This document shows, one piece after another, positions 1 through 64,000 of a DNA stretch of 64,000 nt. Location of the stretch: NCBI GenBank assembly GCA_007375645.1, contig VMER01000003.1, positions 10,008-74,007 on the forward strand. The letters are read 5' to 3'. A program made the position numbers and the translations under genes. Origin of the DNA: Parcubacteria group bacterium LiPW_15 (GTDB lineage: Bacteria; Patescibacteriota; Minisyncoccia; UBA6257; 2-01-FULL-56-20). How positions within the stretch are numbered: position 1 is the first letter of the stretch; every line of letters begins with the position of its first letter. The notes beneath the pieces are model-generated. The model did not search any database and was not told the origin of the DNA. It worked only from the letters and a program-made list of their open reading frames with translations.

Positions 1-313
1 TGGGCACAGCTCCCGGATATATGCGACCGGGTGCGCAAGGCTTTCGCCTACGGCTTTATAGCCACTGATTCATGTAAACTATTCTATTTCCAGCTACTGT
101 TCATAGTATAGCATTTTGATATCCTCATGGGAACACCAGGATTCCTTTCGATTTCTTAATTTCTCTCCGGAAATCAATCTCAAGTGGGGATGTCCCGCAG
201 AGGAGAGGGGTTTCGTGGCGTTTTACTGGCTTTTTCGGCTTTTCGGGCGGAAATTGATTTCTTCGTTTTTTTCAGTTTATCAGTTTCCCGCGGCCGGCCT
301 TAGCCACCCTTTC

Positions 314-655
314 TTAGGATTTTGTCTCTGTTCTATGCAAACCTATCATAGCCGGCACGAGTAGCAGCACGAAGAAGTAGGTCCACGTTTCAGTTAGCGG
401 AGCTGGATTTGGGTCCGGATCCATGCAGTTGTCGAAACTGTCGCATCCTCCCTTGCCCGCTATGCTTGCGGCCACTAAAGCAATGAGTGCTATCGCAAGT
501 ATCCACTTGCTGATCACGAATATGTATCGTTTCCACGAGGTTATGTCTCTTTTCTTTTCTGCGAAATCGCGCGAAATCTTGTACGAGGCATATATAACCC
601 ATCCCACAAAGAGCATCCCTGCGGCTCTTTCTATGCCGGTTAGTATTTCATTCAT
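314..655 (-). CDS. small hypothetical membrane protein
   Basis: ORF of 113 aa with hydrophobic segments; 4-nt overlap with the downstream minus-strand ORF suggests an operon. Confidence 0.3.
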   Translation of the reverse strand: MNEILTGIERAAGMLFVGWVIYASYKISRDFAEKKRDITSWKRYIFVISKWILAIALIALVAASIAGKGGCDSFDNCMDPDPNPAPLTETWTYFFVLLLVPAMIGLHRTETKS

Positions 656-1149
656 GGCGTAGTTGTCGATCCATGATAGAACGGCTCCGCCTCTTTCAGG
701 GTTTTATTGATCATATCCACCTCCGCTTGTACCTGAGCGGCTTTTTTTATCCGATCCACATCCCTCTGCCATGCTGCGCGCCGTTCTGACGTATCATCGA
801 ATGGCATTGAGAGCCGACTGCACCAGATTTGCACCTGTTCGTCTTTCAGTGAAGCACAGATCAACCTGGTTATTTCATCTGGCGTTCTGGTTATTTTCTT
901 TGGCGTCTCTGGTAGTTGTGATGTTGCTGGTTCCGAAGTGGTGTCTTCAGAGTCGGTTTTTATATCGCGTTGAATCGCTGTGTCACCCAGCCGTTCTTCC
1001 GCCTGCTCAACTACCACCGATGATTGCGCCGAGCGTTCCTTGTTTTTGATTATAGAAACAGTGGCTACTGTACCTCCGGCGAGTGCCACAACTCCCATAA
1101 TGATTATCGCTATGAGCGGTATAAATCCTCCACGCTTTTTGTCATTCAT
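652..1149 (-). CDS. membrane-anchored hypothetical protein
   Basis: 165 aa with an N-terminal TM helix (FIPLIAIIIMGVVALAGG) and a charged extracytoplasmic tail. Confidence 0.35.
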   Translation of the reverse strand: MNDKKRGGFIPLIAIIIMGVVALAGGTVATVSIIKNKERSAQSSVVVEQAEERLGDTAIQRDIKTDSEDTTSEPATSQLPETPKKITRTPDEITRLICASLKDEQVQIWCSRLSMPFDDTSERRAAWQRDVDRIKKAAQVQAEVDMINKTLKEAEPFYHGSTTTP

Positions 1150-1437
1150 GTTTGTATGAATTGTTTCAGGACGACCTTTGCGTCCTGGTGCGTGGATTCT
1201 TTATGCGCAAAGACCCCAGCACCAGGCGGAACCTTGCGGCTCCCATACAGGTTTCCCTGTATGACGCAACGAGCGATCCTGATGTGGGGATCTTTATGCT
1301 CGTTGCGTTTTTGACCATGCCGCCGGAAATCCGAGGGTTTAGGTCTGGGGATTAACCCCTATTCAGTTGTTATATCAATACTACCACCAACGTAAGCAAA
1401 ATCCACATTTCTGTGGATTTTGCTCGTTACTACTTAA

Positions 1438-4400
1438 TTAGAAATCGCTTCTTTCTTCTTCTGTCTTTGCATTTTCGATGGCGCGTTTACGTTGGTTAAT
1501 GTAATCGTCCAACCACCTAATAACTCTTTGATCCGTTTCTTTTTTTCTTAGTGGCAGTATGGCTTCTAGCATTTTTTTATGGTGTTCACTGGCTTCTCCG
1601 GACCATCCTTCCGTAAAGAAATTAGCGGCGAGATTTCTTCTGACATCCTCTCTATCTCCATAGCGTATGAGGATCTCTCTAGCTAAGCACACTTGTCCCG
1701 GATCATTTGAGAATACATTTGGTACCATATTGGCGATAAACCAGGCTCTTTTCTCTACATCTTTATCTATCCATGCCCACAAGGCGTCGAGTTTTATCTT
1801 TCCTATTACCGATGGATTTGCATGATCTCGAGCATCAAAGAATTCATTCGAACTGAGCCAATGTTTGAAGATGAAATATCCTTTTTCTTCCAAGCTATCC
1901 AACGCTTTAAGCCACAACTCGTTGGGGTATGCTTCCGATATTTTCATCAGTATGCCTCTTACATACCTGTCGGCATGATCCACTATACTGCCGGAGTTGC
2001 CAAGGCTATTTAGCATCAATGTACCTATTTTCACGACAGCCTCTTTGTCTGCACCATATTTTTCCAAGAATTTATTTGCTGTTTGGGACCACGTATAGTC
2101 GTCCATGACATCCGCACGCTCATCGGATTCAGCAAAGAACATTGGGTCTGTGAGTACTGCTAACGTAAGATCTTTTGGTATTTCGTGTCCCGATTCCTTA
2201 TCAACGTAGTAACGGGAGAATACATCAAGCGCGATAGAAGATGTTATTTTCTTACTTTGCCCCATAAGAACCATGACAAATTGCTCTAGCGTTTTTTCTC
2301 CAAGTTCTCGTATTGATACCCCGTACTTGAAGTGGCTAAGCAAGACGGGATTTATTTTCCCATCTTCTACAAGAGAGAGTATATTTTCCATTATTTGGTC
2401 TGTAATACCTGCCCTCCAGGCCAACTCCGGGAGTAGTGGCACAAACAATTCTTCCTTTGAGAGATCTCCAAACAACAATTCCCACTTGCTTGGATTTTCT
2501 TCAAATATAGTTCGAAGATAGCCACCGAGAAAATACTGACTTGGCCGTTTCTCTTCGGGCGTATTCCTACGTGCTTCCAGAATTATATTGAGTAGTTTTT
2601 TTTCTTTATCTTTTTCTCCTAACGCATGACCGAAAACATATCCATTTCCAGCCTCGTCTGTCACCAGCCAAGGTATATTCTTTAGAAGTTCTGATTGGTC
2701 TTGGTATGCTTTATCAGCAAGGTCAGCTATTCTTTTTTCTTTTCCCTGCTCATCGTATTCATCTCGCTTCCGAAAGTAGTCTTCAGTGAGATTCATAGCT
2801 ACATAGCGGTTAAGTAGGGACGAAAGGTCGTCTGGAACCAACTCTTTATAGAACTCTTCCCATTTCGATTTTATTTCTTGAGGCAACTCATCGTGTCCGT
2901 AATATAGGATATGGACCACCGCTTCTATAAGATCATTTTTATTACCTCCTTGTTGGAGTATCTTCCTGGCTGAATCAAGTGCTAATTCAGAGGATCCTGG
3001 ATTTCTGCCAAAGACCTGAGTCTGATGCATAAGAGTCGTCATTATTGAGTTTTTACTATTTTCAGTGACGACATTAAGTGCTGCCATTAACATCTCCCAA
3101 ACCTTGTTTGTATATTCCCGCGTCTCTTTTGGGTGTTCGCGAGGATCCCAAAGATGGGGCTCTCGTCTAATGCCTTGGTATTCTGCTCCAACCGCTCGGG
3201 TAAAATGATTCTCCAATGCCAACGATAGCGCTTGTATAGCTATGTTTTCTTTGACTGGATCTTTAGAAAACAACAATTCCTCTAAGAGTGGCAATCTAAT
3301 AAGCGGTGATTCTTCTGTGGCAGTGAAGATAGAGAAGAAATCCTTGAACGTCCCCGTCGCATTATTCGAATAGATTCTATCGTTTTCCGCTTCTGCTAAC
3401 CTAAGCAAGACACGCATGGCTCTCACGAAGAGTCCTTCCCATACCGCGATACGTTCTATCGCCCAAATCACTTGCCTTCGTCCCGTTTTGAACTCAAGGA
3501 GCTGCTCATTGTTCCATTTTGCGACTGTTGTTTCTAACCGCTCCAGAGCTTTTTCGGGAGCGGCTTCAGCGAGTGCTAAAAAAAAATCTGATTCTCTTTC
3601 TTCTTTTAGCAGTAACCCATCCGCAAACGGTCCGCTATCGCCGAGGAGATATTCTACGGTTTTCATTGCCGCTTGAGATTCTTGAGCGAAGCGAAACATT
3701 TCGTTAAATCCTGAAATGAGCGCGGGCGGCAGCTTGGTAAAATCGTTGATATCAAATGCTGCAGCCGAATGTTGGTCCCACCACTCAATCCACAGTTTCA
3801 CCTGCAAGGGTTTTGGAGTGATGTAGTATGTTTTTTCTCCTTGAAGGATTTTTCGATCGTGAAGGTTTTTGATATGTTCATCGAATCGCGCCCTGGTGAT
3901 TGAATTATCATATTTGTTTACCAAGCCGAATATCGCAGTTGCTTCTTCCGCAACTGGTGGCTTGAATCCAAATCTCTTGAATAATGAGAGAAATCGCATT
4001 ATTAGCATGCGCTCTCGAACAGCTTGGCTTGTTGGATCATCTGTGCCAGCAATATATCGGTTAATCACAGGAACATTGTCAGGTTCCTTCAAGATATCTT
4101 TTGAGTTGCTTTGAAGGTTTTCACCAATAATTCCCGCCCAACGAGGAGAGCCTTCGCAAAATGACGCCCATCTTCTGACGTGTTCCTCTGGCACGCCATA
4201 TTGTTTTAGAATTTGTGCAACCTGATCATCTCCGAGCGGTGGAATTGGTAATAGCTTTGTGGTCCCGGCACGCTCGGATCCTTCGTTATATATCGTGATT
4301 AGGCGTATTCTTTTACCGAGTGATTGGACTCTATTCCAATATCTTACAGCTACGTCTTGCGAACATTCGTCTAGCACTAAAACAATCTCGAAAGCGTTAT

Positions 4401-5235
4401 CCGCCATTCCAATCTGCCCCAGGAAACCTTGATTCTCGAGTTGGCTCGGATTGTCGGTATAAACTACGAGGGACCTGATTTTTTCTTCATTCAGGGATTC
4501 GAGCACTAGCCGAGTTTTTCCCACGCCAGATTCTCCAACTATCCTGAGATGGATAGCATCGGTGTTAGCAAGTAGCTGTTCTCTGATCTCTTGAATAATT
4601 TCCTTTTGCGGTTCTCCCAGGGTGAGCACTTCTGGCTTCATGTCGCCGTGCATTTTCCACCCGTCCAGTGTTTCGAAGACTCCGCCACTACCTCGTCCAT
4701 TCACCATGAGGCGTATGGATGGAAAATCACCGAGAAACCCCTTTATAGTTGTTTGTCCCCATATGCGCACAATCGCATTTTGATACCCGCAAGTAGCCAA
4801 CCATTCTTTGATTTTCGTGATAGCTCTATTCGTTTCTTGTTCATTCGGATCCAAGCCAAAACACACGAAGGTTAGGTAGCCATTGGCGTCGAGACAATGA
4901 ACGACACTTTCACCGAGATTTTCCTTTTGCACTGGTTGATTCCTTCTAAATAATTCATTTTGCAGGGCTCCATCCGTAAGCACAAAGGTGGTTCCGGTTT
5001 TTATCTGGAAGCCAGAATAGTTTGCCTTGATCAATTCGCTCTCTATGCCGGTGGTATTATTTGAAGACGCATCAATACCGCCGTCCGGTGCGGTTATCCG
5101 TTCGGATATTCTTATTTCCGGCAAAATACCGAGCCTTCGTGCTTCAGCCCATAGAATATCACGGAATAATTCAACGGCTTGTTGTGACCCAAGCCTCCCG
5201 ATTTGTTCATTTTCTACATTCAGGAAACCGTTCAT
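1438..5235 (-). CDS. Mrr-like nuclease domain plus STAND-type P-loop NTPase (Avs-like antiviral ATPase candidate)
   Basis: 1265 aa; N-terminal 'APDGGIDAS...GFQIK' matches the Mrr_cat PD-(D/E/Q)xK signature (DGGID...QxK); Walker A GESGVGKT and Walker B IVLVLDE; long helical C-terminal region. Confidence 0.6.
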   Translation of the reverse strand: MNGFLNVENEQIGRLGSQQAVELFRDILWAEARRLGILPEIRISERITAPDGGIDASSNNTTGIESELIKANYSGFQIKTGTTFVLTDGALQNELFRRNQPVQKENLGESVVHCLDANGYLTFVCFGLDPNEQETNRAITKIKEWLATCGYQNAIVRIWGQTTIKGFLGDFPSIRLMVNGRGSGGVFETLDGWKMHGDMKPEVLTLGEPQKEIIQEIREQLLANTDAIHLRIVGESGVGKTRLVLESLNEEKIRSLVVYTDNPSQLENQGFLGQIGMADNAFEIVLVLDECSQDVAVRYWNRVQSLGKRIRLITIYNEGSERAGTTKLLPIPPLGDDQVAQILKQYGVPEEHVRRWASFCEGSPRWAGIIGENLQSNSKDILKEPDNVPVINRYIAGTDDPTSQAVRERMLIMRFLSLFKRFGFKPPVAEEATAIFGLVNKYDNSITRARFDEHIKNLHDRKILQGEKTYYITPKPLQVKLWIEWWDQHSAAAFDINDFTKLPPALISGFNEMFRFAQESQAAMKTVEYLLGDSGPFADGLLLKEERESDFFLALAEAAPEKALERLETTVAKWNNEQLLEFKTGRRQVIWAIERIAVWEGLFVRAMRVLLRLAEAENDRIYSNNATGTFKDFFSIFTATEESPLIRLPLLEELLFSKDPVKENIAIQALSLALENHFTRAVGAEYQGIRREPHLWDPREHPKETREYTNKVWEMLMAALNVVTENSKNSIMTTLMHQTQVFGRNPGSSELALDSARKILQQGGNKNDLIEAVVHILYYGHDELPQEIKSKWEEFYKELVPDDLSSLLNRYVAMNLTEDYFRKRDEYDEQGKEKRIADLADKAYQDQSELLKNIPWLVTDEAGNGYVFGHALGEKDKEKKLLNIILEARRNTPEEKRPSQYFLGGYLRTIFEENPSKWELLFGDLSKEELFVPLLPELAWRAGITDQIMENILSLVEDGKINPVLLSHFKYGVSIRELGEKTLEQFVMVLMGQSKKITSSIALDVFSRYYVDKESGHEIPKDLTLAVLTDPMFFAESDERADVMDDYTWSQTANKFLEKYGADKEAVVKIGTLMLNSLGNSGSIVDHADRYVRGILMKISEAYPNELWLKALDSLEEKGYFIFKHWLSSNEFFDARDHANPSVIGKIKLDALWAWIDKDVEKRAWFIANMVPNVFSNDPGQVCLAREILIRYGDREDVRRNLAANFFTEGWSGEASEHHKKMLEAILPLRKKETDQRVIRWLDDYINQRKRAIENAKTEEERSDF

Positions 5236-5275
5236 ACTTTGAATTATACCGAAAAATCCTATAATTTATAGGGAC

Positions 5276-5581
5276 ATGGATCAGTTGTTTATTCAAATTG
5301 TTGGGGGCCTTATCGTCGCGGCATTAGCTGCGTGGTTTGGTTTTGGTGGGACCAAGAGAGTGATTATTCACCGTGCTGGTCCAAGGCGCAGAACTGGAAA
5401 GTGGATCATTCTAATTTCTGTTCCTATGATTTTTGGAGGCCTTGCCTGGATGGGTAACAGCAACCCGCAAGGCTTTGATGATTGGATAAAACCACCGGCT
5501 GTATACGGATTTACGCTCGCTGGCTATGGTGTCATTTTTTTTGTGATTGGAAAAATAGTTGCTTGGTTCCAACGGCCCTAG
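5276..5581 (+). CDS. small membrane protein (2-3 TM)
   Basis: 101 aa with hydrophobic helices; TATAAT hexamer 12 nt upstream of the ATG. Confidence 0.4.
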   Translation: MDQLFIQIVGGLIVAALAAWFGFGGTKRVIIHRAGPRRRTGKWIILISVPMIFGGLAWMGNSNPQGFDDWIKPPAVYGFTLAGYGVIFFVIGKIVAWFQRP

Positions 5582-5621
5582 GTCCCTCGAATAGTTTTGT
5601 TTTATTGCGCTATAATAGCAG

Positions 5622-6426
5622 TATGCCAAGAGTCGACGATGCACTTCAATTCATAATTTCTTGTCTTCGGTCTTCCCCCATGTCTGCTCGGAATTATGGG
5701 TATGACGTATATATCCCAAATGTTTGCAGAACTTACGTTCGGGAAGTTGAACATATTACCGATCAGACTTCGGCAGAGCGACGTGCCCACGAACTTATTG
5801 GCGGTGTTTTTTATGATGCGGCTTGGGAACTTTGCCGCCGAGGCATCCTGCGCCCAAGCGTTCGGGGCAGAAATGAGCAATCGACCGATGACGGATCTGC
5901 AGGCAATGGTTACTCGATAACCACACTCGGCAGATCCTGGCTTGATGAAAATCAGGGCGTTCTTTTTATTCCAACCGAACCTTCGAGAGTAGCGGAGCTC
6001 ATCGGGCGTTTCCGGGGTGATTTCGGTGACGGTTTTTTTCAGAGAGCCCAGGAAGCAGTCAGGTGCTATTCAGCGGGAGCATATCTTGCCTGTTGCGTAA
6101 TGTGTGGAGCAGCAATGGAATCCGTACTTTTACATTTAGCGATTCAGAAAAACGGTGATGAAGTGGCGGTTATGAGAACTTACCGGACTTCAATGGGGAG
6201 GAGTAGAGTCGAGACTATTATTTTACAGGGGGTGCCCGATCACTTAGCGAGAACGTTTCGAAGTTCGACTGACTTATTGAAGTACTGGAGAGACGACGCT
6301 TCGCACGGTGCAGCTTCTGTGATCACAGAGTTCGAGGCATACGAAGCCATTTCGCGTCTCCTCCGTTTTGTTCTATTTGCAGTAGGTCACTTACCGGAGT
6401 TCACGGGTTCTCCTCGGAGAGCGTAA
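5622..6426 (+). CDS. hypothetical protein with a HEPN-like Rx4H motif (possible Abi/toxin component)
   Basis: Start chosen at MPRVDDALQF because the 5482 start overlaps the previous gene; 'YWRDDASHG' fits the HEPN Rx4-6H catalytic motif; cysteine-rich helical region. Confidence 0.35.
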
Positions 6427-8024
6427 GTTCTAACCTCGTTCAACATGTGGAGCCACATGGGATTTGCCACGTCTAAAGCGTGGCTTTTCTCTTTATTAGA
6501 GCCTTCATTGGGAGGTTCTAACCGTCCGATTTTTTGTTTTGATGAAGATGAGACGAGAATCATCGGCAGAAGCGCGGAATCCGTGTCAATGCTTATGTTT
6601 TTGTCCTTTAAGAGGAGGTTCGAACCAAGGGCGGATAAAATTACTTTTCTCGCGTGCTGGCCACGTTCCGTGAAGGCTTCTTTGGCATCGGTTGCGAATT
6701 TGAGCACGTTGTCTGCCGTCTGCAGCCAGCTGTCCACTCTGGCATCGGTGTCGTTCAAAAGCTCGTGCAGTTTTGCTTTTTCTTGATTGATCGTCGATTT
6801 CTTTCTTGCAAACTCTTCCTCGCTTATTTCCCCAGCTGCGCGCATATCTATAAGAGCGTCCAGTTTCCGCACACATGCTTCGTAATTTTTTTGCTGATTG
6901 GAGAGGATCGCATTGCGGTCAGCTGCCTCCCGACCGTTCTCGTTCTGCAACCACTTCATGGCCCAGCCGTGGAATTCTTCCGGTGGCCGGACTTTAGCGA
7001 GTGTGCCGGTGATCTGCTTTTCCATTTCTTTCACTTCTATGCATTTCTGAGTGCACGGACCTTTGCGTTTCGTGCAGTGATAGTAAGTGTAGTGATGAAC
7101 GTTGCCGTTCTTATTTTTCTTTGTCTTATTCTCGGCCGTGACCATGCATCCACACTCACCACACCGGATCATGCCGGTGTAGGCAAAGGAATGCGCTTCT
7201 GGCTTCGGTTTACTGCCACGGCCCAGGAGTACCTGAACGCGATCATATTCATCGCGCGTGATCATCGGCTCGTGCTTGCCCTTGTGCCAGTTGCCCGATC
7301 CGGCCGGCCATTCAAACCATCCGTAGTAGAATGAGTTGTAAAGCACGCGATAAAATCCGCTTCGGGCCAGTTTCTTTAAACCCCACTGATTGACGGCAAT
7401 TTCGTGGACGCGTGGCGCGGTATATGTGCCGCTCAAAATCATATTGAACATTTTTCGGATAATCGGAAACATCTTTGGGTCTTTGCGGATCGTCTTAAAG
7501 CCTTTCATCTTATCCGGCGTGTTCATATAGCCGATCGGAGCAACACCGGGATGCCAGCCCATTTCTACTTTGCGTCTTAAGCCTCGTTTTACATCCACGC
7601 CTTTGTTGTCGTTTTCAAGCTTGGCTTGGCTACACAAAAGGTTTAGTAAAAACTTATCGTTTGGAGAATTCTTAAATGCCTGTCCGGGTGTTCGGATTTC
7701 GAGAAGTTTATTCTGGTCCATAAGGTAGACCAGGTAGCCGGTGTCCACGGAATTACGTGAGAGCCGGTTCGGATGCCACGCAACAATGCCCTCCGCTTCA
7801 CCTTTCTCTATTCGTTTTATCATCGCGTTGAAGATCTCCCGGCCCGGTGCTTTGGCTGAGTAGGATTCTTCGAGACGCTCCACAATCTGAAGCTTTTCCC
7901 GTTTTGCGAGTGCTTCCAATTCGCTCTTTTGCGAGTCAATCGAAAGGACCTGTCTGTCTTCTTGTTCTGAAGATTTTCGAGCGTAGAGGAAGTACTTGAG
8001 TCTTGGTTGTACTTCCTGGTTCAT
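6387..8024 (-). CDS. large serine recombinase (integrase/resolvase family)
   Basis: 545 aa; N-terminal resolvase motif YARKSSEQEDRQVLSIDSQ with a catalytic Ser; recombinase domain followed by a Zn-ribbon (CGECGCM...YYHC) and a coiled coil. Confidence 0.8.
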   Translation of the reverse strand: MNQEVQPRLKYFLYARKSSEQEDRQVLSIDSQKSELEALAKREKLQIVERLEESYSAKAPGREIFNAMIKRIEKGEAEGIVAWHPNRLSRNSVDTGYLVYLMDQNKLLEIRTPGQAFKNSPNDKFLLNLLCSQAKLENDNKGVDVKRGLRRKVEMGWHPGVAPIGYMNTPDKMKGFKTIRKDPKMFPIIRKMFNMILSGTYTAPRVHEIAVNQWGLKKLARSGFYRVLYNSFYYGWFEWPAGSGNWHKGKHEPMITRDEYDRVQVLLGRGSKPKPEAHSFAYTGMIRCGECGCMVTAENKTKKNKNGNVHHYTYYHCTKRKGPCTQKCIEVKEMEKQITGTLAKVRPPEEFHGWAMKWLQNENGREAADRNAILSNQQKNYEACVRKLDALIDMRAAGEISEEEFARKKSTINQEKAKLHELLNDTDARVDSWLQTADNVLKFATDAKEAFTERGQHARKVILSALGSNLLLKDKNISIDTDSALLPMILVSSSSKQKIGRLEPPNEGSNKEKSHALDVANPMWLHMLNEVRTYALRGEPVNSGK

Positions 8025-8025
8025 A

Positions 8026-8889
8026 TTAGTTTTGGAACAAGTCGGTGGTGTTCAGATAGTAAATCAGTTTACCGCCACTTGATATTATGATTCTGGCAAT
8101 CGGGTGCTGCCACGGATCGCCGGTCAGTCCGTCCGGCAGTGAGGCGTTTTTGTCTTCCCATTGCCATTCATTGGCAGCCGGGTTTGCTGCGCCTGGTTTG
8201 CTTGAGATGTATTTAAGCTGGATGTCGGAGCGAAGCATGAATTTTGTGTGTTCCGGGTCTCTGCCGAAATAAGCGAAGGCAATTTGTTCGATTTCAGCTT
8301 TGGTCTTCAGCGGAGTTTCCAGCGATCCGTTACCAGGGCAATTACCTGGCGTGGTAGCGTTGCGTTCTATCGGATAGACAATTCCGATTTCCACGACCTG
8401 ATTCGTTTTTTGCGTTACCTGATATTGATAAACTTCGCAGCGGTCGTTGATGTAATCTGTTTGCTGGAAGATATAGACCGGCCGGTCCCATTCTTCGGGA
8501 TTGTCGGCCGTAAATCCGCCGTCGTTCTGTTTAACGTTGCTTAAGACGGCAAAGTTCGATGGATGATTATTTTGTCCGGTGTATTGCAACTCAAGATTCG
8601 GTTCTCCCATGAACGTCTGAATTGCTTGCTCGGCTTTCACAAGCTCTGTTTGGCTTGGAGGGTTGTCGTTTACAAAAATCCTGCCGTCCGGAGTTTTGCA
8701 CTGATCTGGATAATGCTTAACGATCGGGTAACCGGCCTCAGAGCATTGCTCGAATGTCGTAATTGAGGCTACGTCTGCATTCGTGCCTCCGCGCGGTGCT
8801 TTGTTTCCTAGAAGGTAATAAACCCCGAATCCTGCCCCAAAGACCGCTACAAGGGCGATTACGGTGGTTATTTTGGCTTTGTTTGTCAT
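8026..8889 (-). CDS. secreted or membrane-anchored hypothetical protein
   Basis: 287 aa; N-terminal TM/signal sequence TTVIALVAVFGAGFGVYYLL; immediately downstream of the recombinase. Confidence 0.4.
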   Translation of the reverse strand: MTNKAKITTVIALVAVFGAGFGVYYLLGNKAPRGGTNADVASITTFEQCSEAGYPIVKHYPDQCKTPDGRIFVNDNPPSQTELVKAEQAIQTFMGEPNLELQYTGQNNHPSNFAVLSNVKQNDGGFTADNPEEWDRPVYIFQQTDYINDRCEVYQYQVTQKTNQVVEIGIVYPIERNATTPGNCPGNGSLETPLKTKAEIEQIAFAYFGRDPEHTKFMLRSDIQLKYISSKPGAANPAANEWQWEDKNASLPDGLTGDPWQHPIARIIISSGGKLIYYLNTTDLFQN

Positions 8890-9173
8890 ATGATTGTTTT
8901 CATTAATTATTTAGTCGACCTAAGCACAACATGGTCCTAAGGTCGAAAGAAGTCAAACACTTGATTACTTACATTTTACGCCTTTATTTACAGGTTGGGT
9001 ATCTATTCTTGTGTCGATTTTGTCCTCCTTTTATCCGGTTGTCTTCTCAAAAATCTGCCCAAGTTTCACCCAAGCTTTGCCCAACCCCTATTTTTTAATT
9101 TTTGACGAGCTATCTTGCTTTATTTAAGCTTTATTATTATTTCTTTCTTACTCAATCTTTATTACTAAGTGCT

Positions 9174-9614
9174 TCATGGTGGACCTGGGCCATGATTCTC
9201 TAAGACACCTGACCGTGCTTCATTATGAACCCCGGCAGATTGGAGAAGTCTGGGGTTGAGGCGATACAAAGTTCCGGCCCACCGGCCGCGCTCCGATGTT
9301 CCTGGTCTAGTTTCTATTAGCCCAAGACCGGCAAGTTTCTTTCTAACCCGGCGGCATGTTGATCTGCTGAACCCGAACGAAGCGAACCCGCGCTCCTTGT
9401 CTTCGCGCGTGGTAAACAATCGGTCGGTATGCCAAAACCAGCCGTCTGCATTTGCATAGCGGTTTGAGAGATGGCAGATAACCATGAGAAAATCCCGCTC
9501 GGCGTGCGTGAGCGAATTCTTCAGCTGGTCGTCATCGAAGACCAGGTGAGGAGCTGGAAAGAAATTTAAGCTTTTACCACGTGTTGTCCGGTTCGGTTTG
9601 TTCATATGATTCAC
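9174..9614 (-). CDS. hypothetical phage/plasmid-like DNA-binding protein
   Basis: 146 aa; basic segment with winged-HTH-like character (SRSTCRRVRKKLAGLGLIE); lies in a mobile-element context. Confidence 0.3.
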   Translation of the reverse strand: MNHMNKPNRTTRGKSLNFFPAPHLVFDDDQLKNSLTHAERDFLMVICHLSNRYANADGWFWHTDRLFTTREDKERGFASFGFSRSTCRRVRKKLAGLGLIETRPGTSERGRWAGTLYRLNPRLLQSAGVHNEARSGVLENHGPGPP

Positions 9615-9882
9615 TAAATATTTCAGCTACTTTTTCACTGACGGCTTTTTCGACCAGGACGCCGACTTCGTGGTTAATTGGATGAAAAATATTAATGTTT
9701 TGTCCGGCCACTTTGCGCGTTGGGTACACAAGCCGGTATCCGCCCTCACGTCTGGAGAACACGGCCACCGATCCCATCCAGAATTTACTGTCCAGAACAA
9801 ACGAAACAAACCCAAGGAGGCCGTCCTGGGGTTTAACCGGGTAGAACTGTATTTCGCTAATTGTGGTTGGTGCTGAGGTCAT
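9574..9882 (-). CDS. SpoVG-like protein
   Basis: 102 aa; ISEIQFYPVKPQDGLLGFVSFVLDSKFWMGSVAVFSRREGGYRLVYPTRK...FHPINHEV resembles the SpoVG fold family, which is common on phages. Confidence 0.5.
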   Translation of the reverse strand: MTSAPTTISEIQFYPVKPQDGLLGFVSFVLDSKFWMGSVAVFSRREGGYRLVYPTRKVAGQNINIFHPINHEVGVLVEKAVSEKVAEIFSESYEQTEPDNTW

Positions 9883-10057
9883 GGCTTTTCACTACTTTTT
9901 CTTTGAAATCGTCTATATTCGGCTCACCCATGTAGGTGATCTTGTAGAGCTTGAAAAGATTATTCGCGCGCAAAGCAGCCTCCTCATCGGAGAGCTTCAC
10001 GCCGTAGCGTTTTTCGTAAAGCGTTTTAAATTCTTCGATTGCTTCTTGGGGCAACAT
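9857..10057 (-). CDS. small hypothetical protein
   Basis: 66 aa; overlaps the SpoVG-like gene start in an apparent operon. Confidence 0.25.
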   Translation of the reverse strand: MLPQEAIEEFKTLYEKRYGVKLSDEEAALRANNLFKLYKITYMGEPNIDDFKEKVVKSHDLSTNHN

Positions 10058-10384
10058 AAAAGGCTGGCCCCTGCCGGGAGCTAGCCTTTATCTGTCTAAT
10101 CAAATTCGTCAGTCTAATCGAGGCACCTTAGCCTCAGAGGGAAATTATTTATCAGCAGAGCTAGTTGGAAAACAAAAAACGGGACCACGACTCTTGTCAT
10201 CAAATGCACACGCCGAATGGCAGTGCCGATAACAGTAGTCGTAGTCCCGTCGCGTTTAGACTGAGAATTCAGTCGCCGTCAGACCAACTAACTCTGATGT
10301 ATTTATTTTAGCCGATCCGGAAAAATGCTGCAAGACCCGTTCGCTGTGGACAAGAAATTGTCTGACAAATTCTAATGACAACTT

Positions 10385-10413
10385 TTGCCATTTTTGCCAT
10401 AAAGCGATACAAT
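10385..10413 (+). promoter_or_regulatory. candidate sigma70-type promoter for the HTH-mod-res-NTPase operon
   Basis: TTGCCA, 17-nt spacer, TACAAT; lies ~18 nt upstream of the AAGGAT RBS and the ATG at 10431. Confidence 0.35.
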
Positions 10414-10430
10414 ACCAATAAGGATTTATT

Positions 10431-10631
10431 ATGCCAAACAAACCAGCCGAAAAACTTTTAACCATTGAAGAAGTCGCAGAGATTCTTCGAGTTAGTACCC
10501 GCTCGGTGAACCGCTATATCGAATTGGGAAAACTTAAGGCATCCAAGATTGGTGTATGGCGAATAAAAGAATCTGACCTGAACGCTTTCTTGGAAGATAC
10601 AAGCAATATCAAACCCAAAAAGAAGAAATAA
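10431..10631 (+). CDS. excisionase-family helix-turn-helix DNA-binding protein
   Basis: 66 aa; LLTIEEVAEILRVSTRSVNRYIELGKLKASKIGVWRIKESDLNAFLE matches the excisionase/AlpA-type HTH pattern; ends 4 nt before mod. Confidence 0.6.
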   Translation: MPNKPAEKLLTIEEVAEILRVSTRSVNRYIELGKLKASKIGVWRIKESDLNAFLEDTSNIKPKKKK

Positions 10632-10634
10632 TTT

Positions 10635-12203
10635 ATGCCAACACTAAACTGGATCGGAAAAGAAGCGGTAACAAACCACGACAAAGAGGTTCCTTTTAAA
10701 TTGCTTAAAAAAGTTAAGACCGCTTCGGCTGGTGACAACTCTCAAAATCTAATTATTCATGGTGATAACCTGGAGGCATTGAAAGCTTTGATGCCTTATT
10801 ATGTCGGCCAGGTTAAGTGTATTTATATCGATCCTCCTTACAACACTGGTAACGAAGGCTGGATTTACAACGACAAAGTTAATTCTCCCAAAATTAAGCA
10901 GTGGCTAGGCAAGGTGGTCGGCCGCGAATCAGAAGATCTGACGCGCCACGATAAATGGCTATGCATGATGCATCCTCGCCTAAAACTTCTACGGGACTTG
11001 CTTGCTGAAGATGGTGCAATTTTTGTATCAATCGATGACAACGAACAACACAATTTAAGATCACTGCTTAATGAAATTTTTGAGGAGAAAAACTTTGTTA
11101 CAAATATCATTTGGCAAAAGAAGTACTCACCACAAAATGACGCCAAGTATTTCTCCGACATGCACGACTTCATAGTTGTTTATGCGAAGCATAAGAATAA
11201 AGGAGCAGAAAAGCATGGATGGATAAGAAATTTAATATCCCGAACTGAGCGTCAAAATGCCAGATACAAAAATCCAGATAATGATCCTCGTGGTCCGTGG
11301 AAACCGGCCGATCTTTCAGTAAAAACTTATTCAAAGGCCTATGATTACCCAATCACTACTCCTAGTGGCAGAGTAGTTAATCCTCCCAATGGACGATCGT
11401 GGTCTACGTCGAAAGAAAATTTTGAGGCATGGAGAAATGATAATCGTGTATGGTTCGGAAAGAATGGAAAGAATGTTCCCTCTGTAAAAATATACCTTTC
11501 AGAAGTCCAAGGTGGTACAGTTCCTCTATCCATTTGGTTAAGAGATGAGGTTGGAGATAATCAAGAAGCCAAGCAAGAGATTAAAGAATTATTAGGTACT
11601 GAAAATTTTCCTTTTGATACACCTAAGCCGGTACGTTTAATAAAACGTATTTTGCAGCTTACAACTAATGAAGACTCCTTAGTCATTGATTCCTTTGCCG
11701 GTTCAGGTACTACCGGCCATGCCGTTTTAGATTTGAACAAAGAAGACGGAGGGAATCGTAAATTTATTATGGTTGAAATGGAAGATAAGGTTGCAAAAGA
11801 TATTACAGCCGAGCGAGTTAAGCGTGCAATCAAGAAATACGGTTTTAAAGAAGGTTTTGAGTACTGCGAATTAGACAAGCCCCTTTTTAACGAGCACGGC
11901 CAGATTGAAGATACTTGTGACTTTCGTCAGTTCGCCACTTATATTTACTTCACCGAAACTCAAACCAACATCGATCCGAAGAAAATTGACGAGAATTATA
12001 TCGGTGAACTTGGGACCACTGAGTATTACTTGCTTTATAAGGGCAAGAATAAAAACGATTTGAATAAATCATTTCTAAAGAAAATCAAAAAGACTGAGAA
12101 CAAAAAGGTCATCTATGCGGACCGATGCCTGATTGACGACGAGACGCTTGCCAAGCACAACGTCGCGTTCAAGCAGATCCCTTACGAAGTAAAAGTATAT
12201 TAA
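10635..12203 (+). CDS. mod: Type III restriction-modification system Mod subunit (beta-class N6-adenine DNA methyltransferase)
   Basis: 522 aa; DPPY catalytic motif (IYIDPPYNTGNEGW) lies N-terminal to the AdoMet motif FAGSGTTGHAV, the beta-class order typical of Type III Mod. Confidence 0.85.
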   Translation: MPTLNWIGKEAVTNHDKEVPFKLLKKVKTASAGDNSQNLIIHGDNLEALKALMPYYVGQVKCIYIDPPYNTGNEGWIYNDKVNSPKIKQWLGKVVGRESEDLTRHDKWLCMMHPRLKLLRDLLAEDGAIFVSIDDNEQHNLRSLLNEIFEEKNFVTNIIWQKKYSPQNDAKYFSDMHDFIVVYAKHKNKGAEKHGWIRNLISRTERQNARYKNPDNDPRGPWKPADLSVKTYSKAYDYPITTPSGRVVNPPNGRSWSTSKENFEAWRNDNRVWFGKNGKNVPSVKIYLSEVQGGTVPLSIWLRDEVGDNQEAKQEIKELLGTENFPFDTPKPVRLIKRILQLTTNEDSLVIDSFAGSGTTGHAVLDLNKEDGGNRKFIMVEMEDKVAKDITAERVKRAIKKYGFKEGFEYCELDKPLFNEHGQIEDTCDFRQFATYIYFTETQTNIDPKKIDENYIGELGTTEYYLLYKGKNKNDLNKSFLKKIKKTENKKVIYADRCLIDDETLAKHNVAFKQIPYEVKVY

Positions 12204-12207
12204 AACT

Positions 12208-14475
12208 ATGGAACTCAAACGCTATCAAAAAACTACACTGGAAACGCTCGAGCAGTTCTTGAAGGAATTGCACAAGGCCGGTCTGAAATACGCTTTCATG
12301 GGCATTACCGAGAAGCCCTATCGTGCTGAGGCATTCGGCGAAGTTCCATTTGTATGCATCAAGATACCTACCGGTGGCGGTAAGACTTTGGTTGGTTGCC
12401 ATGCGGTAGAAAAGGTTATGAGCGGAGCCTTGCAGAATAAGCTCGATCGCGGCATCGTGCTGTGGTTTACGCCGTCCGAAGCAATCAAAACTCAGACGCT
12501 AAAGAAGTTTAAAGATCGCAAAGACCCACATCGAAGAGTGCTTGATGAGGCGTTCGATAATAGCGTTAAGATTTTTTCAAACGAAGAAGCTTTATCTATC
12601 CGCAAAGCTGACGTTGCCGATAATCTTTGCATTGTTGTTGCCAGCCTTGAGGCATTCCGCAAAGAGAAGTCTTTGCAAAACAAATATAAAGTCTACCAAG
12701 AGAACGGCGCGCTTTTGGATCATTTTGAACATATTGAGGAACCGGATTTCCTTGAACGAGATAGCGAAGGCACGGTTATAAATTCACTGGCTAACGTGGT
12801 CCGGTTAAGTAATCCGCTAGTGGTAATTGACGAAGGACACAAGACAGCAACTAAGCTTTCTATCGATTTCCTCAAAGACTTAAACCCAAGTTTTATTGTT
12901 GAATACACTGCCACCCCACGAGATAACAGTAATATTCTTGTTGAAATTCATGCTTCTGAACTTAAGGACGAGCAGATGGTAAAGATTCCTATCGTTCTTG
13001 AGAGCGCAGCTCAATGGCAAAATGCTCTGACAAGAGGTATTGAAAAGCGAATAGAGTTGGAAAAGGACGCAAAGAAAATTAAGGGCGAATATATCCGGCC
13101 GATCGCACTTCTCCAAGCACAGCCCAAAAATAAGGACGGCAATACCATCACTGTTGAACACATAAAAGAGTTTTTGATTGAGCGAAAAATCCCAACCGAA
13201 CAAATCGCTATCAAAACTTCAGAAAAGAACGAGCTGGAAGGAGTTGATCTTTTTAGCAGGAGCAGTGATATCCGTTATATCATCACGGTGAATGCTCTGG
13301 CCGAAGGTTGGGATTGTTCTTTTGCTTATGTACTAGTTTCCGTTGCCAACCTTGGTTCAAAGATTGCTGTTGAGCAGATTATCGGACGCATTATCCGTCT
13401 GCCATATGCAAAGAAAAAAGCTAACGAAGACTTTAATAGAAGTTATGTTTTTGCATCAGCCAGGAATTTTAATGAGGCGGCAGAGCAGATTATTTCCGGC
13501 CTGGAAAGCAACGGTTATAGCCGATCAGACATTATCGGGGCCGATAAGAAGGATACCTCTTACGAATTAGAAGCGAAGAAGGCTATCTTAGATACGCTGA
13601 AGGTGCCGATGATGGCCTTGGACGGCGATCAATTAACTTTTGAAGATTTGGTTGGGAGCGACTTCGAGCTTTCAAAACAGGATTATAAATTTGAATTTCA
13701 AATCCATTACGATAACGACGGACGCGCCATTATTGATATCAAGAACGAAGACGAATGGATGCGTGGAAAGCAGATGTTTTTGAAACTTAATTACTCTGAC
13801 AAGAACTTTACAAAGAATGAACTGGTGCAGTGGCTGGATAAGAAGCTACGTTTTCCTCTTTTGGAAAAATCGGACAAAGTCGGTTTCCTCGATAAAGCCA
13901 TTGATTATCAGCTCAAGTCTCACACGCTTTCTGAGCTATCAGTCAATCGTTATGTCTTGGCCGACCGGCTAAGCGAAGTGATTAATGGCATTTTGGAAGA
14001 ATATGCCAAGGAACGCTTCGATTCGCTTTTGCAGAAAAAGAAAATCACTACAGAACCGTTCGACGCTTTCCCGGCCACCATTACTCTCAAACAAGCTATA
14101 CCGCAGGAGTTTAATAGGAATTACTACGAAAAGACAGATAAACTCAACCGCGAAGAGCTTGAGTTCGTCCAGCGTCTCGATCTCGACACACTTTCTAATA
14201 TTAAATATTGGGTTCGCAGCCGTGAGAAGATTGATCCGTTTTACATTCAGGGCTGGAAACGCGGAAAGTTTTATCCAGACTTTGTTGCTGTAACCAAAAA
14301 AGGAAATATTATCGCCCTCGAATGGAAAGGTGCGGATCGCGTAAGCAATGAAGATACTGCTTATAAAGTTAAGATTGGCGAGATTTGGTCGAATCTTGGA
14401 GGCAACAAACTGCACTTCTTCTTGGTGCATACCGGCAACGTAGAAGAAGTTCTAAAAGAAATAAAAGAGCTGTAA
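12208..14475 (+). CDS. res: Type III restriction enzyme Res subunit (SF2 helicase-nuclease)
   Basis: 755 aa; Walker A KIPTGGGKT; DEGH box VVIDEGHK; helicase motifs; directly follows mod after a 4-nt gap. Confidence 0.8.
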   Translation: MELKRYQKTTLETLEQFLKELHKAGLKYAFMGITEKPYRAEAFGEVPFVCIKIPTGGGKTLVGCHAVEKVMSGALQNKLDRGIVLWFTPSEAIKTQTLKKFKDRKDPHRRVLDEAFDNSVKIFSNEEALSIRKADVADNLCIVVASLEAFRKEKSLQNKYKVYQENGALLDHFEHIEEPDFLERDSEGTVINSLANVVRLSNPLVVIDEGHKTATKLSIDFLKDLNPSFIVEYTATPRDNSNILVEIHASELKDEQMVKIPIVLESAAQWQNALTRGIEKRIELEKDAKKIKGEYIRPIALLQAQPKNKDGNTITVEHIKEFLIERKIPTEQIAIKTSEKNELEGVDLFSRSSDIRYIITVNALAEGWDCSFAYVLVSVANLGSKIAVEQIIGRIIRLPYAKKKANEDFNRSYVFASARNFNEAAEQIISGLESNGYSRSDIIGADKKDTSYELEAKKAILDTLKVPMMALDGDQLTFEDLVGSDFELSKQDYKFEFQIHYDNDGRAIIDIKNEDEWMRGKQMFLKLNYSDKNFTKNELVQWLDKKLRFPLLEKSDKVGFLDKAIDYQLKSHTLSELSVNRYVLADRLSEVINGILEEYAKERFDSLLQKKKITTEPFDAFPATITLKQAIPQEFNRNYYEKTDKLNREELEFVQRLDLDTLSNIKYWVRSREKIDPFYIQGWKRGKFYPDFVAVTKKGNIIALEWKGADRVSNEDTAYKVKIGEIWSNLGGNKLHFFLVHTGNVEEVLKEIKEL

Positions 14476-14489
14476 ATTATGGAATATTT

Positions 14490-17400
14490 ATGGCAAAACG
14501 ACTTACCAGAAATGAAGATGCGCCGTTCTACTTCGAGAAATTATATGCAGGGATTTGTTTTTTAGACCTTCTCACAAGCACATCCTCTTTAGAGAAAATA
14601 GAAATTAAACCTGATAGGAAACACGGTTCCGTTAGAAGAATTGAAGATCTAACCAAATATCATACAGATGATAGTGTTGAGATTGTTCAAATTAAACACA
14701 CACTCAATCAAGGTACCAAATGGGGTTTCGCTGATCTTTGGGTAAGTAATATACGTCCAAAAACATCTTCTCGTCGCAAAGAAGGAACGAATATATTTAA
14801 GTTTTTAAAAAGTTGGCGCACCCATAAAGATAATGGGAAAAATGTTTCTTTAATTATAGCTAGCAATAAAATACCTACTAACGATCTAAATAGCCTGTTA
14901 AGAGATATCGGGAGAGTCAATAAAAGGAAGCTGTCTTGGAGAAAATTCCAAACTAAATATTCCACTGAGCTAAAAAATATTGAAGCAAATTGTAGTGAAG
15001 AACCATTTAGCAATAAAAAAGAATTAAAAGACTTCATTGGGGCGTTTCGCTTCCAAAAACTTCCCGATATAGAATCTTTAGAAAAGAGATTAGTAGTAAA
15101 ACTTAAAAAGCAAGGCGTTATCGATAATGACCGTGTAAATGCGTTCATAAATAGAGTCACAAAAACTTTTGTATCGGACCAAGTAGAAATATTCTCAACT
15201 CATGTTGCTAGTTTAATCGATCGATTAAAAACGGGTTTGATTCAGGAGATTATCGCGCCGCCAAATTACATTGAACGTCCTGAGTTAGAAAAGAAGATTA
15301 TTAAGGCAATAGAGATTAAGAAAAAGAATGGAGGGTTTGTTCTTTTATTTGCCCCTTCTGGCTCTGGGAAAACCGTATTACTTTCTAGACTAGCAGAGAA
15401 AAATCCGGATTTCTTTCCCTATTTTTGTCGCATTCGTCCTTTTGAAACTACAAAAAATCGGGCTGGCCATTCAAATACAAACAGACTAAAAAGCTCATGG
15501 TTTAAGGCAGACATCATTCAAAGATGTTTTGAATTTGGTTTATTGCCAATGTCTATAGGCGTAAACGATAATGAGGACTTTATTGATAAAACATTTGATG
15601 AGGCTTTAAAAAAATTGAGCGAAAAGGCACTTCAGAGACCAGGGAAAAAAATTGTCATCATCGTCGACGCATTAGATCAGGTGGAGACTGATAAATATAA
15701 GGAACGGTCTGTACTAGATGCAATACCATCGGTTAATTACCCCGGAGTAATTTTCTTATTAAGTACTTGGGGAGAAAAGTACTTACCTCAATCAATTAAA
15801 AATTTATCAGCGAATATAAAAAAAGAAATCAGTACTGATCTGTATTTTAGTGAAATAGAAACAAAGCAATATCTCGAGAAAGCAAATATCAGTTTGTCCC
15901 AAGACCAGGCAACAATAATTAAAAACAAAACCGGAGGATTAGCTATCTCACTATTTTACCTCAGCAAAAAGGTACAAGGTGGAGGGAGTCTCGATGAAGT
16001 AATTGGTTCGCAAGAACAATACTCTGAAGTTTTTGATTGGTATAAACCTATCTGGAATAGTTTTAATAATCGCGAGAAGGAATGTTTGGGATATTTATGT
16101 TTCCACTTTTCGCCGGTACCAAGGCAGGATTTACGCAACATAGTTTCCAAATTTAATACGGCAAGCTTCAATAATCTCATAGAAAAAATTGAACATTTTT
16201 TGGTTGCGAACAGCAACAGTCTTGAACCATATCATGATAGCTTTAGAAGATTTGTGGTGAGTAGGTTGTCGAAAGATAAGGACGCTTTTCACCAACGGAT
16301 CGCCAAATATTATTCTCAAAACACCCGGTTATTATATGGTCGCAAGTATACAATCAAACATTTAGAAGCAGTAGGCTTGTCGCAGCTGTCTGTCAGAAAC
16401 ACATATGCCGTGCTTCACAAAAATCAGTTTTTCGGAGAAATATTACGATCAAATATTGATAATCAAACCAAGGTTGAGGTTGGTAAGAGTTTTGTAAATT
16501 ATTTTTTTCAGACAAATAATATTGAACACTTGGTAAAGTATGCGGTTACTACCAGCGATATTTACCCGACAGTTCATGATGAGGATGTTTATTCAAAAGC
16601 TAAAATCGCAACCGATAAACTTCTGAAAGAAGTCGAAGAAGAATTATTACTCCCCAAAGGTGATCAGCCCTGGCTACGTCAAGAATGGGTCTTTAAGCGT
16701 CTGGCCATAGGGAATATTCTCGCCAAGAAAAAAAGCAAGAACTGTTTAACTCTAGCTCATCGTCTTATAGACGACAGCCTTTTCAGGATTTCTTTAGACA
16801 GAGAATTGCTCTGGGGAAATGATAATCGCTCTCAAGATCGTTTTTGGGATAATGCCGAGGAGCTTGCAACCGCATTGGTTAATATTGGTCGGTATAAACG
16901 AAGCTTAACTTTCCTAAAGAAAGAGATAGGTTTCAAGAAAAATAAATCCATTCTTCAAGGATTTAAGGGTAACTATATAACGAGAATTCATCTTCAGCAC
17001 CTTAAAACAAATATCGATGAAGCTTTAACAGCGATTCGTCGCGCGCCCAAAATAGAACGCCTTTTAACCTATTTGCAGATGGAAAAAGAAGGTATCAATG
17101 TGCCTAACAAGAAAGACTTTAAAACATTATTAGCAGATGAGAAGCTCGAGAAGTATTTATATAACGATAGCTATATCAACCAGTATCTGGATTTAAGTGA
17201 GGCTTTATTTGTGCATAACGTTAGGGGTCGAAAAGAAAGAATAATAAGACTATTAGACAAGGTAAAATTGGAAATCCCTTATCATGATCACGGGTACTCT
17301 TATTGGGGAACTCATGGAAACAACCGAGATACTTTCATGCGTTGGACGGCGTTACGGTCTTTGGTGGACAGAAGTTTCAAGTTGGGAGAGTTTTATTCAC

Positions 17401-19187
17401 AAGAATTAAAAAATAAATTTTCTAAATCAAATGATAATTCCGAGAGGGAGAATCCTGAATTCGTAAAGGTTTTGTCCATAGGGCAAGAATTAACGAAATC
17501 CAGATTACTTCTGAGAGCAAAAAAGATTATATGGCAATCCTTCAAAAAATTATTTGATAATAGTTTGAAATTATATAAAGAAAAAATTGATCAGATAAAC
17601 GCACAGCGTGAATCACATTATTCTGCGGACATACAAAAAAATTTATATCCCTACAGCCAAGATTTACACAACTTAATTGATGACAATATTTGGGAAATAA
17701 ACTCGCTGTTCCCAAATAAATTATTAAATTCTCTAGATAGATTGGAAAAAATATTCGGTCATGATTATGTTAGCAACAAGGCAGAACTTTTAGAAAGCCT
17801 CGTTTCTTTAACTACGCCAAAAACTTCTACATTAAAAGAAAAAATAGAAGGCTATTTGAACCGGGCTTTAGAACTGCGACAAAAAGAAGAGCTTGATAAT
17901 TTAAATAAGAGCGACAATTTAAAAAAACTGGCTGTTCTAGCTGCTCATAAAGGTTTCCCGGAAATGGCGGATGATATATTTGAGAAAAATCTTAAATATT
18001 CTCGCGGTCTCTGGAATAAAGGCGATCTAAGGATAACTAATCTTATTGATTCGGCGCGCACTCAAAAAAAAGAACATTTCGAACCAATCTTAAAATTAAT
18101 TGATCGTGTTTCTGATGTTATAGAAGGATCGTGGTATTGGAAACTTGATTTTTTGGAATCAGCCGCCTATGCCGATTATTCTCTGGCCCTGGATTATCTT
18201 TCTTCTTTTGTGATGAAAAGTGAAGTAAATCAAAATCAGGCTTTAGAGCGAATAATATCAACTTATATAAAACGTAATCCGTATAGTAAGTTCTCCGAAA
18301 TCCTCCCCCTTCTAAGATTGATGGATGTTAAAGAAGAAAACTCTTCTGATTATTTTGAATATATTACTAAAGCCTATCTTGCCTCCATAAAGTGGTCCTT
18401 ATTCAACAAAGATTACACAACAGCTAAAAGCCTGGCGCGGCAATACTATTTAATTCTTAAAACGGATGTTGAACCATCGCATAGAATGAATTTATTGAGG
18501 GACTTTTCTGCATCGTTAGCTGATCCGGAGTTAAAAACAATTCTAAGAGAGGTTGGCGTATATTTAAAAAAGTTGGAGCAAGAAGGATATCGAGCGGCTG
18601 AGAAAAGCAACTCTGAATTTAAAGTTAGTTATAAAGACTTAAATATTAAACAATTAAAAACTCTGGCCCAAAAAGGCCAGATTGAAGCCCTACAGAAAAA
18701 AATAAATGAGTACGCTAAAACGGAAGGTTATTTTACATACAGACTGATTACTGAATTAGTCCCTTCGCTTAGCGATAACGATCTTCAAAAAATTAGAAAA
18801 TGGGGATCAGAAAATAAAGTGAATGTGGACAGCCCCGAATTATTTGTGGCTATTTTGAAAAAGGCAGTCAGGATTAATAATAAGCGACTGATAAATAAAA
18901 CGCGATCAGAAATAATCCAATATTTGAAATCATCTGAACGTGATTACGGGTTAAGTGAGATTATAAGAGAGCTTGATAAAATAGACTTTCCGAAAAAGAA
19001 GGAGTTGTTAAGGAGGCTGCTATTATTGGGCATTTGCAGATTAACGGGAAGTGGTTACTACCTACCACAGTTTTTTACTTACACCTCCGAAAGCATTGAT
19101 TCATATTTTCCAGAATTAAAAGGATACGCTTTTTCAAGCTGGAAAAATATCGTAAATAAATCCATGCGCCTTTCTCTATCACAATGA
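14490..19187 (+). CDS. large STAND-like P-loop NTPase with an N-terminal nuclease-like domain and C-terminal helical repeats
   Basis: 1565 aa counted from the ATG at 14490, 15 nt after the res stop; Walker A LLFAPSGSGKTVL; Walker B KKIVIIVDALDQ; N-terminal 'TDDSVEIVQIKH' is a possible D...QxK REase-like motif; ~1000-aa alpha-helical TPR-like tail; very AT-rich. Confidence 0.6.
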   Translation: MAKRLTRNEDAPFYFEKLYAGICFLDLLTSTSSLEKIEIKPDRKHGSVRRIEDLTKYHTDDSVEIVQIKHTLNQGTKWGFADLWVSNIRPKTSSRRKEGTNIFKFLKSWRTHKDNGKNVSLIIASNKIPTNDLNSLLRDIGRVNKRKLSWRKFQTKYSTELKNIEANCSEEPFSNKKELKDFIGAFRFQKLPDIESLEKRLVVKLKKQGVIDNDRVNAFINRVTKTFVSDQVEIFSTHVASLIDRLKTGLIQEIIAPPNYIERPELEKKIIKAIEIKKKNGGFVLLFAPSGSGKTVLLSRLAEKNPDFFPYFCRIRPFETTKNRAGHSNTNRLKSSWFKADIIQRCFEFGLLPMSIGVNDNEDFIDKTFDEALKKLSEKALQRPGKKIVIIVDALDQVETDKYKERSVLDAIPSVNYPGVIFLLSTWGEKYLPQSIKNLSANIKKEISTDLYFSEIETKQYLEKANISLSQDQATIIKNKTGGLAISLFYLSKKVQGGGSLDEVIGSQEQYSEVFDWYKPIWNSFNNREKECLGYLCFHFSPVPRQDLRNIVSKFNTASFNNLIEKIEHFLVANSNSLEPYHDSFRRFVVSRLSKDKDAFHQRIAKYYSQNTRLLYGRKYTIKHLEAVGLSQLSVRNTYAVLHKNQFFGEILRSNIDNQTKVEVGKSFVNYFFQTNNIEHLVKYAVTTSDIYPTVHDEDVYSKAKIATDKLLKEVEEELLLPKGDQPWLRQEWVFKRLAIGNILAKKKSKNCLTLAHRLIDDSLFRISLDRELLWGNDNRSQDRFWDNAEELATALVNIGRYKRSLTFLKKEIGFKKNKSILQGFKGNYITRIHLQHLKTNIDEALTAIRRAPKIERLLTYLQMEKEGINVPNKKDFKTLLADEKLEKYLYNDSYINQYLDLSEALFVHNVRGRKERIIRLLDKVKLEIPYHDHGYSYWGTHGNNRDTFMRWTALRSLVDRSFKLGEFYSQELKNKFSKSNDNSERENPEFVKVLSIGQELTKSRLLLRAKKIIWQSFKKLFDNSLKLYKEKIDQINAQRESHYSADIQKNLYPYSQDLHNLIDDNIWEINSLFPNKLLNSLDRLEKIFGHDYVSNKAELLESLVSLTTPKTSTLKEKIEGYLNRALELRQKEELDNLNKSDNLKKLAVLAAHKGFPEMADDIFEKNLKYSRGLWNKGDLRITNLIDSARTQKKEHFEPILKLIDRVSDVIEGSWYWKLDFLESAAYADYSLALDYLSSFVMKSEVNQNQALERIISTYIKRNPYSKFSEILPLLRLMDVKEENSSDYFEYITKAYLASIKWSLFNKDYTTAKSLARQYYLILKTDVEPSHRMNLLRDFSASLADPELKTILREVGVYLKKLEQEGYRAAEKSNSEFKVSYKDLNIKQLKTLAQKGQIEALQKKINEYAKTEGYFTYRLITELVPSLSDNDLQKIRKWGSENKVNVDSPELFVAILKKAVRINNKRLINKTRSEIIQYLKSSERDYGLSEIIRELDKIDFPKKKELLRRLLLLGICRLTGSGYYLPQFFTYTSESIDSYFPELKGYAFSSWKNIVNKSMRLSLSQ

Positions 19188-20680
19188 ATACACTAGAATT
19201 TCTTTCAACTTATTTAAAATCACCAATCATTGCATATCGCAATAAATCTTTATTGTGCTTATTTGAAAATTCTAAACGTGATCAAAGAACAATAAACCAA
19301 TTAGGGCTAAATCTAAATTCAGATAACCTGGATATTGTTTTGAACAGTCTCCGGATCATATATTCCATTAGTCTTCTAGGAAATCCTAAGTTACAAACAA
19401 TTAATGGAAAAATCGCTAAGCTCGGATTGCAGACAAATCACTTCACCATTGCATGTCTATGCAGAGATATTTTGGATGAAATTGGTAATAAGGTAGCATC
19501 CAAAGCAAAATCTATTACTAAAATAATTACACCTGAAATAATTGAGCCAGTTGATGAAGAAATGTTCTTTGATAATTGTGATTACTCTCTTGAGTATTCC
19601 TTAGGGGCTAAAGATTATAAATATGAGCTGTCCCATATTTGCAGGACTTTTAGATATGATTGCAAGAAAGCGGCTAAGCAAGTATTCGCCAATATGAGAA
19701 TACTTGGGTATAGAAAAAAAGTTCAATATTGGAAAGAGCGGCCATCACGCTGGCAGCATGATTTCGAGGGTAATCGATATGAAACCAGGCTAAATTATTT
19801 TGCTAGACATGCAATTCAAATGTTTTTAATGTGGTGCGTCCAAAACTTATCAACTACAGAAAATGATTGGTTAGAACTTCTAACAAGCCAACGAAAATGT
19901 GATGCTTCTTTGCCAAAATTAAGCATACAAGAAAGACCGCATTTCGTACGATTTACAGATTTAGAAATAAACACGGAGAAATGGATAAAGGGCAGAATTA
20001 AAAATCGTGATGCCTATGAGCTTTTTGATCCGAAAGCAAAATGGTTTCCGCTATACGAAAGCACTGACTTCAAATATGAAGATAAAGCATTTAATAGGCA
20101 CATAACCACCTGTTTTATTAAACCTCCAACATTTAAAATTTCAAAGAAACTTGAATTTTCTACACCAAATTACAGCTGCCGAAATTCCTACATAAATGAA
20201 CTGCCTATAAAGGCAAGGCAGAATGGTAGGTTATATTTGGACGATTCTGGTAATCGACACGATGAATTAAAAGACAAGTTACTTCCTTCATACGGGATTG
20301 TTTCTGAGGACTTTGATGATTGCGTTAAACTTTTTCCCGCCCCAGAAATAATAGAGCATTTCAAGTTATCACAAAGAAAAAATACGTTAAGTTATTATAA
20401 AGGGTCAGAGCTGGTTGCTTATTGTGTTAATTGGCAGGATGGTTATTACCGTAATGTAGGACGACAAGGAGAAGATAAGTTTGAGCTTGCTAACCACGGT
20501 CATTTATTGATGGTAAAGACTAAGTATATTAAAAAGTATTTAGCCGATAAAAATTTGAGGTTGTTAGTAATGGGCAATGTTTGGAAAAGAAAAGTAGATA
20601 AATGGTCCCATGAGGGTGATTACAGTAATAAAAAAACCTCAAAACATAAGTGGTTATCTTTTGAGATAATTAAATTTTAA
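19184..20680 (+). CDS. hypothetical protein translationally coupled to the STAND NTPase
   Basis: 498 aa; its ATG overlaps the NTPase stop (ATGA); no recognisable motif. Confidence 0.5.
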   Translation: MNTLEFLSTYLKSPIIAYRNKSLLCLFENSKRDQRTINQLGLNLNSDNLDIVLNSLRIIYSISLLGNPKLQTINGKIAKLGLQTNHFTIACLCRDILDEIGNKVASKAKSITKIITPEIIEPVDEEMFFDNCDYSLEYSLGAKDYKYELSHICRTFRYDCKKAAKQVFANMRILGYRKKVQYWKERPSRWQHDFEGNRYETRLNYFARHAIQMFLMWCVQNLSTTENDWLELLTSQRKCDASLPKLSIQERPHFVRFTDLEINTEKWIKGRIKNRDAYELFDPKAKWFPLYESTDFKYEDKAFNRHITTCFIKPPTFKISKKLEFSTPNYSCRNSYINELPIKARQNGRLYLDDSGNRHDELKDKLLPSYGIVSEDFDDCVKLFPAPEIIEHFKLSQRKNTLSYYKGSELVAYCVNWQDGYYRNVGRQGEDKFELANHGHLLMVKTKYIKKYLADKNLRLLVMGNVWKRKVDKWSHEGDYSNKKTSKHKWLSFEIIKF

Positions 20681-20751
20681 TTAATCCAATTGAACGACGA
20701 TTCGTGACGTAGGTGCGACAGAGCGTGAAGTAGTTGATATCTGCATGACCA

Positions 20752-21072
20752 ATGTCAACAAAAATGCCAAAACAGTTGATATTAATATTATGCAAAGAAT
20801 ACATAAAATATTTAAAAGATAATCCGCAGGGCTATTGGTTCAAGGCGCGACTCTACGGTTGGGGCTGGGTGCCGGCGAAATGGCAGGGGTGGCTTGTTGT
20901 GGCTATTGGCGTAGCTATTTTTATTGCCGGTATTTATGTTGGAGATACCGATGACGCACCAGGTGCAGCTCTCTTGGGTTTTCTACTAATGATTGCGCTT
21001 ATATTCACCTTTGGTTATTGGAAAGGAGAAAAACCACGCTGGCAGTGGGGATCGCCTAAAAATAAGGAATAA
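20752..21072 (+). CDS. small membrane protein
   Basis: 106 aa with two TM helices and a W-rich loop; C-terminal motif DDAPGAALLGFLL shared with the ORF at 24136. Confidence 0.35.
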   Translation: MSTKMPKQLILILCKEYIKYLKDNPQGYWFKARLYGWGWVPAKWQGWLVVAIGVAIFIAGIYVGDTDDAPGAALLGFLLMIALIFTFGYWKGEKPRWQWGSPKNKE

Positions 21073-29915: not shown

Positions 29916-30230
29916 ATGAAAAATAAACTTTGGGCAGTGGGAATCGCCGAAGCGGCAGGAGTCGCTTTGTACATCGCCTTGTTCGCGTTTCTGGTAGAAA
30001 AAATAAGCCTTTTTGCCAAGGGATTCGCACCAACCCCCATGACATCAATGGTGTTATTCCTGCTCGCCTTTTCCGTTTCAGCTCTTATTTGCGGGCTTAT
30101 AGTTTTTGGCTATCCTTATCTCCTATTAATGGAAAACAAAAAACGCGAAGCTGTTAAGATCATCCTTTGGACTGCCGGCTCTCTTGCCATAATCCTGCTT
30201 ATTTACGTCTTCGTGCTCGTCGGAGTATAA
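29916..30230 (+). CDS. small membrane protein
   Basis: 104 aa with 3 TM helices. Confidence 0.35.
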   Translation: MKNKLWAVGIAEAAGVALYIALFAFLVEKISLFAKGFAPTPMTSMVLFLLAFSVSALICGLIVFGYPYLLLMENKKREAVKIILWTAGSLAIILLIYVFVLVGV

Positions 30231-30240
30231 TTACGGCCCA

Positions 30241-30747
30241 ATGGATCAGCCGCCCAAAGAAAACCGCTCCCGATTCGCGGATATATCCACGAGATGGCTG
30301 GGTTCGATACCCTCGCTTATCGTTCACACGGTTATTTTTCTGGCCGCATTTGGATTCATCCTGGCCGGCTCCCCCACCGACGAGGTTCTTTTAATACTCA
30401 CAACCTTCGTTTCACTCGAAGCCATATATTTTTCGATATTCATTCAGATGACGGTAAATCGCGCGACAGAAAGCATCGAGGAGGTAAGCGAGGACGTGGA
30501 AGAAATCCAGGAGGAGGTCGGAGAGATAAGCGAGGACGTTGAAGACATCTCCGAAGATGTGGAGGAGGTTCAGGAGGACGTTAAGGAGATCGGCGAAGAC
30601 GTGGAAGAAATTTCCAAGGATGTAGACAAAATCCAGGAAGACGCCGTCCTTGATGACCGCATTGATGAAAAACAGAATCAGGTTCTAGAAAATATTGAAG
30701 TTCAGCTTCAAAAATTACTTCGGGACATCGAAACCCTAAAGAAATAA
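30241..30747 (+). CDS. membrane-anchored protein with acidic decapeptide tandem repeats
   Basis: 168 aa; N-terminal TM helices followed by SEDVEEIQEEVGEISEDVEDISEDVEEVQEDVKEIGEDVEEISKDVDKIQED. Confidence 0.4.
   Translation: MDQPPKENRSRFADISTRWLGSIPSLIVHTVIFLAAFGFILAGSPTDEVLLILTTFVSLEAIYFSIFIQMTVNRATESIEEVSEDVEEIQEEVGEISEDVEDISEDVEEVQEDVKEIGEDVEEISKDVDKIQEDAVLDDRIDEKQNQVLENIEVQLQKLLRDIETLKK
30478..30650 (+). repeat. tandem ~30-nt (10-codon) coding repeats
   Basis: Repeating gaggacgtggaagaaat/gaagatgtggaggaggt units encoding (S/G)EDVEEI(Q/S). Confidence 0.4.
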
Positions 30748-30781
30748 AAATACCCCCGCAGGGGTATTTTTATTTATCTTC

Positions 30782-33700
30782 TTAGGCAATGCTCTGCTCT
30801 ATTTTCTGCACTGCGGTCTTTTTTTCTTCCTTCTTAAAGAAGAGCCAGTATATGGCAAAGATTATGAGAAGCAGAAGCAACAACCAGAGCCAACCCCAGC
30901 CGCCGAAGATGGAAAGAAGCGAGGCAAGTCCGGCCACAGCTCCCCCTCCAACCAGCGCAGTCACATACGCAGAAGTAGTCTGGAACTTACCCTTCTTGTC
31001 CGTCCAATTCATAGTGGAACCGTAGACCAGAGAATCGCCTTTTTCCACATTGTCGCCGATCTTGTTCCTTATCTCCACAATCCCCTGATAACCGGCTTGA
31101 ACCAGGCCGAAATTGTAGGAAAGCGTATTGGAATTTTTACTCGCGAAAGAATTGTTGGAAGCCACGAAACTGACTTCGAGCGGCAAAACTATCTGAAGCG
31201 AAGCATTCGAGAGATCATAACCGCAATCATTTTTGTAGGTAAGAGTGTAAACAGCTTCATCACCCGCATTAACGCCGGACGGGTAAACCGCCGGGGCTAG
31301 TTTAAGACAAGAGCTTCCGATAACAATCGGGGGCTCAATCGGCGGATCCACGGGCGGAACAACAGTCCCGCTGGTTGTGAAACGCGCGATAGAACCATAA
31401 CTCGTGCCCGCAGGAGTTTGAGCGACAATACGGAAATAATAAGTCGTGTTTTGCAAGAGACTCGTTAAGGCAAAGGCGGCGTCTACATATGAATTGCCCG
31501 AACCGATGGCCTGAATATTGGTTTTGAGTCCCAAGGAGGCCGACGGGCCGTATTCAAACCAGGCGCTGCCAACTCCCGAATTCGGATTCGCAGAACCGTT
31601 CAAAAGCGCAGAATTGCGGCCCACGTAGGTAGCCGGCTTAGTCAAAACCGCAGGCAAATTAGTGCCGCCGCCGTTGCCGGTAGTGGAAAACTGATAAGTT
31701 TGACCGTAAGAGGTTCCGTAGCTGTTCTTCGCGACCGCACGCACGTAATAGCTGGTATTCGAAGTCAGATTAGTCACGCCATTCGAGAAATTATAATTGG
31801 TCGTATAGGACGGGATAAAACTGTTGTTGGTGGTGTAAGTCAAAGAATTCGAATTTATACCGTACTCAAACCAACCGACTATAGAATCGTTATTGTTGCC
31901 GTTCGAAGAAACCTGCGCGTTGAACGTCGCGTAATTGTCCCCAAGATTGGTCGGGGTCAAAGTCTGCACGCACGGCGCGCTATTTCCGGAATATCCGCCG
32001 TAGTTATAGTTGTAATTATTGTAGTTACAATTTCCGGAATTATTATTGTTGGTCGTGAAATTATAAATGGAACCGTAAGCCGTGCCATAAGAATTTTGCG
32101 CGACCACACGATAGTAGTAGTTCATGTTACTCAAAAGATTGTACATTTGAGCGGAGACATTCTGAGGCCCCGAATAGTTCCCAAGATATTGGAAACCGGT
32201 AGTTTGGCCGAGAGACGAGGTTTGGCCGTACTCGAACCAATAATTGGTGTTAGAGCCGTTCGGATTCACGGTTCCGTTCATGGTCGCGGAGTTGAGATTC
32301 AGATTGCTTACGTAGTTCGTGGTGACTATCGGAGCGGAATTCCCGCCACAGTTATAAGTACACCCTCCCGAACCGTTGGTCATAAAGCTCAATATCTGGC
32401 CCTGAGTGGTACCGTACTGGTTCTGCGCGGTAACGCGGAAATAATAGGTAGTGTTGTAGCTCAAGTTATAGACGGCATAAGAAACATTCTGCGCGGAACT
32501 CCCCGAACCGATAGATTGATTGCCGGCAGTCTGACCCAAAGAATAAGTGGTTCCGTATTCGAACCAATAACTGGTTGCGGCGTTATTCGGATTCACAAGG
32601 CCGTTTAAGGTTGCATAATTCTGGGCGATATTCGTTGCGCCGTTAGTGGAAGCTATCGGAGCGGATCCTTGAGTCCCGCCGATGACGTTTATGTAGGCAG
32701 TCGCAGTAAGCCCCGAATAGGTCGCGGTAATCGTTGCCGAACCCTGACTCACGCCGTTCACGTACCCTCCAGAGACCGAAGCGACGGAGTTATTGGAAGA
32801 AGACCAGTTGGCGGAATTCGTAACTTCTGTTTGCTGTCCGGAACCGGATCCATCCGCGTCATAATAGGCCCGCAAATTTGTGCCGGAACCATAGTTAACG
32901 GTGGCCGAGGAAGGAGAAATGATAAAGGTAGCCGCACTTCCTCCGTTTTGGGTGGTAAAGCTTAAGATCTGACCATGGCTCGTGCCGTATTGGTTCTGCG
33001 CGGTAACGCGGAAATAATAGGTAGTATTGGAATTTAAGCCGGAAATATTTTGAACGGCTGAAATGTTGCTCGTTCCGGAGCCGGCGCTCTGAGTGAAAGT
33101 AGTTTGGCCCAGAGAAGAAGCGGTTCCGTATTCGAACCAATAACTGGTCGCAAATCCGTTCGGATTTATCTGGCCATTCAAAGTGGCAGCGGACTGATTA
33201 ATACTTGTCGCAGAATTCGTAGAAACCGTAGGCGGATTTCCATAGGAACCGGTCACACTCACGCTAGCCGTAGCGGTAAGGCCGTTGAAATAAGCGGTCA
33301 TGGTGGCGCTACCCTGAGAGATACCGGTCACATAACCGGCCGAGACATGGCGACGGGCGGGTTATTGGAAGTCGTAAAACTCAAAACAGTTCCGCGAGTG
33401 GTGCCGTAGGAATTTTGGCAAGCAGCGCGAAAATAATAAGTGGTGTTCGCGGACAAGCCGGAAATGGTTGAGTTTAAATTAATTCCGGAATTGCCGGATC
33501 CGATATATCGATTCCCCGCAGTTTGGCCAAGACCGGCACCCGCGCCATATTCAAACCAGCAGGAAGTTGCGGAACCGTTTGGAGTTCCATAACCATTTAA
33601 GGTGGCGGAATTTTGGCTGATGCCGGTGGCATTATTGGTAGAAACTGTCGGCGCAGAACCGGAAGGAGGGGGCGGGTTTACCGCGGTCACACTCACGCTA

Positions 33701-34786
33701 GCCGTAGCGGTAAGGCCGTTGAAATAAGCGGTCATGGTGGCGCTACCCTGAGAGATACCGGTCACATAACCGGCCGAGACATTCGTAATTCGCATGCAAA
33801 GTGATGCCGGAACCGACATTCACCGTAGCCGAAGACGGAGTGATGTTGAGAGTCGGGTTGGCGACGGGAGTGGGGTTAACAGAAATGGTTTTAGAACAAG
33901 TGGCGCCGAACCATTCCACGGCTTCCTGAACCATCTGCCAAGCAAAAACTTTATTGGACGCCGAAGAAACCGTCGGTGCAGTGGCGGTGAAAGAAAAATT
34001 GGCGGTTTGTCCGGGCGCAATCGGCGAAAACGGCAGGCCCACGCGGCCCAAACCCCAAATCTGATTGTCTTGCGGATTTTGCGAGCCCAAAAAATAACCG
34101 CTGGTCGGCCAAGTGCCGGTCGTCCAAGATTTGGTACCGGTATTTTTCATACTAACGCTCGCGGAAAAAGTCTGGCCGGAATTGACGCTCGATGGAGCGT
34201 TTACAGAAAGACAAGTTGCGCCATTGGTTCCGATCGGAGGCTGGCCTTGGCCCATGGTTTTATATCGCGCGACCAGATATCCTTGGCTTCCCCAGCCCGG
34301 AGTAATATTTCCCAAAATAAAATTGGTCGGACCGCCCTGCGCTCCGGTAGGATTAGTGGATTGATTCGGATACCACTCGGCGGAATCGAAAGTGAGCGAA
34401 GTTATAGTTTCGCCGGCTGCCGGATAAACGGATGCGGAGCCGTAAGCCGAAGGAGCATTATCGGCGGAAATTGTGCCGTTCGCGGAAACTCCGGAACCGT
34501 AATTGAAAGAAGCGATGGCATGCGTGTTATTCGCGGTCTGGTCGCCGGTGTTGTGATAGTAAAAAACAAAACTGACTATGTCGCCCACATGGACGTTTGA
34601 AATACTCGAGGACCAGTTCGTAGAACCCGGATTTTGGGTATAGTTTGAGACCCTGAGGGTCGGTTTATCCAATGGATCTGTGTTAAATTGCGCGCCGGAG
34701 GCCGAAGAAGCCAATGGGCTCGCGAAGAGCGAAAACAGCGCGAAGGCGACTGCCATCGACTTAAGATTGATGATTTTTTTAGTCAT
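30782..34786 (-). CDS. large cell-surface repeat protein (signal peptide, Big_2 Ig-like and Fn3-like 'TTYYFRV' repeats, DUF11-like region, C-terminal TM anchor) split into 3 ORFs by two frameshifts
   Basis: ORFs 33743..34786, 33328..33819 and 30782..33331 lie on the same strand in shifted frames; the N-terminal signal peptide MTKKIINLKSMAVAFALFSLFA is at the 34786 end; the C-terminal TM helix GGWGWLWLLLLLLIIFAIYWLFF is at the 30782 end; each frame break is immediately adjacent to one copy of a 98-nt perfect repeat. Confidence 0.5.
33251..33348. repeat. 98-nt perfect direct repeat, copy A (Big_2 domain coding)
   Basis: Identical to 33685..33782 (ggtcacactcacgctagccgtagcggtaagg...ggccgagacat). 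Confidence 0.8.
33685..33782. repeat. 98-nt perfect direct repeat, copy B
   Basis: Identical to 33251..33348. Confidence 0.8.
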
Positions 34787-34940
34787 TTTTTTGTTTTTTT
34801 AATCTAACTTTGCGTGCCGCAATTTTACCATATAGGGGTTCTAATGTCAATACAGGAAGCTCCTTCCCCTCGCTGCCTATATTACCCCCTTTTCCAAATA
34901 AAAAAAGGCCCCGGCCGTTGGGCCAGGGCGAGGGAAGGAC

Positions 34941-35714
34941 TCAAAAACGAATGATGAAGTTCCCGGGGTTGGGAGACGGGCCGTTCGGCGGGTCAGAAGA
35001 AGGACCCTTGTCCCCTCCGCCTCCAGAACCCAAGGCGATGACCAAAATGACGATCACCGCCGCACCGATGCCGACGTAGAGCAGAGTATTGTTCTTTTTT
35101 CCGTTTCCAACACCATCGAAAGGAGCATTCGCCTCGCGTTCGATGATGACGACCACGGGTTCGAGCTTCTTGGGCCCGAGATCCTCGAGCTTGAGTCCGA
35201 GATGGAATTCGCGGTTGTAGTCGGTCACCGTGAGCGGTTCGATCGGCTTCTTGAAGTCGATCAGGGCAGCTGCTGCCGGCTTCTCGTCCACAGAATCTCG
35301 GCACTCCGGATATCCTTCTGGATGCCAATTCGTTGGATGAACCCAGGAGCCGATGGACCTGTCCCAGGCCTGGTTCAGAGGATTTCCACAGCCGTATATC
35401 CACTCTGGGGCAAGTAGCAGCGGGTCAGCGGACAACTTCAGCGCAACGAGTGCAGTCCCCTTATGGATATATCCGGACGAACCCTGACCGGGTTCGGTCC
35501 CTCCGCCAGCGAACGCACTTTCGATAAACTCGTCGTATTTGAGTCGAAGGAGACAATAGCGGCTCCAGTCCACCTTGCGCCCGGGCTCCACTGGCCTCGT
35601 GTTCAAGGCGAGGTAGTGTTTCGTTCCTGTGGGCTGAGACGGCTCTGCCGCGCGCGCCGGAAACGTGTAGAGGACCGACGCGACCGACAACACAATCGAA
35701 AGCACTTTTCTCAT
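34941..35714 (-). CDS. secreted protein with a C-terminal membrane anchor
   Basis: 257 aa; signal peptide MRKVLSIVLSVASVLYTFPARA; C-terminal hydrophobic stretch followed by a Gly/Pro-rich tail. Confidence 0.4.
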   Translation of the reverse strand: MRKVLSIVLSVASVLYTFPARAAEPSQPTGTKHYLALNTRPVEPGRKVDWSRYCLLRLKYDEFIESAFAGGGTEPGQGSSGYIHKGTALVALKLSADPLLLAPEWIYGCGNPLNQAWDRSIGSWVHPTNWHPEGYPECRDSVDEKPAAAALIDFKKPIEPLTVTDYNREFHLGLKLEDLGPKKLEPVVVIIEREANAPFDGVGNGKKNNTLLYVGIGAAVIVILVIALGSGGGGDKGPSSDPPNGPSPNPGNFIIRF

Positions 35715-36018
35715 TTACTCTTCCTCCCATTCTCAAGGATCGCTAAGACTGCCAAAATAGTATCATAAAATTTATATACGTCAACACGGAACCATTTCTC
35801 CGCCCCGTCCGTTATATTGGGTAGGTCGATGATTTACGCGTGATTTTAGCGCGAATTTCGCTGCTTTTAAGGCTAAGGTATAATATAGATGTCGATCCCG
35901 ATAGAGATTCGAAAAAATATTTCGTGGCCGCTTCTTCACGAACGGCACAAAAACGACCGAATTATTTTCTGAGACTCATAAAATTTCTCGCGGGATAAAT
36001 AAAAAATAAATTAAAAAA

Positions 36019-36807
36019 ATGGAACAAAAAATAAAAAACTATCTAGGTATCGCCGGAACAGTCGGAATAATAATAGTGGCCATAGCCGGCTGGAGATATG
36101 TCGGAGCCTATGCCGATTCGCTGCAACCCGGAGCTTATCGAAGTTTTAGCGTCTCCGGAGAGGGAAAGTCCGTGGCCATACCGGATATCGCCACCTTTAA
36201 TTTTGGCGTGATAACCGAGGGTGGAAAGGATATTGCCTCTCTTCAAACCCAGAACACCGATAAGACCAACAAAGCTATCGGCTACTTGAAGGCGCAGGAC
36301 GTGGACGAAAAAGACATTAAAACCTCCGGTTATAATGTCGAACCCCGCTATCAGTATTCCAGCTGCAGCTACATAAGCAGCAGAAGCGATACTGCTTGCC
36401 CTCCGCCAACCATAGTCGGATATACCATCACCCAAAGTGTGACGGTCAAAGTACGCGATCTTGAGAAAGCCGGTGATATCTTAGCCGGAGTGGTAAATAA
36501 CGGCGCGAACAACGTTTCACAGCTGAACTTCACCCTCGATGATCCGGAAAGCGCGAAGACCGCGGCCCGAATTGAAGGCTTCAACAAGGCCATGGCCAAA
36601 GCCAAAGAGATCGCCAAGGAAGGAGGATTCCGCCTCGGTCGGTTGGTTACCGTGAACATCGGAGACAACAGCTCGCCCGTCTATTATGGAATGGGCGGCT
36701 ATGCCGCTGATTCGTACGCCAAAACCGCCTCGGTTCCGTCTCCGATAATCGAAGTCGGTTCGCAGGACGTGAAAGTCACCGTATCCCTGACTTACGAGAT
36801 AAAATAA
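36019..36807 (+). CDS. SIMPL-domain (DUF541) protein
   Basis: 262 aa; N-terminal TM helix; 'RSFSVSGEGKSVAIPDIATFNFGV...' and overall periodicity typical of the SIMPL/26-kDa periplasmic immunogenic protein family. Confidence 0.5.
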   Translation: MEQKIKNYLGIAGTVGIIIVAIAGWRYVGAYADSLQPGAYRSFSVSGEGKSVAIPDIATFNFGVITEGGKDIASLQTQNTDKTNKAIGYLKAQDVDEKDIKTSGYNVEPRYQYSSCSYISSRSDTACPPPTIVGYTITQSVTVKVRDLEKAGDILAGVVNNGANNVSQLNFTLDDPESAKTAARIEGFNKAMAKAKEIAKEGGFRLGRLVTVNIGDNSSPVYYGMGGYAADSYAKTASVPSPIIEVGSQDVKVTVSLTYEIK

Positions 36808-36867
36808 AAAGGGATCTGCAACACAAAACCCCCGGAGAATTATGCCAGGGGCTTTTGTTTATCTGAG

Positions 36868-37164
36868 CTAGGGAGTGCTGGTCGAAGTGGTCGTATTCTC
36901 GCGCGGAACCAAGATCATTACTTTTTCGTCCGGACTCTGATAGTGAAACCGGGCGCGCAATTCTTTCTCCAGGTTTTCCGGAATGGAAACGTAGTTGAGA
37001 TCGGCCTCTAGCCGCCCCCTCTCCGTTTTAGCCTGCTCCAATTCTTTTCTGGCTTCTTCAAATTGCGCGCTGACGGATACCCTCTGCCCCAGAATAGACC
37101 TTATCTCCATCCCCGCAAAAACAAGCAGGGCCATAAATATTACTATCAGGATATTCTTAAGCAT
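36868..37164 (-). CDS. FtsB/DivIC-like septum formation initiator
   Basis: 98 aa; N-terminal TM helix then coiled coil (EEARKELEQAKTERGRLEADLNY). Confidence 0.4.
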   Translation of the reverse strand: MLKNILIVIFMALLVFAGMEIRSILGQRVSVSAQFEEARKELEQAKTERGRLEADLNYVSIPENLEKELRARFHYQSPDEKVMILVPRENTTTSTSTP

Positions 37165-38957
37165 TACTTCTTAAGTATCTCTCGAAATACTTCCGGTGTC
37201 AGGTTCACTTTTCCCCTCTCGAGGAGCCTTTCCTTTCCCCTCTTTTGCTTGCGCCACAATTTCATCTTGCGGGTTATATCCCCTCCGTTTTTTCCGAAAT
37301 CACCGAGCTGTTTCTTGGCTGCGGCAATAGTTTCCCTGGCGATGATCCGCCCCTGAGTTTGCGCCTGTATGGCCTGGGTAAATTGAGCCTTGGGTAAAAG
37401 CTCCTTAAGGCGCTCGACAGTGGAACGCGCTTCGCGCTCAAGTTCCGATTTTCGGACAACTCTTGTGAGGGCGGGGACAACATCGCCCGCCACCAGGATA
37501 TCCAATCTTTCGGCATCCGTTTTCCGCTCTCCAGCCAACTCGTAACTGAAAGAGGCGTATCCGGCGGAAACGGATTTCAATTGGTCGTCAAAATCGCGAA
37601 TTAATTCGGAAAGAGGCATTGTTCCGGTTATCAGAAGATTCTCCCCGACATTATGCACCTCTTCCACATTAACCTCGTACGCGGTCTGGATGGAAAGCAC
37701 TTTTTGGAGATAGTCCTTGGGCGTTAATATCTCAACTTTTATTATCGGTTCCCAAACTTCATCCGGATTTTCTGGAAACGCGTGCGGTTCCTTAACAACT
37801 TTCTCGGAGGCCCCGACGCGTACCCGGTAAGCTATGGTCGGAAAACTGGTTAAAAAGTCCAAACCGAATTCGCGCGTCAATCTCGCGGAGGTTATTTCGA
37901 AATGAAGCTGGCCCAAAAAACCTACTTTGAGTCCGCGGCCCAAAGCATCGTTGGAATCCGGCTCAAAGGAAAGCGCTGCGTCGGTAAGGCGAAGTTTTTC
38001 GAACCCTCGTTCTAGCTCTTCAAATTTAGTGGTCCCGTCCGGATAAAAAGAGATAAACACGGTAGGCACCGCGTCCCTGAATCCGGGAAGGGCATGGGAT
38101 TTCAAATCCTTTGGAGAATCGATCTTCCGACGAACCAAAGTGTCTCCAATTTTTACGAGCGACGGCTCTTTAAACCCGGTGGCGATATAACCTATTTCCC
38201 CCGCCTTTAATTCCGAGACGGATTTCAACTCCGGCAAAAAACAGCCCACTTCTTTTATCTTAAAATCCTCACCGGTAGCTAAAAGCTCGGCGACATCCGC
38301 AGCCGTAAAGGTTCCGTCGAACACGCGCACGTAAGCCAAAATGCCTTTGTGGTCGTTGTAGAGCGAGTCAAAAATAAGCGCGCGGCTTACTTCGCCTTTC
38401 TCGGAAACCTTGGGCGGAGGAACATTCTCTATGACCGCGCCCAAAAGATCTTCCACTCCCGCGCCGGTCTTCCCGGAAATGCGAAAAATATTTTCCGGCT
38501 CGGTATGCAAAAGCTCCGCCAAAGCGTAAATGGTTTTCTCAAGATGCGGCACATTCAGATCAATTTTATTGACCGCTCCGATTATTTTAAGACCCGCTTT
38601 TTGGGCATTCCTTAAATTGGAAAGCGTTTGAGCCTGGATGCCCTTGGTCGCATCAACCAAAAGTATCGCTCCTTCGACGGCCATTAGTGCGCGGGAAACT
38701 TCATACTGAAAATCCGAATGTCCCGGGGTGTCGATAAGATTTAAAATATATTCCGTTCCTTTGTAAGAGTAATCCATCCTGACCGGAGCCATCTTAATGG
38801 TAATACCGCGCTCGCGCTCCAGATCCAGTTGATCCAGATATTGCGCACGCATGCGCCGCATTTCCACCGTCCCGGTGACCTCAAGAAGCCGGTCCGCGAG
38901 GGTGGATTTGCCATGGTCAATATGGGCAATGATTACAAAATTTCGAATGTCATTCAT
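37164..38957 (-). CDS. lepA: translation elongation factor 4 (LepA)
   Basis: 597 aa; N-terminal IRNFVIIAHIDHGKSTLADRLL G1 motif; characteristic EF4 C-terminal domain. Confidence 0.9.
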   Translation of the reverse strand: MNDIRNFVIIAHIDHGKSTLADRLLEVTGTVEMRRMRAQYLDQLDLERERGITIKMAPVRMDYSYKGTEYILNLIDTPGHSDFQYEVSRALMAVEGAILLVDATKGIQAQTLSNLRNAQKAGLKIIGAVNKIDLNVPHLEKTIYALAELLHTEPENIFRISGKTGAGVEDLLGAVIENVPPPKVSEKGEVSRALIFDSLYNDHKGILAYVRVFDGTFTAADVAELLATGEDFKIKEVGCFLPELKSVSELKAGEIGYIATGFKEPSLVKIGDTLVRRKIDSPKDLKSHALPGFRDAVPTVFISFYPDGTTKFEELERGFEKLRLTDAALSFEPDSNDALGRGLKVGFLGQLHFEITSARLTREFGLDFLTSFPTIAYRVRVGASEKVVKEPHAFPENPDEVWEPIIKVEILTPKDYLQKVLSIQTAYEVNVEEVHNVGENLLITGTMPLSELIRDFDDQLKSVSAGYASFSYELAGERKTDAERLDILVAGDVVPALTRVVRKSELEREARSTVERLKELLPKAQFTQAIQAQTQGRIIARETIAAAKKQLGDFGKNGGDITRKMKLWRKQKRGKERLLERGKVNLTPEVFREILKK

Positions 38958-39020
38958 TTTAGCGATTGAGGATTGAGATAAGTCTATGGAAGATTAAGTG
39001 AAAACCGCCGCACGCACAAG

Positions 39021-41033
39021 TTAAATCTCTTTTTGAAGAGTCAAAGAGATCACAAGCCTCGCGGGTATGTCCGTATTTTTATATTCGAATACCGGAGAGC
39101 CGCTTTCTTTCCAGACAAATCCCACTGGCGCGGCAAAGGAAAAATTGTATTCCGAATTCACGCCGGCCTGCTTGTCCATAACGAACTGGTAGACAACGCC
39201 CTCGGCGGGAGACAAAAACAGTCTGTGGGAATAATCATAAGAAAGTTTGCTCGTCTCGCCTCTCGCTGTTTTCTGCCAGGCGGCCAAAACCGTTTTGCCC
39301 GCCTCGGAAAAAGTAGTTAGCCACGAAAAATTTTCTGCCGGAGCAGCCGTAGATTCTATAGCCTCCACCAAAGGATCGACGTAATAGCCGGCAGTTTTGT
39401 AATTTATCGGGGCTTTTACGGTTTTTTGTATCCCGCCCTTGGCGCCCGAGAGTTTTCCGAGCGAGGAAAGAAATACGCGCACATAAGATTGATTAGCCAC
39501 CCTATACCACCACTTATCCGTTGATTTGGCGTTATTCTTCCTTAATATTTCCAGATGATTGCTCACTACGCCGTCCGAAGATATCTGGCTCTCCAACGCT
39601 ATCTTTTGGCTCATAACGTAATCGCTCTTGCCGCCGCCCACATTAGCAATCACCACGGAAAGATAATCTCCCTCGAACCTCTGCGGCACTTGAAATACGG
39701 AACCATCCGCTTGTTTATCTTTAAAGATTGCCTCCATCTCCTCATCGCCGGCCCAAAGCATTATATCTTTGGACTCCACCCTAGAAACGATCGCATTCAG
39801 CATTTCTTGTTCCGAATCAGCGCCCAACGCGACAAGCTTTGGTATCAGAGCTGCAAATATCTCATCCAAAATATTCTTTGCGTCCGAAGATCCAACGTCT
39901 TGCCCCGCCTGAACCTCGGACTGTATCTCGGACAAAAAATTATTCTCGTCTATCGCCGCCTTGGTGCTCGAAACATTGACCGGTCCCGTGGTCCGAAAAA
40001 TATCCGCGATAACCTCGGGCGAAACAACCGCGATCAGATCGACTCTCGATCCGTCATCGCCATAAAGCTTGGAAGAATCCATGAACTCCGCAGCTTTTGA
40101 GGCGGAATCCGGAAAATTAAAAAACCAGTTGGAATCGGCCGTGCGCCAATTGGTAACCAGAGCCTGAAGCGGTTTTGGCGGAACGGTCTTAAGTTCCAAT
40201 GTGCGATCCACTTCGTTTATGTCCCGCATTTCAATATCCGCGAGCTTGCCGCCCTGCACATTTATTTCCGCATAGCTCCCCCAGAAACCTCCGGTCGGAC
40301 GCATCTCCGAAGTGTTTTGGAGAAAAACGATTATTTTTCTGTCGGAAGAAAGCCAGCCGACCAAGGAGTTAAGCGCATTCCGCCAGGAACTTAATTCTAA
40401 TTTAAGATTTAAATATTCTTGCGGAGAAATATTTACCGCGGCCGTTAGATCGCTTCCGGACATGTCGATAGATTCTACCGCGGAGTTTAAAGCGGCAACA
40501 TCTTCGCTTATCCCCCGAAGAGGAGTGAGAATATCTCCCTCGCCGCCGGAAAGGAATCCGGAGATATTGGCCTTCAGCGCCACCGCATCCTGCCCCAGTT
40601 TCATCCAAGCAGAAATACCGCCCATAAGTCCTTTGTAGGCGCCGACGCCCCCCTTAAGAAGCGGCCAGAGTTTAGTTTCGATATCGCTGAAGTTTTTTAT
40701 TTCAAAACTTCCGCCCGGCAGACCCAGCCCGGCAGAGAGGCCGGAATCTGCAATATCTTTCCCCGCCTGTTTGAAAAAAGCTTGCTTTGATTGGTATGCG
40801 GAAAACAGCCAGAACCCCCCGCCGAACACCGCGAAGACAAGAAGCGACAGGAAAATGCTTTTCCAGGGTATTTTGGTTCTTAGGTCAGGCTTCGAAATTC
40901 CCTTCGGCGCGAAAATTTCTTTTTCCGAGAAATGCTTTGCGCCTTCGCCCCGGATAGATTCTCCGGCCCGGAGGACCTGAGGAGCGCGGACATCCATCAT
41001 TTTTTTAAAGATATTCTTCTTTGGAACTTTCAT
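39021..41033 (-). CDS. large membrane-anchored extracytoplasmic hypothetical protein
   Basis: 670 aa; single N-terminal TM helix (IFLSLLVFAVFGGGFWLF); no catalytic motif recognised. Confidence 0.4.
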   Translation of the reverse strand: MKVPKKNIFKKMMDVRAPQVLRAGESIRGEGAKHFSEKEIFAPKGISKPDLRTKIPWKSIFLSLLVFAVFGGGFWLFSAYQSKQAFFKQAGKDIADSGLSAGLGLPGGSFEIKNFSDIETKLWPLLKGGVGAYKGLMGGISAWMKLGQDAVALKANISGFLSGGEGDILTPLRGISEDVAALNSAVESIDMSGSDLTAAVNISPQEYLNLKLELSSWRNALNSLVGWLSSDRKIIVFLQNTSEMRPTGGFWGSYAEINVQGGKLADIEMRDINEVDRTLELKTVPPKPLQALVTNWRTADSNWFFNFPDSASKAAEFMDSSKLYGDDGSRVDLIAVVSPEVIADIFRTTGPVNVSSTKAAIDENNFLSEIQSEVQAGQDVGSSDAKNILDEIFAALIPKLVALGADSEQEMLNAIVSRVESKDIMLWAGDEEMEAIFKDKQADGSVFQVPQRFEGDYLSVVIANVGGGKSDYVMSQKIALESQISSDGVVSNHLEILRKNNAKSTDKWWYRVANQSYVRVFLSSLGKLSGAKGGIQKTVKAPINYKTAGYYVDPLVEAIESTAAPAENFSWLTTFSEAGKTVLAAWQKTARGETSKLSYDYSHRLFLSPAEGVVYQFVMDKQAGVNSEYNFSFAAPVGFVWKESGSPVFEYKNTDIPARLVISLTLQKEI

Positions 41034-41106
41034 TTTATTGATGGGTTTTATCTATTATATAGGGTTTTCTGTCTTTGCTTAAGGCCGCAATTGATATAAT
41101 TAAACA

Positions 41107-43032
41107 ATGATAGATTACTTAAAGCTTGGCGAAACTCCCGACCATGAGGCCCCGGAACAAAAACCTTCATGGGTGGCTTTTTCTCTCGGCGCAATATTGA
41201 TCGTTTCCGGAGCACTGATGTTTTTTGCCGCGAAAACCGACTCCGGCATAATGGATGAATTGGCACACATACCCTCCGGCTACGGATATGTGCACGAACT
41301 GGATTACAGACTGAATCCGGAACACCCGCCCCTTCTAAAGGCGATGTCCGCCCTTCCGCTCTTACTCCTTAACCCGGCTTTCCCGGTCAACGATCCGGCT
41401 TGGACGTCGGCGATAAACGGCCAATGGGATATGGGCTCAAGCTTTCTGTATAAATCCGGAAACGACCCCGACAAAATAATCTTTTGGGCCAGGCTTTTCC
41501 CGATAATTCTCACCCTCCTTCTATCGCTTCTCATTTTTCTCGTGGCCCGAGATCTTTTCGGACCAAAATGGGCGCTTTTACCAACCGCTCTTTTTGCCTT
41601 GTCTCCCACCGTTCTGGCCCACGGACACTATGTGACAACCGACATCGCAGCCGCATTCGGCATTCTTTTGGCTATTTATGCGTTTCTCGGGAATTTGAGC
41701 GACCCTTCCGGAAAAAAACTTTTATGGGCCGGTGTTGCGTTCGGCCTAGCCCAGCTTTTAAAATTCTCCGCCGTCCTCCTTGGTCCGCTATTCTTGATGT
41801 TGGTTTTTTTCTGGAGCATTTTTACGCTTGCTTCCGGCAGCTATTCCGGGTTCTGGGGATGGCTGGGATCCTTCTTCCGAATCTTTTTCAAAAAACTATG
41901 GATGACCTTTTTGGTTTTCGTGATTGGTGTCGTGATAATTGTCTATCCGGTTTATTTTCTTTTTACAAAAAACTATCCGCAAGCGCGGCAAACCGCGGAC
42001 ACGGAATATATTTTGAGCTCTTTCGCCGGCGGACCGCCAGGCCCGAACGCATCCTGCAATCCTACAAGGTGTCTCGCGGAAGCAACTATCTGGGCCACTA
42101 AAAACCCCGTAACCCGTCCGCTTGCCGAGTATGCCTTGGGTGCCTTAATGGTCACTCAACGCGCTGCCGGAGGGAACACTAACTACTTTTTGGGAGAAAT
42201 ATCCAACTCCGGCTCCAGAAGCTATTTCCCGATAGTCTTCGGCCTTAAAGAAACCCTGCCCACACTCATCTTTCTCCTTATCGCGTTCTTTCTTGCTATT
42301 TTGGCTGTCTTCCGCGGCTTAAGGAATAAGGCAAAAACCTTCGGTCAAAAAATGGCCGCCTACTTCGAAAATAATTTCGCTCAATTCACCTTCGCTCTGT
42401 TCATTGCCTTTTATTGGTTTATGAGCATGAAAAGCCCCCTGAACATAGGATTCCGGCATCTTTTGCCGACCATCCCGCTTTTCTATCTTCTTTTGACCTC
42501 CGCCTGGAAAAAGTGGGCCGAAAGCGGCAAACCGTTGTTCAAAAAAACATTGGTTGCCGTTTTGCTTGTCTGGTTCTTTGGTGAAACCGTATTTGCCGCT
42601 CCATATTTTCTTTCCTATTTCAACGAGATAGGCGGCGGTATTCCCAATGGATATAAGTATGTGACCGACTCCAACTATGATTGGGGACAGGATTTCTCGA
42701 GATTCCGAGACTGGGCTAAAGAAAATCTGAAAGGAGAAAAGATCGCCGTAGATTATTTCGGCGCGGCATCGCCCGAATACTATCTTCCCGGCCAAGCGGT
42801 CAACTGGTGGTCGGCCAAGGGGGACCCGAGAGGCTCCGGCATCCATTGGCTCGCGGTATCCGTAAACACCCTGGAAGGCGCCTTCGGCAAGCCTATTTAT
42901 TATTTCAAGCGGAATCCCGCGGATGAATACAAGTGGCTCGCCGCGATATATCCTAAAGAGGAAGGAATCGGGGGCGTCCCCAAACCGGACCTGAAGGCAG
43001 GAACAACTATTTTTATCTACCGCCTCCCCTGA
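41107..43032 (+). CDS. GT-C family glycosyltransferase (ArnT/PMT-like, family 39/83)
   Basis: 641 aa; ~11 N-terminal TM helices with the 'EHPPLLK' motif typical of ArnT/PMT; C-terminal soluble domain. Confidence 0.6.
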   Translation: MIDYLKLGETPDHEAPEQKPSWVAFSLGAILIVSGALMFFAAKTDSGIMDELAHIPSGYGYVHELDYRLNPEHPPLLKAMSALPLLLLNPAFPVNDPAWTSAINGQWDMGSSFLYKSGNDPDKIIFWARLFPIILTLLLSLLIFLVARDLFGPKWALLPTALFALSPTVLAHGHYVTTDIAAAFGILLAIYAFLGNLSDPSGKKLLWAGVAFGLAQLLKFSAVLLGPLFLMLVFFWSIFTLASGSYSGFWGWLGSFFRIFFKKLWMTFLVFVIGVVIIVYPVYFLFTKNYPQARQTADTEYILSSFAGGPPGPNASCNPTRCLAEATIWATKNPVTRPLAEYALGALMVTQRAAGGNTNYFLGEISNSGSRSYFPIVFGLKETLPTLIFLLIAFFLAILAVFRGLRNKAKTFGQKMAAYFENNFAQFTFALFIAFYWFMSMKSPLNIGFRHLLPTIPLFYLLLTSAWKKWAESGKPLFKKTLVAVLLVWFFGETVFAAPYFLSYFNEIGGGIPNGYKYVTDSNYDWGQDFSRFRDWAKENLKGEKIAVDYFGAASPEYYLPGQAVNWWSAKGDPRGSGIHWLAVSVNTLEGAFGKPIYYFKRNPADEYKWLAAIYPKEEGIGGVPKPDLKAGTTIFIYRLP

Positions 43033-43051
43033 GGCTGATTCCAAAATAAAT

Positions 43052-43082
43052 AAAACTCCCCGTGGAATGCCCGGGGAGTTTT
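43052..43082. terminator. bidirectional terminator between convergent genes
   Basis: AAAACTCCCCG-TGGAATGC-CCGGGGAGTTTT. Confidence 0.5.
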
Positions 43083-43920
43083 ATTTATAGTAAGCGCGAT
43101 TTTGGATGCGCAAATCTATATACTGAAGTTTTGAAAAGGCCTTGGTCCCCTTCAATGTCTCCAGGAGATCCAAAAAGTTGGCTGCGGAAAATCTCAAACT
43201 GAAATAGATTAGCGGCCCTTCCGCCGTTTTCGCGGCTACTTCCTGAAGCGCCAGATCTTTAAGTTCAACGGAACGCGTGCCTATGCCGCTCGCTTCCAAA
43301 ACATCGAAAGCGCTTTTAAGGTTTGGGAAAAAATCTTCACCGAGAACGCGGTTCCCGAGTCCGAGCTTCCGACCGGATAAGTCGCTTACCGATTTTATGA
43401 TATTCCCTTCGGTCGAAAGGCCTCGTTTGAAAATATAACCGTCCCCATCAAACCAAAAACATTCCGGCGCTTCCGTCCCCATACACCAAATACCGTAAGG
43501 TTTCCTTTCGACAACGCGAATCTCAATTTTTTTGCTCCAATAGCGCTTAACTACGTCCATTGATTTTACTTGCGGCAAAAATTTTCCGGGGTTTTGGATG
43601 GTATCCGGCCAAATTAAAATATTTTTGAAGCCCAACGCGTATTTAACATAACTGCCCGCGAAAACCTGGGCCTCCAAGGCTGTCATTATTTCCGCCGAAA
43701 AAACTTCGCGATTGCCGGTTATCTCGATATCCTTCGCGCGAAAAAATCCCGTGCGAAAGGAAAGCAAGCAAAAAACAAGAAGCGCCGAGTACGCGGCGAG
43801 CAAAACTACAAGAAGTGCGGATAGGGTTCGCTTCCTCTTTCGCGCCCGTCCGGCGTCGCTTAAATATATTTTAACGTCCGATCTGGCCATATGGCTAAAG
43901 TCTCTTAAATCATAGAACAA
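43081..43920 (-). CDS. FtsQ/DivIB-like cell-division protein
   Basis: 279 aa; basic N-terminus, a single TM helix, then a POTRA-like segment (RAKDIEITGNREVFSAEI). Confidence 0.45.
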   Translation of the reverse strand: MFYDLRDFSHMARSDVKIYLSDAGRARKRKRTLSALLVVLLAAYSALLVFCLLSFRTGFFRAKDIEITGNREVFSAEIMTALEAQVFAGSYVKYALGFKNILIWPDTIQNPGKFLPQVKSMDVVKRYWSKKIEIRVVERKPYGIWCMGTEAPECFWFDGDGYIFKRGLSTEGNIIKSVSDLSGRKLGLGNRVLGEDFFPNLKSAFDVLEASGIGTRSVELKDLALQEVAAKTAEGPLIYFSLRFSAANFLDLLETLKGTKAFSKLQYIDLRIQNRAYYK

Positions 43921-43990
43921 ATTAGGGAACCTCGGAATATGCTAAAATTAATCAAAGGGTAGAAAATAAAAACAAACACGCCAAAACCAG

Positions 43991-44722
43991 ATGAGACTCA
44001 TAACGCCCAGACACGAAAAGAACGGGGTAAACCTCCCGGCCTCCAAGTTGCCGTCGCAAGCGAAGCCGCACGGAGATTTCCGGGACTCCTTCCACTGGAG
44101 AGTTCTCCGCATACTTTCCGAATTTACGGACGGTTTCACCTTCCTCGCGGACTTCAACGAAGTTAAAACCGTTAGTTTTTTCGGCTCCGCGCGTTTTCTG
44201 GAAGATAATCATTGGTATAAAGAAGCTCAGCGCTTAGGCGAAATATTGGGTGAAAAGGGGTATGGGGTGGTTACCGGCGGCGGTCCGGGCATAATGGAGG
44301 CCGGCAACCGAGGAGCCCATGAAGGCGGCGGAGAATCCATCGGGCTCAATATCCAACTCCCCTTTGAACAGCGCATCAACCCTTGGGTGAGAAAAGGCAT
44401 CGGCTTCCACTACTTCTTCAGCCGAAAAGTTATGCTCACTTATGCCGCCCAGGCTTATGTCTATTTCCCGGGAGGATTCGGAACCCTAGATGAGTTTTTC
44501 GAGATGGTGACTCTTATCCAAACGAAAAAGAGGCTTGGGAATATTCCTGTCATTTGTATCGGTCGCGATTTCTGGACCCCCCTCCTCAAATGGGTAGAAA
44601 CTGATGTCTATGGGAAATTTGCGGCTATCGACAAAGAGGATATGAAAATTTATAACGTCGTGGATACCGCCGAAGAAGCTTGGAAGATAATCAAGAAATC
44701 CCCGCACATAAAATATTTCTAA
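43991..44722 (+). CDS. LOG-family protein (cytokinin riboside 5'-monophosphate phosphoribohydrolase-like, TIGR00730)
   Basis: GYGVVTGGGPGIMEAGNRGA and PGGFGTLDEFFE motifs. Confidence 0.7.
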   Translation: MRLITPRHEKNGVNLPASKLPSQAKPHGDFRDSFHWRVLRILSEFTDGFTFLADFNEVKTVSFFGSARFLEDNHWYKEAQRLGEILGEKGYGVVTGGGPGIMEAGNRGAHEGGGESIGLNIQLPFEQRINPWVRKGIGFHYFFSRKVMLTYAAQAYVYFPGGFGTLDEFFEMVTLIQTKKRLGNIPVICIGRDFWTPLLKWVETDVYGKFAAIDKEDMKIYNVVDTAEEAWKIIKKSPHIKYF

Positions 44723-44730
44723 AGACTACA

Positions 44731-44758
44731 AAAAAACACCGTTTAGGTGTTTTTTTGC
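44731..44758. terminator. bidirectional terminator
   Basis: AAAAAAACACC-GTTTA-GGTGTTTTTTT between convergent LOG and HIT genes. Confidence 0.45.
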
Positions 44759-44852
44759 TTCTGTGGACTACATACGAGTCTATTGGAACCAAATTGTAGC
44801 GGATCTGTACCAGTGGCATCTCTTAATGGAGTATGAGAAAAATTCCGACGCC

Positions 44853-45254
44853 CTACTTCAACTTCTCTAACAAATTATCATATTCCGAAACCCATTCTGG
44901 ATGAATAGTCCATTTAACATCTTGCCCATCATCTTTTTTCCTTGGCACAATGTGGAAATGAACATGAAATACATCTTGCTGGGCTTCAGGCCCAGAACTG
45001 TTAATAATCTGTAAATTTTCTATTCCTAATTTCTCCTTATACAAAACTGATAGTTTTTTGACGACCCCAATTATTTGCTCGAGTTCTTTTGTCGGAACAT
45101 CAAATATATTTTCGTAATGGCTCTTTGGAATAATTAGAGTGTGATATTTACTTGCGGGGTGAATATCTAGAAATGCGTACACATTTTCATCCTCGTAGAC
45201 TTTCCAAGATTTTTCGTTCCTTTTGCTTATTTCACAGAATATACATTTATTCAT
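44853..45254 (-). CDS. HIT-family hydrolase
   Basis: 133 aa; histidine triad HVHFHIVPR. Confidence 0.75.
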   Translation of the reverse strand: MNKCIFCEISKRNEKSWKVYEDENVYAFLDIHPASKYHTLIIPKSHYENIFDVPTKELEQIIGVVKKLSVLYKEKLGIENLQIINSSGPEAQQDVFHVHFHIVPRKKDDGQDVKWTIHPEWVSEYDNLLEKLK

Positions 45255-45277
45255 ATTGGTTCTAAAAAATAATTTTG

Positions 45278-45348
45278 TGGACCTACGGGGAGTCGAACCC
45301 CGACCTGTTCCATGCCATGGAACCGTTCTACCGCTATACTATAGGCCC
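45278..45348 (-). tRNA. tRNA-Ala (anticodon GGC)
   Basis: Minus-strand sequence GGGCCTATAGTATAGCGGTAGAACGGTTCCATGGCATGGAACAGGTCGGGGTTCGACTCCCCGTAGGTCCA; G3:U70 identity pair; anticodon loop AUGGCAU; T-loop TTCGACT; no CCA encoded; the D-stem is non-canonical. Confidence 0.7.
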
Positions 45349-45451
45349 AAGTGAGGATCTAAAACGGAAGTGCGGAGCAATTACGTTTTTTCCGAGCGAT
45401 GGGCATATATCGATCCTTTAAGATATAGGCCCTTATTCTTTTATCTATTCA

Positions 45452-45760
45452 TTATATGGGATGAACTCCACGCTTGTGAAGTGCATCTGCTGTTTTCATA
45501 TCCGGAAACAGAACCTTAGAGATAACGACGTCCCGCAAATGATAATTATGGATGGCCTCTCCGATTTTAATCGGGAATGGATCTTTTTTGAGCAAATGTG
45601 CTTCGTGCCCGCCGACTTTCAGGATTATTTCGCTCCCGTTATTTTCATATTCAAACTCATTCCCATCAGCCTTCAAAATATTGACGTAAAATCCAATCTC
45701 TTTATCTATCTTTTCCGACTCCTCTTTAAAATCTTCTTCCCTCCACAATTCCTTACTCAT
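45452..45760 (-). CDS. hypothetical protein
   Basis: 102-aa ORF. Confidence 0.35.
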   Translation of the reverse strand: MSKELWREEDFKEESEKIDKEIGFYVNILKADGNEFEYENNGSEIILKVGGHEAHLLKKDPFPIKIGEAIHNYHLRDVVISKVLFPDMKTADALHKRGVHPI

Positions 45761-45830
45761 TTGAGTGATTCTAAACCAAACAATATAAATTGTAAAATCT
45801 CCCCGGGTATTGTATATTCAACTAGAAAAA

Positions 45831-45905
45831 GCCCTCGTAGTTCAATGGATAGAACTGCTCACTCCTAACGAGCCGATCGAGGTTCGATTCCTCGCGAGGG
45901 CACCA
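45831..45905 (+). tRNA. tRNA-Arg (anticodon CCT)
   Basis: GCCCTCGTAGTTCAATGGATAGAACTGCTCACTCCTAACGAGCCGATCGAGGTTCGATTCCTCGCGAGGGCACCA forms a cloverleaf; anticodon loop CUCCUAA; CCA is encoded. Confidence 0.85.
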
Positions 45906-45911
45906 AACAAA

Positions 45912-45945
45912 AAAACTGGTCACTTGCCGGCCAGTTTTTTGTTTG
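45912..45945. terminator. bidirectional hairpin terminator after tRNA-Arg
   Basis: AAAAAAACTGGTCACTTGCCGGCCAGTTTTTTG. Confidence 0.4.
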
Positions 45946-45953
45946 CGTGTTTC

Positions 45954-46066
45954 GAGCGAGGAATCGAACAGCGAAAGGGGTCGGGAAACCGCGCTCGGTT
46001 TCCCGTGTTGGAAATTATTCAAAACCGAGGGTTTTGAAAAGCGAAGCGCGCGAGCTTCCTCGCGAG
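45954..46066. repeat. copy 2 of the ~115-nt structured repeat element; its termini duplicate or invert the tRNA-Arg 3' end
   Basis: Terminal stem GCGAGGAA/TTCCTCGC; hairpins GGGAAACCG-CGCT-CGGTTTCCC and CAAAACC-GAG-GGTTTTG; the 3' end TTCCTCGCGAGGGCAC repeats tRNA-Arg 45888..45903. Confidence 0.5.
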
Positions 46067-46077
46067 GGCACAAATAT

Positions 46078-46106
46078 AAAAACAGGACCTATCGGGTTCT
46101 GTTTTT
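46078..46106. terminator. bidirectional hairpin terminator
   Basis: AAAAACAGGACC-TATC-GGGTTCTGTTTTT. Confidence 0.45.
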
Positions 46107-46216
46107 ATATTTCGTCTTTATTGGAGGAACCGAACAGTTAGAAAAAGAACTCATTTGCCAAAACCCAACATAGCTGGCATAATAGGAACCGGTTCAAATT
46201 TCTTAACGAGGAGGAC

Positions 46217-46531
46217 TTGATGTCTACGAAACCTCTACTGGTGCGAGTTTGCCCGAAGTGCTACCTAGCACTGGGCAAGGCGGAAACTGCCTGCAGGGTG
46301 GACGAGAAGACAATCGAGAAAGCCGAGAAGGCGGCGCTCGGGACAAAAAGCGACGACGCGCTCTTCCGGTTCTCAGAGCTCGCCAGGATCGGAGAGAACG
46401 GCGGGCTGCACAAACTGTGTGCGGAACAGATCGCTCACGCGCTTCTGGCGCCCACGGAAAAGTGCTCCCCTGACCTCGCGACGGAAACGCTGGCGCGACA
46501 GACTGCCAAAGAGCTCTGCCACCCCAGCTAA
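46217..46531 (+). CDS. GC-rich hypothetical protein
   Basis: 104 aa; RBS GAGGAGG; a CxxC pair near the N-terminus; followed by a hairpin terminator at ~46557..46590. Confidence 0.35.
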   Translation: MMSTKPLLVRVCPKCYLALGKAETACRVDEKTIEKAEKAALGTKSDDALFRFSELARIGENGGLHKLCAEQIAHALLAPTEKCSPDLATETLARQTAKELCHPS

Positions 46532-46644
46532 CCAACCGCTCGCTCTTCTCGCTCTTCGCCCTTCGGCTTCGGCCGGAGGGCTTCCTTTTTATTTGGTCTC
46601 AAAGTAAAATCAGCAGAGGAAGGAGTGTTCGTCCCGGATAAAGC

Positions 46645-46731
46645 GGTGGGGTGGCTGAGTGGTCTAAGGCGCCACACTCGAAATGTGGTGTACCCGAAAG
46701 GGTACCGTGAGTTCAAATCTCACCCCCACCG
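46645..46731 (+). tRNA. tRNA-Ser (anticodon CGA)
   Basis: Class II tRNA with a long variable arm (TGTACCCGAAAGGGTACC); anticodon loop CUCGAAA; T-loop TTCAAAT; discriminator G; no CCA encoded. Confidence 0.85.
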
Positions 46732-46829
46732 CTTTGAACGGAACGCATGGCCGACTAGCCGAAGTAAAAATGTAAATCGCTTTTTGTTATCAACAATAGA
46801 AAGTGAATTTTAAATGCTACAATTAATGC

Positions 46830-47873
46830 ATGCAGGACAAACAAGTTATCGCGACCATAAAAAATGTGATGCCCGCAGTGGTTTCCATCGTCATTTCGAA
46901 AAATCTTGCCGACGTTAAAAAAGAAATTCCGGCTTTCGCTCCTCTTTTTAAGAAGAATAAAGATAAAAAATTCAAAGTCGCCGACATTCTGACCGATTCC
47001 AAAGGAATGGTGAATGTGGGAGGCGGTAGCGGCTTTGTCGTCTCCCCCGAAGGCCTTATCGTTACCAATAAGCACGTCATCTCCGATCCGAAGGCTGAAT
47101 ATTCGGTAATTACGAACGACGGGGAAAGCCATCCGGCAATCATCATGACCCGCGATCCCATCTATGATGTGGCGATTTTGAAGATAAAAGCTTCGGGACT
47201 CCCGACCGTGAAACTCGGGGATGCCACCAAAGTTGAGTTGGGCGAAAGCGTTATTGCCATAGGCAATGCCTTGGGAATTTTCAGAAACACCGTATCATTG
47301 GGCATCGTTTCGGGACTCTCAAGGGCCATAACCGCCCAAGCCGATCCCAAAGCTCCCCCGCAGGAAATGCGAGGCCTCATTCAAACCGACGCCGCGATCA
47401 ACCCAGGAAACTCCGGCGGACCGCTTGTAGACCTGGATGGTAGGGCAATTGGCATCAACGCCGCAGTGGTCTTTGGGGCACAGAACATAAACTTCGCGAT
47501 TCCGATAAATGCGGTAAGCCGCGATCTGGAAGACCTGCACCGCTTCGGCCACATCCGTCGGCCGTATCTTGGTCTTCGCTACATAATCATCGACGAAAAT
47601 TTGCAATCCAAGATGAATTTGCCCGTCAATCATGGCGCCTTGATCACCGGTGAAGGCCCCAAGGATCATGCGGTAGTGCCGAAAAGTCCTGCGGATAAGG
47701 CAGGCGTAAAGGAGGGAGATGTAATATTGGAATGCAATGGAAAGGAAATTAGGCGAGACCAACCGATACAGGATATTTTGGATGGAATGAAAGTGGGAGA
47801 GGGTTTAAACGTAAAAATACTGCGCAACGGCAAACAGTTTGAAGCGCGGATAATTATGGCGGAGAGAAAGTAG
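46830..47873 (+). CDS. htrA: HtrA/DegP-family serine protease with a C-terminal PDZ domain
   Basis: 347 aa; GSGFVVSPEGLIVTNKHVI (His); TDAAINPGNSGGPLVD (catalytic Ser); PDZ-like C-terminus. Confidence 0.8.
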   Translation: MQDKQVIATIKNVMPAVVSIVISKNLADVKKEIPAFAPLFKKNKDKKFKVADILTDSKGMVNVGGGSGFVVSPEGLIVTNKHVISDPKAEYSVITNDGESHPAIIMTRDPIYDVAILKIKASGLPTVKLGDATKVELGESVIAIGNALGIFRNTVSLGIVSGLSRAITAQADPKAPPQEMRGLIQTDAAINPGNSGGPLVDLDGRAIGINAAVVFGAQNINFAIPINAVSRDLEDLHRFGHIRRPYLGLRYIIIDENLQSKMNLPVNHGALITGEGPKDHAVVPKSPADKAGVKEGDVILECNGKEIRRDQPIQDILDGMKVGEGLNVKILRNGKQFEARIIMAERK

Positions 47874-47881
47874 CCGCCGTC

Positions 47882-48391
47882 CTAGTAGGTGTACTTATCT
47901 ACGAGAGTGCCGGATTTCGAATATAAATATATCGTATCGCCCGAGTTTAAGAATCTCTGACCGAAATAATAAGTTTTTGGCGCGTCTCCGAAAGCGGGAG
48001 CGGTCCTTGAAGAGATAACCAGAACTCCGCCGGCCGATACTCGCATCGCCGGAATGATTATATTTTTGAGCGAAGTTTTAACCTGCCAGCCGCCGATGTC
48101 CACCCGCGAAGGAGAATTGCTTGCTACCGAAAGTCGAAGCTCCCCCACGTCGCCCGAAGAAGAGATGGAAACGCCGGCGATCCGCACGTAATCCGCCCCC
48201 GAGGGAGTCGGAGTTATTTTGGCTCCGGATGGATTCGTCGGCACCGTCCTTGGCGTCGGAGCGGAATATTCTGGATTGAAAAATTTTACGAGTCCCGGAT
48301 GCTTTTCCCAAAAGGCAGGCTGGAAAATATATAACAAAAAAATGATGAGACAGAGAAAGAAAAGGTATTTAATAAAATCGTCTTTGAACAT
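47882..48391 (-). CDS. membrane-anchored lamin-tail-domain (LTD) protein
   Basis: 169 aa; N-terminal TM helix; 'VRIAGVSISSSGDVGELRLSV...VDIGGWQV...GGVLVI' fits the LTD consensus. Confidence 0.45.
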   Translation of the reverse strand: MFKDDFIKYLFFLCLIIFLLYIFQPAFWEKHPGLVKFFNPEYSAPTPRTVPTNPSGAKITPTPSGADYVRIAGVSISSSGDVGELRLSVASNSPSRVDIGGWQVKTSLKNIIIPAMRVSAGGVLVISSRTAPAFGDAPKTYYFGQRFLNSGDTIYLYSKSGTLVDKYTY

Positions 48392-48399
48392 AAAGATCC

Positions 48400-50862
48400 C
48401 TAGATAACAATGTTTATGAGCCTTCCCGGAACATAGATGATACGCTTAACCGCCGCGCCGGCCATCGCTTGCTTAACTTTTTCTTCCGCAAGAGCCTTTG
48501 TTTTTGCCTCCTCTTCCGTGGCGCCCGCAACCATTTCCACACTCCCCTTCATTTTGCCGTTCACCTGTATCGCTAAGTTAAAGGTTTTCTCCTCGCATAA
48601 CACAGGGTTATATTCCGGCCATTTTTCGAGGTGTATGGACTCTTTGCTTTTTGGGTTCAGAACCGTCCACAGCTCCTCGGTTATGTGCGGAGCAAAAGGC
48701 GCCAAAAGCTTTAACAAAATTTCTTTGTCGGATGAAGAAGCGCCGTTCGCTTCCAAGTCGTTTAGAAGAATCATCATGGCGCTTATGGCGGTATTATAGC
48801 GGAAACTCTCAAGGTCTTCTCCAACCTTCTTAATGGTTTTGTGGATTATCGCGCCATTGCCCGAGCGTTCGCCCGACCCCTCTTGGATCAACTTCCAAAC
48901 GCGGCTTAGGAATCTTGAAATTCCCAGAATACCCTGGTCGTTCCAGCTTACGCTCATCTCGTGCGGACCCAAGAACATCTCGTACATTCGAAGAGTATCC
49001 GCGCCGAAATTGGAAACTATCAGATCGGGGTTGACCACATTGCCGCGGCTCTTGCTCATCTTTTCGCCGTCTGCGGCCAAAACTATTCCGTGCGGATGGC
49101 GTTTTCTATAAGGCTCCTTGGTGGAGACCAAGCCTTGGTCGTAAAGAAACAGATTCCAGAAGCGGGAGTATAAAAGATGCAATGTGGTGTGTTCCATTCC
49201 TCCAAGATATACGTCCACGGGAGTCCAATATTCGAGCTTTTCTTTCGCGGCGAATTCTTTTTTATTCTTTGGATCGGTATAGCGAAGCCAATACCAGGAA
49301 GAGCCTGCCCACTGAGGCATGGTATTCGTTTCACGCTTGGCAGGACCGCCGCACTTCGGACACTTTGTATTCACCCAGTCCTCCATTGCCGCGAGCGGGG
49401 ACTCCCCCGTTCCGGTCGGTTCGTATTTTTTAACTTTCGGCAATTCAACCGGCAGATCTTCTTCGGGAACGGCTACTGTTCCGCACTTCGCGCAATGAAC
49501 CAGAGGAATCGGTTCGCCCCAATAACGCTGTCGGCTAAAAACCCAATCGCGCAATCTATATTGGATCTTTTTCTCTCCGCCGGCCATCTTGGTTATCTCC
49601 CATTTGGCTTTTTCGGATTCCATTAGATCGAATTTCCCGGAATTGACCAAATAGCCATCGTCGAGCGCGCCGGAAAACTCCTCCCCTTTTTCTTTTTTCT
49701 CGTCGGCTACCCGCTTATATTCCTTGGCCTGCGCGTCCATGCTTTCATCTCCGGGCAACGCCTTCTCGTGCAATACAACTTTTATGGGCAAATTAAATTT
49801 CTTCGCAAATTCAAAATCCCGTTCATCGTGCGCCGGAACCGCCATAATTGCTCCCGTGCCATAACCCGAGAGAACGTAGTCCGCGATAAAAATCGGTATC
49901 TTTTCGCCATTCACCGGATTTATGGATTTTATGCCCCTAAGTTCCACTCCCGTTTTCTGCTTGCCCTCCGCCGTTCTATCTTCTTCCGATTTCGCCTTCG
50001 TAGTTTCTACATATTCCTGGATCTCTTTGTAATTTGAGATTTGAGCTTTAAGTTTTTCTACGAGTTCATGTTCCGGGGCTAAGACCATGTAGGTTGCGCC
50101 GAACAAGGTATCGGGGCGGGTAGTGAAAACTCTTATAGTCTCTTCCGTTCCGTCAACTTTAAAATCCAATTCCGCGCCCTCGCTGCGCCCGATCCAATTT
50201 TCCTGTTGGAGTTTTATCGCTTCCGGCCACTCCGGAAGATTTTTTAATCCTTCCAAAAGTTTTTCCGCATACGCAGTAATTTTGAGATACCACTGGCGCA
50301 ACTCTTTTTTCTCTACGGGTGTGCCGCACCTATCGCACTTGCCGCCCACAACCTCTTCATTTGCCAGTCCGGTTTTGTCCTTTGGGCACCAATTAATAAG
50401 ACCGGTCGCTTCATAGGCCAAGCCGGCTTTATAAAATTGGAGGAATATCCACTGCGTCCACCTGTAATAATCCGGATCCGTGGTGTTCACCTCCCGCGTC
50501 CAATCAAAGCTCAGACCCCAAGAGAGCATCTGCCGTTTGGCATTCTCTATATTCTTTTCCGTGGAAACACTCGGCTGAACTCCGTGTTTAATGGCATAGT
50601 TTTCGGCGGGTAGTCCGAATGCATCCCAACCGATCGGGAAAATAACATTATTCCCCTTCATCCGCATATAGCGGGAATAGGTGTCGCCCGCGACGTACGG
50701 ACGAAGATGCCCCATATGCAATCCTTCGCCGGAAGGGTACGGAAACTCTACCAATACATACTTTTTTGGCTTGGAATCAAAATCTTTGGCGGAATAAATC
50801 CCGCTTTTAGCCCATTCTTTTTGCCACTTGGCTTCTATCTTTTTCGGATCGTACTTTTGCAT
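48400..50862 (-). CDS. leuS: leucyl-tRNA synthetase
   Basis: ~820 aa from MQKYDPKKIEAKWQKEW; class I HMGH (FPYPSGEGLHMGHL) and KMSKS (GEKMSKSRGN) motifs; CP1 editing domain present. Confidence 0.9.
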   Translation of the reverse strand: MQKYDPKKIEAKWQKEWAKSGIYSAKDFDSKPKKYVLVEFPYPSGEGLHMGHLRPYVAGDTYSRYMRMKGNNVIFPIGWDAFGLPAENYAIKHGVQPSVSTEKNIENAKRQMLSWGLSFDWTREVNTTDPDYYRWTQWIFLQFYKAGLAYEATGLINWCPKDKTGLANEEVVGGKCDRCGTPVEKKELRQWYLKITAYAEKLLEGLKNLPEWPEAIKLQQENWIGRSEGAELDFKVDGTEETIRVFTTRPDTLFGATYMVLAPEHELVEKLKAQISNYKEIQEYVETTKAKSEEDRTAEGKQKTGVELRGIKSINPVNGEKIPIFIADYVLSGYGTGAIMAVPAHDERDFEFAKKFNLPIKVVLHEKALPGDESMDAQAKEYKRVADEKKEKGEEFSGALDDGYLVNSGKFDLMESEKAKWEITKMAGGEKKIQYRLRDWVFSRQRYWGEPIPLVHCAKCGTVAVPEEDLPVELPKVKKYEPTGTGESPLAAMEDWVNTKCPKCGGPAKRETNTMPQWAGSSWYWLRYTDPKNKKEFAAKEKLEYWTPVDVYLGGMEHTTLHLLYSRFWNLFLYDQGLVSTKEPYRKRHPHGIVLAADGEKMSKSRGNVVNPDLIVSNFGADTLRMYEMFLGPHEMSVSWNDQGILGISRFLSRVWKLIQEGSGERSGNGAIIHKTIKKVGEDLESFRYNTAISAMMILLNDLEANGASSSDKEILLKLLAPFAPHITEELWTVLNPKSKESIHLEKWPEYNPVLCEEKTFNLAIQVNGKMKGSVEMVAGATEEEAKTKALAEEKVKQAMAGAAVKRIIYVPGRLINIVI

Positions 50863-50897
50863 TTGTTTCTCAATTCTATCCGAATTCTTGCGGCTTC

Positions 50898-51743
50898 TCA
50901 AACTTCTATCTTAAATATCCGTCGGACGTTGCCGTCTATCGCCGAAGCCATCTCCTCCAAGGAAACTCCCTTCAGTTCGGCAAGCTTTTTCACAACTTCG
51001 ACTACAAAGCTCGGTTCGTTACGCTTACCCCGATATGGCACGGGAGCAACATATGGCGCATCGGTTTCGGAGAGAATATTCTCGAGCGGAAGGAATTTTA
51101 TCGCCTCGTCGTAATCGCGCGCGAAGGTTATAACTCCGCCAAAGGTAAAAGAAAAACCCAGGCTTAAAAGAGCTTCTGCTTCTTCCGCTGTGCCGCTAAA
51201 AAAATGAATAACGCCGGGGTATTCCAAAAGATAATCCCGATGCGCTTCAAGAATTTCGATGAGATCCCCGAAGGCTTCCCGGCAATGGATCATTAAGGGC
51301 TTTCCGATTTCGTGAGAGACATATACCTGCTCGATAAATCCCGCTCTTTGTTTTTCCTTGGTTTCGTCATCCGAAACCCGAAAATAGTCCAGTCCGCACT
51401 CGCCTATCGCCACCGCTTCCGGGGCAAGAGCTAGCTCTTTTATTTTGTCTTTATCAAAAATTTCAGGCACGGGGTCTTCTTGTTCGTTTTCGTCATGATG
51501 CCACTCGCTCGCAAAATGCGCGGGGTGAAATCCGACCGCCGCAAAAACCTGTCCGGGGTATTTCTTGGCAAGCTCTATTGCTCCCTCCGAAGTGGACGCT
51601 TGCGTCCCCACGGTTATCATTTTAACTCCGGCCGAAAAAGCTCTGCCCAAGGCCTCGTCCCTATCTTCGTCATAATTTCTAAAATGGATATGCGTATGCG
51701 CGTCCCAAAAATTTATATTTTGCATAATGTTTATTTCTATCAT
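50898..51743 (-). CDS. tatD: TatD-family metal-dependent hydrolase (DNase)
   Basis: FWDAHTHIHF N-terminal motif and TatD-like HxH/E/H/D ligand pattern; start chosen at MIEINIMQNINFWDAHTH rather than the upstream 51908 ATG. Confidence 0.65.
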   Translation of the reverse strand: MIEINIMQNINFWDAHTHIHFRNYDEDRDEALGRAFSAGVKMITVGTQASTSEGAIELAKKYPGQVFAAVGFHPAHFASEWHHDENEQEDPVPEIFDKDKIKELALAPEAVAIGECGLDYFRVSDDETKEKQRAGFIEQVYVSHEIGKPLMIHCREAFGDLIEILEAHRDYLLEYPGVIHFFSGTAEEAEALLSLGFSFTFGGVITFARDYDEAIKFLPLENILSETDAPYVAPVPYRGKRNEPSFVVEVVKKLAELKGVSLEEMASAIDGNVRRIFKIEV

Positions 51744-51794
51744 ATTATGGGGCCAGCTACACGAAAGCGCAAAGAAAAGAAGAAAGGAGCTGTC

Positions 51795-52358
51795 GTGAAA
51801 AAACTGGTTCTGGGCATAGTCGGAGAAAAGCGGGCGGGTAAGGACACCTTCGTCCGTATTTTCGCCCGACTGCTGAAGAAAAAGGGCGTAACCGTCTCTA
51901 CGCACCACTTCTCCGATACCATTGCCGCGTGTCTAACCGAACTCGGCCTCGAGTTAAGCCGGGAAAACATGCAAAGCTTCCCGGTGCTCATCGAGGCCAA
52001 GTACGGCAAGGGAGTTTTCAGCCGGGCAATGGCGAGAAAGGTAAAGAAGGACGCGGCGCGCATCGTGGTCATCCAAGGCATCCGCTGGTGGACCGATGTC
52101 GCGGCGCTCAAGGCTCTGCATGGGACCCTGATCTACGTGACCGCCGACAAGGATGTCCGCTTTCGGCGGTCCGTCGCCGATTCCGAAAAAAAGGATGAGG
52201 CGGGAATGACGCGCAGGAAATTCGAGAAACAGGAACGCGCGAAGACGGAGATCTACATCCCGCAGATCGCCGCCCGAGCGAATTTCCGTTTCGAAAACAA
52301 CGGGGCTGAAAGAGAGCTCACCCGCGCGATCCGTAAGTTCGTGAAGGAACGTTTCTAG
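51795..52358 (+). CDS. P-loop nucleotide/nucleoside kinase-like protein
   Basis: GTG start preceded by AAAGGAG; Walker A GIVGEKRAGKDTF; ~187 aa. Confidence 0.4.
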   Translation: MKKLVLGIVGEKRAGKDTFVRIFARLLKKKGVTVSTHHFSDTIAACLTELGLELSRENMQSFPVLIEAKYGKGVFSRAMARKVKKDAARIVVIQGIRWWTDVAALKALHGTLIYVTADKDVRFRRSVADSEKKDEAGMTRRKFEKQERAKTEIYIPQIAARANFRFENNGAERELTRAIRKFVKERF

Positions 52359-52401
52359 GGACTCAAGCCTGTCTCGACGCAAAGTCGGGATGGGCTTTTT
52401 C

Positions 52402-53098
52402 AAATATAAAAAGAGCCCCCGAGTGCCGAAGCACCGGGGGCCAAAGAACACAGGACCGTTCGCGCAAGCTTTGTGCGGGGAAGGGCGTCGTTTATGCTCT
52501 TGCTGGAAAGAGCCGTCGATCGCCGCTTCGCTTTTAGTGCGCTCGGTCGCCCCTTGAGGGGCACGGGCATCGCCGTTCGTTCTATCTCACGACAGTACGA
52601 ACGTGGCCTTGTTGGTCGAGCCGTCGCAGGCTCGCGCAGACGGAGGGAGTGCCCTCCGACAATCTCGCGTTCGAACGGGGAGTCCGCTAATTGAAACCAC
52701 TCACGGTTTTTTCCTCCGGCTCGATGTTTTGCGATTGGCGCGAAGTGGGGGGTGCTAGACGAAACCGCTCACGATTCCTCCTTCGTGTGCCGCAGACGCG
52801 GAGAGGCATCGCACGCCCCTCCGCCGAATGAGAGTAGGAGGTTGGTGGCCGCTACGTGAAACCGGACATGGTTCCTCCATGTGGCTCTCTACCGTCCGCG
52901 CCCGCCAGTCGTCGGGGGCGCGAATTACTCATTCTCCCTCGCAGAACCCCGAAGACCACGATGGTCCCCGAGAGTCGGCTCTTTTTATCGCCTGCGGACT
53001 TTTGCCGCGCGCGACATGAGCTCGCGAGGGGGCTGAACCTGTTTCCCGTCGAAGCCACTGGGGCATCCGACGGGCTATTCAATTGGGAATGTTCAAGG
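52402..53098 (-). ncRNA. candidate ~700-nt GC-rich structured non-coding RNA with three tandem SD-hairpin/pentapeptide mini-ORF modules
   Basis: A near-consensus promoter sits immediately upstream on the minus strand; a UUCG-tetraloop hairpin plus U-run terminator lies at 52402..52441; many internal hairpins; the three mini-ORFs are at 52853..52870, 52755..52772 and 52688..52705. Confidence 0.45.
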
Positions 53099-53104
53099 CT
53101 TGTA

Positions 53105-53132
53105 TTATAGCACCCCCGTTATATTTGTCAAC
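53105..53132 (-). promoter_or_regulatory. near-consensus sigma70 promoter driving the candidate ncRNA
   Basis: Minus-strand reading TTGACA-aatataacgggggtgc(16)-TATAAT, directly downstream of the rpiB stop. Confidence 0.5.
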
Positions 53133-53140
53133 CCCGTGTT

Positions 53141-53611
53141 CTAAAACTGGTCTGGACCCATATTCTCCCTTTCAATTTCTAAAACTTTTTCGAGTCTCCG
53201 CCTAAAACGCTCTTCTTTTTCGTCAAACTTCGTTTCTAAAAATATTTTAACCATATTCCTCGCCAGCCCGGGATCGGTAAAATCTGCGGCAAGGCTTAAG
53301 ACATTTACGTTGTCGTCATGTCGCGCATCAAAAACTTGATCCGGAGAAATTCCCAAGACAGAACGAATGCGTTTGAATTTATTTGCCACGATGTCCGCTC
53401 CGGAACCCGAAGCACAGATAATAATACCCGTGCTTTGTTCCAGGTTTCTTGAAACCTTGACCGCTACAGCTTTGGCGATATCCGGATAATCATCGCCATC
53501 GGAAAAATTGGGAGCGACATCCTCCACCTCATATGCTCCTTCAACTAAATATTTTTTTAAAGATTCTTTAAGTTCGAATCCCCTGTGGTCGGCTCCAATA
53601 TAGATAACCAT
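53141..53611 (-). CDS. rpiB: ribose-5-phosphate isomerase B (RpiB/LacAB family)
   Basis: 156 aa; MVIYIGADHRGFELKE...IIICASGSGADIVANK typical of RpiB. Confidence 0.8.
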   Translation of the reverse strand: MVIYIGADHRGFELKESLKKYLVEGAYEVEDVAPNFSDGDDYPDIAKAVAVKVSRNLEQSTGIIICASGSGADIVANKFKRIRSVLGISPDQVFDARHDDNVNVLSLAADFTDPGLARNMVKIFLETKFDEKEERFRRRLEKVLEIERENMGPDQF

Positions 53612-53767
53612 ATAGATAATTATACTCGGCAGCGAGGATGCAGGGAAATGCTTGTATTTCCGTGTCAGCCGAGAGAACCGAGCATATAAATACGAAGTAT
53701 TTATATAGACTTTGGCGCCTTAAAATGGAAAACCCCGCCGGGGCGTACCCGGCGGGGAAAAGCGAAG

Positions 53768-54933
53768 TTACTGTTGCATCGGGGGGAATCTGTGGCTCGG
53801 ACCCGGCCACACTTTGAGACGGTTTGTCCGGTCGGGCGCGGAACGCGATGGAGTCGGGTTGAGGATGGAGCCGCTTGAGGGAAGCTTCGCGCAAACATCC
53901 CACGCCAGAAGCGGATTTTTGGGATCCTCCCAAACAACCCTGTGCATCACTCCGCCCTTCATGGTCCCGAACGGAGCGCGTTGGTCACCGTACAGATGAT
54001 TCTGCCACCACCAGCCGACCCAACCTGGGCCTTTGAGATACGAGTATATCTCGCGCTGATACCAGAGAGACGGATCAGCGGCCCTGATACCGAACACGAC
54101 CGGAGACCAGTAGCCGGAAACAACCAGAAGCCGCGGCTCGGTAACGCCAAGCTCGGTGGCGAGAGCGATCCACGTCCGAAGCACTCCGACCATGTCGTTG
54201 TCAAAGACCCGGTCCCCAAGTTGCCGTACGACCTCCGCGAGGTCTCCGGTCAGATCGAACTCCTGGACGGTATAAATCGAATACCCGCCCAAAAGTTCTC
54301 GTCGATCCGGCTTGGCCCCGCAGTACAACCAGTCGCACCACGGCATTGCTTGAACATATGCCCGGCCGGGGATTGCGCTGCTCCTGCCCCACTCGAATGT
54401 GGGGAAGCCGATCTCATCGTGATAATCGCGCAACTCCCAACCGTCAGGACCCCAGAACATGTCCTCGGCTTCGAGGAACGACTTGGCGATCCACTCCTCG
54501 TTTTCGAAAACTTCTCGAACCACCGAGTACTCGGCGGGCTTTACCGGCGCCTTCATGGCAACATAGCGGAGATTGCCGCTTCCGTCATTCGGCACGCGAT
54601 AGACCTTGAAGAATCCGCCCTCAGCATAGGGCAGGTCGCCACGGTCCACGCACTCGCCCCAAAGGCACTTGAAATATCCGGTCAGATGGAAAGGCTTTTG
54701 GTCGTTCCAGGTCTGTGCCGGAACGAGGTACTCCAGCATGTTGATGGTTTTGCCGGATGCCTCGCTTGGCCACGCCCTGGGGAATTTCGGATCATCATCC
54801 GAATACTGCCGCAAAGACTCCTGGGTGTCGGGGAACTCCAAGCTGACGACCTGAGCCACGGCCGAAGCGCCGACCATGAAACAGCCGATCAGACCAACGG
54901 TAGAAAGCGCAGCGCCTAGTCTTTTGAACATTT
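53768..54933 (-). CDS. secreted Trp-rich hypothetical protein (GC-rich)
   Basis: Start at MFKRLGAALSTVGLIGCFMVGASAVAQ (signal peptide) with RBS GGAGGAGAGGGAA; ~388 aa; noticeably GC-rich. Confidence 0.45.
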
Positions 54934-55046
54934 CCCTCTCCTCCGATTCTCCGTTTTCAAACGCCCTCCCGGGCGCGATTGGACTACCGCGATTATAAAT
55001 AACGCATACCAAAAGTCAAAGAGGTTCGCCTCTTTTATATTTTAAA

Positions 55047-56066
55047 TTAGAGAGCCGAGGCCGCGGAGAGAATGTGCTTGACCAAAGTCGCAACGTAGCC
55101 GGCCTCGTTGTCGTACCAAGAAAGCACCTTAACCAAATTCCCGTCTATTACTTTCGTGAAGGTCAGATCCACTATCGCGCCGTAGGGTTCGCCGATGATA
55201 TCGGAGGAAACCAATTGATCCTCGGTTACTTTTAATATTCCCTGCCAGCGCGGATCTTTTGCCGCCCGTTTAAAAATATCGTTTATCTCCGGCGCGGTGA
55301 CATTGCGTTTGGCGACAAAGGTTATATCTGCCAGAGATCCGGTGATATTCGGAGTGCGGAAAGAAATGCCGTCAAACTTTCCCTCAAGTTCGGGAATGGC
55401 CCTGGTCACGGAAATAGCCGCACCGGTCGTCGAAGGCACGGTGTTCTGCGCCGCCGCTCGGCCGCGCCGAAAATCTTTCCCGCCCCTAACCGGACCGTCC
55501 ACCAGATTCTGAGTCGCGGTATAGCCGTGGACGGTCGAGAGAAATGCTTTTTGAATTCCGGGTTCTTCGGACATTATCTGGATAACGGGAGAAGCGGCAT
55601 TCGTGGTACAACTGCCGTTCGAAGTTATCTTGCAGGTTTTCATATCTTTTTCGTTCACGCCCATGAGCACGGTTCGAGCCTCGGCCGATTCCGCGTCCTT
55701 AGCCGGAGCGGTTATGACCACTCTCTTTGCGCCGGCATCCAAGTGCGCCTTGGCACTAGTGAAGGATTCAAAAAATCCCGTGGCCTCAACCGCGATATCC
55801 ACGCCCATAGTCCCCCAAGGAAGATTGGCGGGGTCTTTCATTTGTAGAACTTTCACCTTTTTCCCGCCCACGACCAAAGAATCACCCTCGACATGCACCT
55901 CCTTATCGAAACGCCCGTAGACCGTATCGTACTTCAAAAGATAGGCGAGGTTTTGAATGTCACCCAAGTCATTGATGGCAACTATTTCCAAGCCTGGATA
56001 TTCAAACGCCTGTCGGAACAAAAGCCGACCAATACGCCCGAATCCGTTTATCGCTATTTTTGCCAT
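55047..56066 (-). CDS. gap: glyceraldehyde-3-phosphate dehydrogenase
   Basis: 339 aa; MAKIAINGFGRIGR NAD-binding N-terminus; SCTTNAASP catalytic Cys region. Confidence 0.9.
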   Translation of the reverse strand: MAKIAINGFGRIGRLLFRQAFEYPGLEIVAINDLGDIQNLAYLLKYDTVYGRFDKEVHVEGDSLVVGGKKVKVLQMKDPANLPWGTMGVDIAVEATGFFESFTSAKAHLDAGAKRVVITAPAKDAESAEARTVLMGVNEKDMKTCKITSNGSCTTNAASPVIQIMSEEPGIQKAFLSTVHGYTATQNLVDGPVRGGKDFRRGRAAAQNTVPSTTGAAISVTRAIPELEGKFDGISFRTPNITGSLADITFVAKRNVTAPEINDIFKRAAKDPRWQGILKVTEDQLVSSDIIGEPYGAIVDLTFTKVIDGNLVKVLSWYDNEAGYVATLVKHILSAASAL

Positions 56067-56152
56067 TGTTATTTATGGATTGTATCTACAGTAATTATAC
56101 ACCAGACCGTTCCGGATCTGGTGTTTTTATACTATATTCTATATTCTAGATT

Positions 56153-56746
56153 CTATTTTCTTTTCCTGAGTGCTCCGGCAACCTTGCCGGAAATCTTTAT
56201 GGACGGAGTGAGCGTTGCCGAACCTTCGTCCCAACTCGCCGGACAGGCCATGCCCTTGTGCATATTCACAAAGTTAAGAGCTTTAACTTTTCGAAGTATC
56301 TCTCCTGCGCTTCGGCCGATATTGTCTGCGGTAATATCCGCGGCTCGCAAAATGCCGTCCGGTGCGATGATGAACGCGGCTCTCTGCGCCAATCCGCTTT
56401 CTTCGTCATAGATGCCTAAGTCTTTCGAAAGTTTGCCGTTGTGGTCCGCGGCCATCAAGAAATCCAAACCTTTCAGAAGCTCCTCGGTTTCTATCCAGGC
56501 CTTGTGGGTAAAAACGGTGTCGGTTGAAACAACCACGACTTCCCCATTATGTTTTTTTATTTCCTCGTGCCGCTTTTTCAAATCGGCAAGTTCGGTCGGA
56601 CAAACAAAGGTAAAATCTGCCGGGTAGAAAAACAAAACCAAGAATTTGGTTCTGAAGTTCGCGAGGCTTATTTTCTTAACTCCATCGGTCTTCGGATCGT
56701 AGGTCTCAAGCGAGAACTCCGGGAATTTTTGGTCTACTTTAAACAT
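56153..56746 (-). CDS. peroxiredoxin (AhpC/TSA family, 2-Cys)
   Basis: 197 aa; FTFVCPTE peroxidatic Cys motif. Confidence 0.85.
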   Translation of the reverse strand: MFKVDQKFPEFSLETYDPKTDGVKKISLANFRTKFLVLFFYPADFTFVCPTELADLKKRHEEIKKHNGEVVVVSTDTVFTHKAWIETEELLKGLDFLMAADHNGKLSKDLGIYDEESGLAQRAAFIIAPDGILRAADITADNIGRSAGEILRKVKALNFVNMHKGMACPASWDEGSATLTPSIKISGKVAGALRKRK

Positions 56747-56861
56747 TTTATTTTATGATAAGTTGGTTGATTTTGTCAGTTAATTGTAGCATTTCACAGG
56801 ATTTTGAAAAATTGACGCGTACCCCCAAAAAACGTATGTTATTGAAAGCTCAACACAACTA

Positions 56862-57296
56862 ATGGAGGTCAACATGACCGATGCAGAAGTTCCTGTCGGT
56901 TGGTCAGATGATGGTTACCGCAAGTTGCTTGCCGCCACCACGGTAGAGGAGCTGGCGGAGTCCTTGGTCTCGGAGATGAAAAGGCACGGAACCGGAGTTA
57001 CTCTGGTTTGCGGCGAAGGCCGGGACACGCAATTCATCGTGGATGCCTCGGCAACGACCGACGGACCTATTTTCAACGGAACGATGATCGAGAAGCAGAT
57101 CGAGAGACTTTCCGAAAAGTCCGAGGCGGCAATTCACCTGGCATACGAGCTGCTCGATTCCGGATTGATAGCGCGGATCAGAATGAATGAGTCCGGACCA
57201 AAGACATCTCTCGAAACCTGGCTCAGCATGCTAGGTTCGAACCGTGAAATCGAAGTCTACCCCCCGGAATACGAAGACTCCGGCTGCTATAGCTGA
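56862..57296 (+). CDS. hypothetical protein
   Basis: 144 aa; candidate promoter TTGACG-17-TATGTT upstream. Confidence 0.35.
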   Translation: MEVNMTDAEVPVGWSDDGYRKLLAATTVEELAESLVSEMKRHGTGVTLVCGEGRDTQFIVDASATTDGPIFNGTMIEKQIERLSEKSEAAIHLAYELLDSGLIARIRMNESGPKTSLETWLSMLGSNREIEVYPPEYEDSGCYS

Positions 57297-57349
57297 CCTC
57301 TGCGCGCCTCGCGCGCAATTTCCCTAAAGGAAGGGAAAAGGAAGGGAAG

Positions 57350-57835
57350 ATGAGTAAGAAACAACTTCCGAAGTTCTGGACCGAGCGCGACGCACGCCAG
57401 GCAGACAAGGCAACCACCTACGAAGGCCTCGCGAAGATTGCTTGCCGGATCCTCCGAAGGCAATGGAAAAACCTCCCTGCCGGAAACGACCACATCGCGA
57501 TCGTCTCCGGCACCCTCACGAACGGCGGAAGGCTTCCGCTTCGGGATATCCGGGCGAACATCCGCCTTTTCGGCAAGAAGATCGCGAAGCTCGAACGTCT
57601 GGGACTCCCCGTCTGGGACCAAAGGCCCTTCGAGGAGCACATCTTCCGCATCAAGAACCTCCCGGAGAACCGGAACAGGCCCATGAAGCTCCTGGACGGC
57701 TTCTACAAGCCAGTCTTTGACTCAGGGTTAATCACTCTCGCTTTCATGCTCCCGAACTGGAAACAGTCCCACGGAGCGAGATGGGAGAAGAGACTGTTCC
57801 GAAAACTCGGCGTTTCCACCTTTTTCACCAAGTAA
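57350..57835 (+). CDS. hypothetical protein
   Basis: 161 aa; purine-rich RBS. Confidence 0.35.
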   Translation: MSKKQLPKFWTERDARQADKATTYEGLAKIACRILRRQWKNLPAGNDHIAIVSGTLTNGGRLPLRDIRANIRLFGKKIAKLERLGLPVWDQRPFEEHIFRIKNLPENRNRPMKLLDGFYKPVFDSGLITLAFMLPNWKQSHGARWEKRLFRKLGVSTFFTK

Positions 57836-57865
57836 TTCAGTTTTTGCAAACAAGAGGAGAAAGAG

Positions 57866-58120
57866 ATGGAAAAGGTTGCAATCGTGACTACTGTCACGGG
57901 TATGACCTTGGAAATAGCGCTTGAAAAGGCGCGAGAAAAAACGACCGAGGAGTATCCGCAGAAAGTCCTGGAAGAACGCGGGAAGAGAGATAAAGACCTG
58001 GTCTGCCACGATGAAACGTATGATTGTGGCGTCACAGTCACAGTCACCCGCCATATCTCTTTCCTCACGGCAGAAGAAGCGTGTCGCGGGCCGGTACCGG
58101 CCGAGTTCGGACCAGACTGA
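57866..58120 (+). CDS. hypothetical protein
   Basis: 84 aa; RBS AGGAGAAAGAG. Confidence 0.3.
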   Translation: MEKVAIVTTVTGMTLEIALEKAREKTTEEYPQKVLEERGKRDKDLVCHDETYDCGVTVTVTRHISFLTAEEACRGPVPAEFGPD

Positions 58121-58172
58121 GACCAAAAAACCCGCACGAAAGTGCGGGTTTCCTATATCCAACCGGCCGATC

Positions 58173-59468
58173 TTATCCCACCTCTTCCTTTCCTAAATAT
58201 TTTTGTAAAATTTTCGGAATTTTTATTTTGCCCTCCGCAGTCTGGAAGTTTTCAATGATGGCGATAAGCGGCCGTTCCGAAAACGCGGTGCCGTTCAACA
58301 TGTGGATAAACTTGGCGCCATCCGCGGACTTATATTTTATATTCAGCCTTCTCGCCTGAAAATCCGTAGTGTTGGAAGTAGAGTGCGTCTCCCGATACTC
58401 GCCCTCTCCGCCTTTCTGACCGGGAAGCCAGGCCTCTATGTCCCACTTGGCGGCAGCCGGGTCACCCAAATCCGCTCCGCAAATATCCAAAACGTGATAT
58501 GGAATGCCGAGCTCTTTCATAAGATATTCTTCTATCGCCAAAAGGAATTTGTGTTCGGCTTCGGATTTCTCCGGCTCAATAAAACTGAACATCTCAAACT
58601 TGTTGAACTGATGAACGCGTAAGATTCCCTTCGTATCTTTCCCGTAGCTTCCGGCTTCGCGCCTAAAGCAGGTTGAAAATCCCACATACCTAAGCGGAAG
58701 TTCTTTGGCGTCCAAAATTTCACCGGAATGCATCGGTCCGATGGATTGCTCCGAAGTTCCCACAAGATACATGTCGTCTTTTTCCAGGCGATATATTTCG
58801 TCCCCACCGCGTTCCATATAACCCATGCCGGCCATAGCTTCCTTTTTGATAAGCACCGGAGGCAAAACAGGAATAAATGTTTTATCGCTCACCTCAAGTC
58901 CGGCGTCCTTCGCAATCTTCGCGAGCGTTTCGGAACTGGAGACCGTCTCGAAAAGAAACTGGCCCAAAGCAAACTCCAAGCGCACCAAATCGCCTTTCAA
59001 ATATGCAAATCTGCTTCCGGAAACCTTGGCGGCGCGTTCGGTATCGATAAGGCCAAGGCTTTCGGCAATTTCCACATAATCTTTCGGTTTAAAATCAAAT
59101 TTGGGTTTTTCGCCCACCTCCCGCAGAACTTTATTGTCCGCGTCGCTGTCTCCTTTTATTACCCAATCGAACGGCGGGTTCGGTATTTTTATCCAAGAGG
59201 AATTTCTGGCAACTTCGGCTACGCCAACTTTTTCCTCCAAGATCTTTTCTTCGCCCTTCAAGCGCTTTCCTTCCTCTATATTTCTCTCTGCGCTGGCCTT
59301 CTTTTGGGCAACCCGGATCGCTTCAAGTTCCGCGGTGGCCTTCCGCCATTCTTCGTCCGCGCGCAAAAAATCATCCACTAGCGCCGGATCGGCTTTCTTT
59401 TTGGCTATTCCCTCCTTTATTTTCTCGGGGTTTTCCCTCAAAAGTTTAGCGTCTACCATGTGTTCCAT
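58173..59468 (-). CDS. serS: seryl-tRNA synthetase
   Basis: 431 aa; N-terminal coiled-coil tRNA-binding arm and class II core motifs (e.g. FRRE, GSALAV-like). Confidence 0.9.
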   Translation of the reverse strand: MEHMVDAKLLRENPEKIKEGIAKKKADPALVDDFLRADEEWRKATAELEAIRVAQKKASAERNIEEGKRLKGEEKILEEKVGVAEVARNSSWIKIPNPPFDWVIKGDSDADNKVLREVGEKPKFDFKPKDYVEIAESLGLIDTERAAKVSGSRFAYLKGDLVRLEFALGQFLFETVSSSETLAKIAKDAGLEVSDKTFIPVLPPVLIKKEAMAGMGYMERGGDEIYRLEKDDMYLVGTSEQSIGPMHSGEILDAKELPLRYVGFSTCFRREAGSYGKDTKGILRVHQFNKFEMFSFIEPEKSEAEHKFLLAIEEYLMKELGIPYHVLDICGADLGDPAAAKWDIEAWLPGQKGGEGEYRETHSTSNTTDFQARRLNIKYKSADGAKFIHMLNGTAFSERPLIAIIENFQTAEGKIKIPKILQKYLGKEEVG

Positions 59469-59649
59469 AATACTAGCTTCTCCGGAAAAATAAACCCCGT
59501 ACTGGGCAGGCCTAGGCTATCAGGCGGCACTTTTCTTTTCAATTTAAAAAGACCCGCATATAACGGGTTCTTTGCTTGCCCGGCTAGCTTTTGCGAAAAA
59601 ATCCGGTAATTTATAGACTATTTGCGTTTTTTAAATCCGGCGGTATACT

Positions 59650-59826
59650 ACAAGCAACGGAAATTGTTGCGGGCTACCGACCGCAATCCGCCGAATAAGC
59701 GGACCACAAAAACGGCTAATCCGCGCTTAGATGAGAACCAAGTTGGGTGGAACCGCGACCAAGACTCGCCCCGACAGAAAGTGATTTATCATTTTTTGTC
59801 GGGGCGATTTTTATTAACAAACCAAA
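59650..59826 (+). promoter_or_regulatory. T-box riboswitch leader upstream of thrS
   Basis: Conserved T-box sequence AAGTTGGGTGGAACCGCG at 59740..59757, followed by a terminator hairpin CGCCCCGACA...TGTCGGGGCG plus T-run at 59767..59824; putative ACC specifier in 'GCGGACCACAA'; promoter-like TTGCGT-16-TATACT at 59622..59649. Confidence 0.5.
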
Positions 59827-59834
59827 AAAATAAT

Positions 59835-61580
59835 ATGGATAAAAATAATAATTTGGATGGTATCAGGCACTCTCTGGCGCATCTGCTCGCGGCGGCTGTC
59901 AGAGAACTCTATCCTGGTTCGCAAAACGCTATCGGACCTGCGATAGAAAATGGCTTTTACCAGGATTTTGAAATGTCCGAACAAATCTCAGACGCCGATT
60001 TGTTGAAAATTGAAACGAAGATGCGCGAACTTCTACCGGACTGGAAAGAATGGGATAAAAAAGTCGTATCCCTGGATGAAGTAAAAAAAGAATTCGGGTG
60101 GAATAAATATAAAATAGAACTGGCGGAAGAATTCGCGAAGGATGAAAAAACCCTTACATTTTTCACTTGCGGCGGGTTCATAGATCTGTGTAAGGGCGGA
60201 CACAATTTGCCGCCAGCGAAGATAGATCCCGAAAGCTTTAAGCTGGAACGCGTAGCAGGCGCCTATTGGCGGGGCGATGAAAAGAACAAAATGCTAACTC
60301 GCATTTATGGACTAGCTTTCGGAACCAAGGAGGAGTTAGGCGCGTATCTCAAGATGATGGAAGAAGCGAAAAAGCGCGACCACAAAAAACTCGGCCCCGA
60401 ATTGGATATTTTCGTATTCTCCGAACTGGTCGGACCCGGACTCCCGCTCTGGACTCCGAAGGGAACCCTAATAAGAAACCTTTTGGATGATTTCGTCTGG
60501 GAACTCAGAGAAAAACGCGGTTATGAAAAAGTAGAAATTCCGCATATCACCAAAAAAGACCTCTACGAGAAAAGCGGCCACTGGGAAAAATACAAAGACG
60601 ATCTTTTTAAGATAACCACGCGCGAGGGACATCAATTTGCGATGAAGCCGATGAACTGCCCGCACCACACCCAGATATATGCCAGGAAGCCTTGGAGCTA
60701 CAGGGAACTTCCTCAACGCTACGCCAACACGACCACTTGTTATCGAGATGAACAGACCGGAGAACTGTCGGGTCTTTCCCGCGTTCGCGCGTTCGCCCAA
60801 GACGATGCCCATGTATTTTGCCGAATGGAGCAGGCCAAAGAAGAATTTTTGAAGATTTGGGATATTATCCACGAATTTTATCCGAAGTTTGGATTTGATC
60901 TGCGCGTCCGCCTTTCGATCCACGACCCGGCAAACCCCGAAAAATATTTGGGTAACAAAGAAAATTGGGACATAGCCGAAAAAATTTTGCGGGATATCGT
61001 GACCGAAAAGAAAGTGGATTGGTTTGAGGGTTTGGGCGAAGCGGCCTTCTACGGCCCGAAACTCGATTTTATGGCCAAGGATTCTCTGGGACGCGAGTGG
61101 CAGGTAGCGACGATACAACTCGACATGAACATGCCGGAAAGGTTTGATCTGATCTGCACGAACGAGAAGGGCGAAGCGGAAAGGATCGTTATGATCCACG
61201 CGGCCATAATGGGCTCGATAGAAAGATTTTTATCGATTGCGATAGAGCACTTCGCAGGAGCATTCCCGCTCTGGCTCGCGCCGGTTCAAGCGGCAATAAT
61301 CCCGGTAGGCGAGAAATTCGCTGGCTTCGCGGAAAAAGTTATGAACAGCTTGACAGCCCAGGGCATTCGCGCGGAAATTTATGCCGCTGACGAGACCTTG
61401 GGTAAGCGTGTTCGAGAAGCGGAAATGCAAAAGATCCCCTACGTGCTGGTGGTGGGCGAAAAAGAAGAATCCGCGGGCGAAGTAAATGTGCGCCACTACA
61501 GGCGCGGACAGGAAGGAACTCTGTCTATAAAAGAAGTTGCGGAGAAAATAAAAAAAGAAATCGACGAAAAAACTATTTAA
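59835..61580 (+). CDS. thrS: threonyl-tRNA synthetase
   Basis: Start at MDKNNNLDGIRHSLAHLLAAAV; class II motifs; C-terminal anticodon-binding domain; 581 aa. Confidence 0.9.
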   Translation: MDKNNNLDGIRHSLAHLLAAAVRELYPGSQNAIGPAIENGFYQDFEMSEQISDADLLKIETKMRELLPDWKEWDKKVVSLDEVKKEFGWNKYKIELAEEFAKDEKTLTFFTCGGFIDLCKGGHNLPPAKIDPESFKLERVAGAYWRGDEKNKMLTRIYGLAFGTKEELGAYLKMMEEAKKRDHKKLGPELDIFVFSELVGPGLPLWTPKGTLIRNLLDDFVWELREKRGYEKVEIPHITKKDLYEKSGHWEKYKDDLFKITTREGHQFAMKPMNCPHHTQIYARKPWSYRELPQRYANTTTCYRDEQTGELSGLSRVRAFAQDDAHVFCRMEQAKEEFLKIWDIIHEFYPKFGFDLRVRLSIHDPANPEKYLGNKENWDIAEKILRDIVTEKKVDWFEGLGEAAFYGPKLDFMAKDSLGREWQVATIQLDMNMPERFDLICTNEKGEAERIVMIHAAIMGSIERFLSIAIEHFAGAFPLWLAPVQAAIIPVGEKFAGFAEKVMNSLTAQGIRAEIYAADETLGKRVREAEMQKIPYVLVVGEKEESAGEVNVRHYRRGQEGTLSIKEVAEKIKKEIDEKTI

Positions 61581-61596
61581 ATATAAAAATGATTAA

Positions 61597-61632
61597 CCCG
61601 GACAGTCCAATGGACTGTCCGGGTTTTGGTTT
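61597..61632 (+). terminator. intrinsic terminator of thrS
   Basis: CCCGGACAGTCC-AATG-GACTGTCCGGG followed by TTTTGGTTT. Confidence 0.55.
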
Positions 61633-61664
61633 GGCCGGGCTTTTAACCGACCGGGTCGAAAGGG

Positions 61665-61814
61665 CTACGCGACCCCGGAATCCCCGAACCTGTCGGGAAC
61701 GCGCGGGGGAAGCGCGTCGATGTTGAAGAGCTTCTTGAGCGTGAAAACCATCGCCACGAGGAAACCCGTCACAGCGAGCCCTACGAGAGTCGAATCGGAC
61801 GTCTTCTTTTTCAT
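61665..61814 (-). CDS. small single-TM protein
   Basis: 49 aa (MKKKTSDSTLVGLAVTGFLVAMVFTLKK...) with a strong AAGGAG RBS 8 nt upstream. Confidence 0.3.
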   Translation of the reverse strand: MKKKTSDSTLVGLAVTGFLVAMVFTLKKLFNIDALPPRVPDRFGDSGVA

Positions 61815-61827
61815 GAGAGACTCCTTC

Positions 61828-62214
61828 TTAGAGGACCATGGTGATCCGGTCTGCGGGAACCGAGAATCGATTCCCGAAACCGTCCGTGAGAGAAACCAAC
61901 TCCCGATAGCTCCGGGAAAGCTTGGATCCCGTGATCCTCGCTCGCCGCCGAACCGGACGGCCGGACCGCGGGTTCTGAAGGTAAAAGACCTCACGACCGA
62001 TCTCAATTGGCAACCGGGCGGGCGAAACCGCCATGGAACACGTCCTTTCTTCGGGTACGACAGGGGTCTCCGGCACGATGTCGGGTTCCGGCACCGAACC
62101 GAATTCTGCGACCCCTCGCGCCGCCGCCCGCAACATACTGGCGACGAGAATTGCGAAAAGCGAGATGATGAGAACGCCGAGCGAAGCCATCATGAGGACA
62201 CTGTGACGATCCAT
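61828..62214 (-). CDS. single-TM hypothetical protein
   Basis: 128 aa; RBS GAGGAG; N-terminal TM helix LMMASLGVLIISLFAILVASML; GC-rich. Confidence 0.35.
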   Translation of the reverse strand: MDRHSVLMMASLGVLIISLFAILVASMLRAAARGVAEFGSVPEPDIVPETPVVPEERTCSMAVSPARLPIEIGREVFYLQNPRSGRPVRRRARITGSKLSRSYRELVSLTDGFGNRFSVPADRITMVL

Positions 62215-62280
62215 CTGTCGGATCTCCTCTCAATTGTTTATTCGAAGGGCTTGAGGTATGTTTTATCATATATGTTCGAG

Positions 62281-63168
62281 ATGTCAACGAAACTTCCGAA
62301 AATAATCGTCATCCTGGGTCCGACCGCGACCGGTAAATCCGATTTTGCCGTAGACTTGGCAAAGCAATTTGGCGGGGAAATAATTTCCGCGGATTCCCGC
62401 CAAGTATATAAAGGGCTTGATTTGGGCACCGGAAAGATAACTAAGCGTGAGATGCGCGGCGTCCCCCACCACTTACTGGATGTTGCTTCCGCAAATCGTG
62501 TTTTTACCGCTTCCGATTATGCGAGACTCGCGAAGCATGCCATTTCAAAAATAGCCGGCAAGGGCAAACTACCGATAATCTGCGGAGGTACCGGATTTTA
62601 TATAGTGGCGGCACTCGAAAGACAGAGCCTTGCTCCCGTTCCGCCGAATACCGCGCTCCGCAAGAAACTCACAAAGAAATCTGCCTCGAAATTATTCTCA
62701 ATTCTAAAGAAAATAGACCCTGAGCGCGCCCGAACCATTGATGCCAAAAATTCGCATCGTCTTATCCGCGCGATAGAGATTGCCAAAGCTATCGGCAAGT
62801 CCCCGGCGAGAAATAGAGAAGAGGAATATGACGCTCTAAAAATCGGCCTTAACTTCCCGCTTGAGACGCTAAAAAGACGCATTGACCTGCGACTCAAGAA
62901 ACGTCTCCGCCTAGGACTCATAAAAGAGGTGGAGCATCTTCACGAGAAAGGCTTGAGCTTCAAACGAATGGAGGCTCTGGGTTTGGAGTATCGTTATATT
63001 TCGAGATTTCTTCGCGGGATATTAACCAGAAAACAAATGGAGGAGGAACTTTCCCGAGAGATATTTAAATTCGCCAAAAGACAGAACACCTGGTTTAAAA
63101 AAGATAATAGCATCCACTGGGTGAAAAATATAAAAGAGGCGAAGATTCTAATAAAGAAATTTCTTTAG
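62281..63168 (+). CDS. miaA: tRNA dimethylallyltransferase
   Basis: Start at MSTKLPKIIVILGPTATGKSDFAVDLA (P-loop); ISADSRQVYKGLDLGTGK motif; 295 aa. Confidence 0.85.
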   Translation: MSTKLPKIIVILGPTATGKSDFAVDLAKQFGGEIISADSRQVYKGLDLGTGKITKREMRGVPHHLLDVASANRVFTASDYARLAKHAISKIAGKGKLPIICGGTGFYIVAALERQSLAPVPPNTALRKKLTKKSASKLFSILKKIDPERARTIDAKNSHRLIRAIEIAKAIGKSPARNREEEYDALKIGLNFPLETLKRRIDLRLKKRLRLGLIKEVEHLHEKGLSFKRMEALGLEYRYISRFLRGILTRKQMEEELSREIFKFAKRQNTWFKKDNSIHWVKNIKEAKILIKKFL

Positions 63169-63287
63169 TCGTCCGCGGCCCTAGGGCGCGCCAAAGCGCC
63201 CCGAGATAAAATCAAGGCGAGTCTCATATATGAGACTCGCCTTGATCGATAAGCAACGGGAAAATCCAATTGGTTTCCGAGCAGTAA

Positions 63288-64000
63288 TTATTTTCCTAAA
63301 AGCTCCTTGAGGAGCGGTTGAAGTTCCGCAGGCTTTGCCGCGCCCTTAGTCTTCTTCATCACTTGACCCACAAGGAATTGCAGGCTGGCTTCTTTTCCTT
63401 TTTTATAATCTGCCACGGCATTCGGATTTTCGGCTATCGCTTCTTCTGCCGCTTTTCGGAGAACGTCCCCGCCCACGCTTTCGTTCTTCGAGGCCAGTTC
63501 TTCCACATCCGCACCGGTCTTGAACATAACCGAGAGCATTTCCTTGGCTTGCCGGCTGGTTATCTTTCCGGCTTGAAGCAGGGAAACCAAGTGCGCCAGA
63601 TGCTCGGGAACGACTTTGCATTCCCCGATGGACACCCCGTCTTCTTTCATCAGCCCCTTTAAGTCGCTCGTTAAATAGTTATAGAGGAGACCAACGTCCG
63701 CATTTCTACCCTGTGGTGAGCCAGTCGAATCCATTTTCTCCTTCAGCTCCGAAACCGCTTCCTCGTAATAATTGGCGAGGTCCTCTTCGTCTACCAAAAG
63801 TTCGACCTGAGATTCGGCAAGCCCGTACTCGGTTTTAAATCTATCCCGCTTGGCCTCCGGTAATTCCGGAAGCTCCGCGCGCAGCTTCTCTATTTCAAAC
63901 TGATCGGTTGAAAACGGCGGCAGGTCTGGATCGGGGAAATATCTGTATTCATGCGCGCTCTCTTTGGAGCGTTGGCTGAAGGTGGTTTTTTTAACATCGT
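63288..64000 (-). CDS. gatB: Asp/Glu-tRNA(Asn/Gln) amidotransferase subunit B, C-terminal part (gene continues beyond the window)
   Basis: Frame stays open upstream of the listed Met; 'EYRYFPDPDLPP' GatB signature at ~63880..63920; C-terminal YqeY-like domain. Confidence 0.8.
   Translation of the reverse strand, partial: DVKKTTFSQRSKESAHEYRYFPDPDLPPFSTDQFEIEKLRAELPELPEAKRDRFKTEYGLAESQVELLVDEEDLANYYEEAVSELKEKMDSTGSPQGRNADVGLLYNYLTSDLKGLMKEDGVSIGECKVVPEHLAHLVSLLQAGKITSRQAKEMLSVMFKTGADVEELASKNESVGGDVLRKAAEEAIAENPNAVADYKKGKEASLQFLVGQVMKKTKGAAKPAELQPLLKELLGK

Follow-up and report, generated by a model that had tools for sequence, protein, structure and literature searches.

The window analyzed here, a 64-kb stretch of DNA, carries on its minus strand a gene that we refer to as Avs8-like. 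A deposited protein labeled by its depositor as Parcubacteria group bacterium LiPW_15, and named hypothetical protein, is 100% identical to its product. The window also contains leuS, thrS, and serS. The ORF list and translation, together with scans of the surrounding DNA, gave the following features.

1438..5235, minus strand: Avs8-like gene, ATG start, 1,265 aa, stop codon at 1438-1440
4600..5235, minus strand: N-terminal nuclease head, PD-(D/E)xK (Mrr-like), aa 1-212
5065-5091, minus strand: APDGGIDAS, aa 49-57 (DGGID at nt 5071-5085)
4999-5013, minus strand: GFQIK, aa 75-79 (Q77-x-K79 at nt 4999-5007)
3766..4623, minus strand: predicted STAND NTPase module with nucleotide-binding, helical, and winged-helix domains, aa 205-490
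4513-4536, minus strand: Walker A GESGVGKT, aa 234-241
4366-4383, minus strand: Walker B VLVLDE, aa 285-290
4141-4152, minus strand: GxP-type motif GSPR, within the STAND NTPase module
1441..3765, minus strand: C-terminal sensor region, aa 491-1265
1228..1345, minus strand: LOOT RNA (Rfam RF03000), 90.9 bits in cmscan (gathering score 46.4), model positions 1-121 (full)
314..1149, minus strand: pair of short ORFs (165 aa, 113 aa) that overlap each other, located between the left-hand serine recombinase and LOOT
Just beyond the left edge of the window: second large serine recombinase, 573 aa, abutting a tRNA-Asn
6387..8024, minus strand: large serine recombinase, 545 aa (Pfam Resolvase, Recombinase, Zn_ribbon_recom)
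14490-19187: 1,565-aa STAND protein, adjoining the Avs8-like gene

The four motifs from which the initial annotation had started (APDGGIDAS, GFQIK, GESGVGKT, and VLVLDE) are all present in this one ORF as claimed, and they are conserved among 35 relatives that are 37 to 65% identical to the Avs8-like protein. Residues D51, G52, G53, D55, Q77, and K79 of the head and G237, G239, K240, T241, D289, and E290 of the NTPase are invariant in all 35, as is the GSPR motif, and E31 is nearly so. Because they are invariant in relatives of such low identity, the nuclease and Walker motifs represent more than chance. The pattern DGG[IV]D-x(15-35)-QxK occurs a single time in the six-frame translation of the window, at the head of the Avs8-like protein. 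A promoter and terminator scan gave a signal at chance level.

The Avs8-like protein is a distant, full-length relative of Avs8A

The PADLOC profile PD-Lambda-4_A (PDLC03991), which corresponds to Avs8A, matched the Avs8-like protein with an E value of 1.9e-42, aligning aa 212-1264 with profile positions 221-1275 of 1283. In close homologs, the alignment with this profile starts at residue 5. As canonical reference we used the Enterobacter plasmid copy of Avs8A (WP_222892472.1; the E. coli ECOR07 protein is WP_000963924.1), which scores 1,777 bits against the same profile. BLASTP aligned the Avs8-like protein with this reference collinearly over aa 3-978 (21% identity, E=1e-23). The layout proposed by the initial annotation, in which a STAND NTPase lies between an Mrr-like nuclease head and a large C-terminal sensor as in Avs proteins, is thus well supported. 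Across about 1,000 clusters (50% identity), both architecture and length are strictly conserved. Labels found among the members of the clade to which the Avs8-like protein belongs include Parcubacteria, Actinobacteria, Nitrospirae, Chloroflexia, Planctomycetaceae, cyanobacteria, and haloarchaea.

PD-lambda-4 was originally described as an operon of two genes. PADLOC detected no Avs8B (PD-Lambda-4_B) partner among the neighbors of the gene in the window, at three homolog loci, or at the canonical Enterobacter locus. No conserved partner gene of any kind was found either: the immediate neighbors differ at every homolog locus compared, and none has a PADLOC match. Since Avs8B is experimentally dispensable in E. 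coli, where Avs8A alone gives defense (bioRxiv 10.1101/2025.07.02.662641), its absence does not mean that a functional requirement is missing.

Nuclease head

With hhalign, the head profile matched the canonical Avs8A head with a probability of 98.5% (E=3e-15), DGGID pairing with DGGVD and YQIK with FQAK. The head has the alpha-beta-beta-beta-alpha-beta core of the PD-(D/E)xK superfamily, with an acidic residue opening strand 2 and (E/Q)xK on strand 3, and it is, as in Avs8, an N-terminal Mrr-like domain with conserved active-site residues. E31, D51/D55, Q77, and K79 are candidate catalytic residues. The match to Pfam Mrr_cat (PF04471) that the initial annotation had led us to expect was not obtained: HMMER returned none for the head alone at E<=10, none in the 35 relatives at E<=0.1, and none for canonical Avs8A. 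No curated family was returned when the whole protein and the head alone were scanned with Pfam and NCBIfam, Foldseek of the head against the PDB found nothing significant, and neither did PDB sequence searches with the whole protein, the head profile, or the NTPase profile. When compared with E. coli Mrr, the head profile aligned over 14 columns around DGGID only, with a nonsignificant probability of 2.4%.

STAND NTPase

Walker A and B are both intact. The structural match of the NTPase model that was both longest and best was NLRP2 (254 aa); plant NLRs, CED-4, Apaf-1, and Avs5 came next, and the predicted fold is closest to NLR, Apaf-1, CED-4, and Avs5 proteins. The initial annotation had made its proposal depend on two points: the head is predicted to have the PD-(D/E)xK fold, and the NTPase is probably not a housekeeping AAA+ protein.

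C-terminal sensor

The family profile matched the canonical Avs8A sensor in hhalign with a probability of 96.1% (E=3.5e-9) over 392 columns, corresponding to aa 585-996, and the PADLOC PD-Lambda-4_A profile covers the sensor collinearly to aa 1264. The last ~270 aa are aligned by the PADLOC profile only, and not by hhalign against the single canonical sequence; the ligand could therefore differ. More than 800 aa of helical repeats had been announced for this part of the protein. The region comprises about 775 aa, its composition does favor helix, and hhalign of its quarters revealed no internal sequence repeats (probability <=1.8%). The term helical repeats would here rest on homology to the Avs8 sensor.

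The neighboring 1,565-aa protein belongs to a different STAND lineage

The 1,565-aa protein had been proposed to be a divergent paralogous sensor that has an [FV]QIK feature in common with the Avs8-like protein. The motif is indeed shared, but as a short coincidence without detectable homology: the best BLASTP E value was 0.55, and the hhalign probability was 0.3% between the heads and 3.7% between the NTPases, in which the P-loop alone aligned. The protein is of a different STAND lineage and gave weak signals for Avs1b and for a CBASS endonuclease, which corrects the idea of two paralogous sensors.

The gene is cargo of an integrative element that also carries LOOT RNA

The Avs8-like gene is cargo of a large-serine-recombinase integrative element that abuts a tRNA-Asn and also carries the LOOT RNA. 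The two serine recombinases are 32 to 33% identical to each other. A type III restriction-modification system and the unrelated 1,565-aa STAND protein adjoin the gene, and the contexts of its homologs are variable and of defense type, with DarT-Macro, AbiE, BrnT, a MutH-like gene plus methyltransferase, plasmids, and serine recombinases. The 165-aa and 113-aa ORFs have no Pfam or PADLOC match, only weak matches to NCBIfam membrane-protein models, and no similarity to the gene downstream of the 65%-identical homolog; they are probably element genes rather than conserved partners of the Avs8-like protein. The other end of the element was looked for without success: with <=3 mismatches allowed, the window contains no displaced fragment of tRNA-Asn, and the direct repeats in the wider contig context were only homologous parts of the recombinase genes or short chance matches.

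LOOT lies 93 nt downstream of the stop codon of the Avs8-like gene, on the same strand, and is also present beside the three closest homologs. We rejected it as a partner of the Avs8-like protein: an Avs8-like gene occurs at none of 122 LOOT loci, and the other three clade members carry LOOT on the opposite strand. LOOT RNA belongs to the mobile element and not to the defense protein. We found no function for this orphan Rfam family in the literature consulted, and neither PD-lambda-4 nor LOOT is described in the texts of Vassallo 2022 and Weinberg 2017 that we consulted.

Large serine recombinases and LOOT RNA travel together. A more far-reaching view, to which we give rather low credence, is that the gene is defense cargo of an undescribed family of tRNA-abutting large-serine-recombinase islands, that LOOT is a functional RNA of the element, and that this clade brings capsid-sensing immunity to small-genome, CPR-labeled bacteria. 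LOOT would then perhaps control the expression or directionality of the recombinase, or act at the end of the element. A weaker variant has the sensor of the clade shifted to a trigger other than capsid.

Proposed mechanism and alternative explanations

We estimate at roughly 80% the probability that the product of the gene is an antiviral STAND (Avs) immune sensor made of a single polypeptide and belonging to the Avs8 / PD-lambda-4_A family, with a mechanism taken from homology. Avs8A has been described as a capsid-protein sensor that combines an Mrr nuclease with a P-loop/STAND NTPase. It binds capsid protein with nanomolar affinity, its degradation of double-stranded DNA requires capsid protein, Mg2+, and ATP, and nuclease mutants lose defense (bioRxiv 10.1101/2025.07.02.662641). 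Such activation is known for E. coli Avs8A only. The major capsid protein was independently identified as the Avs8 trigger (bioRxiv 10.64898/2026.01.04.697583).

If it works like its homologs, E. coli Avs8A and other Avs proteins, the resting Avs8-like protein would be autoinhibited. Its ~775-aa helical sensor would bind a newly made phage structural protein, the likeliest ligand being the monomeric HK97-fold major capsid protein, and binding would free the STAND NTPase for ATP binding or hydrolysis and for oligomerization, probably into a tetramer. Oligomerization would bring together the N-terminal Mrr-like heads with E31, D51/D55, Q77, and K79, and these would cut double-stranded DNA nonspecifically with Mg2+, aborting the infection. 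We infer the identity of the trigger, oligomerization, DNase activity, and the abortive outcome only by homology to Avs proteins.

The same architecture and mechanism could operate with another ligand, the sensor of this divergent clade detecting either a host-derived cue or some phage protein that is not the major capsid protein. The identity to Avs8A of only 21%, the hhalign match that spans aa 585-996 and not the C-terminal ~270 aa, and the fact that sensor-defined Avs families detect at least 13 different phage proteins (bioRxiv 10.64898/2026.01.04.697583) speak for this possibility. The sensor-clustering criteria of that preprint are TM >= 0.4 and 80% coverage. It is nevertheless the less likely one, given the PADLOC profile that stays collinear through the end of the sensor, the strict conservation of length and architecture over about 1,000 clusters, and the recognition of capsid proteins by Avs8 through shape, despite their very low mutual sequence identity.

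Two further explanations are much less likely. The protein might be a restriction enzyme, either modification-dependent (type IV, Mrr-like) or driven by NTP, whose NTPase powers DNA translocation or assembly on DNA and whose C-terminal region binds DNA instead of a phage protein, as the DGGID...QxK syntax shared with E. coli Mrr and the type III restriction-modification system nearby could suggest. However, there is no significant similarity to Mrr beyond the motif, the NTPase is predicted to be a STAND-type NBD-HD-WHD module rather than a helicase or McrB-type GTPase, and the homology extends over the full length to Avs8A, where the trigger is a protein, which makes this explanation very improbable. 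Even less credible is a fusion of a nuclease with an Orc/Cdc6/DnaA-like AAA+ initiator, of the housekeeping or element-replication kind, that serves the replication or transfer of the mobile element. The structural matches led by NLRP2, the invariant GSPR motif, and a 775-aa sensor homologous to that of Avs8 all argue against it, and the gene is also found where no such element is present, on bacterial and archaeal plasmids and in many contexts unrelated to one another.

An Avs8 assignment means that this family, characterized only in E. coli and Klebsiella, reaches much further, as a large and architecturally rigid group of about 1,000 or more clusters with members in haloarchaea, cyanobacteria, Chloroflexia, Planctomycetaceae, and one genome labeled Parcubacteria. 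In public records the Avs8-like protein and its relatives go by the names hypothetical protein or ATP-binding protein, without a Pfam domain; they can now be annotated. Because PADLOC already flags the protein, specialists will find this expected rather than surprising. The clade also offers a very divergent set of sensors with which to probe the reach of shape-based capsid recognition, and the link to large serine recombinases places LOOT, an orphan RNA family, in a genomic context that can be tested.

Comparison with known systems

E. coli Mrr and Mrr_cat share with the Avs8-like head the PD-(D/E)xK fold and the order of a conserved-Glu helix, DGGID, 16 to 22 residues, and [VF]Q[AI]K, but Mrr has an N-terminal winged-helix DNA reader and lacks an NTPase and a sensor. 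At the sequence level, none of the solved Avs proteins showed homology to the Avs8-like protein, including Avs4 (PDB 8dgf), whose sensor recognizes portal protein, and other Avs with Mrr- or Cap4-type heads. The eukaryotic STAND ATPases of NLRs and apoptosomes (NLRP2, NRC2, ZAR1, CED-4, and Apaf-1) differ from the Avs8-like protein, whose nuclease effector is fused in cis and whose sensor is unrelated to LRR or WD40 domains.

The closest known system is Avs8A, with a similar length (1,283 aa compared with 1,265 aa), a collinear three-part architecture, and homology in every part: the nuclease head with DGGxD...QxK, the STAND NTPase, and the sensor. The Avs8-like protein differs from it in its low identity, in a Walker B of the hhhhDE type where the Enterobacter copy has hhhhDN, in the lack of an Avs8B-like neighbor, and in belonging to a clade outside the Gammaproteobacteria. 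A known family thus gains a distant but full-length relative rather than a new kind of system.

Conserved motifs of the Avs8-like gene

The open reading frame comprises 1,265 codons (window 1438-5235, minus strand) and starts with ATG. Its N terminus matches that of its relatives residue for residue, indicating that the start codon is correct. All motifs quoted in the initial annotation were located in the protein:

Window 5065-5091 (-), APDGGIDAS, residues 49-57
Window 4999-5013 (-), GFQIK, residues 75-79
Window 4513-4536 (-), GESGVGKT (Walker A), residues 234-241
Window 4366-4383 (-), VLVLDE (Walker B), residues 285-290

When the window is translated in all six frames, the pattern DGG[IV]D-x(15-35)-QxK occurs a single time. 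We aligned 35 relatives, each 37 to 65% identical to the target, and found D51, G52, G53, D55, Q77, K79, G237, G239, K240, T241, D289, and E290 to be invariant and E31 nearly so. This invariance indicates that the motifs are selected features and not chance strings.

Upstream, a TATAAT-like box (GGTATAATTC, window 5245-5254, minus strand) lies ~10 nt 5' of the ATG at 5235, which no obvious Shine-Dalgarno sequence precedes, a hint that the transcript may be leaderless or have only a very short leader. A 101-aa ORF (window 5276-5581, plus strand) begins 41 nt away in the divergent orientation and, judged from its sequence, looks like a putative membrane protein.

The head has a predicted PD-(D/E)xK core

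Pfam returned no match for residues 1 to 212, even at E<=10, Mrr_cat was found in 0/35 relatives at E<=0.1, and PDB sequence searches were empty. The AlphaFold2 model of the head, built from 29 sequences, was confident (pLDDT 86.8, pTM 0.80). It runs from a helix bearing E31 (residues 17-35) through a strand, a strand directly after DGGID (56-60), a strand bearing QIK (72-80), and helices to a last strand, an order that, in the model, is that of a PD-(D/E)xK core. Escherichia coli Mrr arranges its motifs in the same way (a helix with a glutamate, GDGGIDG, 16 residues, and VQAK), but the alignment of the head profile to it is not significant outside that stretch. The earlier term "Mrr-like nuclease" therefore describes the motif and the fold correctly but does not denote membership in the Pfam family. 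In a subset of the family (P0023, P0024, P0035, P0037, P0038, P0042, P0047, and P0056; ~1,337 aa), an extra N-terminal LexA_DNA_bind domain (PF01726) precedes the head.

The NTPase is probably of the STAND type

In the model of residues 205 to 520 (pLDDT 89.7, pTM 0.86), the P-loop core leads into a helical bundle and a winged helix. We considered whether this domain could instead be a housekeeping, replication-type AAA+ ATPase. Several lines favor STAND: a GSPR (GxP-type) motif is invariant in the 35 relatives, subthreshold matches to AAA_16, AAA_22, and NB-ARC were obtained in 27/35, 20/35, and 10/35 of them, respectively, and the protein is assigned to the Avs8 family (see below). The region C-terminal to the NTPase, previously described as >800 aa of helical repeats, measures ~775 aa, and no internal sequence repeats were detected in it.

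The gene is cargo of a serine recombinase element

Chromosomal sequence, with lepA, leuS, serS, thrS, miaA, and tRNAs, makes up the right-hand two thirds of the window. Leftward past the Avs8-like gene, we found a LOOT RNA, two ORFs (165 and 113 aa), a large serine recombinase, tRNA-Asn(GTT), and housekeeping genes. On the other side come a second such recombinase, a type III restriction-modification system, and a 1,565-aa protein, in that order. We compared this locus (L014, the deposited contig context) with those of the three closest homologues (L001, L016, and L017; 58 to 65% identity to the target):

L014:15711-17492, 573-aa large serine recombinase, just left of window position 1, 3' end overlapping tRNA-Asn(GTT)
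Window 6387-8024, second large serine recombinase
L001:11542-13389, large serine recombinase abutting tRNA-Asn
L016:8391-10016, large serine recombinase abutting tRNA-Gln

In L001 and L016, the related recombinase (32 to 33% identity for L001) lies 1.7 to 3.4 kb downstream on the same strand; in L017, none was found within 2.7 kb downstream of the gene, where the contig ends. The 3' end of the recombinase gene overlaps the tRNA gene by ~10 to 13 nt in L014 and L001 (both tRNA-Asn(GTT)) and in L016 (tRNA-Gln), which suggests tRNA genes as the integration sites of these elements. A search for the far end of the target's element did not locate it. Given this shared arrangement, the Avs8-like gene is, in the close clade, cargo of a serine recombinase element abutting a tRNA gene.

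The LOOT RNA begins 93 nt past the target stop codon and was present beside 4/4 close-clade members and 0/7 distant homologues:

Window 1228-1345 (-), LOOT RNA (Rfam RF03000), 90.9 bits (gathering score, 46.4)
L001:10873-10998, LOOT RNA
L016:6055-6180, LOOT RNA
L017:13245-13362, LOOT RNA

We then scanned metagenome and viral contigs for the LOOT pattern and analyzed 122 loci, 120 of them with distinct core sequences; the Rfam model confirmed a full-length LOOT in 12/12 sampled loci. Of the 122 loci, 38 encode a large serine recombinase that is a homologue of the two on either side of the target. This recombinase was divergent and upstream of LOOT in 27 of these 38, with its start only 130 to 210 nt away in 10 loci, and downstream on the same strand, as in the window, in 10/38. 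An Avs8-like protein was found in 0/122; LOOT is thus an RNA of the recombinase elements rather than a partner of the defense gene. It is an orphan sRNA family, and no description of its function was found in the literature searched. Two LOOT/recombinase loci also contain group I introns (Rfam RF00028, 74 to 90 bits; L074:8925-9160 and L079:1784-2027), with two tRNA genes nearby in L079.

The island holds two unrelated STAND-like proteins

Beyond the second recombinase lie the following:

Window 10635-14475 (+), complete type III restriction-modification pair (PADLOC)
Window 14490-19187 (+), 1,565-aa STAND-like protein
Window 19184-20680 (+), 498-aa ORF overlapping the 3' end of the 1,565-aa gene, no family match

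The pair consists of Mod (522 aa, MTase_III, E=1e-193) and Res (755 aa, REase_III, E=9e-89), and the contig annotation places a small HTH_17 (excisionase-like) gene 5' of it. These genes, the 1,565-aa gene, and the 498-aa ORF share a low-GC block (0.35 to 0.40; 0.38 for the block of the 1,565-aa protein); the target gene has a GC content of 0.435 and the backbone one of 0.49. The initial annotation proposed that the 1,565-aa protein and the target were paralogous sensors. We rejected this, since BLASTP detected no significant similarity and, in profile comparison, the heads scored 0.3% and the NTPases aligned at the P-loop only. The 1,565-aa protein shows weak signals of a different lineage, namely, the NCBIfam model Avs1b (E=1.6e-10) and, in PADLOC, a CBASS endonuclease effector (E=2e-4).

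The target is a distant member of the Avs8 family

An exhaustive HMMER search with residues 1 to 1200 against 1.84 billion representatives yielded 3,050 clusters at E<=1e-3, of which 2,101 remained at E<=1e-10 and 1,007 at E<=1e-30; among the best 150 matches, nearly all were 1,230 to 1,350 aa long and matched end to end. Relatives occur in genomes labeled Gammaproteobacteria, Acidobacteriota, Chloroflexia, Nitrosomonas, Variovorax, and Planctomycetaceae and on plasmids of Pseudanabaena, Rhizobium, Haloarcula, Halorubrum, and Haloglomus. The genes beside them vary and are often related to defense or mobility; no conserved partner gene emerged from the neighborhoods compared.

The PADLOC profile PD-Lambda-4_A matched the target over residues 212 to 1264 (E=1.9e-42, profile positions 221-1275 of 1283), and its alignment to the close homologues P0002 and P0102 begins at residue 5. 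As canonical reference we took the 1,283-aa Avs8A from an Enterobacter cancerogenus plasmid, which scores 1,777 bits on this profile. BLASTP aligned the target with it collinearly over residues 3 to 978 (21% identity, E=1e-23). The head profile matched residues 1 to 221 of the reference (98.5% probability, E=3e-15), pairing DGGID with DGGVD and YQIK with FQAK, and the full family profile matched its sensor (96.1% probability, E=3.5e-9, 392 columns). On that plasmid (NZ_CP082282.1), Avs8A lies directly downstream of an Abi-family gene (L011:4815-5819; PADLOC PD-T4-5, E=3e-23), forming a small defense cluster that has no Avs8B-like gene.

PD-lambda-4 is now named Avs8, and Avs8A has been described as an Mrr nuclease with a P-loop/STAND NTPase. 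Avs8A alone confers full defense, Avs8B being dispensable (bioRxiv 10.1101/2025.07.02.662641); the lack of an Avs8B-like neighbor does not count against the assignment. According to the same preprint, Avs8A binds monomeric lambda gpE (Kd 127 nM) and the Bas21 capsid protein (14 nM), does not respond to assembled capsids, degrades linear dsDNA in a Mg2+- and ATP-dependent manner once the capsid protein is bound, and loses defense upon mutation of the nuclease active site. An independent second preprint also identified the major capsid protein as the trigger; in its model, the sensor wraps around the capsid A-domain on the face that forms pentons and hexons (bioRxiv 10.64898/2026.01.04.697583). 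By homology, we infer with fairly high confidence that the target acts by the same mechanism, the identity of the trigger being its least certain part. The PADLOC match, the reference comparisons, and this literature thus bear out the initial reading of an Avs protein with nuclease, STAND NTPase, and sensor, and narrow it: they support the target as a distant, divergent member of the known family Avs8/PD-lambda-4_A.

Follow-up and report, generated by a model that had tools for sequence, protein, structure and literature searches.

A Parcubacteria serine-recombinase element probably carries two independent anti-phage systems, a Type III restriction-modification system and a two-gene Avs-type STAND sensor

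ORF calling across the window (the whole 64,000-nt stretch of Parcubacteria group bacterium LiPW_15 DNA that was analysed) identified five plus-strand ORFs between positions 10431 and 20680, with successive gaps of no more than 14 nt. By coordinates, 3 nt separate the HTH gene from mod, 4 nt separate mod from res, and 14 nt separate res from a 1565-aa NTPase gene that runs from an in-frame ATG at 14490 to 19187; the ATG of the last, 498-aa ORF (19184) overlaps the TGA of the NTPase gene in the junction sequence caATGAat. A previous sequence-only reading had described five tightly spaced genes on one strand, and all five were found on the plus strand; its mod-res gap of 4 nt and its ATGA overlap held, and its values of 4 nt (HTH-mod) and 15 nt (res-NTPase) were each one nucleotide too long. 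In base composition the block stands apart from its surroundings, with a G+C content of 0.34-0.43 at 10-21 kb versus ~0.47-0.52 in the flanks. The five ORFs are real genes and not chance ORFs; Mod and Res match PADLOC Type III models and the two downstream proteins both have full-length homologues, which the homologue search recovered down to 35-41% identity. The layout is tightly packed and probably co-transcribed. Promoter-like matches in the region were not above chance (23 found vs 31.9 expected from shuffles), and the best of them is listed below as tentative; its first base, 10385, is also the start coordinate that the earlier reading gave. The features of the locus are as follows.

6387-8024, minus strand: large serine recombinase (Pfam Resolvase 1e-19, Recombinase, Zn_ribbon_recom, SHOCT)
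8026-10057, minus strand: backbone genes called as ORFs, encoding a 287-aa unknown, a 146-aa unknown, a 102-aa SpoVG-like protein (weak SpoVG match, 1.7e-6) and a 66-aa unknown
10385-10413, plus strand: best sigma-70-like promoter match, tentative, upstream of the HTH gene (TTGCCA-17-TACAAT, 10/12 matches)
10431-10631, plus strand: 66-aa HTH_17/excisionase-family DNA-binding protein (Pfam HTH_17 1.5e-16, TIGR01764 6.5e-10)
10635-12203, plus strand: Type III Mod methyltransferase, 522 aa (PADLOC MTase_III 1.1e-193 over aa 1-521, Pfam N6_N4_Mtase 3.2e-42)
12208-14475, plus strand: Type III Res, 755 aa, SF2 helicase with C-terminal PD-ExK nuclease (PADLOC REase_III 8.9e-89, Pfam ResIII 5.6e-13)
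14490-15250, plus strand: large Avs-like subunit, N-terminal Cap4-type PD-(D/E)xK nuclease effector, aa 1 to ~250
15251-16440, plus strand: large subunit, STAND NTPase module with NBD, helical and winged-helix parts (Walker A aa 289-295, Walker B aa 388-396)
16441-19187, plus strand: large subunit, helical-repeat (TPR-like) sensor arm of ~900 aa (hhalign to fused family A4, weak TPR matches)
19184-20680, plus strand: 498-aa small subunit with ARM/HEAT-like helices, a helical middle and a beta-rich C-terminal domain, corresponding to the C-terminal sensor region of Avs1/Avs3-type proteins
20690-21872, plus strand: window-specific 1.2-kb insertion with a 106-aa DUF998-like protein and a 169-aa DUF2975 membrane protein (Pfam DUF2975 5e-29)
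21902-22001, no strand: conserved right element end (95% identical to positions 15742-15841 of locus L017, after which the flanks diverge)

Profile matches in Pfam, PADLOC and NCBIfam confirmed the excisionase-type HTH protein and the Type III Mod and Res previously proposed for the first three genes. The Mod translation carries DPPY and FAGSGTT, as expected of an N6-adenine methyltransferase with DPPY and AdoMet-binding motifs; Res, encoded next to mod, has the SF2 helicase and PD-(D/E)xK nuclease of a Type III restriction subunit, its translation carries PTGGGKT (Walker A), VIDEGH (DEGH box) and YPDF...LEWKG, and its C-terminal region also matches the NCBIfam BPTD_3080 restriction endonuclease. 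The arrangement of a beta-class N6-adenine MTase Mod followed by Res is that of EcoP15I/EcoP1I-type systems, although Res is shorter here (755 aa vs ~870-990 aa in the Type III models) and a small HTH gene precedes mod. Mod and Res are, by themselves, a complete and canonical Type III R-M system. The HTH protein probably regulates the cargo operon. In element L017 (99% identical) an AAA_14/DUF4143 ATPase gene takes the place of the HTH gene, and a 65%-identical copy of the latter lies immediately upstream of the downstream gene pair, without R-M, in L010.

The 1565-aa and 498-aa proteins of the pair are both annotated as hypothetical in the LiPW_15 record. Translation of the larger one contained APSGSGKT, IVIIVDALD and the nuclease-like motif TDDSVEIVQIKH, all three as previously noted, and D53, Q67 and K69, G291, G293, K294 and T295, and D393 and D396 were invariant in 29 homologues. 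STAND Pfam families were matched across all members of the large-subunit family, and NCBIfam Avs1b matched the window protein in the NTPase region only (1.6e-10, 38.8 bits). Aligned by hhalign, the large-subunit family A2 was colinear with the fused family A4 (aa 57-1551 with 42-1487, probability 100%, E 1e-43); in the arm region, TPR matches were obtained in the fused family, and weak ones in two large-subunit members. The protein had been read as a STAND-like NTPase with a nuclease-like N-terminus and a long helical C-terminus of the Avs/NLR type, and this description was borne out, the N-terminus being of the PD-(D/E)xK type. The tripartite arrangement of effector, STAND NTPase and large repeat-type sensor that defines Avs proteins in the broad sense is thus present, as is the defence-island or mobile-element context, with Type III, Type II and Type I R-M genes, SIR2_2, HEPN, NERD and serine recombinases among the neighbours of the pair across loci.

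The smaller protein represents the C-terminal sensor region of an Avs1/Avs3-like protein, split off as a gene of its own. Its profile matched residues 1563-2037 of the 2058-aa protein P0071, its family (A1) aligned with residues 1532-2012 of a fused ~2030-aa family that carries DUF4297/Cap4 and an Avs1b-like NTPase, and SeAvs3 was the only match to the structural model of the protein as a whole, which places in the pair the C-terminal sensor fold by which the SeAvs3 structure characterises Avs3. What had been called a novel 498-aa partner is therefore no new component, being colinear with the C-terminus of fused homologues and having a SeAvs3-like fold. Alternatively, it could lie outside the sensor and act as a regulator, such as an inhibitor or 'antitoxin' restraining the nuclease-STAND protein, or as an extra effector; it is a distinct polypeptide in every lineage, and the ARM/HEAT-like repeats at its N-terminus are modules used generically for protein binding. 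We consider such a role unlikely, since the protein corresponds to the C-terminal ~480 residues of the fused homologues, matches SeAvs3 only, and gave no catalytic-domain matches in Pfam, PADLOC, NCBIfam or PHROGs, and since the beta-rich C-terminal domain is the part that touches phage terminase in Avs2/Avs3 (PMC13601566).

The two families are scarce, with 28 and 20 clusters among 5.8 billion proteins, and their members lie on the same contigs. The two genes co-occurred in all 12 sequence lineages recovered and, at 35-99% identity, were neighbours wherever the locus had sufficient DNA to tell. By sequence comparison, the pair is a conserved autonomous unit, independent of R-M. The sequence-only reading had joined R-M, the STAND protein and the 498-aa protein into a single composite or undescribed system, which would make Mod/Res and the pair one machine, with R-M feeding the sensor or the reverse. 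This arrangement has in its favour the operon-like gaps of 3, 4 and 14 nt, a sequence scan in which nothing resembling a terminator turned up between res and the NTPase gene, its retention in L007 and L017, and the other R-M types that adjoin the pair in L001 and the L020 group. However, the element lineage of the window is the only one in which Type III Mod-Res precedes the pair (88% NTPase identity in L007, 99% in L017; at least 88% overall); in the 11 other pair-bearing lineages, Type III R-M and the res-NTPase adjacency are both absent. Upstream of the pair lie MutH and a C5-MTase in L001, two D12 MTases in the L020 group, the HTH gene only in L010, and otherwise unrelated genes. Homology breakpoints coincide with gene boundaries, DNA homology to L008 and L010 beginning at 14503/14505, no more than 15 nt from where the NTPase ORF starts; L017 has exchanged even the first gene of the 'operon'; single-chain homologues of the pair are widespread as stand-alone genes; and Mod and Res are complete and canonical alone. 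A non-conserved res-NTPase adjacency was what the earlier reading had itself named as speaking against its proposal, and essentially this was observed, with the adjacency confined to two closely related copies of one mobile element. One machine is thus unsupported, as is any functional link of Mod/Res to the pair, and is an improbable explanation, slightly more so than a separate regulator. The 14-nt gap between res and the NTPase gene offers no space for a promoter outside res, and therefore expression of the pair may here depend on the R-M operon; given this gap, there may also be functional cross-talk between the two. Three different R-M types adjoin the pair in three lineages, and these neighbours may reflect more than defence-island coincidence.

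The whole region lies on a ~15.5-kb serine-recombinase integrative element, at about 6447-22001, with swappable cargo. DNA common to L007 and L017 begins at window positions 6447-6450, and the recombinase ORF extends ~60 nt beyond this shared left end. The recombinase is 96-97% identical in L007/L017 and 76% identical in the CPR elements L020/L022, and the same backbone set is kept in L007, L017, L011-13, L019, L020 and L022. At the other side, the 1.2-kb insertion between the pair and the right end is absent from L007/L017, where the end of the pair jumps to window position 21873/21902, and the right end directly follows the pair, at 82% identity, in the CPR elements L011, L012, L019 and L020. 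A GGAGC motif is found at both ends, and G+C climbs to 0.52 past 22 kb. The window shares 85% nucleotide identity with L007 over 14.3 kb in a different flank, and the L017 element abuts tRNA-Asn. In place of host immunity, the pair might serve such elements, acting for instance in addiction or exclusion; it recurs next to large serine recombinases from different families (the window element, L003, L005 and L010) and occupies the last cargo position in the window-type element. We regard such a role as very unlikely, as these elements commonly carry defence systems, the architecture is that of Avs proteins with experimentally proven anti-phage activity (PMC13601566, PMC12803255), and L008, L014, L015 and L001 have no full-length recombinase within 10 kb. 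Lastly, although the two ORFs sum to 2063 aa, matching the ~2030-2058 aa of the fused relatives, a split produced by frameshift, sequencing error or pseudogenisation of a single-chain Avs is effectively ruled out by the junction comparison, in which all loci of the 12 lineages, from independent assemblies and down to 39% identity, showed the same break (an ATGA overlap or a gap of at most 9 nt) with an intact start codon each time, a varying relative frame (ATGA overlap, +1, +4 or +9 nt) and clear conservation on both ORFs.

Collectively, the locus is best read, with a probability of roughly 75%, as two independent anti-phage systems, a Type III R-M and a two-gene Avs-type STAND sensor, carried as cargo of a serine-recombinase element in a Parcubacteria (CPR) genome. 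Within this element both are probably transcribed together, with neither requiring the other. R-M works on its own as a first line of defence, and the small subunit is made by translational coupling through the ATGA overlap. By analogy with SeAvs3, Avs1 and SeAvs7, we infer that the 1565-aa and 498-aa subunits may associate into one sensor. The pair probably recognises a conserved phage protein, for which the large terminase is our best guess, a trigger suggested solely by the fold resemblance to SeAvs3 and the distant Avs1b-like NTPase. Sensors of similar fold can recognise different proteins. Binding would lead to ATP-dependent oligomerisation of the STAND domains, and the oligomer would assemble the Cap4 nuclease domains in an active form, potentially degrading DNA and aborting infection.

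Among known systems, BREX (PglZ, BrxC, PglX) and DISARM (DrmA, DrmB, DrmC) gave zero PADLOC matches in the seven proteins scanned, in agreement with the reported absence of PglZ and DrmABC. MADS was rejected: the mad1-mad8 set was incomplete, with weak generic matches to mad1 (2e-9, HTH) and mad8 (8.6e-5, P-loop), NCBIfam MADS1 at 23.9 bits against a cut-off of 80, and no other mad genes found. Likeness to the CBASS Cap4 effector was limited to the nuclease domain, and neither a SAVED domain nor a cyclase was found with Pfam or PADLOC. SeAvs7 likewise fuses a Cap4 nuclease to a STAND NTPase and TPR sensor, detects the major capsid protein and cleaves dsDNA as an active tetramer; unlike the split pair, it is a single chain with another sensor and trigger and an EF-Tu scaffold (PMC12803255), and no specific similarity of the pair to it was detected. 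By sequence, Avs1b has the closest NTPase; its NCBIfam model gave 1.6e-10 with the window protein and 1e-26 to 1e-40 with the fused relatives. In canonical Avs1b the N-terminus is a trypsin-like protease and the partner is an MBL nuclease, Avs1a (PMC12799240), whereas the effector here is a fused Cap4 nuclease, no MBL-fold gene was found in the locus among ORFs or with Pfam, there is no Upx neighbour, and the 38.8 bits lie far from the at least 1500 bits, with protease and MBL partner, of Avs1b (NF041810). Structural similarity to Avs3 is predicted for Avs1, which is also a reported terminase sensor, and Evans et al. 2026 mention a 'split-TPR variant of Avs1' (PMC13601566).

The unnamed ~2030-aa single-chain Cap4(DUF4297)-STAND proteins (P0071, P0075-P0125) are homologous to the pair over the whole length and share its effector and NTPase type, yet are single polypeptides, uncharacterised and ~17-25% identical to it; an 'ATP-binding protein' of Gloeocapsa sp. 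BRSZ is an example. Judged by sequence, similarity of the pair to Avs3 itself is negligible: NCBIfam Avs3a (NF041816), which asks for at least 2800 bits as one ~2080-aa protein, did not match the 1565-aa protein and gave 11 bits with the 498-aa protein (E 0.039, aa 384-486 on model 1969-2067), and PDB sequence searches did not recover 8DGC. SeAvs3 (Salmonella enterica Avs3, PDB 8DGC, AVAST type 3) binds terminase, forms a tetramer and thereby activates its Cap4 nuclease, and Avs2 and Avs3 share a beta-rich sensor at the C-terminus, through which they bind the terminase ATPase (PMC13601566). SeAvs3 is encoded by one gene in Enterobacteria, unlike the two genes found here in CPR bacteria and Ignavibacteria, but the module order is the same, with a Cap4-type nuclease, a STAND NTPase, a helical/TPR arm and a beta-rich sensor end, and the total lengths compare at 2063 aa here vs 2028 aa in SeAvs3.

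The five open reading frames from the HTH gene to the 498-aa gene stand in a tight row on the + strand, as the sequence-only reading had described; the gaps measure 3, 4 and 14 nt and are followed by an ATGA overlap, and their G+C content (0.34-0.43) is lower than that of the surroundings (about 0.47-0.52). The last two products, here called the large and small subunits of the pair, are entered in GenBank as hypothetical proteins (TSC59610.1 and TSC59611.1).

10431-10631, + strand: HTH protein, 66 aa
10635-12203, + strand: Mod, 3-nt gap from HTH
12208-14475, + strand: Res, 4-nt gap from Mod
14490-19187, + strand: 1565-aa protein, in-frame ATG at 14490, 14-nt gap from Res
19184-20680, + strand: 498-aa protein, own ATG overlapping the TGA of the 1565-aa gene (ATGA)

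Mod matched the PADLOC Type III methyltransferase model from end to end (1e-193), while Res was matched by Pfam ResIII and by the Type III restriction models of PADLOC (9e-89), and its translation shows helicase motifs and, near the C-terminus, PD...ExK; judged by these profiles and motifs, Mod-Res is a canonical, ordinary Type III restriction-modification (R-M) system. Scanning of the window proteins matched no PADLOC model for BREX or DISARM, in agreement with the earlier statement that their components are lacking, and a MADS assignment was rejected because the mad1 and mad8 matches were weak, generic to HTH and P-loop proteins, and under the curated cut-offs. Pfam and NCBIfam assigned the 66-aa protein to the HTH_17/excisionase family of DNA binders. 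Its standing as an R-M-specific gene was weakened by two related loci. In L017, a copy of the same mobile element with a pair 97-99% identical to the window's, a 477-aa AAA_14 + DUF4143 ATPase (L017:4248-5681, + strand) occupies the position of HTH_17 and stops 3 nt ahead of mod, so that the leader gene of the cargo operon is modular. In L010, the pair is immediately preceded by an HTH_17 gene (L010:9794-9979; its product shares 65% identity with that of the window), R-M genes being absent, and a HEPN-domain gene (L010:16203-16646) overlaps the end of the small-subunit gene and is followed by two serine recombinases.

The five genes had been read as one composite or undescribed defence system joining R-M, a STAND NTPase and a 498-aa partner, a reading that the gene neighbourhoods do not support. 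Among the recovered loci, Mod-Res was found upstream of the pair only in L007 and L017 (NTPase 88% and 99% identical, respectively), both copies of the window's own element, and the res-NTPase adjacency, whose absence from relatives the sequence-only reading had itself named as a refutation, was conserved in no relative beyond these near-identical copies. Elsewhere the upstream genes differ.

L001 (Falkowbacteria): MutH-like nuclease and C5-methyltransferase
L020 group (Nomurabacteria, Saccharibacteria, Nealsonbacteria): two D12 adenine methyltransferases and a 461-aa unknown
L010: HTH_17 alone
L003, L005, L008, L014, L015, L024: unrelated genes

Alignable DNA in L008 and L010 starts only at window 14503/14505, no more than 15 nt from the start codon of the large gene. 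The R-M/STAND "fusion" is a packaging effect and reveals no new kind of defence system. The only supportable link between R-M and the pair is co-transcription, which is probable in the window element given the 14-nt gap, the lack of a terminator-like site between res and the NTPase gene, and the position of the best promoter-like site at 10385; the promoter and terminator scan of the region was itself uninformative, its matches being at or below shuffle expectation. Within L020 itself, a LexA DNA-binding domain and S24 peptidase are fused to a D12 adenine methyltransferase (L020:8385-9911, - strand), beside a second D12 methyltransferase (L020:7325-8383, - strand) and the 461-aa protein (L020:5951-7336, + strand), which had no Pfam match and is possibly a nuclease; this unusual LexA-methyltransferase fusion might make R-M control depend on the SOS response or on self-cleavage.

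The 1565-aa and 498-aa genes form a conserved pair that stands on its own. Their families are rare, with 28 and 20 clusters, respectively, among 5.8 billion proteins, and they share contigs. Look-ups and scans recovered 27 loci that fall into 12 sequence lineages (35-99% identity), and the two genes were adjacent in every locus with enough DNA, joined by an ATGA overlap or a gap of at most 9 nt. Their relative reading frame varies among lineages, so the split is old and real, which rules out both a frameshift or assembly error and programmed frameshifting or recoding over the junction. Pairs about 68-70% identical to the window's occur in Nomurabacteria, Saccharibacteria and Nealsonbacteria MAGs (L011, L012, L013), and relatives at 44-55% in Ignavibacteria, a spread over CPR lineages and Ignavibacteria that suggests cross-phylum transfer or binning problems.

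The large subunit is an Avs-type receptor, in which a Cap4-type nuclease is followed by a STAND NTPase and about 900 helical-repeat residues. The STAND family NPHP3_N of Pfam matched weakly in 29/29 family members and NACHT in 11, and the closest NCBIfam model was Avs1b (1.6e-10, 39 bits against a cut-off of 1500), so the Avs/NLR-like architecture proposed earlier largely holds; the Walker A, Walker B and D...QxK motifs reported with it were confirmed, with key residues that do not vary across 29 homologues. Searches of PDB sequences with the large-protein and the 498-aa families returned only P-loop or ARM/TPR noise.

The small subunit, previously regarded as a novel partner, is the detached end of this receptor. 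No match at E ≤0.01 was obtained for it in Pfam, PADLOC, NCBIfam or PHROGs. Its confident AF2 model (pLDDT 86, pTM 0.84) starts with ARM/HEAT-like helices, continues through a helical middle and ends in a beta-rich domain. In Foldseek, no PDB entry other than SeAvs3 matched it significantly (E 2.4e-13, probability 1.00, query-normalised TM 0.61-0.63); the runner-up had an E of 0.06. When the 498-aa family profile HMM was run against 1.84 billion representatives, just 11 proteins matched, among them a 2058-aa single-chain protein (P0071) at residues 1563-2037 (E 8e-13; hhalign agrees at 98.1%), which belongs to a family of about 2030 aa with DUF4297/Cap4 and an Avs1b-like NTPase. In profile-profile alignment, the two window proteins together cover this fused family in colinear order, with large-subunit residues 57-1551 on positions 42-1487 (probability 100%, E 1e-43) and small-subunit residues 3-473 on positions 1532-2012 (98.6%, E 9e-16). 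The summed length of the pair (2063 aa) matches both SeAvs3 (2028 aa) and the fused relatives. Taken together, the fold match, P0071, the colinear tiling and the lengths identify the 498-aa protein as a detached, Avs1/Avs3-like C-terminal sensor region. A faint but position-consistent NCBIfam match places residues 384-486 on positions 1969-2067 of the 2083-position Avs3a model. Because sequence searches of the PDB, including those with the single fused homologues, missed SeAvs3, the link to Avs3 is structural rather than sequence-based. Distant small-subunit relatives also include another family of stand-alone proteins, about 495 aa long (P0072, 495 aa), a 709-aa protein with a faint Avs3a C-terminal match (P0073), and a 1777-aa protein (P0074) whose sequence opens directly with the Avs1b-like NTPase and in which no N-terminal effector domain was detected; further ways to split or truncate these receptors may exist.

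The pair travels on a serine-recombinase integrative element. Window positions 6450-20683 align with L007 at 85% identity over 14.3 kb, with different left flanks; the window, L007 and L017 share sequence from about 6447 (GAGCCACATGGGATT...) onwards, and for the window and L017 this extends to 22001 (...CACAGCTCGGAGCA), with a short GGAGC motif at both ends. The left end in L017 abuts the 3' end of tRNA-Asn(GTT) (L017:52-126), and the window and L007 copies lie in other flanks.

6387-8024, - strand: large serine recombinase, ORF overrunning the shared end by about 60 nt into the flank
20752-21072: DUF998-like small membrane protein, 106 aa, in a 1.2-kb insertion
21130-21639: DUF2975 membrane protein, 169 aa, in the same insertion

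Since the recombinase ORF reaches into flanking DNA, its C-terminal tail differs between insertions. Four small genes form the conserved backbone, one of them (9574-9882, - strand) encoding a SpoVG-like 102-aa protein. The CPR relatives L011-13, L019, L020 and L022 keep the backbone, the pair and, directly after it, the right-end sequence, with different R-M cargo. The 1.2-kb insertion (20690-21872) is present in the window alone and absent from L007 and L017, and in L003, L005 and L010 the pair is flanked by unrelated serine recombinases. These comparisons document a small element that travels among CPR phyla with a constant Avs cargo and an interchangeable R-M slot. Just outside it, at 23517-24915, are genes for a protein resembling aminoglycoside 2''-adenylyltransferase (Pfam Aminoglyc_resit, 5.6e-10) and for a "Bact_hydrolase" protein (2e-49); the gene for RsgA, a housekeeping GTPase (25004-26095), comes next. 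Farther on, 45277-46732 holds a cluster of three tRNA genes, Ala-GGC (- strand), Arg-CCT and Ser-CGA, where G+C is locally reduced to 0.40 (45-46 kb).

Two CPR "hypothetical proteins" thus become a recognisable immune receptor, the supposed partner being the receptor's detached end, and the locus as a whole is read as a canonical Type III R-M system beside a split, rare and divergent Avs1/Avs3-like receptor on a CPR mobile element. SeAvs3 binds the large terminase of the phage through its TPR and C-terminal regions, whereupon it forms a tetramer and its Cap4 nuclease is activated and degrades dsDNA; a beta-strand-rich "C-terminal sensor" common to Avs2 and Avs3 binds the terminase ATPase (PMC13601566). 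SeAvs7 (Cap4-STAND-TPR) works in the same way with a capsid trigger (PMC12803255). By analogy, the two subunits would be co-produced by translational coupling and joined into one sensor, which a conserved phage protein would bind; terminase is our best guess for this trigger, at somewhat less than even odds. Binding would lead the STAND domains to oligomerise with ATP, bringing together Cap4 domains that would cut DNA and abort the infection. The Type III R-M system acts as a separate first barrier, independent of the sensor.

A bolder reading, which we regard as unlikely, holds that the trigger-binding C-terminal sensor of a two-subunit Avs receptor is a free polypeptide acting in trans, kept so in CPR phyla and Ignavibacteria, and that in the window element it is transcriptionally slaved to the Type III R-M operon, so that two layers are co-regulated on purpose. 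A sensor working in trans could exchange, be titrated by phage decoys or be a dissociable switch, and such a system would offer a handle on the modularity of Avs/NLR sensors and a defence strategy typical of CPR bacteria with their small genomes. To our knowledge, the literature mentions split Avs sensors but contains no study of them. With a break fixed and translationally coupled over 12 divergent lineages, the pair family is a ready-made test system for whether it is possible to provide an Avs/NLR sensor in trans, how sensor and NTPase communicate, and whether terminase sensing reaches the phages of CPR bacteria, a group about whose antiviral repertoire little is known.

Among known receptors, Avs1 has a predicted structure resembling that of Avs3, and it also occurs as a split-TPR variant (PMC13601566). 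The window pair falls under the curated membership cut-offs of both Avs1b and Avs3a, yet it has the same architecture, and its C-terminal region matches the fold of SeAvs3.

Follow-up and report, generated by a model that had tools for sequence, protein, structure and literature searches.

Two copies of a previously undescribed family of structured RNA-like elements, about 115-145 nt in length, lie in the 64,000-nt stretch of DNA analyzed here (the window). The family occurs directly 3′ of tRNA and tmRNA genes in CPR/Patescibacteria, where it is known from about 40 loci. We regard it as highly probable that these are conserved structured elements in which both the closing helix and the tail are copies of host tRNA sequence. 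As to what they do, our preferred reading, to which we give a probability of roughly 0.55, is that each is an RtT-like tRNA-trailer RNA that is transcribed from the promoter of the tRNA and comes and goes by recombination through tRNA 3′-end homology. That reading rests on the position of the elements, on two operon-internal copies, on a long, fresh repeat at locus L060, and on the precedent of RtT RNA.

One of the two window copies, copy 2, follows a tRNA-Arg(CCT) gene and is organized as follows.

45790..45818, + strand, sigma-70-like promoter of tRNA-Arg (TTGTAA-17-TATATT), the sole promoter-like site upstream of copy 2
45831..45905, + strand, tRNA-Arg(CCT) gene, CCA encoded, which hosts copy 2 (ARAGORN and Rfam, 61.9 bits)
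45905..45949, no strand assigned, hairpin T1 between tRNA and element, with an A-rich 5′ arm and a T-rich 3′ arm, terminator-like in both directions
45950..46067, + strand, copy 2 of the element, with limits from covariance model R1 (121.4 bits)
45953..45969, + strand, 5′ arm (P1 5′ strand), CGAGCGAGGAATCGAAC
45982..46005, + strand, P2 hairpin, CGGGAAACCG-CGCT-CGGTTTCCCG, with 9 of 10 pairs changing on both sides across the family
46010..46038, + strand, J2/3 GGAAAUUA, then P3 hairpin TTCAAAACC-GAG-GGTTTTGAA; the J2/3 purine co-varies with a P3 pair (candidate base triple)
46041..46049, + strand, minimal P4, GCG-AAG-CGC, at which other copies have a longer hairpin
46056..46071, + strand, 3′ tRNA-end copy, made up of the P1 3′ strand TTCCTCGC and the unpaired tail GAGGGCAC
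46072..46112, no strand assigned, hairpin T2, terminator-like, a diverged counterpart of T1 (31/46 identical)
46123..46137, + strand, GGAGGAACCGAACAG, a second but truncated arm-like inverted copy of the T-arm of tRNA-Arg, after T2; the segment in which L054 differs has its right edge here

An earlier note on this DNA had described inverted and direct duplications of the tRNA-Arg 3′ end on either side of a conserved core. Both duplications are present, as are the terminator that it placed after the tRNA (a T-rich hairpin at 45905-45949) and every sequence that it quoted, at the positions it gave. The tRNA 3′ end, TTCGATTCCTCGCGAGGGCACCA, occupies 45883-45905, and the element begins 45-48 nt past the gene (R1 match from 45950, arm from 45953). 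Within the arm, GCGAGGAATCGAAC (45956-45969) is the exact reverse complement of tRNA positions 45882-45895, which comprise the T-loop, the 3′ strand of the T-stem and the first acceptor base; a repeat finder reported the inverted pair as 45877-45895 and 45956-45974 (19 nt, 89%). The direct copy, TTCCTCGCGAGGGCAC (46056-46071), matches tRNA-Arg(CCT) 45888-45903 at 16 of 16 positions, and the inverted and direct tRNA-derived repeats pair with each other as an RNA-type helix. Weak similarity of the two direct repeats extends through the T1 and T2 hairpins. If these hairpins are old duplicates, then the difference between 16/16 identity in the tRNA-derived segment and 31/46 in the adjoining hairpins argues that the tRNA-like part is under constraint or has been renewed. 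A 26-nt probe taken from the core matched at copies 1 and 2 only in the window, with 0 matches expected by chance. The second arm-like inverted copy beyond T2 may be the stump of an older element; its counterpart in the relative L054 (~1993-2009) reads CGCGAGGAACCGAACAG and is complementary to the tRNA at 14 of 15 positions.

Copy 1 is an orphan with no tRNA gene upstream, and it lies directly downstream of an island-like block that spans approximately 6387-21848 of the window.

6387-8024, large serine recombinase in the block upstream of copy 1
10635-14475, type III restriction-modification pair in the same block
22039..22166, + strand, copy 1 of the element (133.5 bits)

The block also encodes a 1600-aa STAND-like NTPase and a DUF2975 and HTH pair. 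The arm of copy 1 occupies 22044-22058 and its tRNA-like 3′ end 22152-22170, with flanking hairpins at ~22000-22040 and 22176-22210. As had been noticed before, this copy terminates in GATTCCCTACCCGCGGA (22152-22168), which is mirrored at the 5′ end by CGGGTAGGAATC (22044-22055). The accompanying suggestion that the terminus came from a different tRNA is plausible, since it resembles the tRNA-Asn 3′ end seen in L050, but there is no such tRNA in the window, across which three patterns for a cognate tRNA were run and found none. Copy 1 is probably an element that was split from its tRNA by an inserted island, as has happened in two other loci. In L016, a 10.3-kb island carrying a large serine recombinase and a type III restriction-modification system lies between tRNA-Trp and the element (L017 and L037 are empty at this place), and in L003 a 0.6-kb insert separates the tRNA from the element; the element is left undisturbed in both.

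Each window copy folds into a closing helix, P1, formed by the arm and the tRNA-like 3′ segment, around hairpins P2 and P3. P1 closes a conserved multi-helix junction (P2, P3 and an optional P4) that is kept by compensatory change, and such changes are found in P1, P2 and P3 between copies 1 and 2 themselves. In a MAFFT alignment of 31 distinct copies, 88.9% of the cells pair according to a structure drawn by hand, compared to 28-54% when the partners are slid by 1-3 columns. When 36 copies were aligned with model R1, 91.7% of the cells paired, 26 of the 37 pairs changed on both sides, and the covariation score was 0.301 (versus 0.134 in shuffles and ≤0.11 in slid controls), although this alignment leans toward the structure because it was fitted to the model. 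Extra or variable-length hairpins occur at loops and junctions only (L027; L015, L032 and L038; the P4 variants), and the junction nucleotides are strongly conserved. In 33 of 35 sequences J2/3 has the same purine as one particular P3 pair (18 G.G-C and 15 A.A-U). This is the pattern expected of a base triple, for which it is a candidate on the strength of the alignment, and linkage by descent may be part of the cause. On the tRNA strand G.U exceeds A.C by 25 to 10, which favors that strand as the RNA by just 2.5:1, and for the isolated element shuffle z-scores were slightly better on the minus strand.

The ends of the element follow whichever tRNA lies next to it. The 3′ end copies the host tRNA from the T-loop to the discriminator, and the 5′ arm is antisense to the T-loop, T-stem and acceptor. 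Of the 26 copies that adjoin a tRNA, 23 have a 3′ end with 12-22 exact nt in common with their own tRNA, against approximately 5-7 nt with other tRNAs; in the decayed copies L023, L034 and L038, the stretch common to the 3′ end and the own tRNA is 6-7 nt. The match to tRNA ends across the family is not due to chance. Unusual T-loops (GACTCC, CAATTCC, CAAATCC) are reproduced in both the arm and the 3′ end, and the Trp-linked copies, which have an extra hairpin in common within the 3′ segment, nevertheless carry tRNA-specific 12-nt segments that follow three different tRNA-Trp sequences. The direct repeat varies in length from 12 to ~60 nt across the family. Pairing energies agree with this dependence on the host: the variable parts of the arm pair with the cognate 3′ end at -10.0 kcal/mol and with non-cognate ends at -7.7 kcal/mol (p = 2e-4), some arms being weak. 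In each of the 26 cases, however, the arm complements the tRNA itself even better than it does the 3′ end of its own element (-22.1 vs. -15.0 kcal/mol). P1 contains a conserved tandem G.A because the element's own 3′ end has GUGAGA where the tRNA has GUUCGA. In the minimum free energy fold predicted for a read-through RNA from tRNA to element (-120.3 kcal/mol, z = -8.97), the tRNA T-arm would pair with the arm and the tRNA 5′ acceptor strand with the distal copy, as judged from energy prediction only.

The extent of the family was established by scanning with patterns built from the two window copies. A core pattern run over a genome collection found 5 true loci, and an independent pattern run over metagenomes found 37 loci; since both patterns derive from the window copies, the sample is biased toward similar cores. 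Every true match was on a CPR/Patescibacteria contig. We give the affiliation at that level only, because the names of the genome matches (Ca. Saccharibacteria) disagree with those of the proteins nearest to the window's (Ca. Liptonbacteria); the window proteins match those of Parcubacteria group bacterium LiPW_15 at 100% identity. Scans of viral contigs returned a chance coding match or nothing and gave no sign of a phage origin. Among the tRNA and tmRNA genes in the fetched loci, 33 of 57 are followed on the same strand by an element no more than 120 nt away, typically at 42-82 nt, a count in which some loci are duplicates and tRNA-Thr(GGU) of L036 is an artefact, the true host there being the tRNA-Tyr downstream of it. 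The hosts comprise 17 anticodon species (16 plus the Ala(GGC) of L060) and the tmRNA of L021. They are Arg(CCU, CCG, GCG), Glu(CUC, UUC), Gly(CCC, GCC, UCC), Ile(GAU, UAU), Ala(GGC), Trp, Met, Pro, Leu, Tyr and His. Clustering of the cores showed no clear pattern by tRNA type or genome, the clusters mostly mirroring P2 and P3 pairs that have two states. When copies 1 and 2 and five other loci were searched against Rfam at the gathering threshold and at E ≤ 10, no family matched beyond chance, a search that covered RtT, the IS605-orfB motifs, ribozymes and riboswitches.

Other sequences occupy the same layout of arm, core and tRNA 3′ end. A different core lies behind tRNA-Ala(CGC) in L024 (~1500-1750, - strand), and a mini core of ~70 nt lies behind the tmRNA in L021 (~7560-7700, - strand). 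A possible further core was seen behind tRNA-Ala(CGC) in L028 (~7880-7990, - strand). Model R1 detects none of these three. Given that other cores exist, the layout is a general solution and does not belong to one sequence alone.

The element would be transcribed together with its tRNA. No promoter-like site adjoins copy 1 or copy 2 in the window, and the tRNA-Arg promoter is the sole candidate; terminator-like hairpins bracket each of the two copies. In L036, a diverged copy begins 10 nt after tRNA-Tyr and ends 20 nt before the next tRNA, with no terminator in between, and in L033 the element starts 13 nt after tRNA-Leu; in these loci it must belong to the tRNA transcript. Elsewhere, to judge from the arrangement of the sequence, we infer that transcription would reach the element by read-through of T1, in which case little RNA would be made if T1 is efficient.

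Comparison of related loci indicates that the element is gained and lost quickly. A 102-aa protein encoded near copy 2 has a single homologue, and this led to the key relative L054. In L054/L055 the neighboring protein is 98% identical and the flanks are near-identical, and there is no element behind the same tRNA-Arg. This near-identity of the flanks continues up to ...GCGAGGGCACC (...GGGCACC) and resumes at GAGGAACCGAACAG, with ~80 nt of other sequence between them. L054 and the window are not a clean empty/filled pair, since L054 has this different filler. At the tRNA-Arg(CCT) site L064 is likewise empty, and L062 and L003 are filled. The opposite situation is found in L060, a relative whose HtrA-type protease is 90% identical to that encoded downstream of the window's tRNA-Ser. 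An element follows its tRNA-Ala(GGC), which is identical to the window's tRNA-Ala, behind which the window has none; the direct repeat in L060 is 60 nt long (58/60 identical) and spans the whole terminator. Absence from the tRNA-Arg site of a near-identical relative and presence behind an identical tRNA-Ala in another are the basis for inferring rapid turnover. The comparison of relatives that had earlier been proposed for the tRNA-Arg site found both states, and the idea of a mobile unit at tRNA 3′ ends holds as far as gain and loss on a short time scale are concerned (L054/L055, L060), whereas the association with an integrase is not supported.

A further feature of this neighborhood is an HIT-family gene (44853-45254, - strand) beside tRNA-Ala(GGC), which is missing from the near-identical L054/L055. 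Its homologues elsewhere (L056-L058) adjoin serine recombinase, Bro-N and REP genes, and the gene appears to be a small mobile islet at the tRNA. HIT-protein homologues failed as a synteny anchor for the reason that the HIT gene is itself mobile.

The closest known counterpart of the element is the RtT RNA of Escherichia coli (RF00391; rttR, the tyrT operon repeats). RtT units also follow tRNA genes directly and on the same strand, and they can occur in tandem. Their 3′ end equals the last ~19 nt of the tRNA, from T-loop to CCA, and their 5′ arm is the reverse complement of its T-loop, T-stem and acceptor; in the Rfam consensus the arm and the 3′ end form a closing helix and leave the ...CCACCA tail free, just as P1 and the tail do here. 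We found the same in the E. coli tyrT region, where the units stand behind tRNA-Tyr and have its last 19 nt as their 3′ terminus; the sequence GGGGAAGGAU within them is the reverse complement of the T-loop and T-stem of that tRNA. The cores, however, are unrelated. RF00391 (gathering score 45 bits) gave no match at E ≤ 10 to copies 1 and 2 or to the elements of L036, L024, L033, L035 and L007, and reciprocally model R1 scored RtT at 7.4 bits or less. RtT is found behind tRNA-Tyr in enterobacteria as tandem units of 178 bp, whereas the CPR family serves 17 tRNA species and tmRNA, mostly as single units with a hairpin between tRNA and element. The element is therefore RtT-like by architecture, a tRNA-trailer element that is not a member of RF00391. 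The gene order in L036 (1119-1513, - strand), tRNA-Thr, tRNA-Tyr, element, tRNA-Thr, mirrors the thrU-tyrU-glyT-thrT operon of E. coli, with the element in the place of glyT.

Under the tRNA-trailer reading, the inverted duplication is the 5′ strand of P1, and the direct duplication is its 3′ strand together with a single-stranded tail made up of the acceptor 3′ strand and discriminator. Having no promoter of its own, the element would be transcribed from that of the tRNA, either directly, where there is no terminator between them, or through read-through of T1, and its tRNA-like 3′ end could be trimmed by the machinery of tRNA 3′ maturation. The 3′ end of RtT is reportedly trimmed in this way. 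The unit consisting of tRNA 3′ end (with or without terminator), arm and core would be gained and lost by recombination within tRNA 3′-end homology, in a Campbell-like or duplicative manner; we propose that the tRNA is never destroyed because gain and loss run within that homology. Selection for an RNA function or for propagation may then keep the core. The preference of the arm for the tRNA over its own 3′ end in every one of the 26 cases counts against this reading, as a mere closing helix does not explain it.

The duplications had earlier been taken as the footprint expected of a site-specific integrase, left by a miniature mobile element or an excised island, or else as the work of an element that copies tRNA ends, and it is the last of these three options that comes closest. 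A search for a cognate tyrosine integrase found none anywhere in the window and none beside the copies examined; the recombinases seen are of the large serine type and sit on separate islands, and a single core serves 17 anticodon species and tmRNA, which does not fit such a footprint. Nor does the window contain TnpB, IscB, IS110 or intron features, and no recombinase or partner protein linked to the element was identified. The ~170-bp unit might still be a miniature non-autonomous integrative element (CIME- or MITE-like) that a recombinase encoded elsewhere moves into tRNA T-loops, with the direct repeat as attL/attR and the core as DNA bound by the enzyme. We consider this rather unlikely. 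It would account for direct repeats that begin in the T-loop and, like those of integrase att sites, reach or pass the end of the tRNA, for a tRNA that stays intact, for the use of tmRNA as a target and for presence and absence that differ between near-identical relatives, and islands do insert at the 3′ ends of tRNA genes in these genomes (L016, L003). Against it, one core for so many tRNA species plus tmRNA would demand many specificities or a guide, no copy has a linked recombinase or integrase while the islands with large serine recombinases leave the element untouched, and the variable length of the direct repeat is at odds with the fixed target duplication and constant terminal inverted repeats of a classical transposon or MITE, the arms here changing with the tRNA. 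The insert is also non-coding, its inverted copy pairs with its direct copy, and the compensatory changes inside it, the tolerance of G.U, the restriction of insertions to loops and the triple-like covariation are all signatures of RNA. The view that the element is a functionless, decaying attR scar, left when a larger island was excised or deleted, is effectively excluded: duplicated tRNA ends are typical of island scars, and degenerate tRNA-end remnants do lie upstream of some copies (L003, L016, L029), but the ~100 nt that are enclosed are conserved in about 40 loci with compensatory substitutions, orphan copies stay intact, islands insert between tRNA and element without involving the latter, and genuine scars at these loci are, in comparison, short and degenerate.

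The arm's preference for the tRNA would be best explained, together with the conserved free tail, by an RNA whose target is its own tRNA or the gene for that tRNA, an idea that we hold to be improbable overall. The arm would serve as a guide or splint that spans position 58/59 in the T-loop of the cognate tRNA or of its gene, and the tail as a second acceptor 3′ strand, and the core, a catalytic or protein-binding scaffold of ~100 nt such as a small ribozyme, would re-pair, replace or repair the tRNA 3′ end or direct the element's own insertion. In its favor are the better complementarity of the arm to the tRNA (26/26), an unpaired tail that stays identical to the acceptor strand, the predicted read-through fold in which the tRNA 5′ acceptor pairs with the distal copy and the T-arm with the arm, and the strongly conserved junction nucleotides. 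The layout also recalls TnpB omega RNAs, IS110 bridge RNAs and the internal guide of group I introns, which join a conserved scaffold to variable segments that match a site; the arm spans the putative junction 58/59 as a group I internal guide spans the splice site, and omega RNAs likewise have a variable 3′ segment after the scaffold. In contrast to these guide RNAs, the guide-like arm here pairs with the 3′ segment and the adjacent target tRNA gene is intact; Rfam gives no matches. Against this idea, which comes from sequence and energy models only, each upstream tRNA gene is complete and has a normal score, no known ribozyme motif matches, and the core is kept even where the 3′ end has decayed (L008, L034, L038) or contains an extra hairpin (the Trp group). 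Should such a guided device prove to exist, a doubtful prospect as it stands, E. coli RtT would be a distant example of the same principle.

The origin of the copied ends was considered separately. A retro-copy of the mature tRNA, with CCA in the copy and not in the gene, fits L018 and L027; L003, L044 and the window show the reverse, and the direct repeat of some copies extends into the trailer or terminator, so we rejected it as a general rule. An origin of the arm as a quasi-palindrome by snap-back was rejected as well, the complementarity lying at tRNA positions 53-68 and not at 69-76 next to the hairpin.

With the tRNA-trailer reading, RtT RNA, a 45-year-old orphan of E. coli genetics, gains a relative by architecture that is much larger and more informative. 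One core re-fitted to at least 17 tRNAs and tmRNA provides a natural series of arm and tail variants, so that both the role of tRNA-trailer RNA and the copying of tRNA ends become testable by comparison and simple in vitro work. CPR bacteria, whose small genomes have few non-coding RNAs, gain a well-supported structured RNA, and the sequence behind their tRNA genes is seen to turn over between near-identical strains. For annotation, it would be a mistake to take partial tRNA-end repeats of this kind for att sites of prophages or islands.

Several other features of the window and its relatives were observed. Many tRNA genes in the CPR loci end in discriminator-C-A/N (e.g., ...GGGCAC|AAA) instead of a full CCA, and at several filled sites CCA is present in either the gene or the copy, not both. 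A recurrent post-tRNA module occurs in L054 (~2010-2085, - strand) and L046 (~2076-2146); it consists of CCCTAAAAC, a terminator hairpin, the perfect palindrome GTTCGGGCCCGAAC and a co-varying hairpin, followed by GTTNTAGGGC. L035 contains at 1267-1330 a partial tandem copy of tRNA-Ala(GGC) in which the T-arm and acceptor 3′ end are identical, the 5′ acceptor strand is missing and the anticodon arm is different. On the reverse strand of L050, a tRNA-like sequence of ~88 nt (acceptor GCCGCGG/CCGCGGA, T-arm CCAGGTTCGAGTCCTGG) that neither ARAGORN nor Rfam calls lies between tRNA-Asn and the element, and the tRNA-Asn is enclosed by a 16-nt inverted repeat. The window also contains a full-length LOOT RNA (RF03000; 1228-1345, - strand, 90.9 bits) beside a 1265-aa ORF that has no Pfam match.

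Follow-up and report, generated by a model that had tools for sequence, protein, structure and literature searches.

What does the GC-rich spacer downstream of rpiB in Parcubacteria group bacterium LiPW_15 encode, and how could its product act? The spacer lies within a 64,000-nt stretch of contig VMER01000003.1 (the window), and a sequence-only reading had described it as free of credible protein ORFs, with a minus-strand promoter, a UUCG terminator and three repeated modules of Shine-Dalgarno (SD) sequence and mini-ORF. We show here that the spacer is a real RNA of about 690 nt with its own predicted promoter and terminator and that this RNA is highly structured. Both transcription signals were found as described. 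The promoter, TTGACA-16-TATAAT, matches the consensus at 12 of 12 positions and also has the TG of an extended -10 element, and the terminator reads CCCCCGGUGC-UUCG-GCAC(U)CGGGGG followed by CUCUUUUU. Transcription would start at about 53098 on the minus strand. The unit and its neighbours are as follows.

53141 to 53611, minus strand: rpiB (PF02502), the upstream neighbour kept across the whole RNA family.
53104 to 53131, minus strand: sigma-70 promoter, with the -35 element TTGACA at 53131-53126, a 16-nt spacer and the extended -10 element TGcTATAAT at 53112-53104.
52408 to 53098, minus strand: predicted primary transcript, about 690 nt and 60% GC, its ends set by promoter and terminator.
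52408 to 52441, minus strand: intrinsic terminator, a 10-bp GC-rich stem with one bulged U, a UUCG loop and a CUCUUUUU tail.
51747 to 52358, plus strand: P-loop kinase-like gene of 203 aa, convergent; context only, outside the RNA.

In the window, rpiB has no terminator of its own, so that read-through into the RNA is possible. The GC content of the spacer is 0.60-0.62, compared with 0.42-0.50 in rpiB, LeuRS and TatD. Gene calls on the source contig place no gene in it, its ORFs are short and overlapping, and a concatenated six-frame translation (1147 aa) has no relative among 5.8 billion proteins. This empty search rules out a pseudogene or mis-called ORFs; the RNA is non-coding except for its mini-ORFs. 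For the whole RNA the predicted fold has an energy of -308.6 kcal/mol, far below that of dinucleotide shuffles (z = -5.7) and in agreement with the dense structure proposed earlier. A 16-nt perfect palindrome, GCACAAAGCTTTGTGC, that had been part of this proposal is absent even when three mismatches are allowed, and the actual sequence GCACAAAGCTTGCGCG forms an imperfect hairpin.

Rfam 15 gave nothing at the gathering threshold for 52250-53250, a search that included OLE, GOLLD, ROOL, raiA, HEARO, RNase P, tmRNA, SRP, 6S, introns and riboswitches. The best matches at E <= 10 were anti-hemB (17.9 versus 49.5 bits, terminator only) and EBER1 (13.9 versus 50). Seven related loci were likewise without an Rfam match, and ARAGORN found three tRNAs and no tmRNA in the window; the sequence-only reading had also seen no RNase P, tmRNA, SRP or 6S motifs. 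A role as cis-regulatory leader, riboswitch or attenuator does not apply, since a strong terminator closes the RNA and no co-oriented gene lies downstream, the nearest one being convergent on the opposite strand. In ToxI-like antitoxins of type III toxin-antitoxin systems, repeats of ~34-44 nt follow one another regularly head to tail, and a toxin endoribonuclease gene lies downstream in the same orientation; here, module spacing is irregular and such a downstream gene is absent. The literature searched describes no Patescibacteria ncRNA of this kind beyond housekeeping RNAs.

As judged from sequence comparison, the RNA is part of an undescribed, fast-evolving, clade-restricted and modular RNA family in Liptonbacteria-like Paceibacteria (Patescibacteria/CPR). 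The earlier view of an undescribed large structured RNA thus stands, given the missing Rfam family, the syntenic homologs with conserved promoters and terminators, and the covarying helices. Homologous promoter-to-terminator units of 0.25-0.95 kb lie directly downstream of rpiB on 13 further contigs of this clade (related loci are labelled L001, L076 and so on; W denotes the window RNA and W1-W3 its modules 1-3). In 12 of 14 relatives the RNA is preceded by the same TTGACAAAT...TGCTATAAT promoter, a GC hairpin with U tract, comparable to the window terminator, closes every family member, and the family-defining promoter TTGACA-16/17-TGNTATAAT right after rpiB is present in the window. Promoter, CUUGAAC leader, hairpin P1, a long-range CCCUC../..GAGGG helix, domain C and terminator are all found in the window copy, which shares them in varying combinations with L074, L076, L077, L079, L080, L084 and L089. 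Blastn of W against the relatives returns two blocks at E 9e-13 in L079, and E values of 2e-9 for L080a and 6e-10 for L074; matches of a covariance model of domain C are confined to these RNA loci. Identity of rpiB among the family contigs is 63-96%, and promoter, terminator, leader, P1 and domain C are still conserved at this distance. Scaffold structure, transcription signals and conservation are in this way established computationally.

The family evolves by domain shuffling, tandem duplication and loss. Most relatives have an H-type pseudoknot of the form GGYCC-[S2]-GGRCC-A-rich-[S2'] together with a 5' AGGAGGUGAU element. Twelve such pseudoknots were found in the relatives, and a search of W gave no convincing one. 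The window copy is a derived variant that has lost the pseudoknot and the 5' AGGAGGUGAU element and has triplicated the SD/five-codon module. At rpiB in L001, L082 and L086 the RNA is missing, which makes its role dispensable and sets it apart from essential housekeeping RNAs. L001, with ~140 nt at this position, is the closest GTDB representative, and on its own it would have mimicked non-conservation. Segments of W at ~52935-52880 and 52545-52445 have no homolog detectable by blastn in the relatives. When W was searched with nhmmer in 60 rpiB loci of GTDB genomes, nothing matched, which wrongly hinted at an orphan; a single-sequence search is too weak for an RNA that evolves this fast. Large indels made a MAFFT alignment of four full-length RNAs unusable, and sub-domains were aligned instead. 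The structural elements obtained are, from 5' to 3':

53075 to 53096, minus strand: 5' leader CUUGAAC...GAAUAG, conserved and single-stranded in the alignment with L079 and L077.
53045 to 53074, minus strand: P1 hairpin CCCGUCGG-AU-GCC-loop-GGC-UU-CGACGGG, predicted by RNAalifold, with GAUGCC in its apical part.
53023 to 53030, minus strand: 5' arm of the long-range helix, CCCUCGCG, with its partner at 52943-52936.
52977 to 52988, minus strand: AUAAAAAGAGCC, a 12-nt perfect inverted repeat with the terminator tail GGCUCUUUUUAU (52417-52406).
52936 to 52943, minus strand: 3' arm of the long-range helix, UGCGAGGG, a pairing also present in the whole-RNA minimum-energy (MFE) fold.
52617 to 52657, minus strand: two conserved hairpins, GGAGGG-CACU-CCCUCC and CGAGCC-UGCGAC-GGCUCG, with the linker GUCUGCG, from comparison with L079 and L077.
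52546 to 52614, minus strand: domain C, made of AAGGCCACG, a covarying hairpin, GGCGAUGCC and a second hairpin, predicted by RNAalifold from 6 sequences.

The predicted secondary structure is conserved and backed by covariation in domain C, and P1 is supported by RNAalifold. No part of the family core is better conserved than domain C, whose pattern is GGCCACG - hairpin - GGYGAUGCC - hairpin. In the six sequences 93.6% of cells are paired and 8 pairs are changed on both sides. The covariation score of 0.29, compared with 0.03-0.12 in slid controls, was reached by 0 of 500 shuffles, and the covariance model finds domain C as its sole match in the window (84 bits, E 3e-16). Read by eye, GGYGAUGCC could suggest a K-turn or C/D box; the GA·AG arrangement this needs is missing. 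For P1, RNAalifold of W, L079 and L077 gives 12 pairs with one compensatory and four wobble-compatible single changes, and its G-U pairs are compatible with the minus strand only. Leaders related to CUUGAAC...GAAUAG occur in L003, L084, L080b, L083 and L089. The arms of the long-range helix are CCCUCGCG/CGCGAGGG in L077, CCCUCAU/AUGAGGG in L076 and CCUCAGC/GCUGAGG in L080b, and by eye both arms are altered in the latter two. The region of the GGAGGG hairpin, which also belongs to the core that W has in common with its relatives, is 81.5% identical to L079 by blastn over W 473-534 (E 9e-13); with L079 and L077, RNAalifold pairs this and the CGAGCC hairpin through 20 mostly invariant pairs, one of them compensatory. 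At the terminator-tail pairing AUAAAAAGAGCC/GGCUCUUUUUAU, L077 and L079 have GAAAAAG opposite CUUUUUC, which is one compensatory change seen in the sequence; the pairing is not kept in L089 and is therefore only a candidate. Insertion of a mobile element into the terminator hairpin, an idea prompted by the 12-nt inverted repeat and the short L001 spacer, was dropped because element features are lacking and conservation extends to the RNA parts on either side.

Embedded in this scaffold are the three modules, each found by pattern match:

52852 to 52878, minus strand: module 1, GGAGGAA-CC-AUG UCC GGU UUC ACG UAG (MSGFT), ORF at 52869-52852.
52755 to 52781, minus strand: module 2, (AA)GGAGGAA-UC-GUG AGC GGU UUC GUC UAG (fMSGFV), ORF at 52772-52755.
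52687 to 52717, minus strand: module 3, GGAGGAA-AAAACC-GUG AGU GGU UUC AAU UAG (fMSGFN), ORF at 52704-52687.

All three mini-ORFs named by the sequence-only reading are present, including serine codons TCC, AGC and AGT, and SGF is common to them. The pattern GGAGGAA-N(2-6)-RTG-NNN-GGTTTC-NNN-TAG(C) has these 3 matches in the window, with zero expected by chance, and GGTTTCNNNTAG occurs exactly 3 times in 64 kb, always inside the RNA spacer. Each ORF has five codons and a UAG stop, and the distance from GGAGG to the start is 4, 4 and 8 nt in modules 1, 2 and 3; the sequence hallmarks of a minigene (SD, functional spacing, 2-8 codons, in-frame stop) are thus found in all three. The modules are 27-31 nt long and irregularly spaced (97 and 68 nt), and modules 2 and 3 share a 13-nt repeat. 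Module 2 is a lineage-specific paralog of module 1, and blastn comparison found no ortholog of it in the relatives. Orthologs of module 1 read AUG AGC GGA UUC ACG UAA in L077 and L079 and AUG AGC GGA UUU ACG UAG in L089, all MSGFT. Relatives thus do carry a module, whose absence would have spoken against the earlier proposal.

Differences between W1, L077/L079 and L089 are restricted to Ser UCC/AGC, Gly GGU/GGA, Phe UUC/UUU and the stop UAG/UAA. The chance of this synonymy is 3e-5 for random positions or 4e-3 for random bases at the same positions, in a post hoc test on a small sample of 3 lineages. The earlier hint of peptide-level selection gains strength from these synonymous copies, but only the closest relatives share the peptide: L076 has MKRFTFT, L087 ten codons and L002a ~29 codons, and L074 has no module. 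In L076 a +1 and a -1 indel compensate each other and a 6-nt duplication is in frame, so that the 7-codon ORF stays open. What the distant members L076, L087 and L002a retain is the SD, the start codon and a GGAAYC/GRUUYC hairpin with RUG in its loop. Since they keep this hairpin and not the peptide, constraint on the RNA only accounts for much of the pattern, and where W1 and L089 differ in the third base of the Gly codon, the difference is also compensatory in the same hairpin.

The SD-in-loop stems of the sequence-only reading fared unevenly. Their arms ACATGG/CCATGT and CACGA/TCGTG exist, but the stem of module 3 has only 3 bp, and SD-in-loop is the MFE fold for module 2 (CACGA-AGGAGGAA-UCGUG) and not for modules 1 and 3. 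These form the GGAAYC/GGUUUC type with the start in the loop (GGAACC/GGUUUC around AUGUCC in module 1, AAACC/GGUUU around GUGAGU in module 3). In W1 and W3 the MFE fold pairs some of the SD; a loop displays GGA in W2 and, under an alternative fold, in W1. A module hairpin does covary as had been claimed, but across relatives it is mostly GGAAYC/GRUUYC and not SD-in-loop. Compared with shuffles the local module hairpins are thermodynamically ordinary (z about 0).

Further five-codon ORFs in the family are MPLAA, MFLAA, MPLIG and MGLCT. Counted over the family, with homologous and hence non-independent sites taken in, there are 36 SD + start sites against 14.6 +/- 3.9 in dinucleotide shuffles, 25 with an ORF of at most 10 codons (3.9 +/- 2.1) and 8 with exactly 5 codons (0.39). 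The three modules look selected as ORFs, as far as their sequences can tell, and the RNA therefore probably works by engaging ribosomes.

The module pattern also has three matches in viral contigs and nine in JGI metagenome contigs; these are single chance matches within coding sequence, without nhmmer similarity to the RNA. Viral scans with the domain C pattern and with the MSGFT ORF yielded chance matches that the covariance model rejects (best 23.6 bits), and blastn of the RNA against phage records returned nothing. These searches gave the RNA no phage link.

How could such an RNA act? We infer ribosome binding, translation and an effect from the module sequences, and consider it about evenly balanced whether the family combines a structured scaffold with a dual-function RNA that engages ribosomes through translated pentapeptide minigenes. 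On an RNA that would be stable and abundant, the modules would serve as true ribosome-binding sites, recruit 30S subunits and be translated as pentapeptide minigenes. Local hairpins, either GGAAYC/GRUUYC or SD-in-loop, may gate access to them. The RNA could then titrate or condition ribosomes, or supply a cis-acting nascent pentapeptide. In E. coli, ribosomes are recycled and peptidyl-tRNA is released by ORFs of 2-8 codons with an SD (PMC2490762). In the clade, 25 of 33 called gene starts have no SD and many look leaderless, and the sense strand of the 0.7-kb RNA has 5 GGAGG compared with ~10 plausible SD-led long ORFs in 64 kb. Where mRNAs are mostly SD-less or leaderless, an SD-dense RNA might be a privileged anti-SD partner, presumably of a 16S 3' end that has the CCUCC anti-SD. 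Ten of 14 relatives contain perfect matches of 8-11 nt to the complement of a presumed 16S 3' end, where shuffles give 1.3 +/- 1.1; in W the longest such complement is the 7-nt AAGGAGG of module 2. The 4 nt from SD to start in modules 1 and 2 are on the short side, and the 2 nt seen in the 5' AGGAGGUGAUG element fall below what a normal ribosome-binding site needs.

A more specific proposal, a natural chromosomal array of pentapeptide minigenes in a stable scaffold that acts on the ribosome itself, we put forward tentatively and regard as unlikely. Repeated ribosome loading could let the nascent fMSGFx condition the exit tunnel, comparable to laboratory-selected macrolide-resistance pentapeptides. 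Alternatively, titration of 30S anti-SD sites could change how SD-led mRNAs, which are few in these reduced CPR cells, fare against the numerous leaderless ones. Relatives might reach the same end through their 8-11-nt anti-SD complement and ORFs of two to ten codons beside pseudoknots.

Several other explanations compete with ribosome engagement. The RNA could be a purely structural, trans-acting orphan in the manner of OLE, ROOL, GOLLD or raiA, in which SD-like runs, AUG/GUG and UAG are untranslated structural parts. This is possible, though we are doubtful. Most of what the family conserves consists of helices, pseudoknots and non-SD motifs (GAUGCC, GGCCACG, AAUGAC), the GGAAYC/GRUUYC hairpin persists through compensatory changes in W1-3, L076, L087, L089 and L002a while the peptides differ, and the CCC to UUC change in a five-codon ORF of L084 preserves a GCC/GGC stem via wobble pairs. 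The motif GGUGAUGCC moreover recurs in domain C, there without SD context. A structural role does not, however, explain why all MSGFT differences are synonymous, with Ser changing its codon family in an unpaired loop and one stop codon replacing another, nor the frame-restoring indels of L076, nor starts 4-8 nt past SDs in several independent module types. A sponge of the CsrB/RsmZ type, with repeated GGA motifs in hairpin loops that titrate a CsrA-like or other SD-binding repressor, appears improbable to us. The CsrA consensus has GGA in a loop with flanks ACA..UGU, and the folds of the sequence-only reading, ACAUGG-AGGAA-CCAUGU for W1 and CACGA-AGGAGGAA-UCGUG for W2, resemble such sites; a fast-evolving, dispensable family with variable repeat number and its own promoter and terminator would also fit. 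Yet 690 nt hold just 2-3 candidate sites, most SDs lie partly in stems in minimum-energy folds, sponge RNAs are without conserved long-range helices, pseudoknots or a covarying core like domain C, and the conserved start and stop codons and the synonymous pattern are left unexplained. Tblastn for CsrA (E. coli, B. subtilis), Hfq and Pth found none in the 64-kb window and the fetched loci, a small part of the genome, and no base-pairing target for the RNA was found within the window.

It is very improbable, and was already disfavoured, that the spacer is non-functional, a decaying pseudogene or spacer with promoter-like and terminator-like signals. The remnant of only ~140 nt in L001, the absence of the RNA from L082 and L086 and the large parts of W without detectable homolog (about 52935-52880 and 52545-52445) would agree with decay, but the conservation of promoter, terminator, leader, P1 and domain C, with covariation, at 63-96% rpiB identity argues against it, as do the fold z-score of -5.7 and the lack of any protein relative of the six-frame translation among 5.8 billion sequences. 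Scarcely credible is a divergent known RNA that the models missed, be it RNase P RNA, tmRNA, SRP, 6S, a group I/II intron or a riboswitch leader. Patescibacterial RNAs are often divergent, and the pseudoknots and short ORF of the family look superficially like tmRNA, but no gathering-level Rfam match was obtained for the window and seven relatives, ARAGORN finds no tmRNA, and a leader or riboswitch has no co-oriented gene to act on.

Bacterial ncRNAs above ~500 nt are rare, and the characterised ones are generally biochemically interesting. OLE, ROOL, GOLLD and raiA, of which PMC12286853 gives a summary, are not known to carry modules of SD, start and mini-ORF. Like the window RNA they span several hundred nt, are GC-rich relative to the genome, are transcribed from a promoter of their own up to their own terminator, belong to families with many covarying helices and pseudoknots, encode no protein, and have a genomic context uninformative on function. 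The window family differs in lacking covariance-model similarity to them, in its narrower distribution (one Paceibacteria subclade), in very rapid domain gain and loss and in its modules. The minigenes of lambda bar and of the 23S rRNA E-peptide share the strong SD, start, 2-8 codons and stop with our modules, and the E-peptide minigene, whose mechanism was reportedly described by Tenson and Mankin (1996-97), also has exactly five codons within a structured stable RNA. In contrast to both, the window minigenes are tandem, conserved across species, on a dedicated and presumably highly transcribed RNA and without phage context, and MSGFx or the MPLAA-type peptides of relatives do not match the published macrolide-resistance consensus.

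In tmRNA, H-type pseudoknots flank a short translated ORF, and the tag ORF has no SD or start codon of its own. The present RNA resembles it as a stable structured RNA whose relatives have H-type pseudoknots and short ORFs, but it is dispensable and lacks a tRNA-like domain, the window copy has no convincing pseudoknot, its ORFs have their own SD and AUG/GUG, and the peptides are unlike degradation tags. Dual-function sRNAs such as S. aureus RNAIII/hld, SgrS/SgrT and SR1/SR1P also combine a structured RNA, of sizes up to ~500 nt, with a small ORF; theirs are single-copy and 26-43 codons long, whereas those in the window have five codons in triplicate, and there is no homology. With CsrB/RsmZ the RNA has in common repeated SD-like GGA motifs, some presentable in loops, a variable repeat number and its own promoter and terminator, and it differs from them by its few sites, its complex conserved tertiary-looking core, its conserved start and stop codons and the synonymous pattern.

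A clade-specific RNA family would thus carry strong putative ribosome-binding sites and five-codon ORFs in organisms that mostly dispense with the SD. Should the mini-ORFs prove to be translated, no minigene RNA that is both natural and conserved would have preceded this one, apart from those of phage lambda and the cryptic E-peptide of 23S rRNA, and the family would offer a handle on ribosome regulation or protection in ultra-small symbiotic bacteria. If not, the family would still be a new structured RNA class, suited to covariation-based modelling and cryo-EM.

A functional tie between the RNA and the convergent kinase-like gene was considered and rejected: seven RNA units (L080, L083, L084, L087, L002-L004) do not have the gene beside them, and the fold is that of a generic small-molecule kinase. 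The AF2 model of the protein has a pLDDT of 86.6, and its best PDB fold match is 3lw7, which is adenylate-kinase-related.

We show here computationally that the minus strand downstream of rpiB carries a real transcription unit for a conserved, covarying structured RNA, and that this RNA belongs to a new family. Promoter and terminator delimit a predicted transcript of ~690 nt, whose start lies 9 nt past the stop codon of rpiB and whose end faces the convergent kinase-like gene. The near-perfect promoter claimed by the sequence-only reading is indeed present as TTGACA-16 nt-TATAAT (53131..53104, minus strand; 12/12 match, TG before the -10 box), as is the strong terminator, CCCCCGGUGC-UUCG-GCAC(U)CGGGGG followed by CUCUUUUU (52441..52408, minus strand). 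The spacer is GC-rich as described, with 0.60-0.62 compared to 0.42-0.50 in rpiB, TatD and LeuRS, and without a credible protein ORF, containing only short overlapping ORFs and no gene called on the source contig. Dense hairpinning was borne out by a folding energy of -308.6 kcal/mol for the whole RNA against -270.3 +/- 6.7 in dinucleotide shuffles (z = -5.7). A 16-nt palindrome, GCACAAAGCTTTGTGC, had also been reported; it is absent from the window even at three mismatches, and the actual sequence there is GCACAAAGCTTGCGCG. GC content is patchy around the unit (51900-53100 and 53700-54900), with blocks of ~0.59-0.62 among genes of 0.42-0.50; these blocks are the kinase-like gene, the RNA and a 387-aa secreted-looking hypothetical protein. 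An internal stretch, AUAAAAAGAGCC (52977-52988), is perfectly complementary over 12 nt to the terminator tail GGCUCUUUUUAU (52406-52417), 559 nt apart; a GAAAAAG/CUUUUUC counterpart is found in the relatives L077 and L079, and none in L089.

By its rpiB relatives the organism falls within Patescibacteria/Paceibacteria, and its kinase-like protein matches one of 'Parcubacteria group bacterium LiPW_15' without a difference. The RNA had appeared to be an orphan, since the closest GTDB representative (L001; rpiB 92% identical, flanking DNA ~80%) has just ~140 nt separating rpiB from the kinase-like gene, and nhmmer searches of 60 rpiB loci returned nothing. This impression was overturned by synteny. 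Relatives of the kinase-like protein (50-57% identical) and of rpiB were followed to their contigs, many of which have 0.3-1.8 kb free of genes past rpiB, and these gaps contain promoter-to-terminator units visibly homologous to the window RNA. In the proposed conservation check, nhmmer detected no homolog and blastn supports those traced by synteny. The set comprises 14 units on 13 contigs, some of them closely related (a and b mark the first and second unit of a locus).

RNA units past rpiB in relatives, with rpiB identity
L079/L078 unit: 96%
L077 unit: no figure
L076 unit: 85%
L080, two units: 82%
L089 unit: 76%
L083 and L084/L085 units: ~70%
L087 and L003 units: 67%
L004 unit: 64%
L002, two units: 63%
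L074/L075 unit: 62%

TTGACA(AAT)-N-TGNTATAAT opens 12/14 units, and a GC hairpin with a U tract closes all of them. Blastn aligns the window RNA with L079 in two blocks (promoter/leader/P1 hairpin, and GGAGGG hairpin to GGCCACG; E 9e-13), with L074 in domain C (E 6e-10) and with L080a (E 2e-9). The RNA is absent at L001, L082 and L086, and the remaining rpiB loci have a gene immediately after rpiB. Taken together, this marks the family as clade-restricted, positionally conserved, modular and dispensable. L002 (835-2500) and L080 (3505-4315) carry two full promoter-to-terminator units in tandem; the L080 pair consists of one transcript with domain C and another with the leader/pseudoknot part, two units that the window combines in a single RNA.

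A functional link to the kinase-like neighbour (51747-52358, plus strand) was considered and none was seen, because the RNA occurs without it in seven units. The neighbour, a P-loop protein, evolves quickly, with 52% identity to the L001 ortholog against 92% for rpiB. Its predicted fold is adenylate-kinase-related (pLDDT 86.6; nearest S. solfataricus 3lw7, TM 0.71/0.84), and Pfam gives no family above threshold.

Several structural elements are shared within the family, domain C being the best conserved.

52614-52546, minus strand: domain C, consisting of AAGGCCACG, a hairpin, GGCGAUGCC and a second hairpin

For an alignment of six sequences, RNAalifold predicts 19 pairs, 8 with compensatory changes; the share of paired cells is 93.6% (shuffles: 78.6 +/- 3.0), and the covariation score of 0.291 (0.114 +/- 0.031 in shuffles) is attained by 0/500 shuffles and falls to 0.03-0.12 when the structure is slid by 1-3 columns. 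The covariance model scores 84 bits in the window, and its matches in 495 kb (window plus 62 loci) are limited to family loci. P1 (53074-53045, minus strand) is backed by the window RNA, L079 and L077, among which one change is compensatory and four are compatible through wobble pairing, and its G-U pairs are compatible with the minus strand alone. At 52657-52617, the GGAGGG and CGAGCC hairpins show conservation with almost no variation. Long-range helix, pseudoknots and module hairpins were aligned visually or with a script applied to manually chosen arms. In the putative long-range helix, CCCUCGCG (53030-53023) would pair with UGCGAGGG (52943-52936), with counterparts read by eye in L076 (CCCUCAU/AUGAGGG) and L080b (CCUCAGC/GCUGAGG). 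An H-type pseudoknot, GGYCC-[S2]-GGRCC-A-rich-[S2'], occurs in relatives in 12 instances with 12 distinct stem-2 sequences, all complementary (L076, L077, L079, e.g. 3777-3815, L080, L002, L003, L004, L083, L084, L089); no convincing copy was seen in the window RNA. AAUGAC(N)UAG, which reads as a two-codon ORF led by an SD, often stands just before it. Three copies of the hexamer GAUGCC are present in the window RNA (53062-53067 in the P1 apical loop, 52810-52815 upstream of module 2, 52566-52571 in domain C), and the hexamer recurs in relatives at equivalent positions as GGYGAUGCC.

The three proposed SD/mini-ORF modules are real: GGAGGAA-N(2-6)-RTG-NNN-GGTTTC-NNN-TAG matches three times against zero expected, and GGTTTCNNNTAG has no other occurrence across the 64 kb.

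52878-52852, minus strand: module 1, pattern match
52781-52755, minus strand: module 2, pattern match
52717-52687, minus strand: module 3, pattern match

Module 1 and its orthologs
Window: AUG UCC GGU UUC ACG UAG, MSGFT
L077, L079: AUG AGC GGA UUC ACG UAA, MSGFT
L089: AUG AGC GGA UUU ACG UAG, MSGFT

The SD lies 3-4 nt upstream in all four, and all ORF differences are synonymous or stop-to-stop. In simulations this outcome has a probability of 3e-5 if the same substitution counts are placed at random, and of 4e-3 if the observed positions receive random new bases. The hint of peptide-level selection drawn from the window's own copies is strengthened; the modules are non-random and evolve in a coding-like manner among the nearest relatives. 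As paralogs confined to the window, modules 2 and 3 keep fM-S-G-F and vary in the fifth residue. In L076 (AUG AAG CGA UUC ACA UUC ACG UAG) a +1/-1 indel pair and an in-frame 6-nt duplication relative to L077 leave an ORF, so the ORF persists with a different peptide, and L087 and L002a retain AAAGGGAAU or GAAACC, RUG and a hairpin with ORFs of 10 and ~29 codons.

The hairpin with the SD in its loop stood only in part: module 2 and L077 fold with the SD in or beside the loop and the start codon within the 3' arm, but modules 1 and 3 fold otherwise. They, L076, L087 and L002a prefer a GGAAYC-[RUG...]-GRUUYC hairpin whose loop contains the start codon; L089 fits this hairpin as GAAUCC/GGAUUU, its compensatory A-U to U-A change falling on the Gly third position. 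Stability is ordinary (z about 0, except L077 at -3.2). Constraint can thus be recognised both on the RNA and on the peptide, and neither by itself accounts for everything.

The family as a whole is enriched in SD motifs. It has 36 SD + AUG/GUG sites where dinucleotide shuffles give 14.6 +/- 3.9; 25 sites open ORFs of at most 10 codons (3.9 +/- 2.1 expected), and 8 ORFs have exactly five codons against 0.39 expected, with MPLAA, MFLAA, MPLIG and MGLCT in other members; the p-values overstate independence because the counted sites are partly homologous. Perfect 8-11-nt complements of the canonical 16S 3' end (e.g. AAGGAGGUGAU) are conserved towards the 5' end, 50-100 nt from the start of the RNA, in 10/14 relatives against 1.3 +/- 1.1 in shuffles (L003 4594-4603, L004 3604-3613; also L076, L079, L080b, L083, L084, L089). 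Five-codon ORFs follow them in L003, L083 and L084 (MPLAA, MPLIG, MFLAA). The window RNA is without such a complement and has three modules instead. The background is SD-poor: of the 33 gene starts called across six loci from the clade (L073, the ENA source contig, with window starts 53611 for rpiB, 56066 and 51747; L077, L079, L080, L083, L087), 25 have no SD-like motif, and only ~10 GGAGG in the 64 kb precede a start codon with a long ORF, whereas the RNA itself has five in sense orientation. A TATAAT/CATAAT -10 box ends 6-8 nt before ATG in several genes including rpiB, which suggests that their mRNAs may be leaderless.

We infer ribosome binding and translation of the modules, and the window RNA would therefore be a dual-function, ribosome-engaging RNA, a mechanism whose chances we consider evenly balanced. 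Five-codon minigenes, from the E-peptide work of Tenson and Mankin, can reportedly act in cis on the ribosome exit tunnel. Experiments with SD-led ORFs of 2-8 codons in E. coli show that ribosomes are recycled on the same message and peptidyl-tRNA is released, to a greater extent with shorter ORFs (PMC2490762). The main rival, possible though less probable, is a purely structural RNA in which SD, AUG and UAG belong to hairpin and pseudoknot motifs; the start-codon hairpins and the L089 compensation fit it, and the all-synonymous MSGFT differences speak for the peptide. A CsrA-type sponge, which would use GGA motifs in hairpin loops, is improbable. CsrA, Hfq and Pth genes were all absent from the window and the fetched loci, too small a part of the genome to weigh on this.

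Less likely still are junk sequence and a known RNA that the searches missed, and we are highly confident of a real, novel structured RNA family. Covariation in domain C argues against junk. The large orphan RNAs OLE, ROOL, GOLLD and raiA come closest in looks, and the window RNA is a member of none. Its suspected lack of a known counterpart held in Rfam 15, whose hits in the window are a LOOT RNA and three tRNAs, all outside the region; permissive thresholds gave two sub-threshold chance matches in the region, ARAGORN found no tmRNA in the window, and none of seven related loci matched Rfam. Concatenated six-frame ORF translations of at least 35 aa (1147 aa) had zero matches among 5.8 billion proteins. 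Phage records held no similar sequence, no phage association of the family was found, and the exact module pattern gave chance matches only in viral and metagenome contigs. With no Rfam model and no published description found in the literature, the family is entirely new as a sequence family. In kind, it would be a structured RNA with conserved tandem pentapeptide minigenes; dual-function sRNAs and minigene-bearing stable RNAs are closest in working, and the window RNA is not a member of them.

The LOOT RNA (RF03000; 1228-1345, minus strand; full-length, 90.9 bits against a gathering threshold of 46.4) is a second structured RNA in the window. L073 is identical to the window save one mismatch and an extra ~80-nt tandem copy in the spacer that separates rpiB from the gene for the 387-aa hypothetical protein (approximately 53630-53770), and a strong terminator-like hairpin lies at window 53757-53733.
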